Notes under the pieces: model-generated
Databases searched by the model: none
What the model saw: only the letters and a program-made list of their open reading frames with translations
What the model was told of the DNA's origin: nothing
In this document: positions 1 to 47,537 of the stretch, one piece after another
Layout of the letters: each line of letters opens with the position of its first letter
Numbering within the stretch: position 1 is the first letter of the stretch
Translations under genes and position numbers: made by a program
NCBI GenBank assembly: GCA_046497565.1
Contig: JAWOFK010000079.1
Location: forward strand, 1 to 47,537
DNA length: 47,537 bases
Reading direction: 5' to 3'
DNA from: Dehalococcoidia bacterium
Lineage (GTDB): Bacteria > Chloroflexota > Dehalococcoidia > GIF9 > AB-539-J10

Positions 1-370
<370 letters not shown>

Positions 371-438
371 CACCAGGCTGAGCACAAAACCCTCCAACAT
401 GAGGTCCACGGAGGCCTAAGGCCACCGTGGACATTCGA

Positions 439-513
<75 letters not shown>

Positions 514-523
514 AGGAACTGAC

Positions 524-552
524 AAAGGCAGGATATTCGTATCCTGCCTTTT
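524..552 (+). terminator. Rho-independent terminator of the rRNA/tRNA transcript
   Basis: AAAGGCAGGATA-TTCG-TATCCTGCCTTTT perfect hairpin with T tail. Confidence 0.85.
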
Positions 553-643
553 CATTTGTGATGGGTGCAGCCTCGCGTCAAGACGGGCAACCCTTTAACG
601 GCAGTCTTTCCAGATTGTTTGAGACACCCCGGCATGATATCAT

Positions 644-1345
644 GTGAACATGACCCACTCAGACCGCAACCCCGCAGACTATCCAGAATCGGTGGTTGTC
701 GCACATCATCATAAGCTGATCTGTGAAGGAATTGCCAGGATTCTACAGGAAGCTGGCTTCCGTGTTGTGGGACAGGCGGACACCGAGCAAAGCCTCGTTC
801 AGTCGGCGCTCCAGCATAAGCCGGACATCATGCTGGTGGACTGGGAGATGTCAGAGGTTGCGCCGGAGACCATTCGTGCGCTTACCGAGAAGCTGCCCAA
901 TCTGGCTGTCGTCATCCTGACACAGCCACAATCAACCGAGGCCTTCCTGCCAATCCTGCAGGCGGGCGCCAGAGGCTGCCTTTCCGTAAACCTCTCAGCT
1001 CAAGAATTCGTGCAATCATTGCGTATGCTGGCCAGGGGAGACATTGTCGTCTCCCAGGAGATGGCCGACGGCATCAAGGTGGAACTGGCTGCTGATCAGG
1101 CCTCGAAGGGCAGGGACGACGTAAGCGGCCGCGAGCGAGAGGTGCTGCAACTGGTGTGCCAGGGCGCAACCAACCGCGAAATCGCTGAAAGGCTCATCGT
1201 GTCGGAGCATACTGTAAAGGTCCACCTGAGAAACATCCTGCAAAAACTGAATCTCCGTAACCGCCAGCAAGTCGCTGCCTACGCAGTCCAGGAGGGCCTG
1301 GTGACGGATATCAAATCTGAAGACGCCTCTCAATCTTACACTTAG
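644..1345 (+). CDS. NarL/LuxR-family response regulator with atypical receiver domain
   Basis: REC-like N-terminus plus LuxR HTH (REREVLQLVCQGATNREIAERLIVSEHTVKVHLRNILQKL). Start may be ATG 650. Confidence 0.9.
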   Translation: MNMTHSDRNPADYPESVVVAHHHKLICEGIARILQEAGFRVVGQADTEQSLVQSALQHKPDIMLVDWEMSEVAPETIRALTEKLPNLAVVILTQPQSTEAFLPILQAGARGCLSVNLSAQEFVQSLRMLARGDIVVSQEMADGIKVELAADQASKGRDDVSGREREVLQLVCQGATNREIAERLIVSEHTVKVHLRNILQKLNLRNRQQVAAYAVQEGLVTDIKSEDASQSYT

Positions 1346-1527
1346 GCAGCCTCTACTCACTCTATGACCGGAGGAGTTATCCCCTGGTACTCCTTTTGGT
1401 GGCCTCAGTTTAGCCGAACAGGCGATGTGCCAGTTTCCTGCACGTGTTAGACTTGTCATACGTCATATTTCCCGCCCCGAATGTCGGCCGGTAAGACTAA
1501 GGGAATGCTAGTTGAAAGGAGGTTGAA

Positions 1528-1809
1528 ATGATCGAAGTGAGTGAGTTGGCAGCGAACGCATTGGTGCAGAGCCTGGAGGCAAGTGGTGTGGAGCCAGAGA
1601 AAGGGTTTCGACTGACGAAACAGGAGAACAGATTCGCGTTGGAAATCGACAGTCCTGCCGAGGCCGATCGAGTGATCAGGCATGAAGGAGCCATTGCCCT
1701 GATCGTCGACCAGGTCACCGAGGAAGAGGTTGGCGACGCGCTCATCGACGTGGAGGATAGGCCAGACGGGCCTCAGTTAATGATGCGCAGCAAGTCCCCT
1801 GAAGAATAG
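1528..1809 (+). CDS. Small HesB/IscA-fold-like protein without cysteines
   Basis: Strong RBS AAAGGAGG; MIEVSELAANAL...FRL...FALEIDSP..ADRVI pattern typical of HesB-like domains. Confidence 0.6.
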   Translation: MIEVSELAANALVQSLEASGVEPEKGFRLTKQENRFALEIDSPAEADRVIRHEGAIALIVDQVTEEEVGDALIDVEDRPDGPQLMMRSKSPEE

Positions 1810-1851
1810 CCAACATGTGAGGCAAGGGCAACAAGCGCAGCCCCAATCACA

Positions 1852-1875
1852 GGTTCCGGGTTCATTACCGGAACC
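1852..1875. terminator. Hairpin after the HesB-like gene (possible terminator)
   Basis: GGTTCCGG-N8-CCGGAACC, no T tail. Confidence 0.35.
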
Positions 1876-1958
1876 CAGCTCTTGCAGATTCTGCGAACGC
1901 TGAAACCCGTGGTATACTGTAGAGGGACTGTCGACATTCCCTTTAAAAGAGAAGAGCA

Positions 1959-2177
1959 ATGGACATAAAACCCGGAGTTCCCGTAGTAGACAAGAATGGC
2001 AAGGCAGTGGGCTCCGTGACCCATCTGGCACGCGATGGCTGGAGTGGCGAGGTTAAGAAATTCATAGTTGCTAGACCTGACAAAGACCTTTTCTTCACAC
2101 TCGAGGATGTACTCGAGGCAACGGATACCATCATAAAGCTGAAATCGGCCGTCGATGAATCCGGGGAAGCCACATAA
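1959..2177 (+). CDS. Small PRC-barrel-like protein
   Basis: G-x-x-V-x-D-K-N-G-K-x-V-G-x-V pattern; TGGTATACT -10 upstream. Confidence 0.55.
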   Translation: MDIKPGVPVVDKNGKAVGSVTHLARDGWSGEVKKFIVARPDKDLFFTLEDVLEATDTIIKLKSAVDESGEAT

Positions 2178-2218
2178 CCTGCCCAATATCCCACGGAAGA
2201 CACAAGACAATCCGCCAG

Positions 2219-2240
2219 CGAGGTGCTGAACGAGGACGAA
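2219..2240 (+). repeat. 22-bp element, copy 1 (exact inverted copy at 7483-7504)
   Basis: CGAGGTGCTGAACGAGGACGAA is the reverse complement of 7483-7504. Confidence 0.9.
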
Positions 2241-2243
2241 GTC

Positions 2244-2272
2244 TTGACGGCACAGACCAAATGAGCTATCTT
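2244..2272 (+). promoter_or_regulatory. Putative sigma70 promoter for the B3/B4 gene
   Basis: TTGACG-17bp-TATCTT. Confidence 0.55.
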
Positions 2273-2295
2273 CTGGTTACCTGCGGTGGCGGATT

Positions 2296-3042
2296 ATGGC
2301 ACGTCCCCAGGCGGGTTCTCAGGTGTCCGGTGACACTCAGATGAAAGACATAGTATCTGCGGAAGTACTGGCCAAATTCCCTGACTACATTCGGGGGGTG
2401 GTTATCGCCAAAGAGGTCGATAACCACGGTGAAAACCAGAGGCTGACCGAATTATTGAGAAAGGCAGTGGAGAACGCCGCCCGGGACGAGTCCCTGCAGG
2501 ATATCAAGAACCACCCCCGGGTTGCCCCATGGCGACAGGCTTACGCCGACTTCGGCACCAACCCCAATAAGTTCTACTGCTCCATTGAGTCACTGGCCAG
2601 ACGTGCTCGGCGGGGTGACCAGCTACCGTATATTAATACCCTGGTGGCTCTGTTCAACTACTTTTCCCTGGAACATATGGTGCCCAGCGGCGGCGATGAC
2701 CTGGATTCGATTGACGGCGCCCTTCGCCTGACCCTTGCCAGGGGCGACGAGCCGTTCACCCCACTCGGTGCGGATACTGTTGAGAATCCCCCGCCGGGCG
2801 AGGTCATCTATGTCGACAACTCAAAGGTAATGTGCCGGCGCTGGAACTGGAGGCAGAGCGACCAGACCAAGCTCTCCCCGGCGACAACCAGGGTGGCAAT
2901 AAATGTGGACTGCCTGCCACCCGTGTCAAAGCGTGAAGCTGAAGCGATTACCGCAGAACTGGCCCACCTGGTGCAGGAGTTCTGCGGCGGCGAGGTGAAG
3001 TACCTCTTGCTTGAAGCCGCCCATAACGAAGCTGAGACATAA
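2296..3042 (+). CDS. Stand-alone B3/B4-domain protein (PheRS beta editing domain-like)
   Basis: WRQAYADFG..P.K..CSIESL.RR, INTLVALFNYFSL, GGDDLD, GEVIYVD..VMCRRWNWRQ. Start may be ATG 2341. Confidence 0.88.
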   Translation: MARPQAGSQVSGDTQMKDIVSAEVLAKFPDYIRGVVIAKEVDNHGENQRLTELLRKAVENAARDESLQDIKNHPRVAPWRQAYADFGTNPNKFYCSIESLARRARRGDQLPYINTLVALFNYFSLEHMVPSGGDDLDSIDGALRLTLARGDEPFTPLGADTVENPPPGEVIYVDNSKVMCRRWNWRQSDQTKLSPATTRVAINVDCLPPVSKREAEAITAELAHLVQEFCGGEVKYLLLEAAHNEAET

Positions 3043-3062
3043 ACGGGAAAACCCCGGCACGC

Positions 3063-3091
3063 TTGACAGTACGGAGGAGGGTTGGTATAGT
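3063..3091 (+). promoter_or_regulatory. sigma70 promoter of had
   Basis: TTGACA-17bp-TATAGT with extended TG. Confidence 0.75.
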
Positions 3092-3215
3092 ATGGGCTGG
3101 GTTTCTGGAGAAACCAAACTGGTACTGGCGAGGAGGTGATGAAACTGCTCGAGGTGAATGGTCGCGTTTCGCCTTTCGGATTTATCAGCAAACAGTAGAA
3201 TAAGGAGGGAGTATT

Positions 3216-4289
3216 ATGTCAAAAATACCGGACAAAATCGCAACCTGGCAGATGGTAGAGCCGGGCAAACTGGAGAGGACAAGCATCGCTGTCCCCGAGC
3301 TCAAGCCCGGGGAGGTGCTGGTTGAGATTGCTGGCTGTGGCGTCTGTCATACCGACCTGGGCTATTTCTATGATGGCGTGCCCACAGTCAACAAACCGCC
3401 GCTGACCCTGGGACATGAAATCAGCGGCACGGTGATAGCCGGCGATGGCAAGTTGATGGGCAAGGAAGTTATCATACCGGCGGTGATGCCATGCAATAGC
3501 TGTCCTATCTGTGCTGCTGGAAGAGGCAACCGCTGCCTGGCCCAGAAGATGCCCGGCAACAGCATGGAAATGTACGGAGGCTTCTCCAGCCACATCGTCG
3601 TCCCTGCCGGAGACTTGTGCGTGATTCCGGATAGGAAAGGGGTACCTCTTTCTCACTTTGCCGTGATTGCGGATGCCGGAACATCACCCTATCAGGCAGC
3701 GATGAGGGCTGAGGTGAAGCCCGGGGATTCGGTCATCATCATCGGCATTACCGGAGGTCTGGGTGTATACGCCGGCCAGATTTGCGCGGCACTGGGCGCC
3801 AAAGAGGTCATCGGTATCGCTCGCAATCCGACCAAGCTCAAAAGAGCGCTGGACTACGGCGCCACCCATGTCATCAGCTCGGTGGATAAGGCTCCCCGGG
3901 ATATCAGGGACGAGTTTCGCGGTTACTGCAAAGAAAAGGGCGTGCCCTCGAACTACGGCTGGAAGATTTTTGAGTGGACAGGCACCGGTGAAGGTCAGGC
4001 AATCGGCCTGGAGTTGCTGTCATTTATCGGCAAGCTCGTGATTTGCGGCTTCGGCATGCAGAAGAACGAGTATGCTCTATCACGGCTGATGGCATTTGAC
4101 GCTGATATTCTGGGCTCCTGGGGCTGTCTGCCCAAGTACTACCCCCAGGTCCTGGACATGGTGCTGAAAGGGAAGATTAAGATAGAGCCCTTTATCGAGA
4201 CCAGGCCGATGAGCCAGATTCAGCAAGCATTTACAGATGCTCATGGAGGCGGGCTGGAGAAGAGGATAGTACTGACCCCTGATTTCTAG
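3216..4289 (+). CDS. had: 6-hydroxycyclohex-1-ene-1-carbonyl-CoA dehydrogenase (Zn-dependent)
   Basis: GCGVCHTDLGYFYDGVPT, GHE, CxxCxxC..C, LSRLMAFDA..GSWGCLP motifs of Had/BamQ; neighbours oah and dch. Confidence 0.92.
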   Translation: MSKIPDKIATWQMVEPGKLERTSIAVPELKPGEVLVEIAGCGVCHTDLGYFYDGVPTVNKPPLTLGHEISGTVIAGDGKLMGKEVIIPAVMPCNSCPICAAGRGNRCLAQKMPGNSMEMYGGFSSHIVVPAGDLCVIPDRKGVPLSHFAVIADAGTSPYQAAMRAEVKPGDSVIIIGITGGLGVYAGQICAALGAKEVIGIARNPTKLKRALDYGATHVISSVDKAPRDIRDEFRGYCKEKGVPSNYGWKIFEWTGTGEGQAIGLELLSFIGKLVICGFGMQKNEYALSRLMAFDADILGSWGCLPKYYPQVLDMVLKGKIKIEPFIETRPMSQIQQAFTDAHGGGLEKRIVLTPDF

Positions 4290-4298
4290 AGTAAACAG

Positions 4299-4330
4299 CA
4301 CCGCAGTGGCAGGAATCTGCCACTGCGGTG
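4299..4330. terminator. Bidirectional terminator between convergent had and SDR
   Basis: 14-bp perfect inverted repeat CACCGCAGTGGCAG-GAAT-CTGCCACTGCGGTG. Confidence 0.75.
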
Positions 4331-4346
4331 TCGCTGAACAAAAACA

Positions 4347-5096
4347 TTACCCGAGATAACCACCATCAACACATAACACCTGTCCCGTGATGTAGCGCGC
4401 GTCATCAGACGCCAGAAACACAAAGGCCGGCACTACTTCCTCAGGTTCGCCAAACCGTCTCAGCTGGATTCTCGCAATGTATGTCTCCTTGAGCTTTTCA
4501 TCTCCCCTTATCTTATCCGTCATCTCCGTTGTGATAACTCCCATGGATATTGCATTAACATTTATCCCGTATCTGGCGAGTTCCCGGGATGCAGACTTGG
4601 TGAAGCCGATGATTCCCGCCTTCGCCGAGGCATAGTTTATCTGCCCCACCGTGCCGTACAATCCGGCGGTGGAGATGACATTGACGATCCTCCCATAATT
4701 GTTCTCCTTCATATAATTACCAGCAGCCTGCGTACAATTGAAGGTACCCTTGAGGTGAATATCGACAACCCGGTCCCACGTCTCCTCGTCCATGTTCAGA
4801 AGCAAAGCAGGCCTGGACAGTCCAGCGTTGTTGACCAGGATATCCACGCCCCCTAACTCACGCACCGCCTGGTCTACCATTGACCTGGCATCCTGATAAT
4901 TGCCGACATCCGCTTTCAAGGCCAGGACTTTCCGGCCGAGCCTCTGTATCTCGTCCACCACTTCCTGAGCAGCGGCATCATTGCTGCGGTAGTTTATGGC
5001 TACATCGGCCCCTTCCCTGGCAAAAGCCAGCGCCACAGCTCTGCCGATGCCCCTCCCGCCACCGGTGACAATCGCCTTCTTATCCTGCAATCTCAT
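4347..5096 (-). CDS. FabG-like SDR, probable 3-hydroxyacyl(pimeloyl)-CoA dehydrogenase
   Basis: TGGGRGIG, NNAG, YASAK; last gene of the oah-dch unit (substrate inferred from context). Confidence 0.85.
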   Translation of the reverse strand: MRLQDKKAIVTGGGRGIGRAVALAFAREGADVAINYRSNDAAAQEVVDEIQRLGRKVLALKADVGNYQDARSMVDQAVRELGGVDILVNNAGLSRPALLLNMDEETWDRVVDIHLKGTFNCTQAAGNYMKENNYGRIVNVISTAGLYGTVGQINYASAKAGIIGFTKSASRELARYGINVNAISMGVITTEMTDKIRGDEKLKETYIARIQLRRFGEPEEVVPAFVFLASDDARYITGQVLCVDGGYLG

Positions 5097-5118
5097 AGTA
5101 CTCCTCTCGCCACTCTAG

Positions 5119-5889
5119 TTACCTGTTCTTCCATACAGGTTTACGTTTATCCAAATATGACTGCAAACCCTCCTGGCCATCTTCGGTCTGCCAGCTCTTG
5201 ATGCCGAGCTCCACTCCCTTGTCCAAGGAGGCCTCAAGCGAGGGCGTTTCCGCACAAGCATACAGCGCCTCTCTCACAAGCCTGACGCTCAGTGCGCTCT
5301 TTTCCACCAACTTGCGTGCAAACTTCTCCGCAGTCTGGTCCAGCTCTTCTTCCGGAACAACCTTGTTAACGAGGCCAATTCGTTCCGCTTCCTGGGCAGT
5401 GACATTTTCTCCCATCACCAGCAGCTCAAACGCCTTCTTTTCTCCCATTATCCTGGGAAACAGGGGAGCAGCCGCCGGCGCCAGTCCTCCCAGTTTTATC
5501 TCCGGCTGACCGAGCTGGGCTTTCTCCGAAGCGATAGCCATGTCACAGCCGGCAACAAGCTCGCAGCCGCCACCAAGTGCCACGCCATTGACTACGGCAA
5601 TACTGGGCTTGCCAAGGCCTCTCAGAAGATGGAAGACACGGCCGAACTCCTTCATCATCTTCGGCATCTTCTCCCCGATATGGTCATTTACCTCCACACC
5701 GGCACTGAAGGCCCTGTTTCCCGAGCCACGGAGCAACAGCACCTTGACTTCATCATCCTTCGCCAGTTGCCCAAGAGCGGTATTCAGCTCCGCCAACGTA
5801 TCAGCATCCATCACGTTAAGTGGCGGGCGGTTAATTACCAGAGTCGCTATTCCCTCTTTCTTATCCAGTGTAATGTTCTGGAATTCCAT
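5119..5889 (-). CDS. dch: Enoyl-CoA hydratase, probable cyclohexa-1,5-diene-1-carbonyl-CoA hydratase
   Basis: Crotonase motifs RPPLNV, FSAGVEVNDH, ALGGGCE, QPEIKLG; ATG 5889 follows GGAGGGG RBS; lies downstream of oah. Confidence 0.75.
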   Translation of the reverse strand: MEFQNITLDKKEGIATLVINRPPLNVMDADTLAELNTALGQLAKDDEVKVLLLRGSGNRAFSAGVEVNDHIGEKMPKMMKEFGRVFHLLRGLGKPSIAVVNGVALGGGCELVAGCDMAIASEKAQLGQPEIKLGGLAPAAAPLFPRIMGEKKAFELLVMGENVTAQEAERIGLVNKVVPEEELDQTAEKFARKLVEKSALSVRLVREALYACAETPSLEASLDKGVELGIKSWQTEDGQEGLQSYLDKRKPVWKNR

Positions 5890-6005
5890 ATCCCCTCCCT
5901 TCAGGATATATTTCGCTCCTATTATCCGGCGCGGTGCGCCTTTCTTCAAGAAGCGAAAGCCCACGGTTTGTCCCTGGGCTTCCGCTTCTACAAATCCTTA
6001 TCAGC

Positions 6006-7142
6006 TTACTTCTTCGGCTTGGGCATAACCTGGTCTGCCAGATCATCATCAAAGGCATGCCCCTGGGCAACCAGCTGGCGGTATTTGATGAAGTCTATCC
6101 TGCGCTGACCGGTCATATCCTCCGTGTTGAAGGTATTGAATCCGAGATAGGCTTCCATGTTCATGTTGGCAGCCAGCCAGTATTTGGCGCTTATCTTGTT
6201 GGTGTCCCAGAAGTATTTCTTTTTCCACCTGATAGTCTCAATGGCCTTCATGAGACATAAAGGCATAAGGTTAGCGAGAGTCCAGACAATTTCGTTTATC
6301 CTCTGGTCCAGAAGCGAGAAATCGGTCTCAGCCTTCTTTATAATCTCCCGGGCCTCCTTGGCCTCGTCACCGACCTTGGGTTCTCCATAGACGATTTTTC
6401 CGTTCTCTATGTACTTGTCGGTAATCACCGAAGGATTCCTGATCCACTTGCCATCGAGCTTCTTCACGGGCACTACATCGGTTATATGGCCCAGTCTATG
6501 CATTTTGTAGGCACTCCACAGCTCATTGGCGACGCAATTCCAGATGGCCAGCTCCGTAGTAGGTAATTGCCAGGGCAGAAAGTCGGTCGAGCCTCCGTCC
6601 GGCGTTGAGCCGACCCCGGTGCCAGCCTGACCAAGAGTAGCAAGGTCAGAGGCAATAGTCAGATCGCAGGCCTGACCGATCTCCTGTCCCCCCGCTACGG
6701 CCATCCCGTTAGCGCGACGAATGACCGGCGCGCCGGCATCCAGGATGGCATCTACCATGCCACTGAACAGGTTAATATAGTCCCTGTATTCCCTTGGCCT
6801 GCGGGTGTAGTATTCAGCATATTCCTTGGTATTGCCACCGGTACAAAAGGCCCTGTCGCCAGCACCGGTGAAGATGATGGCCACAACATCCCTCTCCGCC
6901 GAGGCCTTCTTCATTCCGGCTATGACGCCTTTGACCATCTCGGTGGTGTAGGAATTGTACTGGGCGGGATTATTGAGGGTAATCCACGCCGTGTACAGTC
7001 CCTCTACGGCTTCCCCGGTCTTGGGGTTGACCAGAGGTTTCTTTTCGTACATGGTGCAGGGCGGCGCCGTTCCAAAGAACTCATCGCCAACCAGCTGGTG
7101 ATCCTTAAGTGTATTATCTCTTGGCAACCAATCCATCGACAT
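6006..7142 (-). CDS. oah: 6-oxocyclohex-1-ene-1-carbonyl-CoA hydrolase (Oah/BamA)
   Basis: WITLNNPAQYNSYTTEMVK, AFCTGGNTKEYAEYY, GGQEIG.ACD, WLAANM..EA signature. Confidence 0.95.
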   Translation of the reverse strand: MSMDWLPRDNTLKDHQLVGDEFFGTAPPCTMYEKKPLVNPKTGEAVEGLYTAWITLNNPAQYNSYTTEMVKGVIAGMKKASAERDVVAIIFTGAGDRAFCTGGNTKEYAEYYTRRPREYRDYINLFSGMVDAILDAGAPVIRRANGMAVAGGQEIGQACDLTIASDLATLGQAGTGVGSTPDGGSTDFLPWQLPTTELAIWNCVANELWSAYKMHRLGHITDVVPVKKLDGKWIRNPSVITDKYIENGKIVYGEPKVGDEAKEAREIIKKAETDFSLLDQRINEIVWTLANLMPLCLMKAIETIRWKKKYFWDTNKISAKYWLAANMNMEAYLGFNTFNTEDMTGQRRIDFIKYRQLVAQGHAFDDDLADQVMPKPKK

Positions 7143-7451
7143 TTTGTCTACCTCCTAATTTGTTTTTGGCAGCACGCCAAAGAACCGATTTCTTCCTGGA
7201 CTATCCTTGACGTGATAGTATAGCTTTTCCAGAACGTTAGTACATAGTATATCACCCCCCACTGTCAAGCGTTTTTTTCCGGACTTTTCGAGATTTTCGT
7301 GGGATCGGTTATCAGCCGGCAAACTCGGTGACAGGACTGCGCACCAGCTCTCATACCAACCCATACTACCAGGCTCCTGAGCTAGAAAATACTTCAGGTC
7401 TCTCGGGGAAGTTCTCCTGCCATTCCCCACAGGCAAACATCTTCGGGCTGT

Positions 7452-7480
7452 ATAGTAGCTTTTCTTTGATAGTTTGTCAA
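7452..7480 (-). promoter_or_regulatory. Putative sigma70 promoter pointing towards oah
   Basis: Minus strand TTGACA-17bp-TACTAT. Confidence 0.6.
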
Positions 7481-7482
7481 TG

Positions 7483-7504
7483 TTCGTCCTCGTTCAGCAC
7501 CTCG
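7483..7504 (-). repeat. 22-bp element, copy 2
   Basis: TTCGTCCTCGTTCAGCACCTCG, exact reverse complement of 2219-2240. Confidence 0.9.
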
Positions 7505-7695
7505 GTTACATAGCATCCCCTTTCTATGCTGAAAGTAGCACTTAAGACACTCCTGAGGGGTGGGGTAGCCCAAAGATTGGTGAGGACGACGTTACAGGTA
7601 TGCTCACTCAGCATAGCCGTTCAACTTAGGTGAATATGGAGTGCAAACGAGTCCCATGTCACTCGGCCCAGCAGGCCAAGCGGCCGCATCAACTC

Positions 7696-7718
7696 GATTC
7701 AGCACAGTAGGCTGAATC
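7696..7718 (-). terminator. Hairpin at the marR stop
   Basis: GATTCAGC-N7-GCTGAATC. Confidence 0.4.
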
Positions 7719-8235
7719 ATAAGCTATCATCAAGTCCTGCATCAGCCATCCGCTTCAGAATGTGGCGCCTGATGCGTCTCAAAAGGCTACTCATTTGTTC
7801 CAATTCCTCAGTTGTAAGAATAGGCATACACTCATGACTGATATCCATGGTTAGGGGCAGGCTATTCTTAACGAATTGAATCCCCTTTTCAGTAACGGAG
7901 ATCTTTTTGGTTCGCCGGTCCTTACCCTCAAGTTCTCTTGTTGCTAAGCCATCACTAACCAACCCATCAACAATCTTGGTAACCGTCTGTTTGGAGCGGA
8001 ATGTCATCTTACTGAGATCAGAGGGTTTTAGAACTCCTTTGTGAGTTATCAATGTATGCAAGATATCCATTCGGCTGCGGTTTTGACCATATCCTTTAAC
8101 TCTCGCATTGACATATTTGTCCATAAGGAGCCCGGTGTACATAACTTGTAAACCGGTGTTAAATCTCAAATCTGAGGCCATCTCTCCAATTCTTTTGGCT
8201 AGAGATGTAACACTTCTACTATATATAGCAGTCAT
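7717..8235 (-). CDS. MarR-family transcriptional regulator
   Basis: wHTH SDLSK...SKQTVTKIVDGLVSDGL and DRRTKKISVTEKG. Confidence 0.9.
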   Translation of the reverse strand: MTAIYSRSVTSLAKRIGEMASDLRFNTGLQVMYTGLLMDKYVNARVKGYGQNRSRMDILHTLITHKGVLKPSDLSKMTFRSKQTVTKIVDGLVSDGLATRELEGKDRRTKKISVTEKGIQFVKNSLPLTMDISHECMPILTTEELEQMSSLLRRIRRHILKRMADAGLDDSL

Positions 8236-8298
8236 GAATCTCCTCCTCTAATAGAATTGCCGAAATACTTTACCATAATTGGTGTACTCTTCATACCT

Positions 8299-8327
8299 AT
8301 TTTAACACAATTAGTCGCTCGGGTCAA
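8299..8327 (-). promoter_or_regulatory. sigma70 promoter of marR
   Basis: Minus strand TTGACC-17bp-TAAAAT with extended TG. Confidence 0.65.
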
Positions 8328-8352
8328 TATCCACCGATTGATAATCCCCTAG

Positions 8353-8382
8353 TTGACAAACGGAGATATCATATAATATACT
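8353..8382 (+). promoter_or_regulatory. sigma70 promoter of the catabolic operon
   Basis: TTGACA-18bp-TATACT in an AT-rich divergent spacer. Confidence 0.55.
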
Positions 8383-8425
8383 ATATTCAATACAGTCCAG
8401 CAAAAAATAGAAAGGAGGGTTTACT

Positions 8426-9451
8426 ATGAAGGTTGGATTAGAAACGGTGGTGTCTGAATTCGAGGGGACAGTCATCAAGGATACAGATTATTCTTATCTG
8501 GATCCCGTAATTCCAGAACCATTGCGAGGAATGTTCAGGTTACCAAAGGAAAGTATCAGATTCAAAAACGATGATGCCGCCGAGATTCTGGCAGAAAGAG
8601 TGGCAAGGAAGGCTTTGGATCAGGCCAGCCTTGAACCAGCGGATATTGACTATATAATCGCCAATAACTGTGGCGGTAAATACTGTGTACCTATGGTCGG
8701 TACTTACGTTCACTGGAAATTGGGATTCGCGGTAGAAACACCGGTATTGCATGTGTCGCAAGCTTGCGCCAGCTTCGTTGATGCCTGCAACGTAGCGTGG
8801 AACCTTATTTTGGCTGGTAACTACAGGAGAATCCTGGTGGTAACGGTGTCGGCATGGGAAACAAAAGGAGGACAAGTAAGAGCTGACCTGACAGACCCTA
8901 TGAACGCCGCTATGGGTGATGGCGCTGGTGCAGCAATCGTTTCATCCCAAAATCTGAAATGCGAGTTTCTTTCATACCACAACCGGACTTTTGGTGAAGT
9001 CTATGACCTGAGTGGCGCAGATTTGAGACCGCCTGCACACCCAGAAATGAAGCAAGCCGCTGACCAGCCGCCGCTTTCCAATTATATGTATGGTACTCCC
9101 CAGTTCTTTCAGTGGTGGCAACGGGTGGGAGAACGGTTTGGCATCGATGGCATCGACGGGGCTCTGAAAATGGCAAACCTGACCCTGGCAGACCTTGACA
9201 CGGTCATTTTTCATCAGCCTGCAGATATGCTGTACGATGTGTGGATAGCAGGGGCAGCAAAGTTTGGATTGAGTCCCGAAAAATGGAAGCATACTTGGCA
9301 CAAATATGGCAATACCTCTAACGCCGTTGTCCCAATAAATCTGGCCGAGTTCTGGGAAAAAGGCCAACTCAAGAAAGATTCAATAATCGCTCTCATAACT
9401 ATCGGCGCCGGCGGACACGCACCTACCATGATTGTAAGATGGCTGGTCTAG
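8426..9451 (+). CDS. 3-oxoacyl-ACP synthase III (FabH)-like condensing enzyme, divergent
   Basis: QACASF (Cys), GDGAGAAIV, FHQP (His), YGNTS (Asn). Confidence 0.85.
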   Translation: MKVGLETVVSEFEGTVIKDTDYSYLDPVIPEPLRGMFRLPKESIRFKNDDAAEILAERVARKALDQASLEPADIDYIIANNCGGKYCVPMVGTYVHWKLGFAVETPVLHVSQACASFVDACNVAWNLILAGNYRRILVVTVSAWETKGGQVRADLTDPMNAAMGDGAGAAIVSSQNLKCEFLSYHNRTFGEVYDLSGADLRPPAHPEMKQAADQPPLSNYMYGTPQFFQWWQRVGERFGIDGIDGALKMANLTLADLDTVIFHQPADMLYDVWIAGAAKFGLSPEKWKHTWHKYGNTSNAVVPINLAEFWEKGQLKKDSIIALITIGAGGHAPTMIVRWLV

Positions 9452-9463
9452 TAAAGGAGCAAT

Positions 9464-10309
9464 ATGGACATTGAAAAAGTGGGCATAGTCGGCTGTGGAT
9501 TGATGGGTTCTGGGTATACCCAGCTCTGCGCTCAGTCAGGCTATCAGGTAACAGTCCTGGAGGTAGATAATGAAGTGCTGAACAAGGGACTGGCACTCAT
9601 TCACTCCAGGTTACCCGACAGCGTGAATAAGGGTGAGCTCTCTCAGCAGAATAAAGATGCTATTCTGGCTCGCATTAAAGGCACCACCAACATTCAGGAT
9701 TTCTCTGACTGCGACCTCGTAATAGAGGCCGCTACTGAGAAGATGGAGGTAAAGCAGAAAATATTCGCTGAGCTAAATAATATTTGCCGCAAAGACATTG
9801 TCCTGGCTACCAATACTTCGGTCCTCTCTATACTTGCCATAGCTATGGCAACCACAAGGCCAGAGAAAGTGCTGGGAATACACATGAACCCGTTGATATC
9901 ACCACTCGCGGAGATCATCAGAACTCTTGCCACCAGTGAGAAGACCCTCGAGATTGGCAAGAGCTTTAGCAAGTCTCTAGGAAAGGACTTCATCATCGCT
10001 CCGGACAGCCCGGGCTTCATCGTAAACCGTTTGTTGACGCCATTCTTACTCAATGCTGTTCGCATGCTGGAGGCCGGCATTGCCACCAGAGACGACATTG
10101 ATACGGGCTTCGTCAGAGGTTTGGGTTACCCGATGGGGCCGCTGGCGATGCTGGACATTATAGGTTTAGACACCGTGCTACTTGGGACCACTGCCATGTA
10201 TGAAGACCTTAAGGATCCCCAATATGCTCCACCACCCTTGCTAAAGAAGATGGTTACCGCTGGCTGGCTCGGGTGCAAGTCAGGAAAGGGGTTTTACGAA
10301 TATGAATAG
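9464..10309 (+). CDS. 3-hydroxyacyl-CoA dehydrogenase (Hbd-like)
   Basis: GCGLMGSG, VIEAATE, ATNTS, PGFIVNRL, GYPMGPL, KSGKGFY. Confidence 0.92.
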   Translation: MDIEKVGIVGCGLMGSGYTQLCAQSGYQVTVLEVDNEVLNKGLALIHSRLPDSVNKGELSQQNKDAILARIKGTTNIQDFSDCDLVIEAATEKMEVKQKIFAELNNICRKDIVLATNTSVLSILAIAMATTRPEKVLGIHMNPLISPLAEIIRTLATSEKTLEIGKSFSKSLGKDFIIAPDSPGFIVNRLLTPFLLNAVRMLEAGIATRDDIDTGFVRGLGYPMGPLAMLDIIGLDTVLLGTTAMYEDLKDPQYAPPPLLKKMVTAGWLGCKSGKGFYEYE

Positions 10310-10366
10310 CCAGGCAGCAAACAAGAGACTCTTGTCGACAGATGAATCAAGGAGGGCATAACAGGA

Positions 10367-11149
10367 GTGAAAGGCATCTTTGACCTTTCGGGAAGGGTGG
10401 CCCTGGTTACCGCCGGAGGCCGCGGGCTTGGCCAGGAGTTCTGCCTTGCCATGGCTGAATTTAGAGCCGATGTAGCCTGTGCCGATATGAGGATTGAAGC
10501 AGCCCGGGAAACGGTTGAGCTCATTAAGAGATTTGGGCATCGGGCAATAGCCGTAGAGGCTGACGTGTCAAAACCGGAGCAGGTTGACCGTATGGTAAAT
10601 CAGACGGTTACCGACCTGGACACCATTGATATTCTGTTCAACAACGCTGGTATTCCCAATCCCCCGGTTAGAATCCATGAGCTATCGATTGAGGACTGGG
10701 ACATGGTTATGGCCATCGACTTGAGAGGTATGTTCCTGTGCATGCGGGCTGTCTTACCGGTGATGTTGAAACATAGGAGGGGTGCAATCATTAACACGGC
10801 ATCAGTGGCCGGGCTGATGGCTATGGGCGAGGAATGGAGTGTGCCCAATTGTGCGCCTTACGGCGTGGCTAAAGCTGGGGTTATTGCACTTACCCAACAC
10901 ACCGCAGTAGCCTATGCCAAGGACGGAATTCGGGTAAATGCTATCGCTCCTGGCGCTCACCGTACGCTGCCGCTCGGTTTCCCGCAAGAGTTGATGGATG
11001 AGTTGGAAAGAAAGTTATCTCGGTTCATTCCCATGGGGCGGGTTGGCAAACCAAGTGAGATTAGAGGATTAGCGGTATACCTGGCATCAGATGCGTCAAG
11101 CTACGTTACCGGTCAGACTTTCGTTGAAGATGGCGGTCTTCTTGCTTGA
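10367..11149 (+). CDS. SDR-family oxidoreductase
   Basis: TAGGRGLG, NNAG, YGVAK, YVTGQ. Confidence 0.9.
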   Translation: MKGIFDLSGRVALVTAGGRGLGQEFCLAMAEFRADVACADMRIEAARETVELIKRFGHRAIAVEADVSKPEQVDRMVNQTVTDLDTIDILFNNAGIPNPPVRIHELSIEDWDMVMAIDLRGMFLCMRAVLPVMLKHRRGAIINTASVAGLMAMGEEWSVPNCAPYGVAKAGVIALTQHTAVAYAKDGIRVNAIAPGAHRTLPLGFPQELMDELERKLSRFIPMGRVGKPSEIRGLAVYLASDASSYVTGQTFVEDGGLLA

Positions 11150-11249
11150 ACAATGCCGGTGTCCGAGAAATAGACAAGGTGAAAGGAGGAATATGGTTTA
11201 GGACATCATCTTGCAGCCTAAGCATAACTGAACTACAAAGGAGGAACAA

Positions 11250-12470
11250 GTGAAAAATACGAAACTGGGATTGTTGATTTTGCTGTCACTGACGCTAATT
11301 GTTATCCCTCTGGCAAGCGCCTGCGGAACTACAACTCCCCCCGACGAAGAGTTGCCTAAAGAAGAGCTGAAGATCGGCGCCATCTTTGCCCTCAGCGGAC
11401 CGTTCTCGGGGCCTCTCATGCAGCTCAGGGATGGGGTGGTGGCATGTGCCGATTGGATCAACGATAACGGCGGACTCACCGTCCAGGGAGAGCAATACTT
11501 GATTAAGATTATTGACGAGGACAACAAATTGAGCCCTGATGGTGCCATAACCGCAGCCAACAAATTGATCTATCAGGACAAAGTGGAGTTCATGGTAGGA
11601 CCAATTATACCTTTTCTATCTGCCGCGGTAGCACCAGTTACTGAGGAAGCCAATGTGCTGCGGTGCCAGATAAACGGGGTGGGGATGCCAGGAGAGCTAA
11701 GCCCCGATATGACCTATACTTTCACTACCTTTTTCAGTCGTGGGGCAGTTGCACCGACCTTCGATTATTTCGTTGAAGCCTACCCGGACCTGAATAGGGT
11801 GGCTCTGACATGTCCAGAGGACCCCGGCGGCCTATTTAACATGGAACTGGCCAAGGAGGCAGCCGAGGCACTGGACTTAGAGGTGGTTTTCATGGAGGCG
11901 TATCCTTTTGACACAGTGGATTTCTACCCGCTAATGACCAGCATCTTAGCTACCAATCCAGACGCGGTGTCGATGGGTGAAGGAATGGGACCTCAGTATG
12001 CAGGCATCGTAAAAGCCGCGCGAGAGCTTGGCTTCACGGGTCCTCTTTTCGCCTACTCTTCGACTGGGGACACAGAGGCATTCCGTGATATGATAGGCAC
12101 GGATTTCGCATATGATATATTTGTAAATGATGAATACTTAGCGAGCCCTGAAATGCCAGCTATGGTAAGGGAAGTGGAAGAATACATCATGGACAAGTAT
12201 GGACAAGAACTCACTGCTAATCACCTGTACGGGTGGGATGCCCTTTGGTATATGGCACAGGCAATTGAGGCAGCACAAAGCCTTGACCCTGCCGCCGTAG
12301 CTGCAACCTGGACAGCAATGGCAAGTCTGGAAAGCGTATTTGGAGCTTCCAGAATGGGTGGCTTGGAGACCTACGGGATTAACCATGTAGTGAGCAAGGT
12401 TGCGACTATCACTAGACTAGAGAATGGTGAAATAGAGATTGTCAAATGGTATGAGATGTACGTACCGTGA
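11250..12470 (+). CDS. Liv-type (HAAT) ABC substrate-binding lipoprotein
   Basis: Signal peptide with lipobox LASAC; LKIGAIFALSGP, IN..GG PBP1 fold. Confidence 0.88.
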   Translation: MKNTKLGLLILLSLTLIVIPLASACGTTTPPDEELPKEELKIGAIFALSGPFSGPLMQLRDGVVACADWINDNGGLTVQGEQYLIKIIDEDNKLSPDGAITAANKLIYQDKVEFMVGPIIPFLSAAVAPVTEEANVLRCQINGVGMPGELSPDMTYTFTTFFSRGAVAPTFDYFVEAYPDLNRVALTCPEDPGGLFNMELAKEAAEALDLEVVFMEAYPFDTVDFYPLMTSILATNPDAVSMGEGMGPQYAGIVKAARELGFTGPLFAYSSTGDTEAFRDMIGTDFAYDIFVNDEYLASPEMPAMVREVEEYIMDKYGQELTANHLYGWDALWYMAQAIEAAQSLDPAAVAATWTAMASLESVFGASRMGGLETYGINHVVSKVATITRLENGEIEIVKWYEMYVP

Positions 12471-12594
12471 ATTGAGCTATAGGCGATGACTGATAGTTCA
12501 CGGTTGACAAAGGACAAGGGTTACCAAGTATGAGTTCACAAGCGGAGTGTGCCTGGCACTAGTGAACTGGAAGACTTTTGAGAAAAGGTGAAGC

Positions 12595-13458
12595 TTGACC
12601 GAAGTTCCCGTGGCACAAATCATCCTCAATGGACTGATGTCTGGGGCGATTTACGTATTGGTCGCCCTGGGGCTGACCTTGGTATTGAGCATCATGGGCA
12701 TCGTCAACCTAGCACATGGTGAGTTATACGTGTTCGGTGCCTATGGTGCTTATTACTTCTGTGTCGTCGCTGGTCTCAATTTCCTCCTCGCGCTGTTCAT
12801 ATCCACTCTTCTTGTCGGGCTACTGGGGATAGGCATCGAGAAGATTTTTTTCCGTCCCTTTCGCCAGGGGAATTTCTTGCCTGCCGTTATCATGGCTACC
12901 GGCCTTATGCTGATCCTGCAAACTACGACGGTGGTGACTTTTGGCGGTTCCACCAAGGTCATTGTGACCCCTTTTCCTGGAGTCATAACCGTTGCCGGGA
13001 CAACCATTTCCCGGGAAAGATTAGTCATCATTCTGGTTGCCATCGTCCTGGTGGCGACACTGCTCTTTCTGATGCGCAGGACTAAGATTGGCCAGGCGAT
13101 GGTAGCTGTTTCCCAGGACCTGGATGCCGCCGCCCTACAGGGAATAAGCGTTGACCAGGTTTCTTCGGTTGCCATGTTTCTGGGCTGTGCTTTGGCGGCG
13201 GCGGCGGGGGCACTAATGGGTGCTGTGTTTGGCCTTAGCCCGGCCATGGGCGGCTTCGCCCTGATGAAAGGGATTGCCGTTATAATTCTAGGAGGTCTGG
13301 GGAGCATCCCCGGTGCTGTTATCGGTGGCCTTATCCTGGGTCTCATCGATGGCATCGTTCCCGCTCTTCTGAGCACTCAAATGGCCAGCCTGGTCGGCTT
13401 TGTCGCAATTATCCTTATCCTGGTATTCAGACCGCAAGGAATTATGGGACGTGAATAG
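12595..13458 (+). CDS. livH: Liv-type ABC permease
   Basis: NGL..GAIYVLVALGLTL, NLAHGE, ILGGLGSIPGA, FRPQGIMG. Confidence 0.88.
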   Translation: MTEVPVAQIILNGLMSGAIYVLVALGLTLVLSIMGIVNLAHGELYVFGAYGAYYFCVVAGLNFLLALFISTLLVGLLGIGIEKIFFRPFRQGNFLPAVIMATGLMLILQTTTVVTFGGSTKVIVTPFPGVITVAGTTISRERLVIILVAIVLVATLLFLMRRTKIGQAMVAVSQDLDAAALQGISVDQVSSVAMFLGCALAAAAGALMGAVFGLSPAMGGFALMKGIAVIILGGLGSIPGAVIGGLILGLIDGIVPALLSTQMASLVGFVAIILILVFRPQGIMGRE

Positions 13459-14419
13459 CAGAAAATGGGCTAAACCTTTGAGCTACACTGTCCTGGTAGT
13501 ATTTCTATTCCTGATCCCGCTATTTATTACCGGACCTTACCAGCTTCATATATTAATTATGGCCGGGATTGGCATTATTCTAGCCAGCAGCGTACGTTTG
13601 GTAGTGACTTCAGGGCTGCTATCTCTGGCTCACGGGGGCATGATGGCCATTGGAGCCTACACTGCGGCTCTGCTGGTGATGAAGCTGGAGCTTTCCTCGT
13701 GGGCAGCTCTGGTACTGGCCGGAGTGGCTGCCGCAAACATCGCCTTGCTGGTAGGCTACCCCTTTGTTAGATTAAAGGGAATGTACTTCGCTCTGGTCAC
13801 TGTCTTCCTGGGCGAGGTCATCAGGCTGATAGCTGAGCAGTGGCGGAGTTTAACCGGTGGGACTGTAGGCATTTTCAATATTCCCCGGCCAGACCCAATT
13901 GCTATCCCCGGCCTCCTGAACATGGACTTTGCTTCCAAAGTCGACTTCTACTATTTCATGCTGGTTCTTATGTTAGTAATCCTATTCATCCTCTATGCTC
14001 TTGAGCACTCTCGCATTGGCCTAACCTGGTTCAGTATTGCGCAAGCTGATTTTCTGGCAGAGAGCGTAGGCGTAAATACCGCCAGATACCAAGTTCTTGC
14101 CTTCACCATCGGCGCTTTTTTCGCTGGCATAGCCGGCGCCTTCTACAGCCAATATATTGGGGCGATAAACCCTCGCGCCTTTGGTTTCTTCTGGTCTGTC
14201 TACATCGTGATATATATGATAGTTGGCGGAATGAAAAGCTTCGCTGGTCCCATCATCGGTGCCCTTGTTTTGACTTACCTTCCGGAGTCAGCCAGGGTGC
14301 TAAAAGAGTTTCAGCCGTTTGTATTTGCGGGGATATTGATGCTTGTGATCTTCTTACTGCCTGATGGGCTGGTAAGCTTACCTCAGCGATTGAGAAAACT
14401 CCTCAGGGGGAAAGTTTAG
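13451..14419 (+). CDS. livM: Liv-type ABC permease
   Basis: SLAHGG.MAIGAY, RLKGMYFALVT, IVGG..S.AGPIIGA; GTG start overlapping the livH stop. Confidence 0.88.
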   Translation: MNSRKWAKPLSYTVLVVFLFLIPLFITGPYQLHILIMAGIGIILASSVRLVVTSGLLSLAHGGMMAIGAYTAALLVMKLELSSWAALVLAGVAAANIALLVGYPFVRLKGMYFALVTVFLGEVIRLIAEQWRSLTGGTVGIFNIPRPDPIAIPGLLNMDFASKVDFYYFMLVLMLVILFILYALEHSRIGLTWFSIAQADFLAESVGVNTARYQVLAFTIGAFFAGIAGAFYSQYIGAINPRAFGFFWSVYIVIYMIVGGMKSFAGPIIGALVLTYLPESARVLKEFQPFVFAGILMLVIFLLPDGLVSLPQRLRKLLRGKV

Positions 14420-14421
14420 CC

Positions 14422-15186
14422 ATGCTTGAAATCAGGGGGTTAACAAAGCGTTTCGGCGGCGTAGTTGCTGTTGCTGGGCTTGACTTGACTATCAACCATG
14501 GGGAACTAGTTGGCTTAATCGGTCCCAACGGCGCCGGAAAAACGACCGTGTTCAATCTAATCACTGGCTTCCTTCGTCCTACTAGCGGAAATGCGTTATT
14601 TGAGGGGGAAAATGTAACCGGTAAGAAGCCCCACTCCATTGCCGAAAAGGGAATAGTGCGGACTTTCCAATCAACCAGCATCTTCCCTGATTTCACTGTA
14701 CTGCAAAACATAGTGGCAGCCCGTCATCTGAAGCCGAAAACTGGCTCTTGGGAAGCTGTATTACATCTCCCCAGCAGCCGAAAGAAAGAGGAACGCGCTT
14801 TGGGTCGAGCTCTAGAAATCGCGCAGCTCGTGGGGTTAGATAGCGTGAAAGACGTTCCCGCCAGGAGCCTGCCGCACGGACATAAAAGGATTCTTGGCAT
14901 AGCCATAGCCTTAGCTGCTGAGCCTAAACTGCTGTTACTTGATGAAGCAATAGCCGGTATGAATGATGAGGAAGTCTCTGAATCAATCGCACTCATCCGT
15001 AGGATATGGCAAATGGGGACTGCCATTCTGTTGATTGAGCATAATATGAGAGCGGTGATGACTTTATGCCAGCGGCTTGTAGTGCTGAACTTCGGCAAGA
15101 AGATTGCCGAAGGCCCTCCGGAAGATGTCAAGAAGAACAATGATGTAATCCAGGCTTACCTTGGAGTTGGAAAACATGCTGCTTAA
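14422..15186 (+). CDS. livG: Liv-type ABC ATPase
   Basis: GPNGAGKTT, RTFQ, LLLDE, IEH. Confidence 0.92.
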   Translation: MLEIRGLTKRFGGVVAVAGLDLTINHGELVGLIGPNGAGKTTVFNLITGFLRPTSGNALFEGENVTGKKPHSIAEKGIVRTFQSTSIFPDFTVLQNIVAARHLKPKTGSWEAVLHLPSSRKKEERALGRALEIAQLVGLDSVKDVPARSLPHGHKRILGIAIALAAEPKLLLLDEAIAGMNDEEVSESIALIRRIWQMGTAILLIEHNMRAVMTLCQRLVVLNFGKKIAEGPPEDVKKNNDVIQAYLGVGKHAA

Positions 15187-15883
15187 ACTGAAAAATCTGA
15201 TGGTACGCTATGGGACAGCCGAAGCGATAAAGGGCGTCACCCTACAGGTGGCCGAGGACTCCGTCACAAGTATTGTTGGTGCTAACGGGGCAGGCAAAAG
15301 CACTATTCTGAAAGCTGTGTCCGCGCTGGTCCCGTTGACCTCCGGGGAGATACTGTTCTGCGACAAGAGAATAGACGGAATGGCCGTTCATAATATTGTG
15401 GGTCTTGGTATTGTCCACGTGCCTGAAGGGCGAAGGCTTTTCCCTCACATGAGTGTCTTGGCCAACCTTAGAATTGGTGCCTATTTACGCAGGGACAAGG
15501 CCAGCATAGACGGGGACTTGACTGATATTTTCAGCCGCTTCCCTATCTTGTGGCAGAGGCGAAATCAGCAAGCCAGAACCTTGAGTGGCGGCGAGCAACA
15601 GATGCTAGCTATCGGCCGCGCCTTGATGGCCAAGCCAAAGCTGCTATTGCTGGATGAGCCCTCGTTGGGATTAGCTCCGCTAGTAATTGAAGAGCTTGCT
15701 ACTATGGTTAAAGACATCAATAAAGGTGGTGTTAGTGTTCTGTTGGTAGAGCAAAATGCTGGCCTAGTGGCTAGCGTTTCTGAGAGGAGCTATGTGCTGG
15801 AGGTAGGCAAAGTGGTTCTGGAGGGCAACATAAATGACCTGATGGCTAGTCAGCATGTCCACAGAGCATTTTTGGGAGGGTAA
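15176..15883 (+). CDS. livF: Liv-type ABC ATPase
   Basis: GANGAGKST, VPEGRRLF, LSGGEQQML, LLDEPSLGLAP. Confidence 0.92.
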   Translation: MLLKLKNLMVRYGTAEAIKGVTLQVAEDSVTSIVGANGAGKSTILKAVSALVPLTSGEILFCDKRIDGMAVHNIVGLGIVHVPEGRRLFPHMSVLANLRIGAYLRRDKASIDGDLTDIFSRFPILWQRRNQQARTLSGGEQQMLAIGRALMAKPKLLLLDEPSLGLAPLVIEELATMVKDINKGGVSVLLVEQNAGLVASVSERSYVLEVGKVVLEGNINDLMASQHVHRAFLGG

Positions 15884-15932
15884 CTTATGAACAAGTTAGT
15901 ACAATACAAAACCCAAGAAAGGAGTTGAAGAG

Positions 15933-17474
15933 ATGCAGGTTATAGGAGATATTGCTCGCTTAAACGCCAAACGGTATCCACATAAGCAGGCGCTAGTAAT
16001 GGGAAATGAGCACCTCACCTTTGGACAGCTCAACGAGCAAGCTAATCAGTTGGCTCACGGACTTCTCTCCATGAGCGTAGAGCCGGGAGATAGAGTAACA
16101 ATACTGTCCTACAATAGCATGCAGTATGTGGTTGTTAGCTACGCGGTTGCCAAGTGTGGTGCGGTGATGGTCCCAGCCAACTTCCGCTACAAGAGGGATG
16201 AACTGGTCTACGTCATCAACAATTGTGAACCGAAGGTACTTCTGTTCGGCCCTGAGTTCAGTTCCTTGGTGGATGAGGCCAGGACCGGCTTCGATTCGCC
16301 CGTCCATCTGGTGGCTATTTCTGGAGAGCCTTTGGAGTCAGGACTCAGTTTGAGCAGTGTGATGCAGGGGCAGTCAACTTCAGAACCCGCTGTCAGGGTA
16401 GACCCAGCCGCACCGTTTGCCATTACCTATACCTCCGGGACGACTGGCTTCCCCAAAGGTGTGCTTGCCTCCCACTCCGCTTTCCTAAACACCTACACCG
16501 GCATGATAGTCGAGGGTGATGTCCGTCCTGGCGAAACCACCCTGGTTGGCCTTCCTTTGTTCCACAACGGGGGGATGCATGGCCTGCTCCAGCCCACGTT
16601 AGTTAGAGGGGGCACGGCAATTATTATGCCCAGAGGTTTTGAACCGGACAAGATTTTGGATGCGGTCGAACGTCACGGCGTGACCATGACCATGTGGGTG
16701 CCGACCCAGCTCGCAATGCTGGTCAATTATCCTGGCGTGACCAAGCACAACCTGTCCACTCTGGGAAAAATCTGGTACGGCTCCTCGCCCATCAGCCCTA
16801 CCATACTTAAGGCTTGTATGGATGTATTCGAGGCCGGGTTCTATCAGTGGTATGGACAAACCGAGACCGGTATGGTGGCAGTGTTACGGCCTGAAGACCA
16901 TGTAGAGCGCTCTCAGTGCACCGGACGGGAGATGTTCAACGCTGACCTCCGAGTGGTGAATCAGGAGGGAGAGCATACGCCGGTGGGAGAAGTAGGCGAA
17001 ATAATCAGCGCGCAAGTACCTCTGGGCATGATCGGCTATCACAACATGGAGGAAGCCAATAAGAAGACCATTCGCGACGGGTGGATATACACCTCAGATA
17101 TCGCCAGGGTAGAAGGCAATGGATATTTCACCGTAGTCGACCGTTTAGGTGACATGATTATCAGCGGAGGCGAAAACATCTATCCCAAGGAAATCGAAGA
17201 CGTCATCAGCAGTCATCCCGGCGTGCGGGAGGTAGTCGTATTTGGCATACCGGATGAGACATACGGTGAATCCATCTGCGCCGTCGTAGTTAAGAAGGAG
17301 GGATACCAACTGGATGAGGAAGATATTGTAAGTTTCTGTGCTTCCAGAATCTCTAGCTACAAGAAGCCGAAACGCGTCGAATTCACAGATGAACTCCCCA
17401 AGAATCCTTCTGGAAAGGTGACCAAGAACGTGTTGCGGGAGCTCTACTGGACCGGCAAGAAGAAAAGGATTTAA
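15933..17474 (+). CDS. Acyl/aryl-CoA synthetase (AMP-forming)
   Basis: YTSGTTGFPKG, YGQTE, DMIISGGENIYP, LPKNPSGK. Confidence 0.92.
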   Translation: MQVIGDIARLNAKRYPHKQALVMGNEHLTFGQLNEQANQLAHGLLSMSVEPGDRVTILSYNSMQYVVVSYAVAKCGAVMVPANFRYKRDELVYVINNCEPKVLLFGPEFSSLVDEARTGFDSPVHLVAISGEPLESGLSLSSVMQGQSTSEPAVRVDPAAPFAITYTSGTTGFPKGVLASHSAFLNTYTGMIVEGDVRPGETTLVGLPLFHNGGMHGLLQPTLVRGGTAIIMPRGFEPDKILDAVERHGVTMTMWVPTQLAMLVNYPGVTKHNLSTLGKIWYGSSPISPTILKACMDVFEAGFYQWYGQTETGMVAVLRPEDHVERSQCTGREMFNADLRVVNQEGEHTPVGEVGEIISAQVPLGMIGYHNMEEANKKTIRDGWIYTSDIARVEGNGYFTVVDRLGDMIISGGENIYPKEIEDVISSHPGVREVVVFGIPDETYGESICAVVVKKEGYQLDEEDIVSFCASRISSYKKPKRVEFTDELPKNPSGKVTKNVLRELYWTGKKKRI

Positions 17475-17550
17475 TCGTGAGCCAAACTGAGCAAAGTTCC
17501 CTGCAAAATGAAGCGGCCAGGGAGTTCACAAATACAGCCGAAGGAGAAAT

Positions 17551-17964
17551 ATGAAGCGACGGAAGGCTCCACTCAGAGAAGGACTGTTTACTCAGGATGC
17601 CGAGGGTGCAGCACTGCTGGCTGACATGTGCAACATCTGTGGCCAAATTTTCTTTCCAATAAGAGAGCGGTGCTTAGATTGTCCAAATCAGGACATGGAA
17701 CCGGTGCTTTTGCGTGGAACCTGCAGGCTATACACCTTTACCATCGTAAACATGCCCACCGAGCACTATGACCCCCCATATGCTATCGGCTGGGTGGAGT
17801 TTCCTGAAGGAGTGAGAGTATTCGGTCAAATAGAGGGCTGGGAAAGACAGCCTTTGAAGATTGGCATGAACATGAAACTGGTCATAGATACACTGTGGCA
17901 GGAGGACGACAGAGAGATTATCGGCTATAAGTTCAGGCCGCTATCTGAGGATGACAAGAGATGA
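17551..17964 (+). CDS. DUF35 Zn-ribbon/OB-fold protein (BbsA/ChsH2-like thiolase partner)
   Basis: CNIC...FP...CLDC, LYTFTIV, PPYAIGWVE, LKIGM. Confidence 0.9.
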   Translation: MKRRKAPLREGLFTQDAEGAALLADMCNICGQIFFPIRERCLDCPNQDMEPVLLRGTCRLYTFTIVNMPTEHYDPPYAIGWVEFPEGVRVFGQIEGWERQPLKIGMNMKLVIDTLWQEDDREIIGYKFRPLSEDDKR

Positions 17965-17980
17965 CATGGAAGGAATACCG

Positions 17981-19126
17981 ATGAGAGAGGTAGCAATTAT
18001 CGGCGTCGGCAGCACGGTATTCGCTAAGTCCCCCGAAAGACTGGTGAAAGATATGGGGAGCGAGGCAGTGCTGGCAGCAATCGAAGACGCTGGGATTAGC
18101 CCCAAAGACATACAGTTTGCCCATGCGTCTACCACCTTTGGTGGAGCTGTTTGCGGGGAGCGGATTCTCAGCGAAGTCGGCACAAGTGGCATAGAGGTAG
18201 TGAACGTAGAGAATGCCTGTGCTGGTGGCGCCACGGCTTTCAAGGGAGTGTGGGACGCCATTGCTTCCGGGCGTTATGATATAGGATTGGTCGTTGGTGT
18301 AGAATCAATGACTACCAGTCCTATTGCGCGAAAATTGATACCACCGGAAGCAGGCGACCTGGCAGGCGAGATGGGCAATAATATGCCCGCCCACTTTGCC
18401 CTGAGCATGAGAAGACACATGGAGATATACGGGACTACCCTGGAGCAATTTGTCAAAGTATCGGTCAAAAATCATCACAACGGGTGCCTAAACCCCTATT
18501 CTCAATATAAGAAAGAGCTCAGCATAGAGGAAATTCTCAACTCGAGAATGATTTGTGACCCGATAACACTGCTACAGTGCTGCCCTAATACTGATGGAGC
18601 CGCTGCGGCCATTCTATGCCCCATTGGCATAGCCAGACAATACACCGATAAGCCCGTACTTGTGGCAGCATCAGTACTAAAGATGGGAGACTATGTATCC
18701 CGCTGGAAGGAGATGGCTTCGTCCGACCTGAGTTCTAGATGTGCCAGAGAAGCCTACGAAATGGCTGGCTGTGGCCCTGAAGACATAGATATCTGCGAGT
18801 GTCACGATGCATTCGCTTATAGTGAACTCAGCCATTACGAAGAGCTTGGCTTTTGCGGATATGGCGAAGGTGGGCAGTTGATTGATGAGGGTGCAACCGA
18901 GATAACCGGGCGGATACCGGTCAACCCGAGCGGTGGTCTACTATCAAGAGGTCACCCAGTCAGTGCTACCGGCGTGGAGCAAATAGCGGAAATCGTGTGG
19001 CACTTGAGGGGCGAAGCCGGCAAGAGACAGGTTGCCGGGGCCAGAGTGGGTCTAGCTCACACTATGGGAGGGGAGGTTGCGGGTCTGGAGGCCGGTGCCT
19101 GCGCAATACATATACTCAAAATATAA
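17981..19126 (+). CDS. SCP-x/BbsB-type thiolase
   Basis: ENACAGGATA, DGAAAAIL, ECHDAF, VNPSGGLLSRGHPVSATG. Confidence 0.9.
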   Translation: MREVAIIGVGSTVFAKSPERLVKDMGSEAVLAAIEDAGISPKDIQFAHASTTFGGAVCGERILSEVGTSGIEVVNVENACAGGATAFKGVWDAIASGRYDIGLVVGVESMTTSPIARKLIPPEAGDLAGEMGNNMPAHFALSMRRHMEIYGTTLEQFVKVSVKNHHNGCLNPYSQYKKELSIEEILNSRMICDPITLLQCCPNTDGAAAAILCPIGIARQYTDKPVLVAASVLKMGDYVSRWKEMASSDLSSRCAREAYEMAGCGPEDIDICECHDAFAYSELSHYEELGFCGYGEGGQLIDEGATEITGRIPVNPSGGLLSRGHPVSATGVEQIAEIVWHLRGEAGKRQVAGARVGLAHTMGGEVAGLEAGACAIHILKI

Positions 19127-19530
19127 ACAATAACCGGCGGGCTCTGTCAGGGGAAACTGAGGTACCAGTGGTTTCTTCACTTCCCACCGCGTTGAAGGAT
19201 TTTCTCCTCCCCCTCCCGTGTGGATAGCCTCAGCTGTAATCGGGCAAGTGGCATCCCGCCCCTTTTCCTATCACGCTTTGCATCCTACCGTCGCACCATC
19301 GCCTGTGTTGTTACCTTTGACGCGCCTGAAGGGGTTCGAACCCAAGACCACGGGGGCCCAATGACAAATGAGCATTGTCCCGAAAGGCGACTTCACGTCC
19401 AAATTGGAACTCTTGTGTCAATTGCTCTGCCCCATTTTGGGCTCAGAATACCACCTGTTACTTCTGTACCCTATCGGTTTTGCGATGATATAGATGAGAT
19501 AGAAGGCCTGGCCAAATTTCGGCCAAAGGC

Positions 19531-19559
19531 TTGTTTTTTCTGACAGGTATGGTTATAAT
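19531..19559 (+). promoter_or_regulatory. Putative sigma70 promoter of flxDCBA
   Basis: TTGTTT-17bp-TATAAT. Confidence 0.55.
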
Positions 19560-19622
19560 TACGGGTGTTTTGAGACGGCCAGTCACAGAAAGTTGAAGAT
19601 GCCTTGCCTGGCCGGGTGATAG

Positions 19623-20036
19623 ATGGACAACTTTGAACCGAAGATACTAGCTTTTTGCTGTAACTGGTGTTCTTATGCGGGCGCCGACCTGGCCGGCACA
19701 TCGAGAATGCAGTACCCTTCCAACGTAAGAATAATTAGAGTGATGTGCAGTGGTAGAGTAAACCCCTTCTTTATCCTCAAGGCACTTAGCCTTGGTGCTG
19801 ACGGGGTGCTGGTTCTCGGTTGCCATCCGGGTGACTGCCACTATCTGACCGGCAACTACCGCACCCGCCGCCGACTGGCTATCACCATGAAACTTATGGA
19901 ATTTATGGGAATCGAGCCCGAACGCATACAGGTCAGCTGGTGTTCTGCTTCGGAAGGAAGTAGATTCGCCGAGGTGGTTAACGGAGTAACGGCTGAAGTG
20001 AAGCAAATAGGCCCCAATCGATTATTCAATGAGTAA
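19623..20036 (+). CDS. flxD: MvhD/FlxD [2Fe-2S] subunit
   Basis: FCCNWCSYAGAD, RVMCSGRV, GCHPGDCHY, SASEG. Confidence 0.9.
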   Translation: MDNFEPKILAFCCNWCSYAGADLAGTSRMQYPSNVRIIRVMCSGRVNPFFILKALSLGADGVLVLGCHPGDCHYLTGNYRTRRRLAITMKLMEFMGIEPERIQVSWCSASEGSRFAEVVNGVTAEVKQIGPNRLFNE

Positions 20037-20991
20037 AGAATTAGAAAAGAAACTACGAGACGAAGTACGGGACCTTCTGGACAAAGGAAACATCGACCAT
20101 ATTATCGGCTACGAGGCCGGCAGCCTTAAATTCGCCACCACTCCCCTGATTACCAGCAACAAAGCTGACGTAGACCGGCTGGTTATCAGTCCCTTCATTC
20201 ACAGTAACCTCAGCGTTTTCCTGGGCGACCTATCCGGCAAAGCGGGGATTGTTGCCAAAGGATGTGATGCCCGCTCCATCGTCAGCCTTGTCCAGGACAA
20301 ACAAATTGCCCGCGAAGATGTGCATATCATCGGCGTTCCCTGCGGCGGCGTCATCGACCTGGCCAAAGTCGAAAAGCTGACCGGTCTGGACCGGGACGAG
20401 ATCGATGATATCGTCTGGCAGGGAGAAAAGGCGGCTGTGACCTCTGGCGGGAAGACCAGGGAGTTTCCCGCCAAGGAAGTGCTGGCTGATGCTTGTTTTG
20501 GCTGTGACCCCTCCGATTTTAAGGAATGCGATACCCTAATCGGGGAGACCAAACCCATCGCTGCCGATAAAGACCTGGGCCGGGAGAGGCTGAAAGAGCT
20601 GGAGGCGATGGCTCCGGCACAACGCTGGGAGTTCTGGAAGAACGAATTCTCCCGTTGCATCCGCTGCTATGGTTGCCGCCAGGTCTGCCCGGTGTGCTTC
20701 TGCGACCGCTGCTTTGTGGAGGAGGGTGAGCCGGTATATGTCTCACCGGTGCCGAAATGGCAGGATAACCTCATCTTTCAAGCAATAAGGATGACCCATG
20801 TGGCCGGCCGCTGTACCAATTGCGGCGAATGTGAGCGTATTTGCCCCGCCAATATCCCCCTGGGAAGTCTGACAAAAAAGCTGGAGGAGATTGTGGAAGA
20901 GCTCTTTCAATACCGGGCAGGGACGGATAAGGATGCTCAGCCACTGATGGCGGCTTACCAGCTCGAGGAAGTCGAAGACTTGATACGGTAG
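20029..20991 (+). CDS. flxC: FlxC-like 4Fe-4S protein
   Basis: KGCDARS, CIRCYGCRQVCPVCFCDRC, HVAGRCTNCGECERICP; position in a flxDCBA order. Confidence 0.75.
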   Translation: MSKELEKKLRDEVRDLLDKGNIDHIIGYEAGSLKFATTPLITSNKADVDRLVISPFIHSNLSVFLGDLSGKAGIVAKGCDARSIVSLVQDKQIAREDVHIIGVPCGGVIDLAKVEKLTGLDRDEIDDIVWQGEKAAVTSGGKTREFPAKEVLADACFGCDPSDFKECDTLIGETKPIAADKDLGRERLKELEAMAPAQRWEFWKNEFSRCIRCYGCRQVCPVCFCDRCFVEEGEPVYVSPVPKWQDNLIFQAIRMTHVAGRCTNCGECERICPANIPLGSLTKKLEEIVEELFQYRAGTDKDAQPLMAAYQLEEVEDLIR

Positions 20992-20995
20992 ATAT

Positions 20996-22060
20996 ATGAA
21001 AAAGATAAAGAAACAGAGCATTCCCGATTTGCTTAAGAAGTGGCAAAAGGACTTCGCGGTGTTCGTGCCATCGAAGGCCAGCGGCGTGTCACAGATGGAT
21101 GTCTGGGACGGGCAGGATGTGGCTTTCCTTGACCGCAACCGTAATACGGCTATCCCTCCCAAGGCGAAATTCCTGCCCACCATGGAGAAAATGTTCGGTT
21201 TTCGCAAAGAGGGGGGCAGCTATGTACTGGACCCGACAGACGGCGAACCTGCCAGGCAGCTCCTTTTCGGCATCCATCCCTGTGATGCCAGGGCGATAAG
21301 AATCATCGACATGGTGTTCAAAGACGCCTATGACGATAAGTACTACATCAGCAGACGCCAGAACACCGCTCTGGTGGGCATGGCCTGTACCAGTCCCTAC
21401 GACAGTTGTTTCTGCACCTCGCTGGGCTCTGGCCCGGCCGACCCCGCCGATGTCGATATCATGCTGACCGATATCGGTGACACCTTCCTGATTGAGGAAG
21501 TTACCGAAAAGGGCAAGGAAATACTGGCCGATGCCAAGGGTGTTACCGAAGCAACCCAGGATGACGAGAAGAAAGCCGCTGCCGCCCGAAAATCCGCCGA
21601 GGCCAGGGTGACCAGGAAGATTGATACCGCTGAGATCAGCAAGCGGCTGCCGCTTGTGTTCGATGACCGGAAATTCTGGGAGGAAATCGCGGCCAAATGC
21701 GTTAGCTGCGGCATCTGCACTTTTCTATGTCCTACCTGCTATTGTTTCGATATCAACGATGAGATGCTTCAGGATGGCACCGGAGCACGCTACCGCAACT
21801 GGGACTGCTGTAGCTTTGCAGTGTACACCAGGATGCCGGCTGAGAACCCCCGGGAGGAAAAGTGGCGTCGAGTACGTCAGAAGGTATATCACAAATATCT
21901 CTTTTACCCGGAGCTGTTCAACACTATCGCCTGCACCGGCTGCGGGCGCTGTATCCGGCAGTGCCCGGTGAACTGGGATATTACGCAAACACTGAGTAAT
22001 CTGCCTTCAGGAGCTCCAGGACAAGCGGAGGAGAAACAGAAGGCGTCAAAGGCATCATGA
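20996..22060 (+). CDS. flxB: FlxB / AsrA-like 4Fe-4S protein
   Basis: GIHPCD, CFCTS, CVSCGICTFLCPTCYCF, CTGCGRCIRQCP. Confidence 0.8.
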   Translation: MKKIKKQSIPDLLKKWQKDFAVFVPSKASGVSQMDVWDGQDVAFLDRNRNTAIPPKAKFLPTMEKMFGFRKEGGSYVLDPTDGEPARQLLFGIHPCDARAIRIIDMVFKDAYDDKYYISRRQNTALVGMACTSPYDSCFCTSLGSGPADPADVDIMLTDIGDTFLIEEVTEKGKEILADAKGVTEATQDDEKKAAAARKSAEARVTRKIDTAEISKRLPLVFDDRKFWEEIAAKCVSCGICTFLCPTCYCFDINDEMLQDGTGARYRNWDCCSFAVYTRMPAENPREEKWRRVRQKVYHKYLFYPELFNTIACTGCGRCIRQCPVNWDITQTLSNLPSGAPGQAEEKQKASKAS

Positions 22061-22929
22061 CTATTAGCGATATCAGCGACCGCAAGAGATACCTGGCAGA
22101 AGGTAACGTTTACCTTCCTCACATCGCCGTTATAGAGAAGATAGTCGACGAGACGCCCAACATCAAGACCTTCCATTTCAACTTCAAGGATGAGAAACTC
22201 AAGAAAGAGTTCACCTTCGAGTCCGGCCAGTTCGGCGAGTATTCGGTACTCGGTGTCGGCGAGGCTACCTTCTGTATTTCCTCAAGCCCTACCCGCCTGG
22301 ACCATCTGGAGTGCGCCGTGGCGCGGGTGGGTAAGGTCACCAATGCCTTGCACCGGCTGGGCGAGGGGGCGGAAATAGGTTTTCGCGGGCCGTTCGGCAA
22401 CAGCTTCCCTCTCGACTACATGGCGGGCAAGAACCTGGTCTTTGTCGCAGGTGGTATTGGTCTGGCGCCCCTACGCTCGCTAATCTGGAATGTGCTCGAC
22501 AACCGCGCCCAGTATGGTAACGTCGACATAATATACGGGGCGCGCACCCCTCAAGACCTTTGCTTCAAATATGACCTCGAGAGCTGGGAGAAAGAGAGCT
22601 CGGTGAACATGACTACCACCGTGGACCGTGAAGCGCCCGGCTGGGAAGGCAACGTCGGCTTCGTGCCCGCCATCACAGAAAAGGTGGCGCCCCAGGCCAA
22701 GAATGCAGTGGCCATAGTCTGCGGTCCCCCGATTATGATACGTTTCACCTTTCCCGTGCTGGAAAAGCTGGGGTTCACTCCGGCCCAGATGATAACCACC
22801 CTGGAAAAAAGGATGAAATGCGGCATCGGCAAATGCGGCCGCTGCAATATCGGGGATATCTACGTCTGCCGGGATGGCCCGGTCTTCAGTTACGAGCAGA
22901 TTAAGAATTTTAAGTCGGACGAATATTAG
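22057..22929 (+). CDS. flxA: FlxA / AsrB-like FAD/NAD-binding [2Fe-2S] subunit
   Basis: RGPFGN, AGGIGLAPLRS, CGPPIM, MKCGIGKCGRC..CRDGPVF. Confidence 0.85.
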   Translation: MTISDISDRKRYLAEGNVYLPHIAVIEKIVDETPNIKTFHFNFKDEKLKKEFTFESGQFGEYSVLGVGEATFCISSSPTRLDHLECAVARVGKVTNALHRLGEGAEIGFRGPFGNSFPLDYMAGKNLVFVAGGIGLAPLRSLIWNVLDNRAQYGNVDIIYGARTPQDLCFKYDLESWEKESSVNMTTTVDREAPGWEGNVGFVPAITEKVAPQAKNAVAIVCGPPIMIRFTFPVLEKLGFTPAQMITTLEKRMKCGIGKCGRCNIGDIYVCRDGPVFSYEQIKNFKSDEY

Positions 22930-23021
22930 ATAGACTTCCGTTCAAGCGCCGGGGCCCTTGCCCGACGGTCTCAAGTTGCCTTAATCTCTCGGACTCACCT
23001 CATCTTGGAAGAAGCAGGTTT

Positions 23022-23050
23022 TTGCGCCTTCTATGCGCCTGGTATATACT
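23022..23050 (+). promoter_or_regulatory. Putative promoter of selC
   Basis: TTGCGC-17bp-TATACT. Confidence 0.55.
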
Positions 23051-23068
23051 TAATTTGTTCGTGAGTAG

Positions 23069-23165
23069 GGGAGCGCATGAGTCCCGGTGGGCTTCGCGGA
23101 CTTCAAATCCGTCGGGGGGCATCGAAAATGTCCTCGGTGGGTTCGACTCCCATGCGCTCCCGCCA
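23069..23165 (+). tRNA. selC: tRNA-Sec (anticodon TCA)
   Basis: 8-bp acceptor stem GGGAGCGC/GCGCTCCC, CT-TCA-AA loop, long variable arm, GTTCGACTC T arm, GCCA end; adjacent to selB. Confidence 0.96.
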
Positions 23166-23167
23166 CC

Positions 23168-25027
23168 TCACTGGTCCGGTTTCTGCCGCAGCCGCCGCTC
23201 ATCGCCGACACGGTGTGTAATCTTCCTCTCGTCCAGGTACTCTAAGAGGGCTTGAGCGTACTTACGGCTGGTGCCGAACAGGTCTCTGACCTCGGCCAGG
23301 GTCACCTTGCCCTGTTCTTTCATATGGTCGGTGATTCTCTGTACCATTTCATCATAGGCGGGAGCAGCAAAAACAACGCTCTCACTGACCTTCACTACCT
23401 TACCCTGCTCAACCAGCAGATTGACCAGGTCAGGCTCGGGTCTGAGGTCGGTGGGTGGGGCATATGGATTCTCAGCCAGGGAGCGCAGGAAGGCGTCGAT
23501 TTTTTCCTGTTGTTCCGGGCTGAGGCGAATCTGGTGGGAAGGAAGGCGAACAGATGCTTTCTCTTCTACCAGAACTCCACCCTCGGAAAGTCTCTGTAGC
23601 ACAGCGGCAGAAGGCAAGTTCAGCTTGCTTCTAAGCTCCACTTTGGGCATGCCAGGGCGGAGGGGGTATCTGTGGTGATAGTCCTTGAGTATGTTCGCCG
23701 CCTTTTCCATAACATGCTGCCACCCCGCTCTGGTGAAGAGGAGACGATGCTCCCCCTCGCCTATTGCCACCACCTGTTCCTGCTGAACGAGGCTGTCGAT
23801 TGCTCCCTGTGCCTCGCCGGCGGGCAGGTCGCATTGGAGCAAAAAGGATGCCTGCTCCACCGGTTGTTTTGTTTCCAATGTCGTCATAATGACCTCGTGC
23901 GCTGTGCCGCTCTCTCTGACATTAAGCCTTTGAATAATGGCGGAACGGAAGCGGCGATGACGGCCGGTATGAGGAACAACGATATTGCCACCTCCCAGCG
24001 TATCTCTGGAAGAACGAATGATAAAGCGGTCGTTCTTGACCACCGCCACCGGTCTGTCCAGGGTCAGTTGAGCCCAACCGTCCTCACTGGGCTTAAGTTC
24101 CTCTTTGTCCAGCATACGGACTTTGGCAACCGCCTCAGCGGCTCCTGTGTAAAAGCTAACGGTGGCATTGTGGCGCAGGGGACGCTGAACATATGGGAGA
24201 AGGTGAAGCCTGACATCCACCATGGTAGTGGGCACCAGCCAGCCCGGACTGGTGAGCACATCACCGCGCTTCAACTGAGAGGTGGTGACACCTGTTAGAT
24301 TAGCGGCAACCCGGCTGCCGGGACTGGCGGTACCAATACGAGCCTTATGGGTCTGAAGTCCGCGCAGGCGCGACCTCAGGCCCGGCGGTATTATCTCTAT
24401 TTCCTGTCCCCGGGATAGCGAGCCATCAAGCAGTGTTCCGGTAACCACGGTTCCCGAACCGGATATGCTGAAAACGCGGTCTATCGAGAGCCGCGGTCTG
24501 CCGATATCCCTCCTTGGCTCAGTGGACTTCAAACACTCGTCAATAACGGAGATGAGCTCAGCTATGCCTTCTCCACCGAGTGCTGAAACAGCTACGACCG
24601 GTGCTTCGGATAGCGTGGTTGACCTTATCAGTTCCTCCACCTCCAGAGTGACCAGGCTCAGCAACTCCTCATCTACCAGGTCTTTCTTGGTGATAACCAC
24701 CACTCCTCTTTTTACGCCGAGCAGGTCGAGTATGGCCAGGTGTTCCCTGGTTTGAGGCATCACTCCCTCATTAGCGGCAACAATGAGCAGGGCCAGATCG
24801 ATTCCACCTACCCCTGCCAGCATGTTCTTGACGAAGCGCTCATGCCCCGGCACATCTACAATGCCCACCTCTCGCCCGCCGGGCAACGTGAGCCAGGCAA
24901 AGCCAAGGTCGATGGTCATGCCCCGCTCCTTTTCTTCACGCAACCGGTCGGGGTCTATGCCCGTCAGAGCCTGTACCAAGACCGACTTGCCGTGGTCGAT
25001 ATGGCCTGCCGTTCCCAGAACGAACAT
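23168..25027 (-). CDS. selB: Selenocysteine-specific elongation factor
   Basis: [34 protein letters not shown]-terminal [13 protein letters not shown]. Confidence 0.97.
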
Positions 25028-25040
25028 TACGTCTCTCCCA

Positions 25041-26423
25041 TCAAGAATGGCTTGTACCGGCGATTGCCTTGCGAAGTGCGTCCAGCAGAACCTCCTCTTC
25101 CTCAGGGAGGACGGAGCGCGGGTCGAGAAGCAGAAGATTCCCCTTGATGCGGCCTATGACCGGAGGGTCATAATGCCGCAGCCTTTCTGCCAGCGCCGGA
25201 GCCAAATCCGGCACCTTACCATGTCCAAGGGCGACCAGCCTGGTGGGCACGACGGCACCGGGCAGACTACCCCCTCCTATCGTGCTTTCCCCTTCAATAA
25301 CCCGGCCTGAATCACCGATAGCTTCGACCCAACGGCTGGCTCGTTCCTCTATCTGGGACAGAGGTGCTGAAATCATGCGCCACACCGGGATTGTGGTTAA
25401 TGCCTCACCCTTCAAATAGTGAACCAGTGTTGCTACAAGGCCGACAAGCCTTATTTTGTCGATTCGCACCGCCCGGGCAAGGGGGTGTTTCTTCAGCTTT
25501 TCAATGAGATCCCTCCGGCCCACAATTATTCCGGACTGGGGCCCGCCGAGTAGCTTATCCCCGGAGAAGAAAGCCAGTGCAGCGCCGAGGGCAATGCTTT
25601 GCTGGACCATAGGCTCGGGGGCAAGACCAAACTCGGTGGTGTCCAACAAACAACCGCTGCCCAGGTCATCGAAAACGGGAAGGTCATAACGATTACCCAG
25701 AGCCACCAGCTCCTCCAGACCGACGCTATGAGTGAACCCCACCACCCTGAAATTGCTGGAATGAATCCGCAGCAGCGCTGCGGTCCGCTCTCCTATCGCC
25801 TCTTCATAATCCCCGACATAGGTACAGTTGGTGGTGCCCACCTCAATCAGCTTGGCCCCGCTCTGTCGCATCACTTCAGGGATACGGAAGCCGCCGCCAA
25901 TCTCCACTGCCTGCCCCCGGGAAACGATTACCTCCTTACGTCTGGCTAAGGCGGTAAGCGCCAGCAGCACCGCCGAGGCGTTGTTATTTACCACCAGTGC
26001 CGCCTCGCTGCCGGTCAGCTGGCACAGAATTTGCTCAACATGGACCTGCCGGGAGCCCCTCAGTCCACTATCCAGGTCAAACTCCAGGTTACAGTAACCC
26101 CCTGCCACCAGGTTCATGGCTGCCGTCGCTTCTTCACTGAGCGGCGCCCGCCCCAGGTTGGTATGCAGTATCACCCCGGCGGCATTTATAACCGGACGCG
26201 GGGAGGGGCGTGACAGGGCTTGTGCCTGGACAACAATGGATTCCACTATCTCTTCTATACCGTGACCGGGCTTGCCCCGGGCTATGGCAATACGTTCCTG
26301 GTCCAGACGTTGCCGAATCAGGTAAACGAGGAAATCATGCGGGCGGGTCTCCTCAAGCTGCTTGATGCGGTCGTGGGAGAGTATTCTGTCCACACCGGGA
26401 AGGTGACGAAATTTGTTTTCCAT
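25041..26423 (-). CDS. selA: L-seryl-tRNA(Sec) selenium transferase
   Basis: [36 protein letters not shown] (PLP Lys); start taken at ATG 26423 (MENKF). Confidence 0.96.
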
Positions 26424-26530
26424 CTCAACGGATATTCTAGCACACCTCGCTTCGAAGCTCAGCTTGGCAAATCCAGTAGCCGGTGTTAGAATTCCACGAG
26501 GAGTACGAACTATAGTGACGAAGGAGCGAG

Positions 26531-27580
26531 ATGGACAAAAAGACGCCTCCACGGCTAACGGAAACTGTTAGCGGTGCCGGTTGAGCTTCTAAATTGGGTC
26601 CGGGCGACCTGAATGAAGCCTTAAGCGGCTTACCCCTGATGGATGATCCGCATGTAATCAGGGGTATGGCAAGCCTGGATGATGCCGGGGTCTACAAGCT
26701 GACCGACGACCTGGCTCTCATTCAGACGGTTGACTTCTTCACGCCTATTGTCGATGACCCCTATACCTTCGGTCAGATTGCCGCCGCCAATGCCTTGAGC
26801 GATGTATACGCCATGGGCGGCAAGCCGCTCACGGCTATGAACCTGGTTTGCTTCCCCACCAGGACCCTCGATATCTCGGTTCTGAATGGCATCCTCAAGG
26901 GGGGGCTTGATAAGATGCGGGAAGCCGGGGTGACACTGGTCGGCGGGCATAGTGTAGATGATAAGGAACTGAAGTACGGTCTTTCGGTCACCGGTATCGT
27001 GCATCCCGACCGACTGGTGACCAATGCCGGAGCCAAGGCGGGAGACAAGCTAATACTCACCAAGCCATTGGGAACCGGCATTATAGGCACGGCACTGAAA
27101 GCCGGATTGGTTGATGAGAAGACCGTGGAGAAGTTCACCAGGTGTATGACCACTTTGAATGACCGGGCTTCAGAGCTGATGCAGGAGTTCGGAGTTCATG
27201 CCTGTACCGACATAACCGGCTTTGGTCTTCTGGGGCACGCCTGCCAAATGGCCGAGAACAGCCAGGTAGGCATCAGGATGTATCTTGCTTCAATCCCATA
27301 CTTTCCCGAAGCACTGGACTTCGCCCGGCAGGGGCTATGCCCGGGGGGATTATACCGGAACAAGGAATTTTACTCGAGCAGAGTGGAATTCAGCCCGGAA
27401 GTGCCTGAAGACATGGTGCAAGTCCTGTTCGACGCTCAGACCTCGGGTGGTCTGCTAATTTCGCTACCCCCTGAGCAGGCGGAACTTGTGCTACAGAGAT
27501 TGCACGAATCTGGCGCTCAACATGCAGCTATAGTTGGGGAAGTGACCAAGAGCCCGGCAGCCAGAATTTTGGTAAAATAG
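26531..27580 (+). CDS. selD: Selenide, water dikinase, selenoprotein (Sec at TGA 26582-26584)
   Basis: RBS AAGGAG then MDKKTPPRLTETVSGAG-U-ASKLGPGDL continuing in frame into the listed ORF; DDAGVY, QTVDFFTP, GGHS, DAQTSGGLL. Confidence 0.95.
26585..26619 (+). promoter_or_regulatory. SECIS element of selD
   Basis: GCTTC..GGGTC-CGGGC-GACCT..GAAGC stem-loop immediately after the TGA. Confidence 0.75.
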
Positions 27581-27620
27581 CGAACTCCTTCCCAAATTCC
27601 CTTAAGCAATCCCAAAAAAC

Positions 27621-27650
27621 TTGACAGCGTGGAGGAGCCTGTTATACGAT
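27621..27650 (+). promoter_or_regulatory. sigma70 promoter of the fdhE-fdhAB-rnfCD operon
   Basis: TTGACA-18bp-TACGAT. Confidence 0.6.
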
Positions 27651-27699
27651 AGGCCACGATTTTGGAAAAACCGGGCTGTTATAGAAGAACAGATGACAG

Positions 27700-28662
27700 T
27701 TGTTGGCGGATTCCCTGCCATACTTGAAATTGAAGGAGCAGTGTCTGTTGCATAACCGGCAGTACACCAAATTTGGGCAAGAAATAGAGCGGTGTACCCG
27801 TCTATATGAAGGATTTGCTGACGCAGCGCCCTTTGTAAAAGCGGTATATGAATGTGTTGACAGGTTCCGCCAAGACCACCCGATAACTCCACAGCCGGCA
27901 GTTGACCCTCAAGAAGCCGCCGATATGCTCAGGGCCGGCAGGTCTCTGGAAGTAAATCCTGCCCTCGATACCGAAGCTGCAGTCGAGTTGCTCATAAGAA
28001 TAGGCGAGGCTCTGGTTGAGGCGAATCCTGAGCTTGAAACAACCATGAGGGTGGTGGAAGAAAAGCTTGAGCAGTTCCTATTGAATTCCCCCGACAAAGT
28101 AAGCAAGGAGGATATGTGGGGTCTGTGTCAGGTGCTGGTCAGAGAGACCGAACTGGAACAGGACCTGGCCACGTTTCTTTTTTCTACGACGCTATCTTAT
28201 TTCTACAGAGAGCACCTACAGGGGACAGCCGACGTTCTGCGCACAGACCTCTGGCAAGGCGGGAATTGTCCATTATGCGCAGAAAAGCCTCATTATGGTC
28301 TCCTGCGTCCCAAAGACGGTGCCAAGGAACTGGAGTGCTGGCTTTGTGAAACTACATGGGTGCACTCCCGCATCAAGTGTCCATTCTGCGGTAATGAAGA
28401 GCAAGAGGACCTCGGCTATTTCACCGTCGAGGACCAGGAAATATGCCGGGTCAGCTTCTGCCAGCGATGCCGCCAGTATTTGAAGATAATCGATGGGCGC
28501 AAGTTCGATGCCAGCGGAGGTATTATCTTAAGCATCCATAACCTCGCTTCGCTTTCTCATGATTTACTGGCCAGACAGGAAGGTTTTGCGCCGGGCTCCG
28601 GTTTGGAGTGGGTCAATCAACAGGAGATAACCGACAGGCGCGAAGTTGTTGAAAAATGGTGA
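27700..28662 (+). CDS. fdhE: Formate dehydrogenase accessory protein
   Basis: CPLC, CWLC.TTW...RIKCPFCG, CQRC.QYLK.ID; start uncertain. Confidence 0.88.
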   Translation: MLADSLPYLKLKEQCLLHNRQYTKFGQEIERCTRLYEGFADAAPFVKAVYECVDRFRQDHPITPQPAVDPQEAADMLRAGRSLEVNPALDTEAAVELLIRIGEALVEANPELETTMRVVEEKLEQFLLNSPDKVSKEDMWGLCQVLVRETELEQDLATFLFSTTLSYFYREHLQGTADVLRTDLWQGGNCPLCAEKPHYGLLRPKDGAKELECWLCETTWVHSRIKCPFCGNEEQEDLGYFTVEDQEICRVSFCQRCRQYLKIIDGRKFDASGGIILSIHNLASLSHDLLARQEGFAPGSGLEWVNQQEITDRREVVEKW

Positions 28663-28709
28663 ATCAGGCTATATAATAGCACGAATCTAGAAGAGCATAG
28701 GAGGCGCAT

Positions 28710-31700
28710 ATGACTCTGGAAGTAACAAGGCGAGGGTTTTTCAAACTCAGCGGTGCAACTGCGGCTGCTGCTGCATTGACCGCAGTAGGCGTGCGTAAGG
28801 TATCCGCCGCTACAGGGGAGCCACTACGCATCAGGTACACAAAGGAATACCATACTGTCTGCACCTTCTGCGGAGTGGGCTGTGGGGTTATATGTAATGT
28901 TCAGGATGGCGTGATTGTCAACGCTGAGGGTGATCCGGATCATCCCATCAACGAGGGCACTCTGTGCAGCAAGGGTAGCTCGCACTACAACATCTCCTAC
29001 ATCTATGATGAAAAAGGCGTACCGAGGCCCAATCCCAAGCGGCTGACCCATGTTCTGTACCGTGCCCCCGGCAGCAACAGCTATGAAGTCAAGGATTGGG
29101 ACTGGGCGCTGGACACTATTGCTGAGCGGATCAAAGACACCCGCGACAGAAGCCTGGTTGAGTCGGTAAGTGTCGATGGCAAGCAGGTAACCGTAAACCG
29201 GACGGAAGCCATCGGCTGGCTGGGCAGCGCTTTCTGCACCGACGAAGAGAACTATCTGTTCCACAAGATGGGCCGGGCCATGGGGGTGATCAATATCGAT
29301 CACTGCGCCCGCCTCTGACACTCTACCACGGTCGCCGGTCTCGGCGCCACATTCGGTAGAGGTTGCATGACCAACCACTGGATTGACTACCGCAACACAG
29401 ATGTCTTTATGAATATCGGCGGCAATACTGCCGAGAACCATCCCGTTTCTATGAAATGGATTGAGAAGGCCCGGGAAACCAAGGGAGCCAAGCTTATAGT
29501 AGTCGACCCCCGTGTTTCGCGCACCGCCGCAGTGGCGGATCTTCACGTGCGCATACGTCCCGGTACGAACATTGCATTTCTGGGCGGACTCATGAATTAC
29601 ATACTCCAGAATGAGCTCTACCACAAAGAGTACGTGGAGCATTACACCAACGCTTCTTTCCTGATTGAGGAAGGGTTCGATTTCAACGAGGAATTCGGTC
29701 TTTTCTCCGGTGTTGAGGATGACCCGGTGCGCAGCGCCAAGAAATACGACCGGCAAACATGGCAGTACAGGAAAGATGAAGGTGGAAGCATACTGAAGGA
29801 CCCGACCCTGGAGGACCCACACTGCGTCATGCAGTTAATGAAGAAACACTACAGCAGATACACCATGGAGAATGTCAGCAAGATCACCGGCGCTTCTCCA
29901 GAGTCTCTGCAGCAAGCATACGCGCTATTCAGCACTACCGGTCAGCCCGGCAAAGCCGGTAGCATTCTCTATGCCATGGGTATTACCCAGTTTACCCACG
30001 GTGCGCAGAATGTGCGGGCAGTTGCCATGGTGCAGTTGCTCCTGGGCAACATGGGTATTGCCGGGGGTGGAGTAAATGCCCAGCGGGGCCAGTCCAACGT
30101 GCAGGGTTCAACGGATATGGCCATACTCTACCATATCATCCCCGGATACATGGCCACTCCTCAGCAGGCGAAGCACGCTACCCTGGCCGATTATCTTGAG
30201 GTTGAAACACCGGCTACGGGCTGGTGGTCCAACAAGCCCAAATACCTGGTTAGCCTGCTCAAAGCTTTCTATGGCGATAATGCCACTGCGGCTAATGAGT
30301 TCGCCTACCAGTGGCTGCCCAAGCTGGACGGCCTTGACCATTCGCACATCGCCATGTATCGGGATATGGGCGAGGGCAAGGTGGAAGGATTCATCTGCTG
30401 GGCCGACAACCCGGCTGTATCCGGACCGAGCGCCTCGGCAAAACGCAACTATCAGAAGAACCTCAAGTGGCTGGTATCTGTGGATATGTTTGAAAATGAA
30501 ACCGCTTCCTTCTGGCAAGCCCCCGGAATGAACCCCGCTGAAATTGATACTGAGGTCTTCATTCTGCCGGCTGCCGCCGGTTATGAACGCGAGGGCAGCA
30601 AGGCCAACAGCGGCCGCTGGATCCAGTGGGCCTGGAAGTGCCAGGACCCACCCGGAGAAGCCAAGTCAGACCTGTGGATTGTCAATGAGCTGTTCAAGAG
30701 GCTGCAAAAGCTTTATGAAACTAAGGGCGGTGTTGTTCCGGAGCAGATCAGCAAGATGTTCTGGGACTACGATGGCCCCAACGGCGAAATAGACGTCGTC
30801 AAGGTCTGCAAAGACGTTAATGGTTACAGAGTTAATGATGGCTCTCTGGTGACCAACTTCGTCGGTTTGCAGGCTGATGGCTCGACTGCCTGTGGCAACT
30901 GGCTCTACAGTGGTTACTACAACAACTACGATAATCCGGCCACCAAGCACCGGGTCAGAGAGATAGAGGGGATCGGTTCCAACCTGGGCTGGTCCTTTGC
31001 CTGGCCTCTCAACAGGCGCATTGTTTATAACCGTGGGTCCTGCGACCCGGAAGGCAAACCCTGGAACCCGAACGCTGCCGTTATCTGGTGGGATGCAGCC
31101 CAGCAGAGATGGGTCGGTAACGATATACCGGACATTCCGGGCACCTGGACTTTGAAGCAGTCGACAGAGAATCCATTCATTATGCTGCCGGAGGGCGTGG
31201 GCCGGCTCTTCTCAATTGGAGCACTGGCTGACGGTCCTTTGCCCACCCATTACGAACCGGCGGAAAGCCTTGTGCCGAACCTGCTATATCCGCAGGCTAC
31301 CTATAACCCGGTCAGCCAGAGGTTTTATGAGGACCATACGGTGGAAACCGATGCCGAACGGGCCAGATATCCCTATATCATTACCACTTACCGCGTGGTC
31401 GAGCACTACCAGTCGGGCATCGTGACCCGCAACATACCCTGGCTGAACGAACTGATGCCGGAGATCTTCGTCGAGCTCAGTGAGGAACTGGCCGCTGAAC
31501 TGGGAATTGAGAACGGAGATTGGGTTCTATTAGAGAGCAAGCGCCTTTACAAGGATGGCACGCAGGGCAATATCAAGGTTAAAGCCTGCGTTACCAGGCG
31601 TATCCAGCCGATGATGATTAACGGGGAGAAGAGACACGTTGTGGGGTTACCCTGGCACTGGGGCTACAAAGGCTTGAGTACGGGGGCCATTGCCAACGAC

Positions 31701-31778
31701 TTGAGCCCCTCGGTTGGAGATGCAAATACGACTATTCCTGAGTCCAAGGCGTTTTTGTGCAATGTAAGGAGGGCATAA
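28710..31778 (+). CDS. fdhA: Tat-exported Mo/W formate dehydrogenase alpha subunit, selenoprotein (Sec at TGA 29316-29318)
   Basis: Twin-Arg TRRGFFK; CTFCGVGC..C cluster; DHCARL-U-HSTTVAGL read in frame through the TGA joins ORFs 28710-29318 and 29367-31778; RGQSNVQG; WPLNRR (FdnG type). Confidence 0.96.
29321..29361 (+). promoter_or_regulatory. SECIS element of fdhA
   Basis: Lower stem CTCTACC/GGTAGAG, apical CGCCG-GTCT-CGGCG directly 3' of the TGA. Confidence 0.75.
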
Positions 31779-31781
31779 TAG

Positions 31782-32564
31782 ATGGCTCAAGCAATGTGTT
31801 TAATTGACGCCTCCAAGTGTATCGGTTGTCGGGCATGTCAGGTGGCATGTAAGCAGTGGAATCAGTTGCCGGCTGAGGAGACGACCTTCACGGGCAGCTA
31901 TGAAAACCCGCCGCGGTTTTCCAGCAACACGTGGTGCCGGGTTGTCTTCCGCGAGCACGGGGACAACGGCAGGGTTGACTGGCTGCTGTCGAAACAGGGC
32001 TGCATGCACTGCACCGATGCAGCCTGTATGCAGGCCTGTCCGGTCGGTGCTATCTACCGCACCGCCTTCGGTACGGTCAATATCGATCAGCTCAAGTGCA
32101 TCGGCTGCAACTACTGTGTCGTGGCCTGCCCGTTCGGCGTAATCGGCTTCGACCGCCGTACCAACAAAGCAAGGAAGTGCACATTCTGTGTCGACCGCTT
32201 AGAAAACGGACTACAGCCGGCCTGTGCTTTTGTGTGCCCGACAGGCTCCATAACCTTCGGTGATGCATCGGACCTTGTTCCACAGGCGATGGATAGAGTC
32301 GATCAGCTCAGAGCTGCCGGCAAGGTCAGTGCCAATGTATACGGTCTGGAAGAGGTTGACGGAACGGCCATGCTTTATGTGCTGGCCGATGAGTCTGAAA
32401 AATATGGGCTTCCTGCTGATCCCGAGGTATCGTTACAGACCCGTGTCTGGGACGTCATCTTCAAGCCTGTGCGCGCACTCGTCGTGGTGGCAGTGCTCTT
32501 TGGACTATGGGCCACCCGTTCGCGGAGCAAGCAACTTGAACAGGCCAGGAGAGAATCCAAATAA
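31782..32564 (+). CDS. fdhB: Formate dehydrogenase 4x[4Fe-4S] beta subunit with C-terminal membrane anchor (FdnH-like)
   Basis: CIGCRACQVAC, CMHC..AC..ACP, CIGCNYC..ACP, CTFC..PAC..CP; hydrophobic ALVVVAVLFGLW. Confidence 0.92.
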   Translation: MAQAMCLIDASKCIGCRACQVACKQWNQLPAEETTFTGSYENPPRFSSNTWCRVVFREHGDNGRVDWLLSKQGCMHCTDAACMQACPVGAIYRTAFGTVNIDQLKCIGCNYCVVACPFGVIGFDRRTNKARKCTFCVDRLENGLQPACAFVCPTGSITFGDASDLVPQAMDRVDQLRAAGKVSANVYGLEEVDGTAMLYVLADESEKYGLPADPEVSLQTRVWDVIFKPVRALVVVAVLFGLWATRSRSKQLEQARRESK

Positions 32565-32581
32565 ACTGGGGGTGAAACAAA

Positions 32582-33898
32582 GTGGAAGTTAAACAGTTTG
32601 TCGGCGGAATTCGTGTTCCCCACTATAAGAGCTTTACTGAACACAAGGAGATTAGAGAAGCCTCTCTGCCGAAAGAGGTCACCATACCACTCTTGCAGCA
32701 TACCGGTGCTCCCAACCTGCCGCTGGTGAAAGTGGGCGATAGAGTCAAAGCGGGGCAGATGATAGGTGCTACCGACAAGTTAGTGAGCGCTCCTGTCCAC
32801 GCCAGCCTCTCCGGTACCGTAGCTGCCATAGAGCCCCGGCCCTGTTTTACCGGGGAAATGCTCCAGAGCATCGTTATCACCGTTGATAGGGACCAGGACA
32901 AACCGGAGTGGGCTGACCTTGATGTCGATAAGGTCACCAGGGAGGAAGCCGTGAAGATGGTGCGGGAAGCGGGCATTGTCGGCATGGGCGGGGCTGCCTT
33001 CCCGACAGCGGTCAAACTCAGTCCCCCGCCGGGCAAGAAGGTAGACACGCTGCTCATTAATGGATGCGAATGTGAGCCGTTCCTGACCTGCGATCACCGG
33101 CTGATGGTTGAACAGCCCGAGAAGCTGCTGCCAGGAGTCCAGTTGCTGATGAAAATGCTCGGGGTTGAGAGAGCTTACATCTGCATAGAGGGCAACAAGC
33201 CCGATGCCATCGAAGCACTGCGGCGAAAGAACGATGACCCGCGGATAGTTCTGCTGAAGATGCCCACCAAGTACCCCCAGGGTTCGGAAAAGCACCTGGT
33301 CAAAGCAGCCATCGACCGTGAAATCCCCTCCGGTGGGCTGCCGTTTGACGTGGGTGCTTTGATTCAGAATGTGGGCACCTGCGTTGCCATTTACGAAGCA
33401 GTCAAACATAGAAAACCGCTTATCGAGCGGGTTGTAACCGTAACCGGACAGAACATCAGGGATCCGCAGAACCTGCTGGCCAAAATCGGCACCCCGCTCA
33501 GCCATTTGATCGCGGAGTGCGGCGGCATCGTAGAGCAGCCGGCCAAAGTCGTCGTCGGCGGACCGATGACCGGCAAAGCGCAGCATACCCTTGACGCGCC
33601 GGTGGTTAAGGGAACCACCGGAGTAGTCGTGCTTCCGCCGGAGCTGGCCATCGAAGACATGGAATACTCTGACTGCGTGCGCTGCTGCAAGTGTGTCGAG
33701 CACTGTCCCATGATGCTCTACCCCAACGAGATAAGCATTTACTGTGAGGCAGGCATGGTTGCAGAGGCAGCAAAATGGAATACGATGGACTGCATTGAGT
33801 GTGGAATATGCGCCTATGTATGTCCCTCCAAGCGGCCTATCGTCCGGTGGGTCCAGCGCACCAAGCCATTAATCCAGCAGCTTCAGAGCAGAAAGTGA
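32582..33898 (+). CDS. rnfC: RnfC (FMN/NAD-binding, 2x[4Fe-4S])
   Basis: PLLQHTGAP, HASLSGTV, GIVGMGGAAFPT, NGCECEPFLTCD, KYPQGSEK, GGPMTG, CIECGICAYVCPS. Confidence 0.94.
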   Translation: MEVKQFVGGIRVPHYKSFTEHKEIREASLPKEVTIPLLQHTGAPNLPLVKVGDRVKAGQMIGATDKLVSAPVHASLSGTVAAIEPRPCFTGEMLQSIVITVDRDQDKPEWADLDVDKVTREEAVKMVREAGIVGMGGAAFPTAVKLSPPPGKKVDTLLINGCECEPFLTCDHRLMVEQPEKLLPGVQLLMKMLGVERAYICIEGNKPDAIEALRRKNDDPRIVLLKMPTKYPQGSEKHLVKAAIDREIPSGGLPFDVGALIQNVGTCVAIYEAVKHRKPLIERVVTVTGQNIRDPQNLLAKIGTPLSHLIAECGGIVEQPAKVVVGGPMTGKAQHTLDAPVVKGTTGVVVLPPELAIEDMEYSDCVRCCKCVEHCPMMLYPNEISIYCEAGMVAEAAKWNTMDCIECGICAYVCPSKRPIVRWVQRTKPLIQQLQSRK

Positions 33899-33930
33899 TG
33901 AAAGTACGTCGAAAAAGGAGGACCTAAGTC

Positions 33931-34911
33931 GTGAGTACTACCGAAAAGCTCGTATTCTCAGCATCCCCTCACCTTAAAGATAAAGGAACCGTGTCAACAG
34001 CCATGCGGGATGTATTCATCGCCCTGTTACCCGTCACGGCGGCTGCCATATACTTCTTTCGCTGGTATGCTGTTTTCACCATTGCGGTTTCTCTAATTAC
34101 CGCCGTGCTAACCGAGCTCCTGTTCAGGAGACTGATGAGCAAAAAGCCCAGCCTGAATGACTGGAGTGCTCTGGTGACCGGTCTATTCGTGGCGCTCCTG
34201 TTTCCGGCTACCGCCCCGTGGTGGACGGTAGTCATTGCCAGCTTTCTTGCCATCGGCATTGCCAAGGAGCTGATGGGAGGGCTGGGCTGGAACCTCTTCA
34301 ATCCGGCTCTTTTTGGCAGGGTGGCTGTGATCCTCCTGGCGCCCTGGCTGGCCTATGTTTCAGGGTGGTTTGCACCGCTGAGCGTCAACCTCGGCCCGGT
34401 AGATGCTCTAACCCAGGCCACGCCGCTGGCCATGCTGCACATGGGTGCGGCGGAGATGCCAGCTGTGAGCCGGCTTTTCGTAGGCTTTCCTGCCGGGGCC
34501 CTATGTGAAGTGTCGCCACTGCTGGTACTCGTCGGGGCAGCCTACCTTTTCTACAGGGGACATATCACCTGGCGTATTCCGGCATCCATTCTGGCTACGG
34601 TTCTGGTTCTGACCGCAATTTTTGGGCAAAACCCTATATACCACATTGCTACCGGGGGAATCATGATCGGTGCATTCTTTATGGCCACCGACTGGGTAAC
34701 CAGCCCGTTTACTGACAGGGGCAAATTAATCTTCGGCGTCGGGATCGGGGTTCTGATTGTCGTTTTCCGGCTCGCGCTTGCGCCGACAGAAGGGGTTGCT
34801 TTTGCCATCTTGATCATGAATGCTTTTGTGCCCCTGCTTAATAGGAAGACAGCGCGCCCGCAGTTCGGTCACATTAAAGCCGTTGCTGTTCCGATGGCCG
34901 AGAAGGAATAA
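33931..34911 (+). CDS. rnfD: RnfD membrane subunit (flavinylation target)
   Basis: SPH, GGLGWNLFNPA, DALTQATPL (FMN-Thr motif), GAFFMATDWVTSP, EGVAFAILIMN. Confidence 0.94.
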   Translation: MSTTEKLVFSASPHLKDKGTVSTAMRDVFIALLPVTAAAIYFFRWYAVFTIAVSLITAVLTELLFRRLMSKKPSLNDWSALVTGLFVALLFPATAPWWTVVIASFLAIGIAKELMGGLGWNLFNPALFGRVAVILLAPWLAYVSGWFAPLSVNLGPVDALTQATPLAMLHMGAAEMPAVSRLFVGFPAGALCEVSPLLVLVGAAYLFYRGHITWRIPASILATVLVLTAIFGQNPIYHIATGGIMIGAFFMATDWVTSPFTDRGKLIFGVGIGVLIVVFRLALAPTEGVAFAILIMNAFVPLLNRKTARPQFGHIKAVAVPMAEKE

Positions 34912-34961
34912 GCGGTTAGGCGAAATCGTATAACGAAGGAAGGTAAGGAAAGGAGGGGACT

Positions 34962-35141
34962 ATGCTGGGTCGTCCGGGACCATGGGAGATCGCGCTTATC
35001 CTGGTGATTGTCTTGATTGTGTTCGGCGTTGGCAAACTCCCGCAGGTAGGCGAGGCTATCGGTAAGGGAATGCGGGCGTTCCGCAAGGCGCAGACCGGCC
35101 AAGATGAGGCCGATGAGGATAAGCATAAGGAAACAAAATAA
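34962..35141 (+). CDS. tatA: TatA (59 aa, absent from the ORF track)
   Basis: RBS AGGAGG; [43 protein letters not shown]. Confidence 0.93.
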
Positions 35142-35278
35142 TCCAGGAATACTACTGCCAGCCAAGCTGCTACTAGCTGAACTGTACCTTCAACTCGTAA
35201 CTCTACGGGGGTACAGGTCGCCATATCAGGAATAACTCAGGTTAAGGGGAGAACGCGGCGAGGTAAGGGGAGCGAATA

Positions 35279-35488
35279 ATGAATCTTATTGGCGTGGGGG
35301 AACTATTACTGCTCCTCATCATTGCTTTGCTGGTATGGGGGCCGGGAAAGATAGCGGAGTTCGGCAAGACGCTGGGGAAAACGATACGCTCTGTAAACAA
35401 AGCGAGCTCTGACCTGACAGCACGGGTAACCAGAGAATTCGACATAGAAGAAGAAGCCCGCCCACCTAACCCGGAACACAGGAATTAG
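35279..35488 (+). CDS. tatB: TatA/TatB-family subunit
   Basis: IGVGELLLLLIIALLVWGPGKIAEFGKTLGK. Confidence 0.75.
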   Translation: MNLIGVGELLLLLIIALLVWGPGKIAEFGKTLGKTIRSVNKASSDLTARVTREFDIEEEARPPNPEHRN

Positions 35489-35563
35489 TCATCAGGAAAA
35501 ACGGGGTTAGTAACCGCTGGGAGGAAAAGACTGCAATATCCGGGTTCATATACTATGTGAGGA

Positions 35564-36310
35564 ATGAATGTGAGAGGACCAGCCACGGGCGAGGCCCAGA
35601 AACCCGTGTCCATTCTCGTGCACTTGGCTGAGCTGCGAAAGCGTCTGCTCAGGAGTGTAATCGTCGTGGCTATTGCCACCGTCCTGGCCTTCGTGTTTTA
35701 TCACCAAATATTTGATATCCTGCTCTATCCCGCCGGCGAGATGGACCTCATCTTCGTGGAGATGACCGAGATGATCGGCACCATCTTCCGAGTGTGCCTG
35801 GCTGTCGGCATCATGCTGGCCGTCCCCTACCTGACCTATGAGTTCATTATGTTCGTCTCGCCAGCCCTCACGTCCAGGGAGAAGAGGTACGTCTATTTTA
35901 TCCTGCCCTGGATTGCTATCATGTTTGCTGCGGGAGTTGTCTTCGGCTATTTCATTCTGACTCCCCCGGCGATCAAGTTTTTGCTCGGTTTTGGGGGCGA
36001 TATAGCCGATGCGCAGATAAGAATTGGCAACTATATTCCGGTGGTGACCAAGCTGCTTCTGGTCACCGGGCTCATTTTTGAGGTGCCGGTGTTGACCACG
36101 TTCCTGGCCAGGATCGGCGTCGTCTCCGGCAACTGGCTGGCCAGCAAGCGTAAGATAGTAATAGTCGGCGCGTTTCTCCTGGCTGCCATACTTACGCCTC
36201 CCGACATTCTAACCCAGATAATGCTGGGCCTGCCACTGATTGCCCTCTACGAACTCAGCATCTGGCTGGCGCGGCTCGTCGGCAAGAAGAGGCAGAGTGC
36301 CCAAGCCTAG
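35564..36310 (+). CDS. tatC: Tat translocase TatC
   Basis: HLAELRKRL, FVSPAL..EK, FEVP, AAILTPPD, LYELS. Confidence 0.95.
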   Translation: MNVRGPATGEAQKPVSILVHLAELRKRLLRSVIVVAIATVLAFVFYHQIFDILLYPAGEMDLIFVEMTEMIGTIFRVCLAVGIMLAVPYLTYEFIMFVSPALTSREKRYVYFILPWIAIMFAAGVVFGYFILTPPAIKFLLGFGGDIADAQIRIGNYIPVVTKLLLVTGLIFEVPVLTTFLARIGVVSGNWLASKRKIVIVGAFLLAAILTPPDILTQIMLGLPLIALYELSIWLARLVGKKRQSAQA

Positions 36311-36421
36311 CCTCTGATTAAATCAGGGGCCAGTGGCAAACTGGGACAGACCGCAGGTATATAAACGCTGTGTGATGGTATGTTATAATTCACTTTTCCT
36401 GTAGCAGAAGGAGGGCTAGCA

Positions 36422-38137
36422 ATGACATCCGATTCCAACAAAGCCAAATATGAAGCCAGGCCCTGGTTAAGGTTTTATGGTAAAGATGTCCCGCCAGATG
36501 TCGAAATCCCGGAAAAATCCGCAGTGGAGGCCTTCGATGAGGCTACGGAAAGATGGAAACACAGGGCCGCCGTAATATTCTATGGCCGAAAGATAAGCTA
36601 CCGGGAGCTACGAGACCATGTCGACCGATTTGCCACCGCGCTCCATGATCTGGGAGTCAAAAAAGGAGACAGGGTCGCCCTGCTGCTGCTCAATTCGCCT
36701 CAGTTCATCATAGCTTATTTCGGAGCCCTGAAAGCTGGAGCTACCCTGACCCCAATTAACATTCTCCATGTCAGCCCCGAGATCAAGCACCAGCTTGAAG
36801 ATAGTGGAGCCAGAGTCATCGTCTGCCAGGATATACTTTACAAAAATGTGGAAAAAACGGGAATCGAGCTGGATAGTGTTATCCTGACCGACATCAACGA
36901 ATACCTTCCGACAATTAAGAAGTTGCTCGGCAGCAGTGTGTTGCCGACCAGATATCAGAAATCGGCAGACCCGGTTGTCGAATTGTTGGGAAGAGAGGGA
37001 TTCTATCGATTCCAGGATTTGATTAAGAAATATCCACCTCGGCCGCCACAAATCGAGTTCAATGCTAAAGAAGACGTTGCAACTCTCCCCTATACTGGAG
37101 GGGCAACGGGGTTGCCTAAAGGGGCCATGATAACTCATTACAATCTCACTGCTGTCCGGTATCTCTACGGGAGGTTCTGGGGCGATGTCATTCAGGATGG
37201 TGAAGAAACCATAATAGCCCACTTGCCTTTCTACCACATCTACGGTCAAGCGGTGGTCATAGTCGGAGGGTTGTCCGGGGGCTTCACTCTGGGGATATTT
37301 GCAGTTCCTGACCTCGACGACATTTTGCATGCAATAGCAAGTTACAAGGCAACTATCTTCGTCAGTATACCAACCCTGTATCAATATCTCAGGGACTATT
37401 ACCGTACGAACAAAGTAGACTGGAAACGTATAAAACTCCTGGTATCCGGTGCTGATGCCCTTCATGAGGATACTGCTAGAGGCTGGGAAAGGCGAACTGG
37501 CACCAGGATTCTCGAGACCTGGGGGGCAACCGAGACCAGCTCAGTCGGTATAGTCAGTCCCTACGGCAGGCCGAAAGAGGGTTCATTCGGCATCCCTCTG
37601 CCCAATACCGTGGCTGCCATAGTTGACCCTGACAACAGTGATTTCCTTCCCGTTGGCAAAAGAGGCGAACTGGTAATCAAAGGACCACAACTGGCCAGGG
37701 GATACTGGGGGAATCCGGAGGAAACCAGTAAAGCGTTTGTGGAGATTGACGGCGAGACCTGGCTTCGAACCGGCGACCTGGTAAGAATGGATGCAGAGGG
37801 CTACTTTCACTTCTACGACAGGAAGCGTGATATGATCAAATACAAGGGGTGGACTATATTTGCCAGAGAGATAGAGGAGGTACTGGTTGCCCATCCCCAG
37901 GTCAAGGAGGCAGTTGTCATCGGAGTTCCCGACCCGGATGTTGGGGAGAGAGTTAAAGCATTCGTCGTTCTGGAAACAGACGCCAAAGGGAAAACGTCGG
38001 CTGAGGAAATTATGAAGTACTGTGCCGAAAAGCTGGCTCACTACAAGATACCCAGGACAGTCGAATTCAGAGGTGAGGTACCCAGGACAGCCGCCGGCAA
38101 GGTGTTACGCCGCGAGTTGAGAGAGGAGGAGATGTAG
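36422..38137 (+). CDS. Long-chain fatty-acid-CoA ligase
   Basis: YTGGATGLPKG, WGATE, RTGDL, DRKRDMIK, PRTAAGK. Confidence 0.92.
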   Translation: MTSDSNKAKYEARPWLRFYGKDVPPDVEIPEKSAVEAFDEATERWKHRAAVIFYGRKISYRELRDHVDRFATALHDLGVKKGDRVALLLLNSPQFIIAYFGALKAGATLTPINILHVSPEIKHQLEDSGARVIVCQDILYKNVEKTGIELDSVILTDINEYLPTIKKLLGSSVLPTRYQKSADPVVELLGREGFYRFQDLIKKYPPRPPQIEFNAKEDVATLPYTGGATGLPKGAMITHYNLTAVRYLYGRFWGDVIQDGEETIIAHLPFYHIYGQAVVIVGGLSGGFTLGIFAVPDLDDILHAIASYKATIFVSIPTLYQYLRDYYRTNKVDWKRIKLLVSGADALHEDTARGWERRTGTRILETWGATETSSVGIVSPYGRPKEGSFGIPLPNTVAAIVDPDNSDFLPVGKRGELVIKGPQLARGYWGNPEETSKAFVEIDGETWLRTGDLVRMDAEGYFHFYDRKRDMIKYKGWTIFAREIEEVLVAHPQVKEAVVIGVPDPDVGERVKAFVVLETDAKGKTSAEEIMKYCAEKLAHYKIPRTVEFRGEVPRTAAGKVLRRELREEEM

Positions 38138-38138
38138 A

Positions 38139-38243
38139 ATGGCGCCATTTTTCGAGGTGGAAAACGCAACCAAGAGTTCTGGGGGCCTGGCTGCTGAAGC
38201 TCAGCCTTGCTTCACCCATCCTGTCGGGATGTCGGCCCTTTAA
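38139..38243 (+). pseudogene. Truncated remnant of a LivG-type ABC ATPase
   Basis: Directly after the ligase stop: MAPFFEVENATKSSGGLAA resembles the LivG start (LEV.N.TK.FGGL.AV), then unrelated sequence and a stop at codon 35. Confidence 0.6.
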
Positions 38244-38456
38244 TCCGGGCCGCCGGCTGGTTCTAACCTCGTTTCCTTTTCAGTGCTTCTCTCGCGATGT
38301 CCCTCCCCCCGCCCCGCCGGTGCATTTCCTTATGTTGAAGAAACGACCTGACCATGCTGATCTTTGTTATACTCGGGATGTGTCGGTTTTCAGCGAGAAA
38401 CAGGCCAGTCCTGAGCGGCAAGCTATCTCTGACCTTGTCACCAAGGCAGCATAAAT

Positions 38457-40646
38457 ATGGAAAGACCAGAGAAACGAAACGATGAAGGCTTCGCGCAGGT
38501 AGGTATCGGTCAAACCGCCGCTACCATCCTGGGAACTGTCTTCTGGCTTATTGTGGCCTTGATGCTGCACCCGGTAGCGTACGGTCATCTGGCCTGGTTG
38601 GTATCCATAGCAACGCTTGTCTCCGCACTCTGTGGCTTAGGTCTGGGAACGATGATAGCCACCTATTACCCAAGGGAGGAAAACAAGAGATTGCTGAGCA
38701 CCTCCGTATTCCTGACTTTGCTGGCCAGCGGCGTGGGCGGGATTGTAACTGCCGTAGTCTTGAACCTATCGGTAGATTCATCTTTGGCCACCCTGGTCGG
38801 TTTGCTGGTTGTAGCATTATCGATGTTCTCCATGGCCTTCTACTCGGAACTGGGGAAGCGAGAGTATAAGAAATACATGTGGATGTGGATAGGTGTGCGG
38901 GCGGCAACGCTGATTCTTCCATTGACCTTCTACCTGCTGTGGGGAACGGTCGCCGGATTGCTGGGAGGGATGATAGCAGGCTATTTTTTGTTCGGAACGT
39001 TGGTTCTGAAGCACCTGGGCAACGGCCTGAAATTTGCGGATGTAAGGAGAAAGACGGGTTTCTCCGCAAGGGCGTGGGCCTCCAATATGGCAATAGCTTC
39101 GCTGAACTTCCTTGATAAGATACTTATCGGCGTCCTTTTCCCGCTCGGCTTCCTGGCAATCTATCAATTCAGTTTCCGGATTTTCCTCCTTCTGGCGATT
39201 CTGCCCAACACCCTGTTCTTTTACCTGCTCCCCGAGAGGTCCGGCGGGGGCGATGTCAAGAAACTCGAGAGAGCTGGAATCCTCCTGTCTGTAGCCCTGG
39301 CCGTTGCCATCTTCTTCCTTGCGCCCTACATCACTTCTCATGTCTTCCCCGGCTACCGCGAAGGTATCGACACGATAAGGATAATGGGCCTTGCCATAAT
39401 CCCGGCGACCATCGCCAGGATAAGGTCCTCGCGATTGTTTTCGGAAGAGAAGCCGGCCGTGGTTCTCGGCTCGAACCTGTTCGGCCTGGCGATCGGGATT
39501 ACGTGCATAATCATGACCTTCACCCAGGGACTGGGACTCATAGGCTTGGCAGTCAGCATGCTGGCCAGCCAGGTCGGACTGCTCGGCGGGCTTTTTCTCA
39601 TCCCCAAGCTCCTCAGATTTGGCTTTCCGGGGAGAATAGGGTTGAGCTTCATTGTGGTAATCGTGGCATCTGCCCTGATTATGAGTACTCTCGGCATCAT
39701 TTCCCCACAGATAACCGTAAGAAAGGACAGGGTGATAGGAACCGGTGGGGCAATGGATACCAGGGTAACCATCACAGTATTGGCCGATGACGAAGAAGAC
39801 GTCAGACAGGCCAAAGAAGCAATCAGTGCGGCTTTCCGCGAGATTGACCGAGTTGAGAAACTCATGAGCGCCACCGATCCGGATAGCGAGATTTACCGGC
39901 TAAACAACAGCGGAACGCAATGGGTGGAGCTATCACCGGAAGTCATCTATATCCTGAAGAAGTCTCAGGAGTACAGCGTCCTGACAGACGGTTGTTTCGA
40001 TGTTACGGTGAAGCCGCTGGTCGATTTCTGGATGAAGGAGGTGAAGAGGTCGGGCAAGATGCCGACGGGTGACGAATTATCCCAATACCTTGAGCTGGTT
40101 GATTACCGGAATCTGATAATAGATGAGGACAACAACAGGGCCAGGTTCAACAGGGACGGAATGGAGGTTACTCTCGGTGGTATAGCTAAGGGATATGCCG
40201 TCGACCGAGCCTGTGAGGTTCTGAAGGGCGGCGGCATCGAGGAGGCTCTGGTAGATATCGGCGGCGACATCAGAGCCATAGGAACAAAGTCGTGGAGGAT
40301 TGGCATACGTGATCCCCGTGCTGAAGAGGTGCTGGTAGACATCGAGTTGGAGAATAAGGCCATAGCTACATCCGGCGACTACGTAAGGTATCACCTCCTG
40401 AAAGGAGCCGAGCTGGTTCATCACATCATTAACCCGAAAACCGGTGCACCGGCGAGAGATTCCATAAGCGTCACCATTGTCGCCCAAGACAGCCTAACTG
40501 CCGACGCTCTCAGTACAGGGGTTTTTGTTATCGGGCCCGAGAAAGGAAGGGTGTTATTGGATTTAATCAGGGTTGGGGGGTTGATAGTCGGTCCCGAAGG
40601 AGAGATAATAACATCGGAATACTGGGGTTACGACATAGCCCGGTGA
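38457..40646 (+). CDS. apbE: Fusion: Wzx/MOP-superfamily membrane transporter (N-term) + ApbE FAD:protein FMN transferase (C-term)
   Basis: About 410 aa multi-TM region with flippase-like start and DKILIG motif; then AMDT, DSEIYRLN, FDVTV.PL, LGGIAKGYAVD, GGDI, ATSGDY, HHIINPKTG, ADALST in one uninterrupted frame. Confidence 0.9.
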   Translation: MERPEKRNDEGFAQVGIGQTAATILGTVFWLIVALMLHPVAYGHLAWLVSIATLVSALCGLGLGTMIATYYPREENKRLLSTSVFLTLLASGVGGIVTAVVLNLSVDSSLATLVGLLVVALSMFSMAFYSELGKREYKKYMWMWIGVRAATLILPLTFYLLWGTVAGLLGGMIAGYFLFGTLVLKHLGNGLKFADVRRKTGFSARAWASNMAIASLNFLDKILIGVLFPLGFLAIYQFSFRIFLLLAILPNTLFFYLLPERSGGGDVKKLERAGILLSVALAVAIFFLAPYITSHVFPGYREGIDTIRIMGLAIIPATIARIRSSRLFSEEKPAVVLGSNLFGLAIGITCIIMTFTQGLGLIGLAVSMLASQVGLLGGLFLIPKLLRFGFPGRIGLSFIVVIVASALIMSTLGIISPQITVRKDRVIGTGGAMDTRVTITVLADDEEDVRQAKEAISAAFREIDRVEKLMSATDPDSEIYRLNNSGTQWVELSPEVIYILKKSQEYSVLTDGCFDVTVKPLVDFWMKEVKRSGKMPTGDELSQYLELVDYRNLIIDEDNNRARFNRDGMEVTLGGIAKGYAVDRACEVLKGGGIEEALVDIGGDIRAIGTKSWRIGIRDPRAEEVLVDIELENKAIATSGDYVRYHLLKGAELVHHIINPKTGAPARDSISVTIVAQDSLTADALSTGVFVIGPEKGRVLLDLIRVGGLIVGPEGEIITSEYWGYDIAR

Positions 40647-40816
40647 ACGGCGCTGCCGGCATTATGATAAGACCGGATGCATCTTTGCCCTCATGCTGCT
40701 GGCCCGGCCGTTTTCGAGAATGCCGGCGAATGGATTCAGCCATGCGGATAACTGGCTGTTTATTTCTGACTCTTTGGTTTATAATGGGAAGCCGAATAGC
40801 AAACCAGAGGTGAAAG

Positions 40817-41287
40817 ATGTTTATTAACTGGGAAAGGTTTGTGGGCAATGTCAGAGAACAGGGTATTAGGCGGATTGTGGCCATATTCCTCATCGTCATG
40901 CTCAGCGTGCTTATCGTGTCATCCGTGCCTGGCCTGGTTATGGTTTTTCGAGAGGAGCTATTGGCAGAGCCGCGCTGGGTGATGGACACTCACAAAATAC
41001 CCATCGTCCTCGACCTCGTCCTCTGGATACTGATTGCCATCGAGTTGATGGACTCAATCAGGATCTATATTGCGAGACATATTCTACATCTGGAGACGGT
41101 GATTTCCCTGGCAATGATTGCCCTGGCACGGAAGATTATCACCCTGAAGCTGAGCGCGTACGAACCGGTCACCATCCTGGGCGTTGCAGCTCTGGTGGTA
41201 GGTACCGCACTTGCTTACTACTTCGTCCGGAAGAGTCACAAAGAACACGGGATGCAGGGGGTACACGGGCTCGAAGATGAAGATTAG
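40817..41287 (+). CDS. PsiE-like membrane protein
   Basis: Four hydrophobic segments; LIAIELMDSIRIY, IALARKII. Confidence 0.75.
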   Translation: MFINWERFVGNVREQGIRRIVAIFLIVMLSVLIVSSVPGLVMVFREELLAEPRWVMDTHKIPIVLDLVLWILIAIELMDSIRIYIARHILHLETVISLAMIALARKIITLKLSAYEPVTILGVAALVVGTALAYYFVRKSHKEHGMQGVHGLEDED

Positions 41288-41442
41288 TACCAGGCCATTT
41301 TCGGACCCGGATTTCTTTAGGTGTGGTTATGCTGCTATTATTGTCACTGGCCGCCCTATGACTTCCATAACAAGGGTTATCTGAGGCCAATCCTAGTTAG
41401 AGTGCCCAGTCGGAACAAGAGCATAATTGAAGGGGGAAAAGA

Positions 41443-41664
41443 ATGAAAGCAATCGGCCAAGCATATATGGCATATCGAGAGGCACGCAAAGAGCTCGAAG
41501 ACAAGGCGGGCGAGTATTGGGACATTACATGGGTGGCTTCGGGGGTGCCTGTCGTTCTGCCTAAGAACGCACTAACAATCTCTGGTAGAAAGGAATTGTT
41601 CAGGCTGGCCAGAAAAGTGGAGAGAAAACTGCAGATGTTTATGATTGAACTTGATCGCGGATAG
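41443..41664 (+). CDS. Hypothetical small protein
   Basis: Purine-rich RBS, fills an intergenic gap; no recognised motif. Confidence 0.45.
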   Translation: MKAIGQAYMAYREARKELEDKAGEYWDITWVASGVPVVLPKNALTISGRKELFRLARKVERKLQMFMIELDRG

Positions 41665-41886
41665 TTACATATCTACCAGATTGTATCAATTATCCCCCAC
41701 GCAGCACCGACGCGGTTTATCGCTGAAAACCGCCCCGCTCGTAATCAAAGCTAAATGGCGTAATCAACTCTTTATTCTGACGCAGAAGCACTGCGCTCCC
41801 CAAAAAGTCTTTTCAAACCAAGAACGTTGTGCTATATTAGGCATCGTACCTTTTTAAAGCCAATGAAGCCTCAAAGCAAGGCGAAT

Positions 41887-42417
41887 ATGTGGCAAAACGC
41901 GAGGGGTTATTGGAAAGAGTATGTCACTTTTTTCCTCCTTTTCGTATTCTGGATTATTATCACTGCATCCTTCTCGCCGCGTAAGATAGTTGCGGGCCTG
42001 ATAAGTTCATTCTTGGCCGTGCTCCTGGTCAGGCTGATCTTCCGCATAAAGTTGCCTGAACAGATCACCCCCCTCTTCTTGATACGCTTCCCTGTCTTCC
42101 TGGCCATATTGGCCTGGGAGGTGATTAAGGCCAACATCAATCTGGCGTGGATACTGATAAGGCCGCGTCTTCTCATTGACCCGACGATAGTAAGATTCAA
42201 AAGTGAACTACAAGAAGACTTCAGGAGGACAATTGTCGCCGACACAATAACGGTCACTCCCGGGACCCTCACCCTGGATGCTCAAGGTGACGAACTTCTG
42301 GTGCATTGCCTGGCACCTTCTCATAAGAAGGGCCTGCTGGAGGAAAGACAGCCTGAGCGCCTGGTGCTATGGCTCTTCGGGCAAGAAGGCCAATCCATTA
42401 AGGGGATAAACAGTTGA
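41887..42417 (+). CDS. mrpE: Na+/H+ antiporter subunit E
   Basis: EVIKANINLA, ITVTPGTLT, LLVH; start uncertain (41863 possible). Confidence 0.88.
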   Translation: MWQNARGYWKEYVTFFLLFVFWIIITASFSPRKIVAGLISSFLAVLLVRLIFRIKLPEQITPLFLIRFPVFLAILAWEVIKANINLAWILIRPRLLIDPTIVRFKSELQEDFRRTIVADTITVTPGTLTLDAQGDELLVHCLAPSHKKGLLEERQPERLVLWLFGQEGQSIKGINS

Positions 42418-42695
42418 ATATCTTTTTGACGGGTACAGCTATATTTGTGGTGGTAAACGCCTTCATATGCCTGTACAGGGCGATAAAAGGCCCCACCATA
42501 CAGGACCGGCTGCTCACTCTCGCCATAGTCGGTAGCAGTATGTTAGCGGTTTTGGTACTGCTAGCCTCCATTTTCAAGAGCTCTATCTATCTGGATGTTG
42601 CCATGCTGTTCGTGCTGTTGAATTTCATCGTCATGATCGTTGTATCGCGCTATCTGGAAACATACGACAAGGAGGTCAACAGGAGTGATCGCTGA
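42414..42695 (+). CDS. mrpF: Na+/H+ antiporter subunit F
   Basis: YRAIKGPTIQDR, YLDVA, SRYLE. Confidence 0.88.
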   Translation: MNIFLTGTAIFVVVNAFICLYRAIKGPTIQDRLLTLAIVGSSMLAVLVLLASIFKSSIYLDVAMLFVLLNFIVMIVVSRYLETYDKEVNRSDR

Positions 42696-43014
42696 TGTTT
42701 TCACAATCATTTTCCTGTTGATCGGATGTTTCTTCCTACTGGTAGTGACCATCGGAATATTCAGACTGCCGGACGCTTTCTCACGCCTGCATCTTACCAG
42801 CAAAGCCGACCCGATAGGCACAGTGTCAATATTCATAGCGGCGGCAATCTACAGCGGGTGGTCTTTTGATGTTCTGCGGCTTGCAGCTATCGGTTCCTTG
42901 CTGGTAGTGACCAGCGTCACTTCGAGCCATGCTATCGGACGTTCTGCTCTGAAGAAGAGGGCGAGCAAACCTGACGAAGAACCGACGCTGAAAAGGGAAG
43001 AGGAGAATGCTTGA
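42685..43014 (+). CDS. mrpG: Na+/H+ antiporter subunit G
   Basis: GIFRLPDAFSRLH..K, SHAIGRSA; GTG start after AGGAGG. Confidence 0.88.
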   Translation: MIADVFTIIFLLIGCFFLLVVTIGIFRLPDAFSRLHLTSKADPIGTVSIFIAAAIYSGWSFDVLRLAAIGSLLVVTSVTSSHAIGRSALKKRASKPDEEPTLKREEENA

Positions 43015-43249
43015 GGCACTTAATGTAATACTCCTGGTGGCGTTGATCGTAACTGCGCTGGCGGCCTGCCTGCTTCGTAACCTTCTGGCTGCGGTTTTCA
43101 TGCTTTCGGCCTTCAGCCTTGTCATGGGCTTAGTGTGGGTGATGCTGCGCGCTCCAGACCTCGCCCTGGCTGAAGTAGCGGCGATAGGAGTAGTATCCAC
43201 CATATTCTTTGTGGTCACTATTTCTAGGACCGAGAGGAGGGAAGAGTGA
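43007..43249 (+). CDS. DUF4040 / MbhD-like Mrp subunit
   Basis: LRAPDLALAE motif. Confidence 0.85.
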   Translation: MLEALNVILLVALIVTALAACLLRNLLAAVFMLSAFSLVMGLVWVMLRAPDLALAEVAAIGVVSTIFFVVTISRTERREE

Positions 43250-44001
43250 AGAGGGTTCTGGCGCTACTCTTTACCGGTGCACTGGCCGTGGTTCTCCTCT
43301 ATGTGGTGGCGCTCTTACCCCCCATGGGAGATGCCGAGAATCCCACTAACCAGCATGTTGCCCCCCGCTATCTTGAGCACGGCCAGCAGGAAGCCGGTAC
43401 CAGAAATATCGTTACCGCCGTTGTTTTTAACTATCGTGGTTATGACACCATGGGGGAGGTGGCAATATTTAGTGCCGCTCTGGCCGGAGTTTTTGCCGTG
43501 CTCGGGTTGGGCAGAAGAAAGTTTGCCCGGGCCTCCATAGACCAGTCGGGAGTCAAATTCAGCTTCATCAGCAGGACTGCTGTAGTATTGCTTCTGCCGC
43601 TCATAATCATTTTTTCGATTTATATCATCCTTTACGGCATTGATTTGCCGGGCGGAGGGTTTCAGGGGGGCGCCATAATCGGAGCAGGGGTCATCAGTAT
43701 TACTATAACCTTTGGATACTACAGGGCACAGAGGCAGATACCACATCATGTGAGAACCATTCTGGAAAGCACTGCTATTTCGGCCTTCTTTGTGGTCGGC
43801 ACCGCCGGGGTTATCGGAGGAGCCAACTTCTTAACCATTACACTGCCCCAGCTTTCCACTCAGATTCAGCCACCTGTTCGAGAACTCATGTTGCTCGTAC
43901 TCCTGTTCGCCGTAGGCATCAAGGGAGGCATGGTATTTACTTCAATCCTTTTCGCCTTACTGAGAGAGGAAGAGACAAATGATGTGGAGCATGCTGCTTG
44001 A
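43246..44001 (+). CDS. mrpB: Na+/H+ antiporter subunit B
   Basis: NIVTAVVFNYRGYDTMGE, PGGGFQGG. Confidence 0.88.
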   Translation: MKRVLALLFTGALAVVLLYVVALLPPMGDAENPTNQHVAPRYLEHGQQEAGTRNIVTAVVFNYRGYDTMGEVAIFSAALAGVFAVLGLGRRKFARASIDQSGVKFSFISRTAVVLLLPLIIIFSIYIILYGIDLPGGGFQGGAIIGAGVISITITFGYYRAQRQIPHHVRTILESTAISAFFVVGTAGVIGGANFLTITLPQLSTQIQPPVRELMLLVLLFAVGIKGGMVFTSILFALLREEETNDVEHAA

Positions 44002-44341
44002 CAACATAAATTATGCGGTGGCCATGATCTTGTTCTGCATCGGATTCTATACAGTTATCGTGCGGAGCAACATCATCAAGCAAATAATCGGTCTGCTTGT
44101 TATGGAAGTCTCCGTATTCTTCTTTCTCGTATCAGTAGGGTATTTGGATGAAGGCGCGGCTCCCATAGTGATCCCGGGAGACACTCCCTCGCCAATGGTC
44201 AACCCACTTCCTCAGGCCATGATACTGACAGCCATCGTAATTGCGGTAAGTACTACCGCACTTTTCCTTTCACTTGCCCTTAAGTTTTACAGCCTCTACG
44301 GGACCTTAGATATGGATAAAGCAAAGGAAGATAAGCGCTAA
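43979..44341 (+). CDS. mrpC: Na+/H+ antiporter subunit C
   Basis: NIIKQIIGL, NPLPQAMILTAIVI. Confidence 0.9.
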   Translation: MMWSMLLDNINYAVAMILFCIGFYTVIVRSNIIKQIIGLLVMEVSVFFFLVSVGYLDEGAAPIVIPGDTPSPMVNPLPQAMILTAIVIAVSTTALFLSLALKFYSLYGTLDMDKAKEDKR

Positions 44342-44342
44342 G

Positions 44343-45875
44343 GTGGAGCTCCAGCATTTCGCCATATACGCCATAGTAACGCCGTTTTTTGCAGCAGTAT
44401 TAGTACCTATCATTACCCTGTGGAGAAAGAACTGGGGCATGCCCCTGGCCGGTCTAGCCCTGGCCGTCTCTCTCGTCTTGAGTGTCTTGCTAGTCCCGCA
44501 CGTTCGGGCAGCAGGGTACCTGAGCTATCATCTGGGTGCCTGGGAGCCGCCGTTTGGCATCGAAATCAGGATTGATTTCCTGGGAATCATCATGATGGTT
44601 CTTATCTCAGCGATTTCCCTGATTGTGGCCATATACTCACTGAGATATATTTCACCCGAACAGGCCAAACAGGAGAAAACCTTCTTCTTCTTCGGCGAAG
44701 AGATGGAGGAGAGCAAAAGGCCTTTCTACTACTCTCTTTATCTGGTCCTTTCTGCTGCCATGCTGGGTTTTGTCGCCGCCGGGGATATCTTCAACATGTT
44801 TGTCTTCATGGAACTCGGGGGGATTTGCTCCTACGCCCTGGTAGCCATACCGGGGGTCAGATTGTCCATAAGGGCGGCGATTAAATACATGCTCATGGCA
44901 GTACCTGCCGCAATGCTGGTCCTTCTGGCCATAGGCCTACTATACTCGGTAACAGGCACCTTGAACATGGCTGACCTTGCCCAGAGACTCGGCTCTTCTG
45001 AGTACAGTCAGGTGATTACCGTGTCGTACGTGATTATGATCGTGGGGTTCGCGGCTAAGGCTGCCATTTTCCCCCTGCACATGTGGCTTCCCGATGCCCA
45101 TAGTAAGGCGCCATCTCCCATAAGTGCCCTGCTGTCCGGCCTGATTGTCAAGGTGCTTGTTTTTGCAATTATACGCGTTACCTTTTCGGTATACGAAGCA
45201 TATTTCCCTTCGCCCTTAAGCTGGGTCACCAACGTTGCGATGTGGGTAGCAGCGGCTGCCATTATATATGGAGCGATCATGGCAATTATGCAGAAGGATT
45301 TCAAGATTATGATTGCCTATAGCACGGTAATGAATTTGGGCTATATCGTCTTGGGGTTGGGCCTGGCAGATGTGACCGCGCTGGTTGGAGGTACGTATCA
45401 TATCCTGGGTCATGCGCTTGCCAAGTCGTGTTTCTTTCTCTGTGCAGGTTCAATCATCTCACAGTCAGGTTACCGGACGATTGATGACCTCAAAGGGGCT
45501 GCCAGGAGAATGCCGGCGACCTGTGCAGCTTTTGCCCTTGCCTCCCTTTCCATAGTGGGCATACCTCCAACAGCCGGCTTTGTCGGCAAATGGTACCTCG
45601 TGTGGGGCAGTCTGAACACAGGCAATGTTTTTCTGGGGGTGGTGGTCCTCGTGGGAAGCGTTTTGGCGGCGGTATACTGCTTCAGGGTGGTATATTACAT
45701 GTTCTTCCTGCCTCCCGCAGATGGGTCCTGGCAAGAAGTTTCCGGAGAGGCCCCTGCTGCCATGGTCGTACCCACCTGGATTTTGGCAGCCGGAACGCTT
45801 GTGCTGGGCATTCTTTCGCTGTGGATTCTGCCCCCCTTGAGGGAAGCGATAGAGTCTCTAATGTTATCTGGCTGA
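44343..45875 (+). CDS. mrpD: MrpD-like antiporter subunit
   Basis: GDIFNMFVFME, K.AIFPLHMWLPDAH, IAYST, GIPP.AGF.GK. Confidence 0.9.
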   Translation: MELQHFAIYAIVTPFFAAVLVPIITLWRKNWGMPLAGLALAVSLVLSVLLVPHVRAAGYLSYHLGAWEPPFGIEIRIDFLGIIMMVLISAISLIVAIYSLRYISPEQAKQEKTFFFFGEEMEESKRPFYYSLYLVLSAAMLGFVAAGDIFNMFVFMELGGICSYALVAIPGVRLSIRAAIKYMLMAVPAAMLVLLAIGLLYSVTGTLNMADLAQRLGSSEYSQVITVSYVIMIVGFAAKAAIFPLHMWLPDAHSKAPSPISALLSGLIVKVLVFAIIRVTFSVYEAYFPSPLSWVTNVAMWVAAAAIIYGAIMAIMQKDFKIMIAYSTVMNLGYIVLGLGLADVTALVGGTYHILGHALAKSCFFLCAGSIISQSGYRTIDDLKGAARRMPATCAAFALASLSIVGIPPTAGFVGKWYLVWGSLNTGNVFLGVVVLVGSVLAAVYCFRVVYYMFFLPPADGSWQEVSGEAPAAMVVPTWILAAGTLVLGILSLWILPPLREAIESLMLSG

Positions 45876-45888
45876 TAATGGGGCGTTT

Positions 45889-47388
45889 ATGAATATAGAG
45901 ATACATTCCATACGACCTTTGATAGCGATTTTATTGCCCGGGCTTTCTCTGCTGGGTCTGCTGGTCATACCCGGCAACCGCCAGAGATTGAAAAAGGCAG
46001 TTCACGTAGCAGCAAGCCTGGCTGCATTCGGGGTGGTGCTCTCTCTTATGCCAGGCATAATCGACGAGCAAGTCTACGGCATGGAGATAATATCCATAGT
46101 TGAGCGGATAAGCATCCATCTCACTGTAGATGCTCTGGGTTATTACTACGGGCTGGCCTTAACCTTTCTCTGGCTCCTGGCTAATATATACTCGTTGGGT
46201 TATATCAAGCACAAGGATGACCGGTACTACGCTTTTATGGCGCTGTGCAACTCGTTCCTGCTGGGTTGCGCCTTCTCCCAGAACATCTTCACCTATTTCA
46301 TCTTCTACGAGCTGATGACTCTGGCCAGCTTTCCCTTGATTATTCATGATGAAACCGACGCGGCCCGCCACGCGGGCATCAAATATCTCAAGTACGCGAT
46401 ACCGGCGGGTGCCGTCATCTTATTCGCCGTATTGCTGCATTATTTCTGGGCAGGGGGGAACTTAAGCCTGGTATCTCTAGGGACCTTGAGTCTGGATACA
46501 GCCTCAAGAACCGTGCTCACGACGATCTTCATAGCCTATTTTGCCGGTTTTGGAGTCAAAGCCGCCATTGTGCCTCTGGAAGGATGGGTGCCGGATGCTC
46601 ACCCGGCAGCTCCGGCACCGGCCAGCGCCCTTCTGTCCGGGGTAATCCTGAAGGCAGGGGCCTTTGGTATCATCCGGGTCGTTCTTAATATCTTCGGGTT
46701 GGACCTGTTCCATACTCTGAACCTGTGGATTCCTGTAGTCGTGTTCGCCAGTATCACCATAGTGTTGGGCTCGGTGCGTGCCCTGGCCCAGGACAATCTG
46801 AAGAGGCGGCTGGCCTATTCCAGCGTGGGTCAGGTCTCATATATACTCCTGGGGATCGCCTTGATGAGTCCGCTTGGTGTCCTGGGCGGCATTATACATC
46901 TGGCACACCACGCCCTAATGAAGGGCTGTCTCTTCCTCTGTAGCGGCACGATTCTGAAAAGAACGGGCAAGACGAATATCAGCGAGATGGCCGGTATTGG
47001 CTACCAGCTCCCGGTCACCATGATTTGTTTCTCTATCAGCGCCCTGGCCATGATGGGAACCCCGCTAACCGTGGGCTTTGTCTCCAAATGGCTACTGGGC
47101 ACCGGAGCCATTCAGGCGAACATGCCGTTGTTCATTGTTATATTACTTATCAGCGCACTCCTGACTGCAGCTTACTACCTGCCTATCATTTACACCGCGT
47201 TTTTCAGGCGGCCCAAAGAAGACAATGACTATCAAACGCTGCTGCAATTCAGGGGTGAGACCAAGCACACCATGCTGTGGCCAACCGTGGTGCTGGCTGT
47301 GCTGGTGATCGTGGCCGGGGTCTGGGTTACGGTACCGGGCTTTCCCCATTCATTCGCCAGCATAGTGACAGGAGGGACATTCCCTTAA
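45889..47388 (+). CDS. Second MrpD/NuoM-like antiporter subunit
   Basis: FYELMT, GVKAAIVPL.GW.PDAH, KRRLAYSS, HHALMKG.LFL. Confidence 0.88.
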   Translation: MNIEIHSIRPLIAILLPGLSLLGLLVIPGNRQRLKKAVHVAASLAAFGVVLSLMPGIIDEQVYGMEIISIVERISIHLTVDALGYYYGLALTFLWLLANIYSLGYIKHKDDRYYAFMALCNSFLLGCAFSQNIFTYFIFYELMTLASFPLIIHDETDAARHAGIKYLKYAIPAGAVILFAVLLHYFWAGGNLSLVSLGTLSLDTASRTVLTTIFIAYFAGFGVKAAIVPLEGWVPDAHPAAPAPASALLSGVILKAGAFGIIRVVLNIFGLDLFHTLNLWIPVVVFASITIVLGSVRALAQDNLKRRLAYSSVGQVSYILLGIALMSPLGVLGGIIHLAHHALMKGCLFLCSGTILKRTGKTNISEMAGIGYQLPVTMICFSISALAMMGTPLTVGFVSKWLLGTGAIQANMPLFIVILLISALLTAAYYLPIIYTAFFRRPKEDNDYQTLLQFRGETKHTMLWPTVVLAVLVIVAGVWVTVPGFPHSFASIVTGGTFP

Positions 47389-47411
47389 GGCCTTAAGGTA
47401 GGAGAAAGGTA

Positions 47412-47537
47412 TTGTCTGCCGCAGAAATCGCGAACAACACCTATTCCGTGCTTCCCCTGTTGGCCCTCGTGATCCCGGCTGTAGCAGCCGTGGTTATCGT
47501 GGCAATAGGCGAGTTCAATGAAAAGCTCCGCAACCTA
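47412..47537 (+). CDS. Probable third MrpD/A-like subunit (truncated by window end)
   Basis: RBS AGGAGAAAGG, TTG start, MSAAEIANNTYSVLPLLALVIPAVAAVVIV..EKLRNL resembles the previous subunit's N-terminus. Confidence 0.6.
   Translation, partial: MSAAEIANNTYSVLPLLALVIPAVAAVVIVAIGEFNEKLRNL

Follow-up and report, generated by a model that had tools for sequence, protein, structure and literature searches.

What does an exported formate dehydrogenase exchange electrons with when its genes are followed by rnfC and rnfD, and by no other Rnf subunit? The question is raised by positions 27700–36310 of the window (the whole 47,537-nucleotide stretch of Dehalococcoidia DNA that was analysed), at which open-reading-frame calls placed fdhE-like, fdhA, fdhB, rnfC, rnfD, tatA, tatA/B-like and tatC genes, all on the forward strand. 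The features considered are the following:

23069..23165, + strand, tRNA-Sec (selC), anticodon tca (ARAGORN)
23168..25027, - strand, selB, selenocysteine-specific elongation factor (Pfam GTP_EFTU, SelB-wing_2/3, Beta-barrel_SelB)
25041..26552, - strand, selA, selenocysteine synthase (TIGR00474, 543 bits; cut-off 268)
26594..27580, + strand, selD, selenophosphate synthetase (TIGR00476, 377 bits; the match begins at profile position 16, and the real start may lie upstream)
27700..28662, + strand, fdhE-like maturation protein with a Cys-rich C-terminal half (TIGR01562, 60 bits, cut-off 188; Pfam FdhE_C and FdhE_central weak)
28710..31778, + strand, fdhA, Tat-exported selenocysteine formate dehydrogenase catalytic subunit of FdnG type (TIGR01553, 1162 bits, cut-off 814; TAT_signal and Molybdopterin domains)
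29317..29364, + strand, SECIS-like hairpin, starting in the last two TGA bases (29317–29318) and continuing downstream (RNA fold -22.8 kcal/mol, z -1.9)
31782..32564, + strand, fdhB, FdnH-type four-cluster iron-sulfur subunit with one C-terminal membrane helix, FKPxR...GLW (Fer4_11 and related domains)
32582..33898, + strand, rnfC, cytoplasmic NAD(H)/FMN subunit (TIGR01945, 515 bits, cut-off 246; RnfC_N, Complex1_51K, SLBB and Fer4 domains)
33931..34911, + strand, rnfD, membrane flavoprotein (PF03116, 330 bits; TIGR01946, 273 bits, cut-off 207)
34962..35141, + strand, tatA (TIGR01411, 60 bits; cut-off 54)
35279..35488, + strand, second TatA/B-family gene, TatA and TatB not separable (PF02416, 48 bits; NCBIfam models all under cut-offs)
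35564..36310, + strand, tatC (TIGR00945, 195 bits; cut-off 133)
38457..40646, + strand, ApbE flavin transferase with a polytopic membrane domain joined to its N-terminus (PF02424, 284 bits, residues 433–702)

The four genes fdhA, fdhB, rnfC and rnfD are real, intact and co-oriented, with intergenic gaps of 3 bp (fdhA/fdhB), 17 bp (fdhB/rnfC) and 32 bp (rnfC/rnfD). An earlier sequence-only reading of the locus had described this layout, including a Tat-exported selenocysteine FdhA and a membrane-anchored FdhB, and the gene calls bore it out. Neither promoter-like nor terminator-like signals here clearly outnumbered those of shuffled sequences, so the operon boundaries were inferred from spacing alone. 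Contigs from four RNA libraries (two studies) matched fdhA, fdhB, rnfC, rnfD and tat with zero or few differences, some of them spanning the fdhA/fdhB and fdhB/rnfC junctions, which gives a weak hint of expression given possible DNA carry-over.

FdhA bears the twin-arginine signal RRGFF, and tatC was the sole TatC found in the genome (a single tblastn match). FdhB scored 227 bits against TIGR01582, short of the 335 bits set as cut-off; among solved structures the best relative was E. coli FdnH (1KQF_B, E 2e-66), with the alignment extending into the helix, and its C-terminal tail is kept in homologs. The RnfC translation shows two [4Fe-4S] motifs, both CxxCxxCxxxCP. The in-frame TGA of fdhA (29316–29318, residue 203) was read as selenocysteine: 41 of 43 homologs covering the position have TGA and the other two a Cys codon, and the operon is flanked by tRNA-Sec, selB, selA and selD. 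The hairpin adds moderate support only, with 6 of 200 shuffles folding equally well.

The host genome (1.87 Mb, 102 contigs, 92% complete, 4.75% contamination) belongs to a fatty-acid-oxidising, Wood–Ljungdahl organism, and the window holds beta-oxidation genes. Across this 92%-complete genome, profile searches returned no match to RnfA/E (PF02508), RnfG FMN_bind (PF04205), cytochrome b (PF01292) or NrfD (PF03916), whereas RnfD (PF03116) was matched once, by the operon's own copy. Neither MenA nor MqnA, of menaquinone synthesis, was found in it, and tblastn of the genome with RnfG/E/A/B queries, taken from the canonical operon of a genome of the same class, yielded nothing above 40 bits. Gene absences in a 92%-complete draft are not proof; still, the quinone independence and the lack of a cytochrome b or NrfD subunit proposed by the sequence-only reading fit these results, and the orphan rnfGEAB that would have contradicted it was seen by neither profile nor tblastn in this draft.

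RnfC and RnfD might nevertheless be subunits of an ordinary six-subunit Rnf, with rnfGEAB located elsewhere or left unassembled, since the genome is a draft in 102 contigs and the window's contig stops at the window's end. We regard this as very improbable, given the missing RnfA/E, RnfG and RnfB signals and the pattern in other carriers of the RnfD type. RnfA/E was present elsewhere in 38 of 40 carrier genomes checked, and in 19 of the 20 RnfA/E regions fetched it came with its own rnfC and rnfD, the twentieth being cut by a contig end after rnfE; all six rnf genes were seen in 18 of the 20, and one short contig showed C, D, E and A. The Fdh-linked pair is thus an extra paralog. Two other Dehalococcoidia carriers (G401 and G405) also lack RnfA/E.

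Phylogeny likewise argues against a split Rnf. A branch with SH-aLRT 100 set the 22 canonical-operon sequences apart in the RnfD tree (104 rows), a separation partly built into a sample whose loci were picked by similarity to the window RnfD, and in the RnfC tree label changes were at their minimum number. The separate clade anticipated from the sequence was therefore seen with both proteins. Two residues mark the RnfD clade, E113 (82/82; Q in 16 of 22 canonical sequences) and W255 (82/82). The Fdh-linked RnfCD is a distinct paralog that moves with the iron-sulfur subunits of periplasmic enzymes and not with RnfG/E/A/B.

The survey of fdhAB-rnfCD synteny that the sequence-only reading had called for covered, outside this genome, the 80 loci whose RnfD matched best (55–84% identity), many of them from close kin in similar habitats, so that they do not amount to 80 independent observations. 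The carriers were labelled Dehalococcoidia, Syntrophomonadaceae and other Bacillota, Halobacteroidaceae, Dethiobacteria and Desulfovibrionaceae, along with single MAGs labelled Thioalkalivibrio and Hydrogenedentota. At 59 of the 80 loci, an adjacent gene on the same strand encodes an FdhB with 40% identity or more, in several orders, chiefly fdhE-A-B-rnfC-D (26 loci), fdhA-B-rnfC-D (11), rnfC-D-fdhB (6), fdhB-rnfC-D (4), fdhA-fdhE-rnfC-D-fdhB (4), rnfC-D-fdhA-B (3) and fdhE-rnfC-D-fdhA-B (2). An fdhE-like homolog was found at 35 of the 80 (tblastn, E <= 1e-5). No RnfG, E, A or B match lay beside any of the 80, whereas the same queries recovered RnfA and RnfE at 23 of 23 canonical-operon loci (L090–L092, L094–L113). 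As judged from gene neighbourhoods, the association of fdhAB with rnfCD is not by chance, and the functional link proposed for the two pairs gains support from synteny conserved across phyla and gene orders.

The enzyme beside rnfCD can change. At 5 of the 80 loci, the same rnfCD clade neighbours a Tat-signal HybA/FdhB-like iron-sulfur protein with [NiFe] hydrogenase small and large subunits, and at other loci its neighbours are an iron-sulfur subunit and a different molybdoenzyme with a NarJ-like chaperone. The constant neighbour is the iron-sulfur subunit: wherever the sequence extends several kb to either side of rnfCD, a partner of FdnH/HybA type is present, and at L085, which has a molybdoenzyme, the contig ends before any iron-sulfur gene. 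This points to rnfCD as a membrane unit, linked to NAD(H) and used in modular fashion, onto which FdnH/HybA-type subunits would dock. The search for FdhB-RnfD or FdhB-RnfC fusion proteins found none, an absence that is weak evidence; its sole fusion was RnfD-RnfG.

These patterns also bear on whether FdhAB and RnfCD are mere neighbours, FdhAB using another acceptor and RnfCD independently carrying electrons from NADH to some acceptor outside. Published "NQR/RNF-like" two-subunit systems, proposed in the available text to send NAD(P)H electrons to varied outside acceptors (PMC8238504, PMC10979944), lend this some plausibility. We consider it improbable, because the adjacency outlasts at least four gene-order rearrangements in several phyla, the FdnH/HybA-type subunit stays constant while the partner enzyme varies, and no cytochrome b, NrfD or quinone that FdhAB could use was found in the genome.

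Judged throughout from neighbouring genes, trees and conserved motifs, FdhA, FdhB, RnfC and RnfD probably form one quinone-free membrane complex linking formate/CO2 outside to NAD+/NADH inside. FdhA-FdhB would be exported by Tat and tethered through the C-terminal helix of FdhB, whose four [4Fe-4S] clusters would pass electrons to a covalent FMN at the outer face of RnfD. Along its whole length the window RnfD could be aligned with that of C. tetanomorphum (7ZC6_D, E 1e-72), and it retains the flavinylated threonine, T164, together with N124, E193 and D254 (equivalents N124, E185 and D248); T164 is present in 82/82 clade members. The ApbE gene 3.5 kb downstream, the only match in the whole genome, would attach the FMN to T164, and, as the genome lacks an FMN_bind protein, RnfD is its only recognisable substrate. 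From there, electrons would follow the route of the solved Rnf structure, first to the riboflavin of RnfD, then across both [4Fe-4S] clusters and the FMN of RnfC, and finally to NAD+. FdhB would thus occupy the place of RnfG in Rnf, and RnfD that of cytochrome b (FdnI) in Fdh-N. We know of no characterised case in which an iron-sulfur protein hands electrons straight to the flavin of RnfD. The path described for C. tetanomorphum Rnf runs from the RnfG FMN to the RnfD FMN (<5 Å), riboflavin (7.7 Å), RnfC cluster 2 (11.7 Å), FMN and NAD+, and the N- and C-terminal arms of RnfD fix RnfC to RnfD (PMC9588780). A full Rnf exists alongside the pair in 38 of the 40 carriers, and its RnfG or RnfB may take part in cross-talk there.

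With electrons crossing the membrane, and with protons consumed at one face and set free at the opposite one, the proposed complex would be electrogenic even without a pump: membrane potential would drive NADH to formate, and formate to NAD+ would build potential. We lean slightly towards formate export from NADH in this organism. The same complex running in reverse, as a quinone-free redox loop that takes up external formate, reduces NAD+ inside for the Wood–Ljungdahl pathway and biosynthesis, and builds membrane potential, is possible although we rate it rather unlikely. Periplasmic [NiFe] hydrogenases of the HybA-subunit kind, as in the hydrogenase variant, are typically uptake enzymes. Many carriers are labelled alkaliphiles or come from MAG series with Tindallia, Anoxynatronum, Alkaliphilus and Dethiobacteria, and a high external pH would, from proton stoichiometry, make formate oxidation outside more reducing. 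The genome's MetVF-RnfC2-type methylene-THF reductase genes and cytoplasmic NuoEF-type Fdh also fit formate-using acetogenesis. However, the standard potentials (about -420 mV for CO2/formate, about -320 mV for NAD+/NADH) do not pay at neutral pH for two charges moved against a full membrane potential, and the beta-oxidation genes of the window weigh on the same side. The only labelled-substrate study to name the complex, a preprint, places it in acetate oxidation to formate in its available text.

If the complex is as proposed, formate outside would probably be tied to NAD(H) inside without quinones, by an arrangement spread over several bacterial phyla. The idea of joining Fdh to rnfCD is already in print, the arrangement is uncharacterised, and the Dehalococcoidia host is a new member. 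In the text available, the adjacency was noted in 2016 for unFirm_1, with RnfC and Fdh both detected in a metaproteome (PMC5080403), and a preprint of 2025 depicts an "FdhAH-RnfCD complex" for Natronincolaceae JAAZJW01_1 (bioRxiv 10.1101/2025.07.15.664484). A comparable cluster named by the sequence-only reading for Thermacetogenium phaeum was not supported: by the available text, that organism lacks Rnf genes save one weak RnfC-like gene (PMC5924567, PMC6295475).

Likened by description, one of the closest known systems is the "FdhAH-RnfCD" of uncultured Bacillota, a formate dehydrogenase beside rnfC and rnfD only, presented in the available preprint text as a membrane-bound complex using NADH to make formate. 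Relatives of the window RnfD occur in Bacillota MAGs at 56–73% identity, but the window host has a Dehalococcoidia-type genome in which no canonical Rnf was found; the papers, as available, make metagenome statements without survey, phylogeny or enzymology. The NQR/RNF-like systems share the concept of a cut-down NqrB/RnfD-type membrane protein that moves electrons in one direction, linking NAD(P)H of the cytoplasm with a partner outside it. As far as their text is available, the RnfD-like protein is fused to a PF00175 NAD-binding domain, has an RnfG/NqrC-like flavoprotein partner and has lost the flavinylation threonine (PMC8238504, PMC10979944), whereas the window has a separate, full-length RnfC, retains T164 and lacks an FMN_bind protein; formate dehydrogenase and RnfC do not occur in the available main text on these systems (Meheust et al. 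2021; Huang et al. 2024). With Rnf itself (RnfABCDGE; 7ZC6, 9ERI, 8AHX), the window shares an RnfC and an RnfD exceeding curated subfamily cut-offs and a nearby ApbE gene. It differs in its separate paralog clade and in lacking RnfA, E, G and B, and hence a ferredoxin side and a second membrane crossing, and the outside electron partner is predicted to be an iron-sulfur protein in place of the flavoprotein RnfG. E. coli formate dehydrogenase-N (FdnGHI, 1KQF) resembles it in the Tat-exported selenocysteine catalytic subunit, the four-cluster FdnH-like subunit with a C-terminal helix, and the redox-loop logic of charge separation across the membrane. Unlike FdnGHI, the window has neither an FdnI cytochrome b nor a quinone, and the inside acceptor would be NAD+ rather than menaquinone, so that the redox span would be far smaller.

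The cluster comprises eight genes on the + strand of the window, spanning positions 27700–36310.

Genes of the fdh–rnfCD–tat cluster, with scores and cut-offs of curated family models
27700–28662, + strand, fdhE-like gene
28710–31778, + strand, fdhA (TIGR01553, 1162 bits, cut-off 814; TAT_signal)
31782–32564, + strand, fdhB (TIGR01582, 227 bits, cut-off 335)
32582–33898, + strand, rnfC (TIGR01945, 515 bits, cut-off 246)
33931–34911, + strand, rnfD (TIGR01946, 273 bits, cut-off 207)
34962–35141, + strand, first TatA/B-family gene
35279–35488, + strand, second TatA/B-family gene
35564–36310, + strand, tatC

Open reading frames and family scores confirmed the gene layout described in the sequence-only reading, including its gaps of 3 bases between fdhA and fdhB, 17 between fdhB and rnfC, and 32 between rnfC and rnfD. 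FdhA, which carries an RRGFF twin-arginine signal, exceeded the cut-off of the formate dehydrogenase-N alpha model. The translation of fdhB contains a hydrophobic helix at its C-terminus and four groups of cysteines; among solved structures it is closest to Escherichia coli FdnH (1KQF_B; E = 2e-66, residues 2–242), and its score lay under the curated FDH-beta cut-off. RnfC and RnfD both exceeded their curated Rnf subfamily cut-offs, the former with Complex1_51K, SLBB and Fer4 domains and two [4Fe-4S] cysteine motifs, and the latter as a separately encoded protein of 326 residues with PF03116 as its sole domain. A promoter-like site matching at 11 of 12 positions precedes fdhA, in a sequence whose overall promoter and terminator counts did not rise above those of shuffled controls.

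An in-frame TGA occupies residue 203 of FdhA and is followed by a histidine codon. Among the 43 homologs covering this position, TGA was found in 41 and a cysteine codon in two. A hairpin lies 3′ of the TGA (−22.8 kcal/mol, z = −1.9), and genes for tRNA-Sec, selB, selA and selD are located directly upstream of the fdhE-like gene and fdhA. Homolog codons, hairpin and sel genes agree in supporting a predicted reading of the codon as selenocysteine.

Missing genes were sought in the whole draft genome (1.87 Mb, 102 contigs, 92% complete, 4.75% contamination), of which the window is one entire contig, and the absences are valid only within the limits of that completeness. Within this scope, profile searches returned no match for RnfA/RnfE (PF02508), RnfG-type FMN_bind proteins (PF04205), FdnI/HyaC-type cytochrome b (PF01292) or NrfD (PF03916), and neither MenA nor MqnA-type menaquinone genes were found. 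With RnfG, RnfE, RnfA and RnfB from the canonical operon of a genome of the same class as queries, tblastn against the draft found nothing above 40 bits, the absence of RnfB resting on tblastn and those of RnfA/RnfE and RnfG on both profile and tblastn. No rnfGEAB set that could partner this RnfC and RnfD was thus found elsewhere in the host, and the lack of an FdnI/NrfD quinone subunit, claimed from the window, was borne out genome-wide. The gene rnfD is present in a single copy.

A second RnfC-like gene, on contig C37 of the same genome, was considered as part of the system and rejected. It encodes a 675-residue MetV(DUF5981)–RnfC fusion (C37:46000–60000, L093) in a methylene-THF reductase context, with metV, metF, DUF3786, a NuoE-like gene, two NuoF-like genes and a cytoplasmic NuoG-type formate dehydrogenase (FdhA) as neighbours. 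This context matches that of the NADH-dependent methylene-THF reductase of Acetobacterium woodii, and the region looks like a Wood–Ljungdahl redox island. Contig C29 (15638–16636; L115, L116) encodes a NuoD/group-4 [NiFe]-hydrogenase-like large subunit that matches PF00346 and the N-terminal part of PF00374. It is the sole candidate that this genome, which has no recognisable quinone pathway, offers for a complex of the Ech/Mbh or Nuo type.

RnfD was rare in the phylum, occurring in six of 401 genomes sampled, the present one included; the best other match in this sample was 44% identical, a genome of the same genus yielded none, and the three loci opened of the five others were ordinary apbE-rnfCDGEAB operons. 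Closer relatives (60–94% identity) were found in a large protein collection, in Dehalococcoidia and Bacillota metagenome-assembled genomes (MAGs) and in Anoxynatronum buryatiense. An alignment-based scan of species-representative genomes was then used to retain the 80 best RnfD loci (55–84% identity), which are labelled as Dehalococcoidia, Syntrophomonadaceae and other Bacillota, Halobacteroidaceae, Alkaliphilus, Tindallia, Anoxynatronum, Dethiobacteria and Desulfovibrionaceae, along with single MAGs of Thioalkalivibrio and Hydrogenedentota. In tblastn searches with the window proteins, an fdhB gene (≥40% identity) lay beside rnfCD on the same strand in 59 of the 80, so that the expected conservation of fdhAB–rnfCD synteny was found, in several gene orders.

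Gene orders at the rnfCD loci (counts of gene strings)
fdhE-fdhA-fdhB-rnfC-rnfD, 26 loci
fdhA-fdhB-rnfC-rnfD, 11 loci
fdhB-rnfC-rnfD, 4 loci
rnfC-rnfD-fdhB, 6 loci
fdhA-fdhE-rnfC-rnfD-fdhB, 4 loci
rnfC-rnfD-fdhA-fdhB, 3 loci
fdhE-rnfC-rnfD-fdhA-fdhB, 2 loci
orders with duplications, a few loci

Duplications comprised fdhAB on both flanks of rnfCD (L029), two copies each of fdhA and rnfD plus a second fdhB that seems fragmented (L078), and two rnfCD pairs (L063). The remaining 21 loci either break off at a contig end next to rnfCD or have a molybdoenzyme and iron–sulfur pair that is more distant. Among those of the 80 with several kilobases on both sides, no rnfCD without a partner was found; the contig of L085 stops before an iron–sulfur gene. 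Matches to RnfG, RnfE, RnfA or RnfB were detected by tblastn in none of the 80 loci, with the same Rnf queries recovering RnfA and RnfE in each of the 23 canonical-operon loci (L090–L092, L094–L113). A survey of longer proteins for fused RnfD forms gave one RnfD–RnfG fusion and no fusion to FdhB or RnfC, an absence that weighs little.

The same rnfCD clade also stands beside other enzymes. In five loci (L062, L063, L069, L080 and L081; for example, L069:1973–8144), rnfC-rnfD comes before a four-cluster, HybA/FdhB-like protein that has a Tat signal and shares the conserved C-terminal helix motif; next come the [NiFe] hydrogenase subunits, small and large, and hyp genes. In L070 (605–6785) and L085 (8639–14039), and partly in L082 and L083, rnfCD precedes a NarJ-like chaperone and a 783-residue molybdopterin oxidoreductase, which is only 27–30% identical to FdhA; a 243-residue iron–sulfur subunit follows in L070. 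A related molybdoenzyme and/or iron–sulfur gene lies upstream of fdh–rnfCD in L015, L065 and L088, and L070 harbours two tandem rnfCD modules, one per enzyme. The FdnH/HybA-type subunit is thus the steady neighbour of RnfCD while the catalytic subunit changes, which constitutes the strongest argument for its being the direct partner of RnfD. The most novel idea that this evidence allows, which we consider plausible though somewhat short of probable, is that the RnfCD clade is a general, quinone-independent module replacing the cytochrome b/NrfD anchor of at least three outward-facing enzymes, namely selenocysteine formate dehydrogenase, [NiFe] hydrogenase and a further molybdoenzyme. The FdnH/HybA-type subunit would dock on the RnfD flavin, and formate, H2 or another substrate outside would be tied directly to the NAD(H) pool. 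No published link between hydrogenase and RnfCD was found in the literature covered, which takes in few subscription journals.

An alternative, whereby the Fdh-linked pair is served in other carriers by orphan rnfGEAB genes, was evaluated from RnfA/RnfE genes elsewhere in these genomes. Such genes were present in 38 of the 40 carriers searched, both exceptions being Dehalococcoidia. Twenty regions were fetched, of which 18 contained all six genes rnfC-D-G-E-A-B, one was a short contig with C, D, E and A, and one was cut after rnfE. As these regions bring their own rnfCD (19 of 20), the canonical complexes hold their own RnfC and RnfD, which are 40–47% identical to the pair in the window. Comparison of these sequences marks the Fdh-linked rnfCD as an additional, paralogous pair.

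In a tree of 104 RnfD sequences, a branch with an SH-aLRT support of 100 had all 22 canonical-operon members on the same side, and the RnfC tree required the minimum number of label changes. The separate clades anticipated for both proteins were therefore observed, with the separation partly built in because the 80 loci were chosen by similarity, and with many of the carriers being kin. Clade members have E113 (82/82), compared with Q in 16 of 22 canonical RnfDs, and W255 (82/82). In a quick, unrooted analysis, the RnfD of the window grouped with three Dehalococcoidia within a set of 33 otherwise consisting of Syntrophomonadaceae and Bacillota (support 98). This nesting, together with the patchy occurrence in the phylum, suggests horizontal acquisition of the cluster, although an unrooted tree gives no direction.

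The predicted flavin site of RnfD is preserved. T164 aligns with the flavinylated-threonine region of Clostridium tetanomorphum RnfD (7ZC6_D) and is threonine in all 82 clade members, and the equivalents of N124, E185 and D248 of that structure are also kept. Two further features were set aside: a nine-residue insertion before the flavin site relative to 7ZC6_D was rejected as a clade marker, as canonical RnfDs of the same Bacillota have the same loop length, and the replacement by Leu/Cys of Asn90, which belongs to the proposed Na+ site, was uninformative, as canonical RnfDs in the sample vary there too (V, T, N). The sole ApbE flavin transferase of the genome is encoded 3.5 kb downstream of rnfD (38457–40646) and is fused to a polytopic domain of ~420 residues with weak, flippase-like Polysacc_synt similarity; a 73%-identical copy of this fusion lies near the cluster of another Dehalococcoidia genome (L011). 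Since the genome has no FMN_bind protein, RnfD is the only recognisable ApbE substrate.

In the C. tetanomorphum Rnf study (PMC9588780), electrons are described as passing from the extracellular FMN of RnfG to the FMN of RnfD (<5 Å), riboflavin (7.7 Å), cluster 2 of RnfC (11.7 Å), cluster 1, the FMN of RnfC and NAD+, with RnfC held on RnfD by the terminal arms of the latter. Based on this path and attachment, RnfC and RnfD alone would suffice as a full wire across the membrane. Tat-exported FdhAB would dock via the FdhB helix, and the membrane-proximal FdhB cluster would exchange electrons with the RnfD FMN. A complex prediction of RnfD with FdhB, each supplied as an alignment and run without controls, gave a score of 0.29, a mark of 0.32 and the outcome "no answer", which speaks neither for nor against such a contact.

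The standard potentials of CO2/formate and NAD+/NADH are about −420 mV and −320 mV, respectively. If two electrons move outward while the inside gains a proton and the outside loses one, the membrane potential would drive the reaction. It would accordingly pull the formation of formate from NADH, a kind of reverse electron transport that fits syntrophy. Oxidation of formate with NAD+ would build potential and be affordable only where formate is a stronger reductant, for example at high external pH. Export is favoured by the β-oxidation genes of the window and the acetate-oxidising context of a preprint (bioRxiv 10.1101/2025.07.15.664484), and uptake by the hydrogenase variant and the alkaliphile labels; we lean slightly toward export. 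Comparative genomics supports well the functional coupling proposed between Fdh and RnfCD, independent of RnfGEAB and quinones; physical contact, direction and ion coupling are inferred. Near-identical contigs occur in four RNA libraries of two studies, with pieces on fdhA, fdhB, rnfC, rnfD and the tat genes, some spanning the fdhA/fdhB and fdhB/rnfC junctions; they are a weak hint of expression, as contigs cannot prove a single transcript and RNA libraries may contain DNA.

Thiolases, a 3-hydroxyacyl-CoA dehydrogenase, a short-chain dehydrogenase, two AMP-forming acyl-CoA ligases and a branched-chain-type binding protein are encoded at 8426–19126 and 36422–38137, and would give the operon a context of fatty-acid or organic-acid oxidation. 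Between the β-oxidation and selenocysteine genes lie three co-oriented genes (20029–22929) for two iron–sulfur proteins (Fer4_8/Fer4_2 and Fer4_22) and a PyrK-like NAD-binding/[2Fe-2S] protein. An Mrp/Mnh-type multisubunit cation/proton antiporter operon, encoding MnhE, MrpF, MnhG, MbhD, MnhB/MbhE, MnhC and two MnhD-like subunits, extends from 41827 to 47388 and reaches the contig end. In 20 of the 80 loci, an MnhD homolog lay no further than 10 kb from rnfD, usually convergent with it; in Bacillota, where RnfD is about 66–73% identical, this homolog was only 32–37% identical. The antiporter might be the ion-handling partner of the RnfCD module; the operon could be a functional partner or merely a shared habitat trait.

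If correct, the proposal would give quinone-free anaerobes, exemplified by Dehalococcoidia-type genomes such as this one, a direct link between NADH and external formate coupled to the membrane potential, with variants linking NADH to H2 instead. Energetically, syntrophic oxidation of fatty acids and acetate hinges on the NADH–formate step, and so does interspecies electron transfer based on formate. In this system, nature would also have dissected Rnf, keeping the RnfC–RnfD arm alone. In the passages found of a 2025 RNF/NQR review (PMC12174285), two competing models place ion translocation in RnfD or in RnfA–RnfE, and Fdh-linked RnfCD is not mentioned; as the present enzyme would have RnfD without RnfA/RnfE, its transport of Na+/H+, or lack of it, bears on this choice. 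The existence of cultured carriers such as A. buryatiense (L046) makes the hypothesis testable.

In print, a 2016 study (PMC5080403) describes unFirm_1 as encoding only the Rnf subunits C and D, beside a formate dehydrogenase; its metaproteome contained both RnfC and the Fdh. 'Ca. Syntrophonatronum acetioxidans' is reported in PMC6295475 to have only RnfC, RnfD and two RnfG genes. The comparable cluster named for Thermacetogenium phaeum in the sequence-only reading is unsupported, as the same source gives this species just one weak RnfC-like gene and PMC5924567 lists it without Rnf genes. In the literature covered, which takes in few subscription journals, no further Fdh-linked RnfC/RnfD case was found, and Natronincolaceae with Fdh and Rnf appeared only in the 2025 preprint.

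Compared with canonical RnfABCDGE, the system shares RnfC, with its FMN/NADH domain and two [4Fe-4S] motifs, and the predicted covalent-FMN threonine of RnfD, whereas the genome lacks the RnfA/RnfE pair, RnfG and RnfB. With FdnGHI, it has in common a Tat-exported Mo/W-bisPGD catalytic subunit with selenocysteine; FdhB aligns with FdnH yet scores under the TIGR01582 cut-off, and the dihaem cytochrome b FdnI, which reduces quinone, is missing. The closest published concept is the two-subunit NQR/RNF-like system (PMC8238504, PMC10979944), whose main text mentions neither formate dehydrogenase nor RnfC. Its architecture is different: there, an RnfD-like protein is fused to a PF00175 NAD-binding domain, has an RnfG/NqrC-like partner and has lost the flavinylation site, whereas the window encodes an unfused RnfD that keeps T164, a separate RnfC and no FMN_bind protein. 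With the published Fdh–RnfCD clusters (PMC5080403; bioRxiv 10.1101/2025.07.15.664484), it shares an Fdh beside rnfC and rnfD only, a likeness by gene arrangement, and it is a newly found Dehalococcoidia member of this arrangement, which had been noticed in print but never characterised.

Follow-up and report, generated by a model that had tools for sequence, protein, structure and literature searches.

A Wzx-fold flippase domain joined to ApbE in one polypeptide: a possible FAD exporter feeding a tethered flavin transferase

Introduction

How FAD reaches ApbE is the question raised by the locus described here, as ApbE acts outside the cytoplasm while FAD is made inside. To our knowledge, the characterised FAD exporters comprise only MATE proteins in some Gram-negatives and ECF-type systems in Firmicutes. 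The FAD source for ApbE was called "an open issue" in an excerpt of a 2017 kinetic study (PMC5655446), and the supply pathways "are still obscure" in the words of a 2025 review (PMC12052999).

The window analysed is a contig of 47,537 nucleotides from a Dehalococcoidia bacterium. A sequence-only reading of it had pointed to one gene in which a flippase-like membrane domain is joined to ApbE, and had proposed that the membrane domain exports FAD to its fusion partner. Proteins of this kind currently carry the labels "O-antigen/teichoic acid export" and "thiamine biosynthesis lipoprotein". A literature search, which did not extend to the large tables supplementing PMC8238504, returned no published description of a flippase–ApbE fusion.

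The Fusion Gene and Its Neighbourhood

The features of the locus are collected in Table 1. The fusion ORF starts with ATG and codes for 729 residues with no internal stop in translation, and the AlphaFold2 model of the whole protein has a mean pLDDT of 87.9 and a pTM of 0.83. ORF, Pfam and model together confirm that a single frame holds a Wzx-like multi-TM domain and an intact ApbE domain, as had been read from the sequence. The start of ApbE had been placed at about nt 39730; the domain was indeed found there, with its Pfam boundary 23 bases further on. The pTM hints that the two domains are fixed relative to each other, though this is not counted as evidence. The prediction of a complex between the flippase domain (residues 1–392), the soluble ApbE domain (420–729) and FAD gave a score of 0.00, with no verdict returned.

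Table 1. Features of the fusion gene and of its neighbourhood in the window.
Feature	Position	Strand	Basis
Whole fusion gene, MOP/Wzx-type domain, TM13, ApbE	38457..40646	+	ORF, Pfam, AlphaFold2, relatives
12-TM Wzx/PST-type (MOP-fold) domain, residues 14–383	38496..39605	+	hydropathy, positive-inside count, Foldseek
Cytoplasmic K/R loop and TM13, residues 384–416 (predicted)	39606..39704	+	K+R count, unfused ApbE comparison
ApbE (FAD:protein FMN transferase) domain, residues 433–702	39753..40562	+	Pfam, phmmer, fold
RnfD-like membrane subunit	33931..34911	+	Pfam NQR2_RnfD_RnfE, E 2.3e-98
RnfC-like subunit (RnfC_N, Nuo51 FMN-binding, SLBB and Fer4 domains)	32582..33898	+	Pfam
Formate dehydrogenase alpha subunit with Tat signal	28710..31778	+	Pfam TAT_signal, Molybdop_Fe4S4, Molybdopterin, Molydop_binding
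Fe-S subunit, FdhB-like, Fer4_11	31782..32564	+	Pfam
tatA/B-like ORFs	34962-35141, 35279-35488	+	Pfam TatA_B_E, E 1.3e-18 and 6.3e-13
tatC	35564-36310	+	Pfam TatC, E 6e-62

The end of rnfD (34911) lies 3546 bases upstream of the fusion gene, matching the 3.5 kb given earlier, and the tat ORFs (34962..36310) stand between the two. The formate dehydrogenase alpha gene holds one in-frame TGA (nt 29316–29318, residue 203, ...ARL-U-HSTT... in the read-through translation), which is read as a selenocysteine codon; selB, selA and selD were found by Pfam adjacent to the formate dehydrogenase genes. The earlier remark that polysaccharide genes are absent nearby was borne out by a Pfam scan, in which none of the 45 ORFs of the window was a glycosyltransferase or sugar-nucleotide enzyme gene.

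Recurrence of the Joined Frame

At least 94% of the fusion protein is covered by each of 78 other cluster representatives, at 39–86% identity, and these full-length relatives come from Dehalococcoidia, Acetothermia, Synergistota and Hadarchaeota. The same joined frame was found in 19 independent genome contigs from these taxa and from one labelled Micrarchaeota. The architecture is therefore present in relatives, and the junction, which the sequence-only reading had allowed might be an artefact, is genuine: short public contigs bridge it (39633–39753), with zero indels listed across the gene, these contigs being fragmentary and none spanning the whole gene. One low-depth X1 contig (depth 3.6) jumps 39798–39984 and is attributed to a different strain or to an oddity of assembly. 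Two close relatives that were candidates for natural split forms, P0031 and P0049, were dismissed; one is broken at residue 480, within ApbE, and the other at residue 363, in TM12, so that neither is split at the domain boundary, and both are frameshifted or truncated copies. As the fusion has a single origin (see below), part of the recurrence reflects inheritance and transfer and not repeated selection.

The ApbE Domain and Its Probable Client

Pfam assigns residues 433–702 to ApbE (PF02424) with E 2.2e-84 and 283.6 bits against a cut-off of 25.6, while NCBIfam PRK10461 gives 120 bits, under its equivalog cut-off of 498. With phmmer, the domain matched 1vrm (E 9e-52) as well as FmnB (7esa) and V. 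cholerae ApbE (6nxi), and the same three structures were retrieved by Foldseek at E of about 1e-17 to 7e-16 with TM-scores on target of 0.84–0.86. S639, H656 and D683, which are invariant in the alignment of 25 fusions, align with Ser241-His257-Asp285 of V. cholerae ApbE, named as the conserved triad in the excerpt of the 2025 review (PMC12052999). The domain thus appears to be a catalytically intact, putative FMN transferase. According to the same source, the substrate of ApbE is FAD and not FMN or riboflavin, and AMP is an inhibitor (PMC12052999).

RnfD of the window carries D158-A-L-T-Q-A-T164 (nt 34402–34422), followed by P-L. The site fits D-x-x-[S/T]-x-A-[S/T], with Q at the G position of D-x-x-[S/T]-G-A-[S/T]. 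At that position, the RnfD homologues showing the site have S in 10 cases, G in 8, T in 7, C in 3, Q in 2, and A and R in 1 each, as read from printed alignment rows. Profile searches of the genome, a draft in 102 contigs that is 92% complete, counted one ApbE (the fusion), one RnfD, and neither FMN_bind nor RnfA/E. RnfD is the sole recognisable client in this genome and so the likely one, which agrees with the earlier naming of DALTQ-AT-PL as target, the site being intact and the only candidate found. It is highly probable that the ApbE domain attaches FMN from FAD to the RnfD threonine and, in relatives with full Rnf, to RnfG as well.

Fold, Family and Signature of the Membrane Domain

The membrane domain has a marginal match to Pfam Polysacc_synt (PF01943; residues 16–249, E 1.5e-7, 31.6 bits against a cut-off of 28.2), which scored 35.6 bits in the whole-genome search and fell under the cut-off in many relatives. 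Polysacc_synt_3 matched residues 275–381 under its cut-off, no MatE (PF01554) match was found on the fusion protein at E ≤ 0.1 in Pfam, and NCBIfam gave nothing meaningful for the membrane domain alone. For residues 1 to about 415, the best Foldseek matches were the WzxE structures 9g95/9g9m (E about 7e-7 to 1e-6, 411–418 columns), with TM-scores on target of 0.70–0.72 at 14% identity, as against 0.54–0.62 for MATE structures. The domain had been described as Wzx/MATE-like; the Wzx/PST-type part of that description stands and the MATE part falls.

The family is small: at E ≤ 0.001 it numbers 453 among 1.84 billion representatives. The 25 fused membrane domains form one clade (SH-aLRT 100, stem 0.57) nested in a flippase-like family whose stand-alone members are apparently archaeal, the tree being unrooted and the taxonomy of the relatives sparse. 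Comparison of the 25 fused with 116 stand-alone sequences revealed a common core (W30, Y42-G43, D220-K221, Y236, P250, F297-P298 and P316) and a signature of the fused clade (Q19, H38, W47, W144, P155, R241 and F255). Arginine is present at position 241 in 100% of the fused sequences and in none (0%) of the 116 stand-alones, 97% of which have Q there. ApbE or Rnf was found at none of 42 stand-alone loci, a set built from six sequences, and sugar-nucleotide or glycosyltransferase genes are present at 4 of the 10 annotated ones. One stand-alone protein of 383 residues, P0125, lies inside the fused clade without R241, H38 and F255, and the ORF downstream of it presumably resembles UDP-GlcNAc 2-epimerase, judging by its motif. 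P0125 is read as a sister lineage that was never fused or as one that lost ApbE.

Topology and the Thirteenth Helix

Hydropathy and the positive-inside count over 25 sequences predict 13 TM segments in the fusion. In each of the 25, the predicted cytoplasmic loops contain 16–27 K+R and the outside loops 0–4, and loop 384–393 has a mean of 3.16. Among the 20 nearest unfused ApbEs, the threshold applied gives a single hydrophobic segment at the N-terminus in 19, followed directly by Cys in several of them, and the twentieth (L029) has an RR-type, signal-like N-terminus. The 12-TM domain is thus predicted to have both termini in the cytoplasm, and TM13, whose likely counterpart in unfused ApbEs is a signal anchor or a lipobox signal peptide, to recross the membrane and place ApbE outside. 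The prediction agrees with the outward-facing ApbE on which the sequence-only reading depended, by the positive-inside rule, obeyed in all 25 sequences, and by the homology of TM13 to the unfused signal anchors.

Linkage to Rnf

RnfC or RnfD is present at 8 of the 19 fusion loci. In three loci of Hadarchaeota (L007, L013, L016), Pfam showed an rnfCDGEAB-type operon adjoining the fusion, the RnfB part in L016 being a short tblastn match only, and a fourth, partial case (L032) has RnfB and RnfG beside it. In Synergistaceae (L012), RnfC, an RnfD-RnfG fusion and one RnfA/E-type gene are located beside the flippase–ApbE fusion, and in Acetothermia (L011) the fusion adjoins unrelated genes. No sugar genes were found beside the Pfam-annotated fusion loci of other phyla. 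Other Dehalococcoidia fusion genomes encode RnfA/E.

Among 31 order-level genomes, strong ApbE and RnfD matches occur in exactly the same 4. Among 41 family-level genomes, the membrane domain is confined to 2 genomes with the fusion and RnfD, plus one weak partial match, and the domain is likewise missing from a congener, 99% complete, that has neither ApbE nor RnfD. Of the co-occurrence with fdh-rnfCD envisaged earlier, the rnf linkage held; the link to fdh-rnfCD is peculiar to this genome, the fusion adjoining rnf operons in Hadarchaeota (L032 in part) and Synergistaceae.

FAD Export and Its Alternatives

We know of Wzx-type flippases for lipid-linked glycans and not for soluble nucleotides. 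In the mechanism that we propose, one polypeptide would combine a 12-helix transporter domain, a thirteenth helix leading out, and ApbE on the external side of the membrane. The membrane domain would have descended from an archaeal-looking, glycan-linked flippase-like family and, after a single fusion, have been re-tuned with the invariant R241, H38, W47, W144 and F255. It would move cytoplasmic FAD across the membrane and release it beside the tethered ApbE, which would use the FAD to put FMN on the threonine of D-A-L-T-Q-A-T in RnfD and would serve RnfG in relatives with full Rnf. With FAD released next to ApbE, the cofactor would not be lost from cells without a closed periplasm.

Putative FAD export and hand-over by a re-tuned membrane domain, after a single fusion event, is the best reading of these data, and we consider its chances to be about even; what we infer is that FAD is the substrate, that it is carried outward and that it is handed over. 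The fuller proposal is put forward a little more tentatively, at slightly less than even confidence: a Wzx-fold flippase turned putative FAD exporter would feed the tethered ApbE as the first one-polypeptide export-and-flavinylate machine, would have arisen once, probably in archaea, and would have moved with Rnf between archaea and three or more bacterial phyla, with R241, H38, W47, W144 and F255 as a putative FAD-binding signature. Several precedents are consistent with export. Bfe, a MATE exporter of the same fold class, exports FAD (PMC3551548), the colocalisation of EetB with ApbE was read as targeted delivery (PMC9973259), and for anionic substrates of Wzx proteins the cationic residues of the lumen are important (PMC3412221), each as described in the excerpts of these papers. 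In addition, an independent fusion of a CitMHS transporter with ApbE was found (P0106). Against FAD export, the Pfam and fold matches go to Wzx and not to the MATE flavin exporters.

The distribution of other exporters was also considered. Complementarity, in which fusion genomes are expected to have no MATE, was rejected: MatE matches occur in 16 of 19 fusion genomes (above cut-off in 13) versus 18 of 27 genomes with unfused, rnf-linked ApbE. In the genome of the window, whole-genome profile searches found no MatE, ECF-S (ECF_trnsprt) or ECF-T (CbiQ), and an argument for an exporter by elimination was downgraded; this absence weighs little, given a genome completeness of 92% and the MATE genes carried by both fusion genomes of the same genus. 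The 9 of 27 unfused-ApbE genomes with Rnf and no MatE indicate that FAD reaches ApbE by other routes there, so that logic alone does not demand a fused exporter.

This last point favours an anchor or assembly scaffold, in which the 12-TM domain holds ApbE and perhaps docks nascent RnfD/RnfG or the Rnf assembly site, FAD arriving by another route. Unfused ApbEs of the same clade manage with a single anchor, most fusion genomes have MATE genes, and the tight rnf linkage suits docking as well as supply. Nevertheless, from an anchor hydrophobicity alone would be expected, yet 24 positions are invariant across 25 sequences, even with identity as low as 39%, including the intramembrane polar or charged D220, K221 and Y236 common to free flippases and the newly fixed R241, H38 and Q19. 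Moreover, 12 helices far exceed anchoring needs. We regard a scaffold as unlikely, though well worth keeping in view.

The structural and evolutionary evidence for FAD export would serve equally for other flavin-related transport, namely FMN or riboflavin outward, or AMP, a product and known inhibitor of ApbE (PMC12052999), inward. The outward variant conflicts with the use of FAD, and not of FMN or riboflavin, by ApbE (PMC12052999), and transport of this kind appears distinctly improbable. Still less credit is given to a bifunctional protein whose membrane domain goes on flipping a lipid-linked glycan, the fusion being a selectively neutral chance event that has simply been inherited. In its favour, both Pfam and Foldseek lead to glycan flippases, the stand-alone relatives adjoin sugar genes and the transport-core residues are kept. 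However, glycan genes are absent from the 45 window ORFs and fusion loci adjoin rnf instead of sugar genes; within the family sample the domain is restricted to genomes with ApbE and RnfD and is missing from the 99%-complete congener; the clade-specific invariant substitutions lie on a long stem branch; and a natural split at the domain boundary was not seen. Finally, the joining of two genes by an assembly or frameshift artefact, which has nothing in its favour beyond the draft state of the genome in 102 contigs, is refuted by 78 full-length relatives and 19 independent loci in the same frame, the confident whole-protein model and the public contigs crossing the junction without indels.

Significance

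A conserved fusion of ApbE with a transporter fold makes the FAD-supply question testable with one gene. This applies above all to archaea and to bacteria lacking a closed periplasm, from which unbound FAD would be lost by diffusion. If FAD export is true, the substrate range of Wzx-type proteins grows from lipid-linked glycans to a nucleotide cofactor, both of the labels now given to these proteins need correcting, and a compact part for flavin-tagging exported proteins becomes available. If the domain is only a scaffold, what results is a modest annotation note.

Comparison with Known Systems

The flippase–ApbE fusion is a variant of known protein kinds that bears on how FAD reaches ApbE. 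The known ApbE, Ftp and FmnB proteins (1vrm, 6nxi, 7esa) share with it the domain, the fold and the Ser-His-Asp triad. Like the fusion, for which this location is predicted, they are extracytoplasmic, and they are membrane-tethered with a gene beside rnf. Their tether is a lipid or one helix, whereas that of the fusion is a conserved 12-TM domain of transporter fold. The lipid III flippase WzxE and the Wzx/PST proteins resemble the fusion in fold, in the marginal Polysacc_synt match and in 12 TM segments with both ends inside. The fusion differs from WzxE by its 14% identity, the lack of glycan genes nearby, its membership of a small separate family (453) and invariants of its own, above all R241.

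Bfe of Shewanella and YeeO of E. coli export FAD for periplasmic flavin use, the job proposed for the fusion, as described in excerpts of PMC3551548 and PMC5655446. They belong to a related fold class, but the fusion has no MatE match and matches the MATE fold more weakly (0.54–0.62). Moreover, they are free-standing and release flavin to the periplasm, while in the fusion the transporter-fold domain is joined to ApbE. The ECF-type exporter EetB/FmnA of Listeria, a monoderm, is linked to the ApbE-type FmnB with proposed FAD delivery (excerpt of PMC9973259). Its families are unrelated (ECF, ATP-driven) and its parts are separate polypeptides, and ECF-S or ECF-T was not detected in the genome of the fusion.

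ApbE also occurs as one domain of a longer protein in its fusions with clients, such as the trypanosomatid fumarate reductase and FMN_bind-ApbE, as given in the excerpt of PMC12052999. An SBP–ApbE protein (P0320) was seen as well. In the client fusions ApbE is coupled to the protein that it serves, whereas the present one joins it to a transporter-fold domain, an arrangement for which the CitMHS–ApbE protein P0106 is the only other example seen here.

Architecture and Recurrence of the Fusion

The fusion gene encodes a membrane domain, a thirteenth transmembrane helix and an ApbE domain in one frame (Table). The AlphaFold2 model of its product, for which 25 aligned relatives served as input, is confident (mean pLDDT 87.9, pTM 0.83). 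In Foldseek searches against the PDB, the C-terminal part matched solved ApbE, FmnB and Ftp structures (best E ~1e-17 to 7e-16, TM-score on target ~0.85), while the top match of the N-terminal part was the lipid III flippase WzxE (E ~7e-7 to 1e-6, TM-score on target 0.70-0.72, 14% identity over 411-418 columns), followed by MATE transporters (TM-score on target 0.54-0.62). A Pfam scan of the protein gave no MatE match. The sequence-only reading had described a Wzx/MATE-like domain joined to an intact ApbE. The joined frame and the Wzx/PST affinity are upheld, but the MATE part of the description is not. The ApbE domain is indeed intact: Ser241-His257-Asp285, which an excerpt of PMC12052999 gives as the conserved centre in the V. 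cholerae enzyme, align with S639, H656 and D683 (phmmer against 6nxi), which are invariant in 25 fusions.

Features of the fusion gene and its surroundings (window coordinates, or residues of the 729-aa product)
Feature	Location	Strand	Content or basis
Fusion ORF	38457-40646	+	frame open over 729 codons
Polysacc_synt	residues 16-249		Pfam, 31.6 bits (cut-off 28.2)
Polysacc_synt_3	residues 275-381		Pfam, sub-threshold
Helix 13	residues 394-416		K384, R387, R393 ahead of helix
ApbE domain	residues 433-702		Pfam, E 2.2e-84
RnfD gene	33931-34911		single RnfD match in own genome
Formate dehydrogenase-Rnf cluster	27700-36310		co-directional: FdhE-like gene, Tat-signal selenocysteine FdhA, FdhB (Fe-S), RnfC, RnfD, tatA/B x2, tatC
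Cluster after the fusion	40817-47388		PsiE; Mrp/Mbh-type cation antiporter genes MnhE, F, G, MbhD/E, NuoK-like, two Proton_antipo_M
MvhD/FlpD-like cluster	19623-22929		MvhD/FlpD-like gene, two Fe-S proteins, NAD_binding_1/DHODB-type protein

Of the 120 matches listed from 5.8 billion clustered proteins, 79, counting the query, span 94% or more of the 729-residue product with identities of 39-100%; Dehalococcoidia, Chloroflexi, Acetothermia and Hadarchaeales are among the sources named. When one genome per species was scanned, the joined frame was found in 19 of the 80 loci listed, from Dehalococcoidia, Hadarchaeota/Hadesarchaea, Acetothermia, Synergistaceae/Synergistales and one genome labelled Micrarchaeota. 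Two shorter close relatives break within a domain and not at the domain boundary, and public contigs bridge the junction with no indels listed. On these grounds an assembly or frameshift artefact, a hazard foreseen for the fusion, is excluded.

A low-depth contig in the public sequencing run X1 (depth 3.6) skips 185 bases in the ApbE domain (window 39798-39984), probably reflecting another strain or an assembly quirk. The 796-aa fusion P0043 carries an insert of ~75 residues, rich in charged residues, between helix 13 and ApbE (columns ~501-576 of the alignment of 25 fusions), so the tether length is not fixed.

Membrane Topology

Hydropathy analysis places 13 hydrophobic segments before the ApbE domain. 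With the N-terminus assumed to be inside, the predicted cytoplasmic loops of the 25 aligned fusions hold 16-27 Lys+Arg per sequence versus 0-4 in the opposite loops. From this asymmetry both ends of the 12-helix core are predicted to be cytoplasmic, and helix 13 would bring the ApbE domain outside, where the initial reading had expected it. Inspection of the 20 nearest unfused ApbEs revealed, at the threshold applied, a lone N-terminal hydrophobic segment in 19; a Cys frequently comes next, resembling a lipoprotein signal. The twentieth (locus L029) has an RR-type signal-like N-terminus. Because the single segment is so common, helix 13 may be regarded as ApbE's own export anchor, and the fusion gene has the appearance of an entire apbE appended to a gene for a 12-TM flippase.

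Linkage to Rnf and the Probable Flavinylation Client

RnfC and/or RnfD were found by tblastn in 8 of the 19 fusion loci. By Pfam, a convergent rnfCDGEAB-type operon directly adjoins the fusion in three Hadarchaeota loci (L007, L013 and L016, the RnfB part of the last being a short tblastn match only), RnfB and RnfG adjoin it in locus L032, and rnfC, a fused rnfD-rnfG and an RnfA/E-type gene lie upstream on the same strand in the Synergistaceae locus L012. An Acetothermia locus (L011) has no rnf nearby and three RnfD-family matches elsewhere in its genome. RnfD occurs elsewhere in 3 of the 5 fusion genomes without rnf in the flank; the other two are MAGs of 0.7 and 1.1 Mb. The RnfD-RnfG fusion of the Synergistaceae locus is one 579-aa open frame (L012:6295-8034) with NQR2_RnfD_RnfE and FMN_bind, two genes upstream of the flippase-ApbE fusion.

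The expected co-occurrence with Rnf was observed in a sample from the window's order, in which strong ApbE and RnfD matches coincide exactly in the same 4 of 31 genomes and the sole ApbE-like match of a fifth is partial, at 22 bits; the genomes counted here and below are kin and samples, and the counts are descriptive, not statistics. The fusion is carried by three of the four, all from the window's genus (two of the three lie on cut contigs identical to loci L006 and L010); in the fourth, apbE-rnfC-rnfD is of the classical, unfused kind. A search with the membrane domain gave a match in 1 of 201 class-level genomes (own genome) and in 3 of 41 family-level genomes (own, a fused congener and one weak partial, E 9e-6), and none in a 99%-complete congener that lacks both ApbE and RnfD. 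From this distribution, the flippase-like domain is not a housekeeping component in the window's lineage and is present or absent together with ApbE and RnfD.

The own genome (1.87 Mb, 92% complete) has a single ApbE match, the fusion gene, and a single RnfD match; RnfG, RnfA, RnfE and the FMN_bind domain (RnfG/NqrC type) gave no match in it. This RnfD bears D-A-L-T-Q-A-T-P-L, and the published flavinylation motif is D-x-x-[S/T]-G-A-[S/T] (excerpt of PMC12052999). The G position varies as S, G, T, C, Q, A or R in RnfD homologues of the fetched loci, and TQAT is also present in the closest relative. Given the lone match, the absence of FMN_bind and a motif within natural variation, RnfD is the only recognisable client in the own genome, in agreement with the original proposal for the DALTQAT site. 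Taken together, context, co-occurrence, intact active site and predicted topology strongly support the view that an outer-face ApbE domain would flavinylate RnfD (RnfD and RnfG in relatives).

The gene selD lies just upstream of the formate dehydrogenase-Rnf cluster, with selA and selB on the opposite strand. This cluster and the absence of RnfG, RnfA and RnfE suggest an unusual module, independent of RnfABEG, in which RnfD would relay electrons from an exported formate dehydrogenase to cytoplasmic RnfC. A 2025 RNF/NQR review (PMC12174285) uses neither 'RnfCD' nor 'formate dehydrogenase' as a term. RnfA/E are present in two related genomes with the fusion, G005 and G006. Locus L002 of Dehalococcoidia keeps the arrangement acyl-CoA synthetase, fusion, PsiE, Mrp; in L005 the Mrp part is likewise conserved. 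The genes of the MvhD/FlpD-like cluster look like a small Hdr- or Mvh-associated group, and genes for beta-oxidation and for a branched-chain amino-acid ABC transporter are found upstream of it.

Origin and Signature Residues of the Membrane Domain

Only 453 of 1.84 billion representatives were related to residues 1-423 at E <= 0.001, and 301 of them reached <= 1e-10. The majority are stand-alone proteins of ~380 residues that match query positions ~10-380 at 25-42% identity, with names such as 'O-antigen/teichoic acid export membrane protein' and, in an Odinarchaeia MAG, 'lipopolysaccharide biosynthesis protein'. Six stand-alones led to 44 metagenome loci, two of them fusions; the other 42 gave no ApbE, RnfC or RnfD match. 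Among 51 flanking ORFs sampled from 10 stand-alone loci, Pfam identified archaeal housekeeping genes (archaeal-type ribosomal, RNA-polymerase, SBDS and exosome proteins, PaREP1) and, in 4 of the 10 loci, sugar-nucleotide or glycosyltransferase genes. At L093:1957-3288, near a stand-alone flippase-like gene, a type I phosphodiesterase/nucleotide pyrophosphatase family protein is encoded.

A quick maximum-likelihood tree (LG+G4, midpoint root for drawing only) was computed for the 25 fused domains plus 59 of the 117 stand-alones that are 360-420 residues long; every second one was taken, and 58 were left out for speed. All fused domains fall in one clade (SH-aLRT 100, stem 0.57 changes per site), which includes the stand-alone P0125. 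When the 25 fused were contrasted with 116 stand-alone sequences, W30, Y42-G43, G62, D220-K221, Y236, P250, F297-P298, P316 and G363 proved common to both groups. The fused domains are distinguished by R241 (100%; stand-alone Q 97%, R 0%), H38 (stand-alone H 0%), W47 (stand-alone Y), W144 (W 1%), P155 (P 5%), F255 (F 3%) and Q19 (stand-alone N); P0125 still has Q241 and possesses neither H38 nor F255. The shared core, the fused-clade residues and the state of P0125 indicate that the transport core is retained and that, when the fusion arose, a group of positions became fixed anew. Three aromatic rings and, in helix 8, a positive charge are among the gains; FAD itself is a negatively charged diphosphate and contains two aromatic systems. 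The signature residues may line the membrane-domain cavity; in the Wzx lumen, cationic residues are reported to mediate translocation of an anionic substrate (excerpt of PMC3412221).

Role of the Membrane Domain

It was proposed that the membrane domain exports FAD and hands it over to the tethered ApbE. We favour this role as plausible, midway between doubt and acceptance, because the fusion is conserved over two domains of life with both halves constrained, the geometry suits the need, and the glycan context is lost while cavity-type residues are re-fixed. The presence of RibF indicates that the own genome makes FAD. Several fusion carriers, the archaea and Dehalococcoidia, would be without a closed periplasm, and by this reasoning tethering would be useful to them.

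On the opposing side, soluble substrates are not known for Wzx proteins. MATE complementarity, the discriminating test, failed: 16 of 19 fusion genomes have MatE matches, in 13 of them above cut-off, which is no rarer than in genomes with unfused, rnf-linked ApbE (18 of 27). Both same-genus fusion genomes have such matches. MatE, ECF-S and ECF-T matches are absent from the own genome at 92% completeness, which says little since MatE is common in fusion genomes. The nine unfused ApbE+Rnf genomes without MatE imply that other FAD routes exist.

The main rival, a membrane domain serving as anchor or assembly scaffold, is rather unlikely in view of 24 invariant membrane-domain positions, buried polar and charged ones among them. 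Carriage of a different flavin-related cargo appears improbable. Retention of an unrelated glycan-flipping role agrees with the family name, conflicts with gene context and distribution, and is very improbable.

Comparison with Known Systems

The ApbE of the fusion is canonical; its conserved partner, of transporter fold, is new. The architecture is not described in the full-text literature searched, including work on flavinylation, Wzx/MOP and Hadarchaeota ApbE/Rnf. 'Flippase' and 'Polysacc' do not occur in the main text of the eLife survey (PMC8238504), the 2025 ApbE review (PMC12052999), the 2024 mSystems paper (PMC11334425) or the RNF/NQR review (PMC12174285), where 'fused' refers to client fusions only. 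The small supplementary files of PMC8238504 do not contain the architecture; its large tables, outside the search, could list it. The joining of a Wzx-type domain to ApbE would surprise a specialist, and it turns the open question of FAD supply into a one-gene experiment.

Other long ApbE architectures combine ApbE with solute-binding-protein domains (P0320), FMN_bind, or carbohydrate-binding or beta-helix modules, and P0322-P0324 (789-800 aa) have ApbE as sole annotated domain.

FAD export by the membrane domain is further favoured by three parallels. The 793-aa protein P0106, seen on 3 contigs (longest 13.5 kb), joins a CitMHS membrane domain of the ion-transporter superfamily (64-410) to ApbE (487-772) by Pfam, and is an independent fusion of a second, unrelated transporter family. 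Bfe and YeeO provide the related-fold MATE precedent for flavin export (excerpts of PMC3551548 and PMC5655446). In Listeria, an ECF-type exporter gene colocalises with apbE, for which targeted delivery was proposed by the authors (excerpt of PMC9973259).
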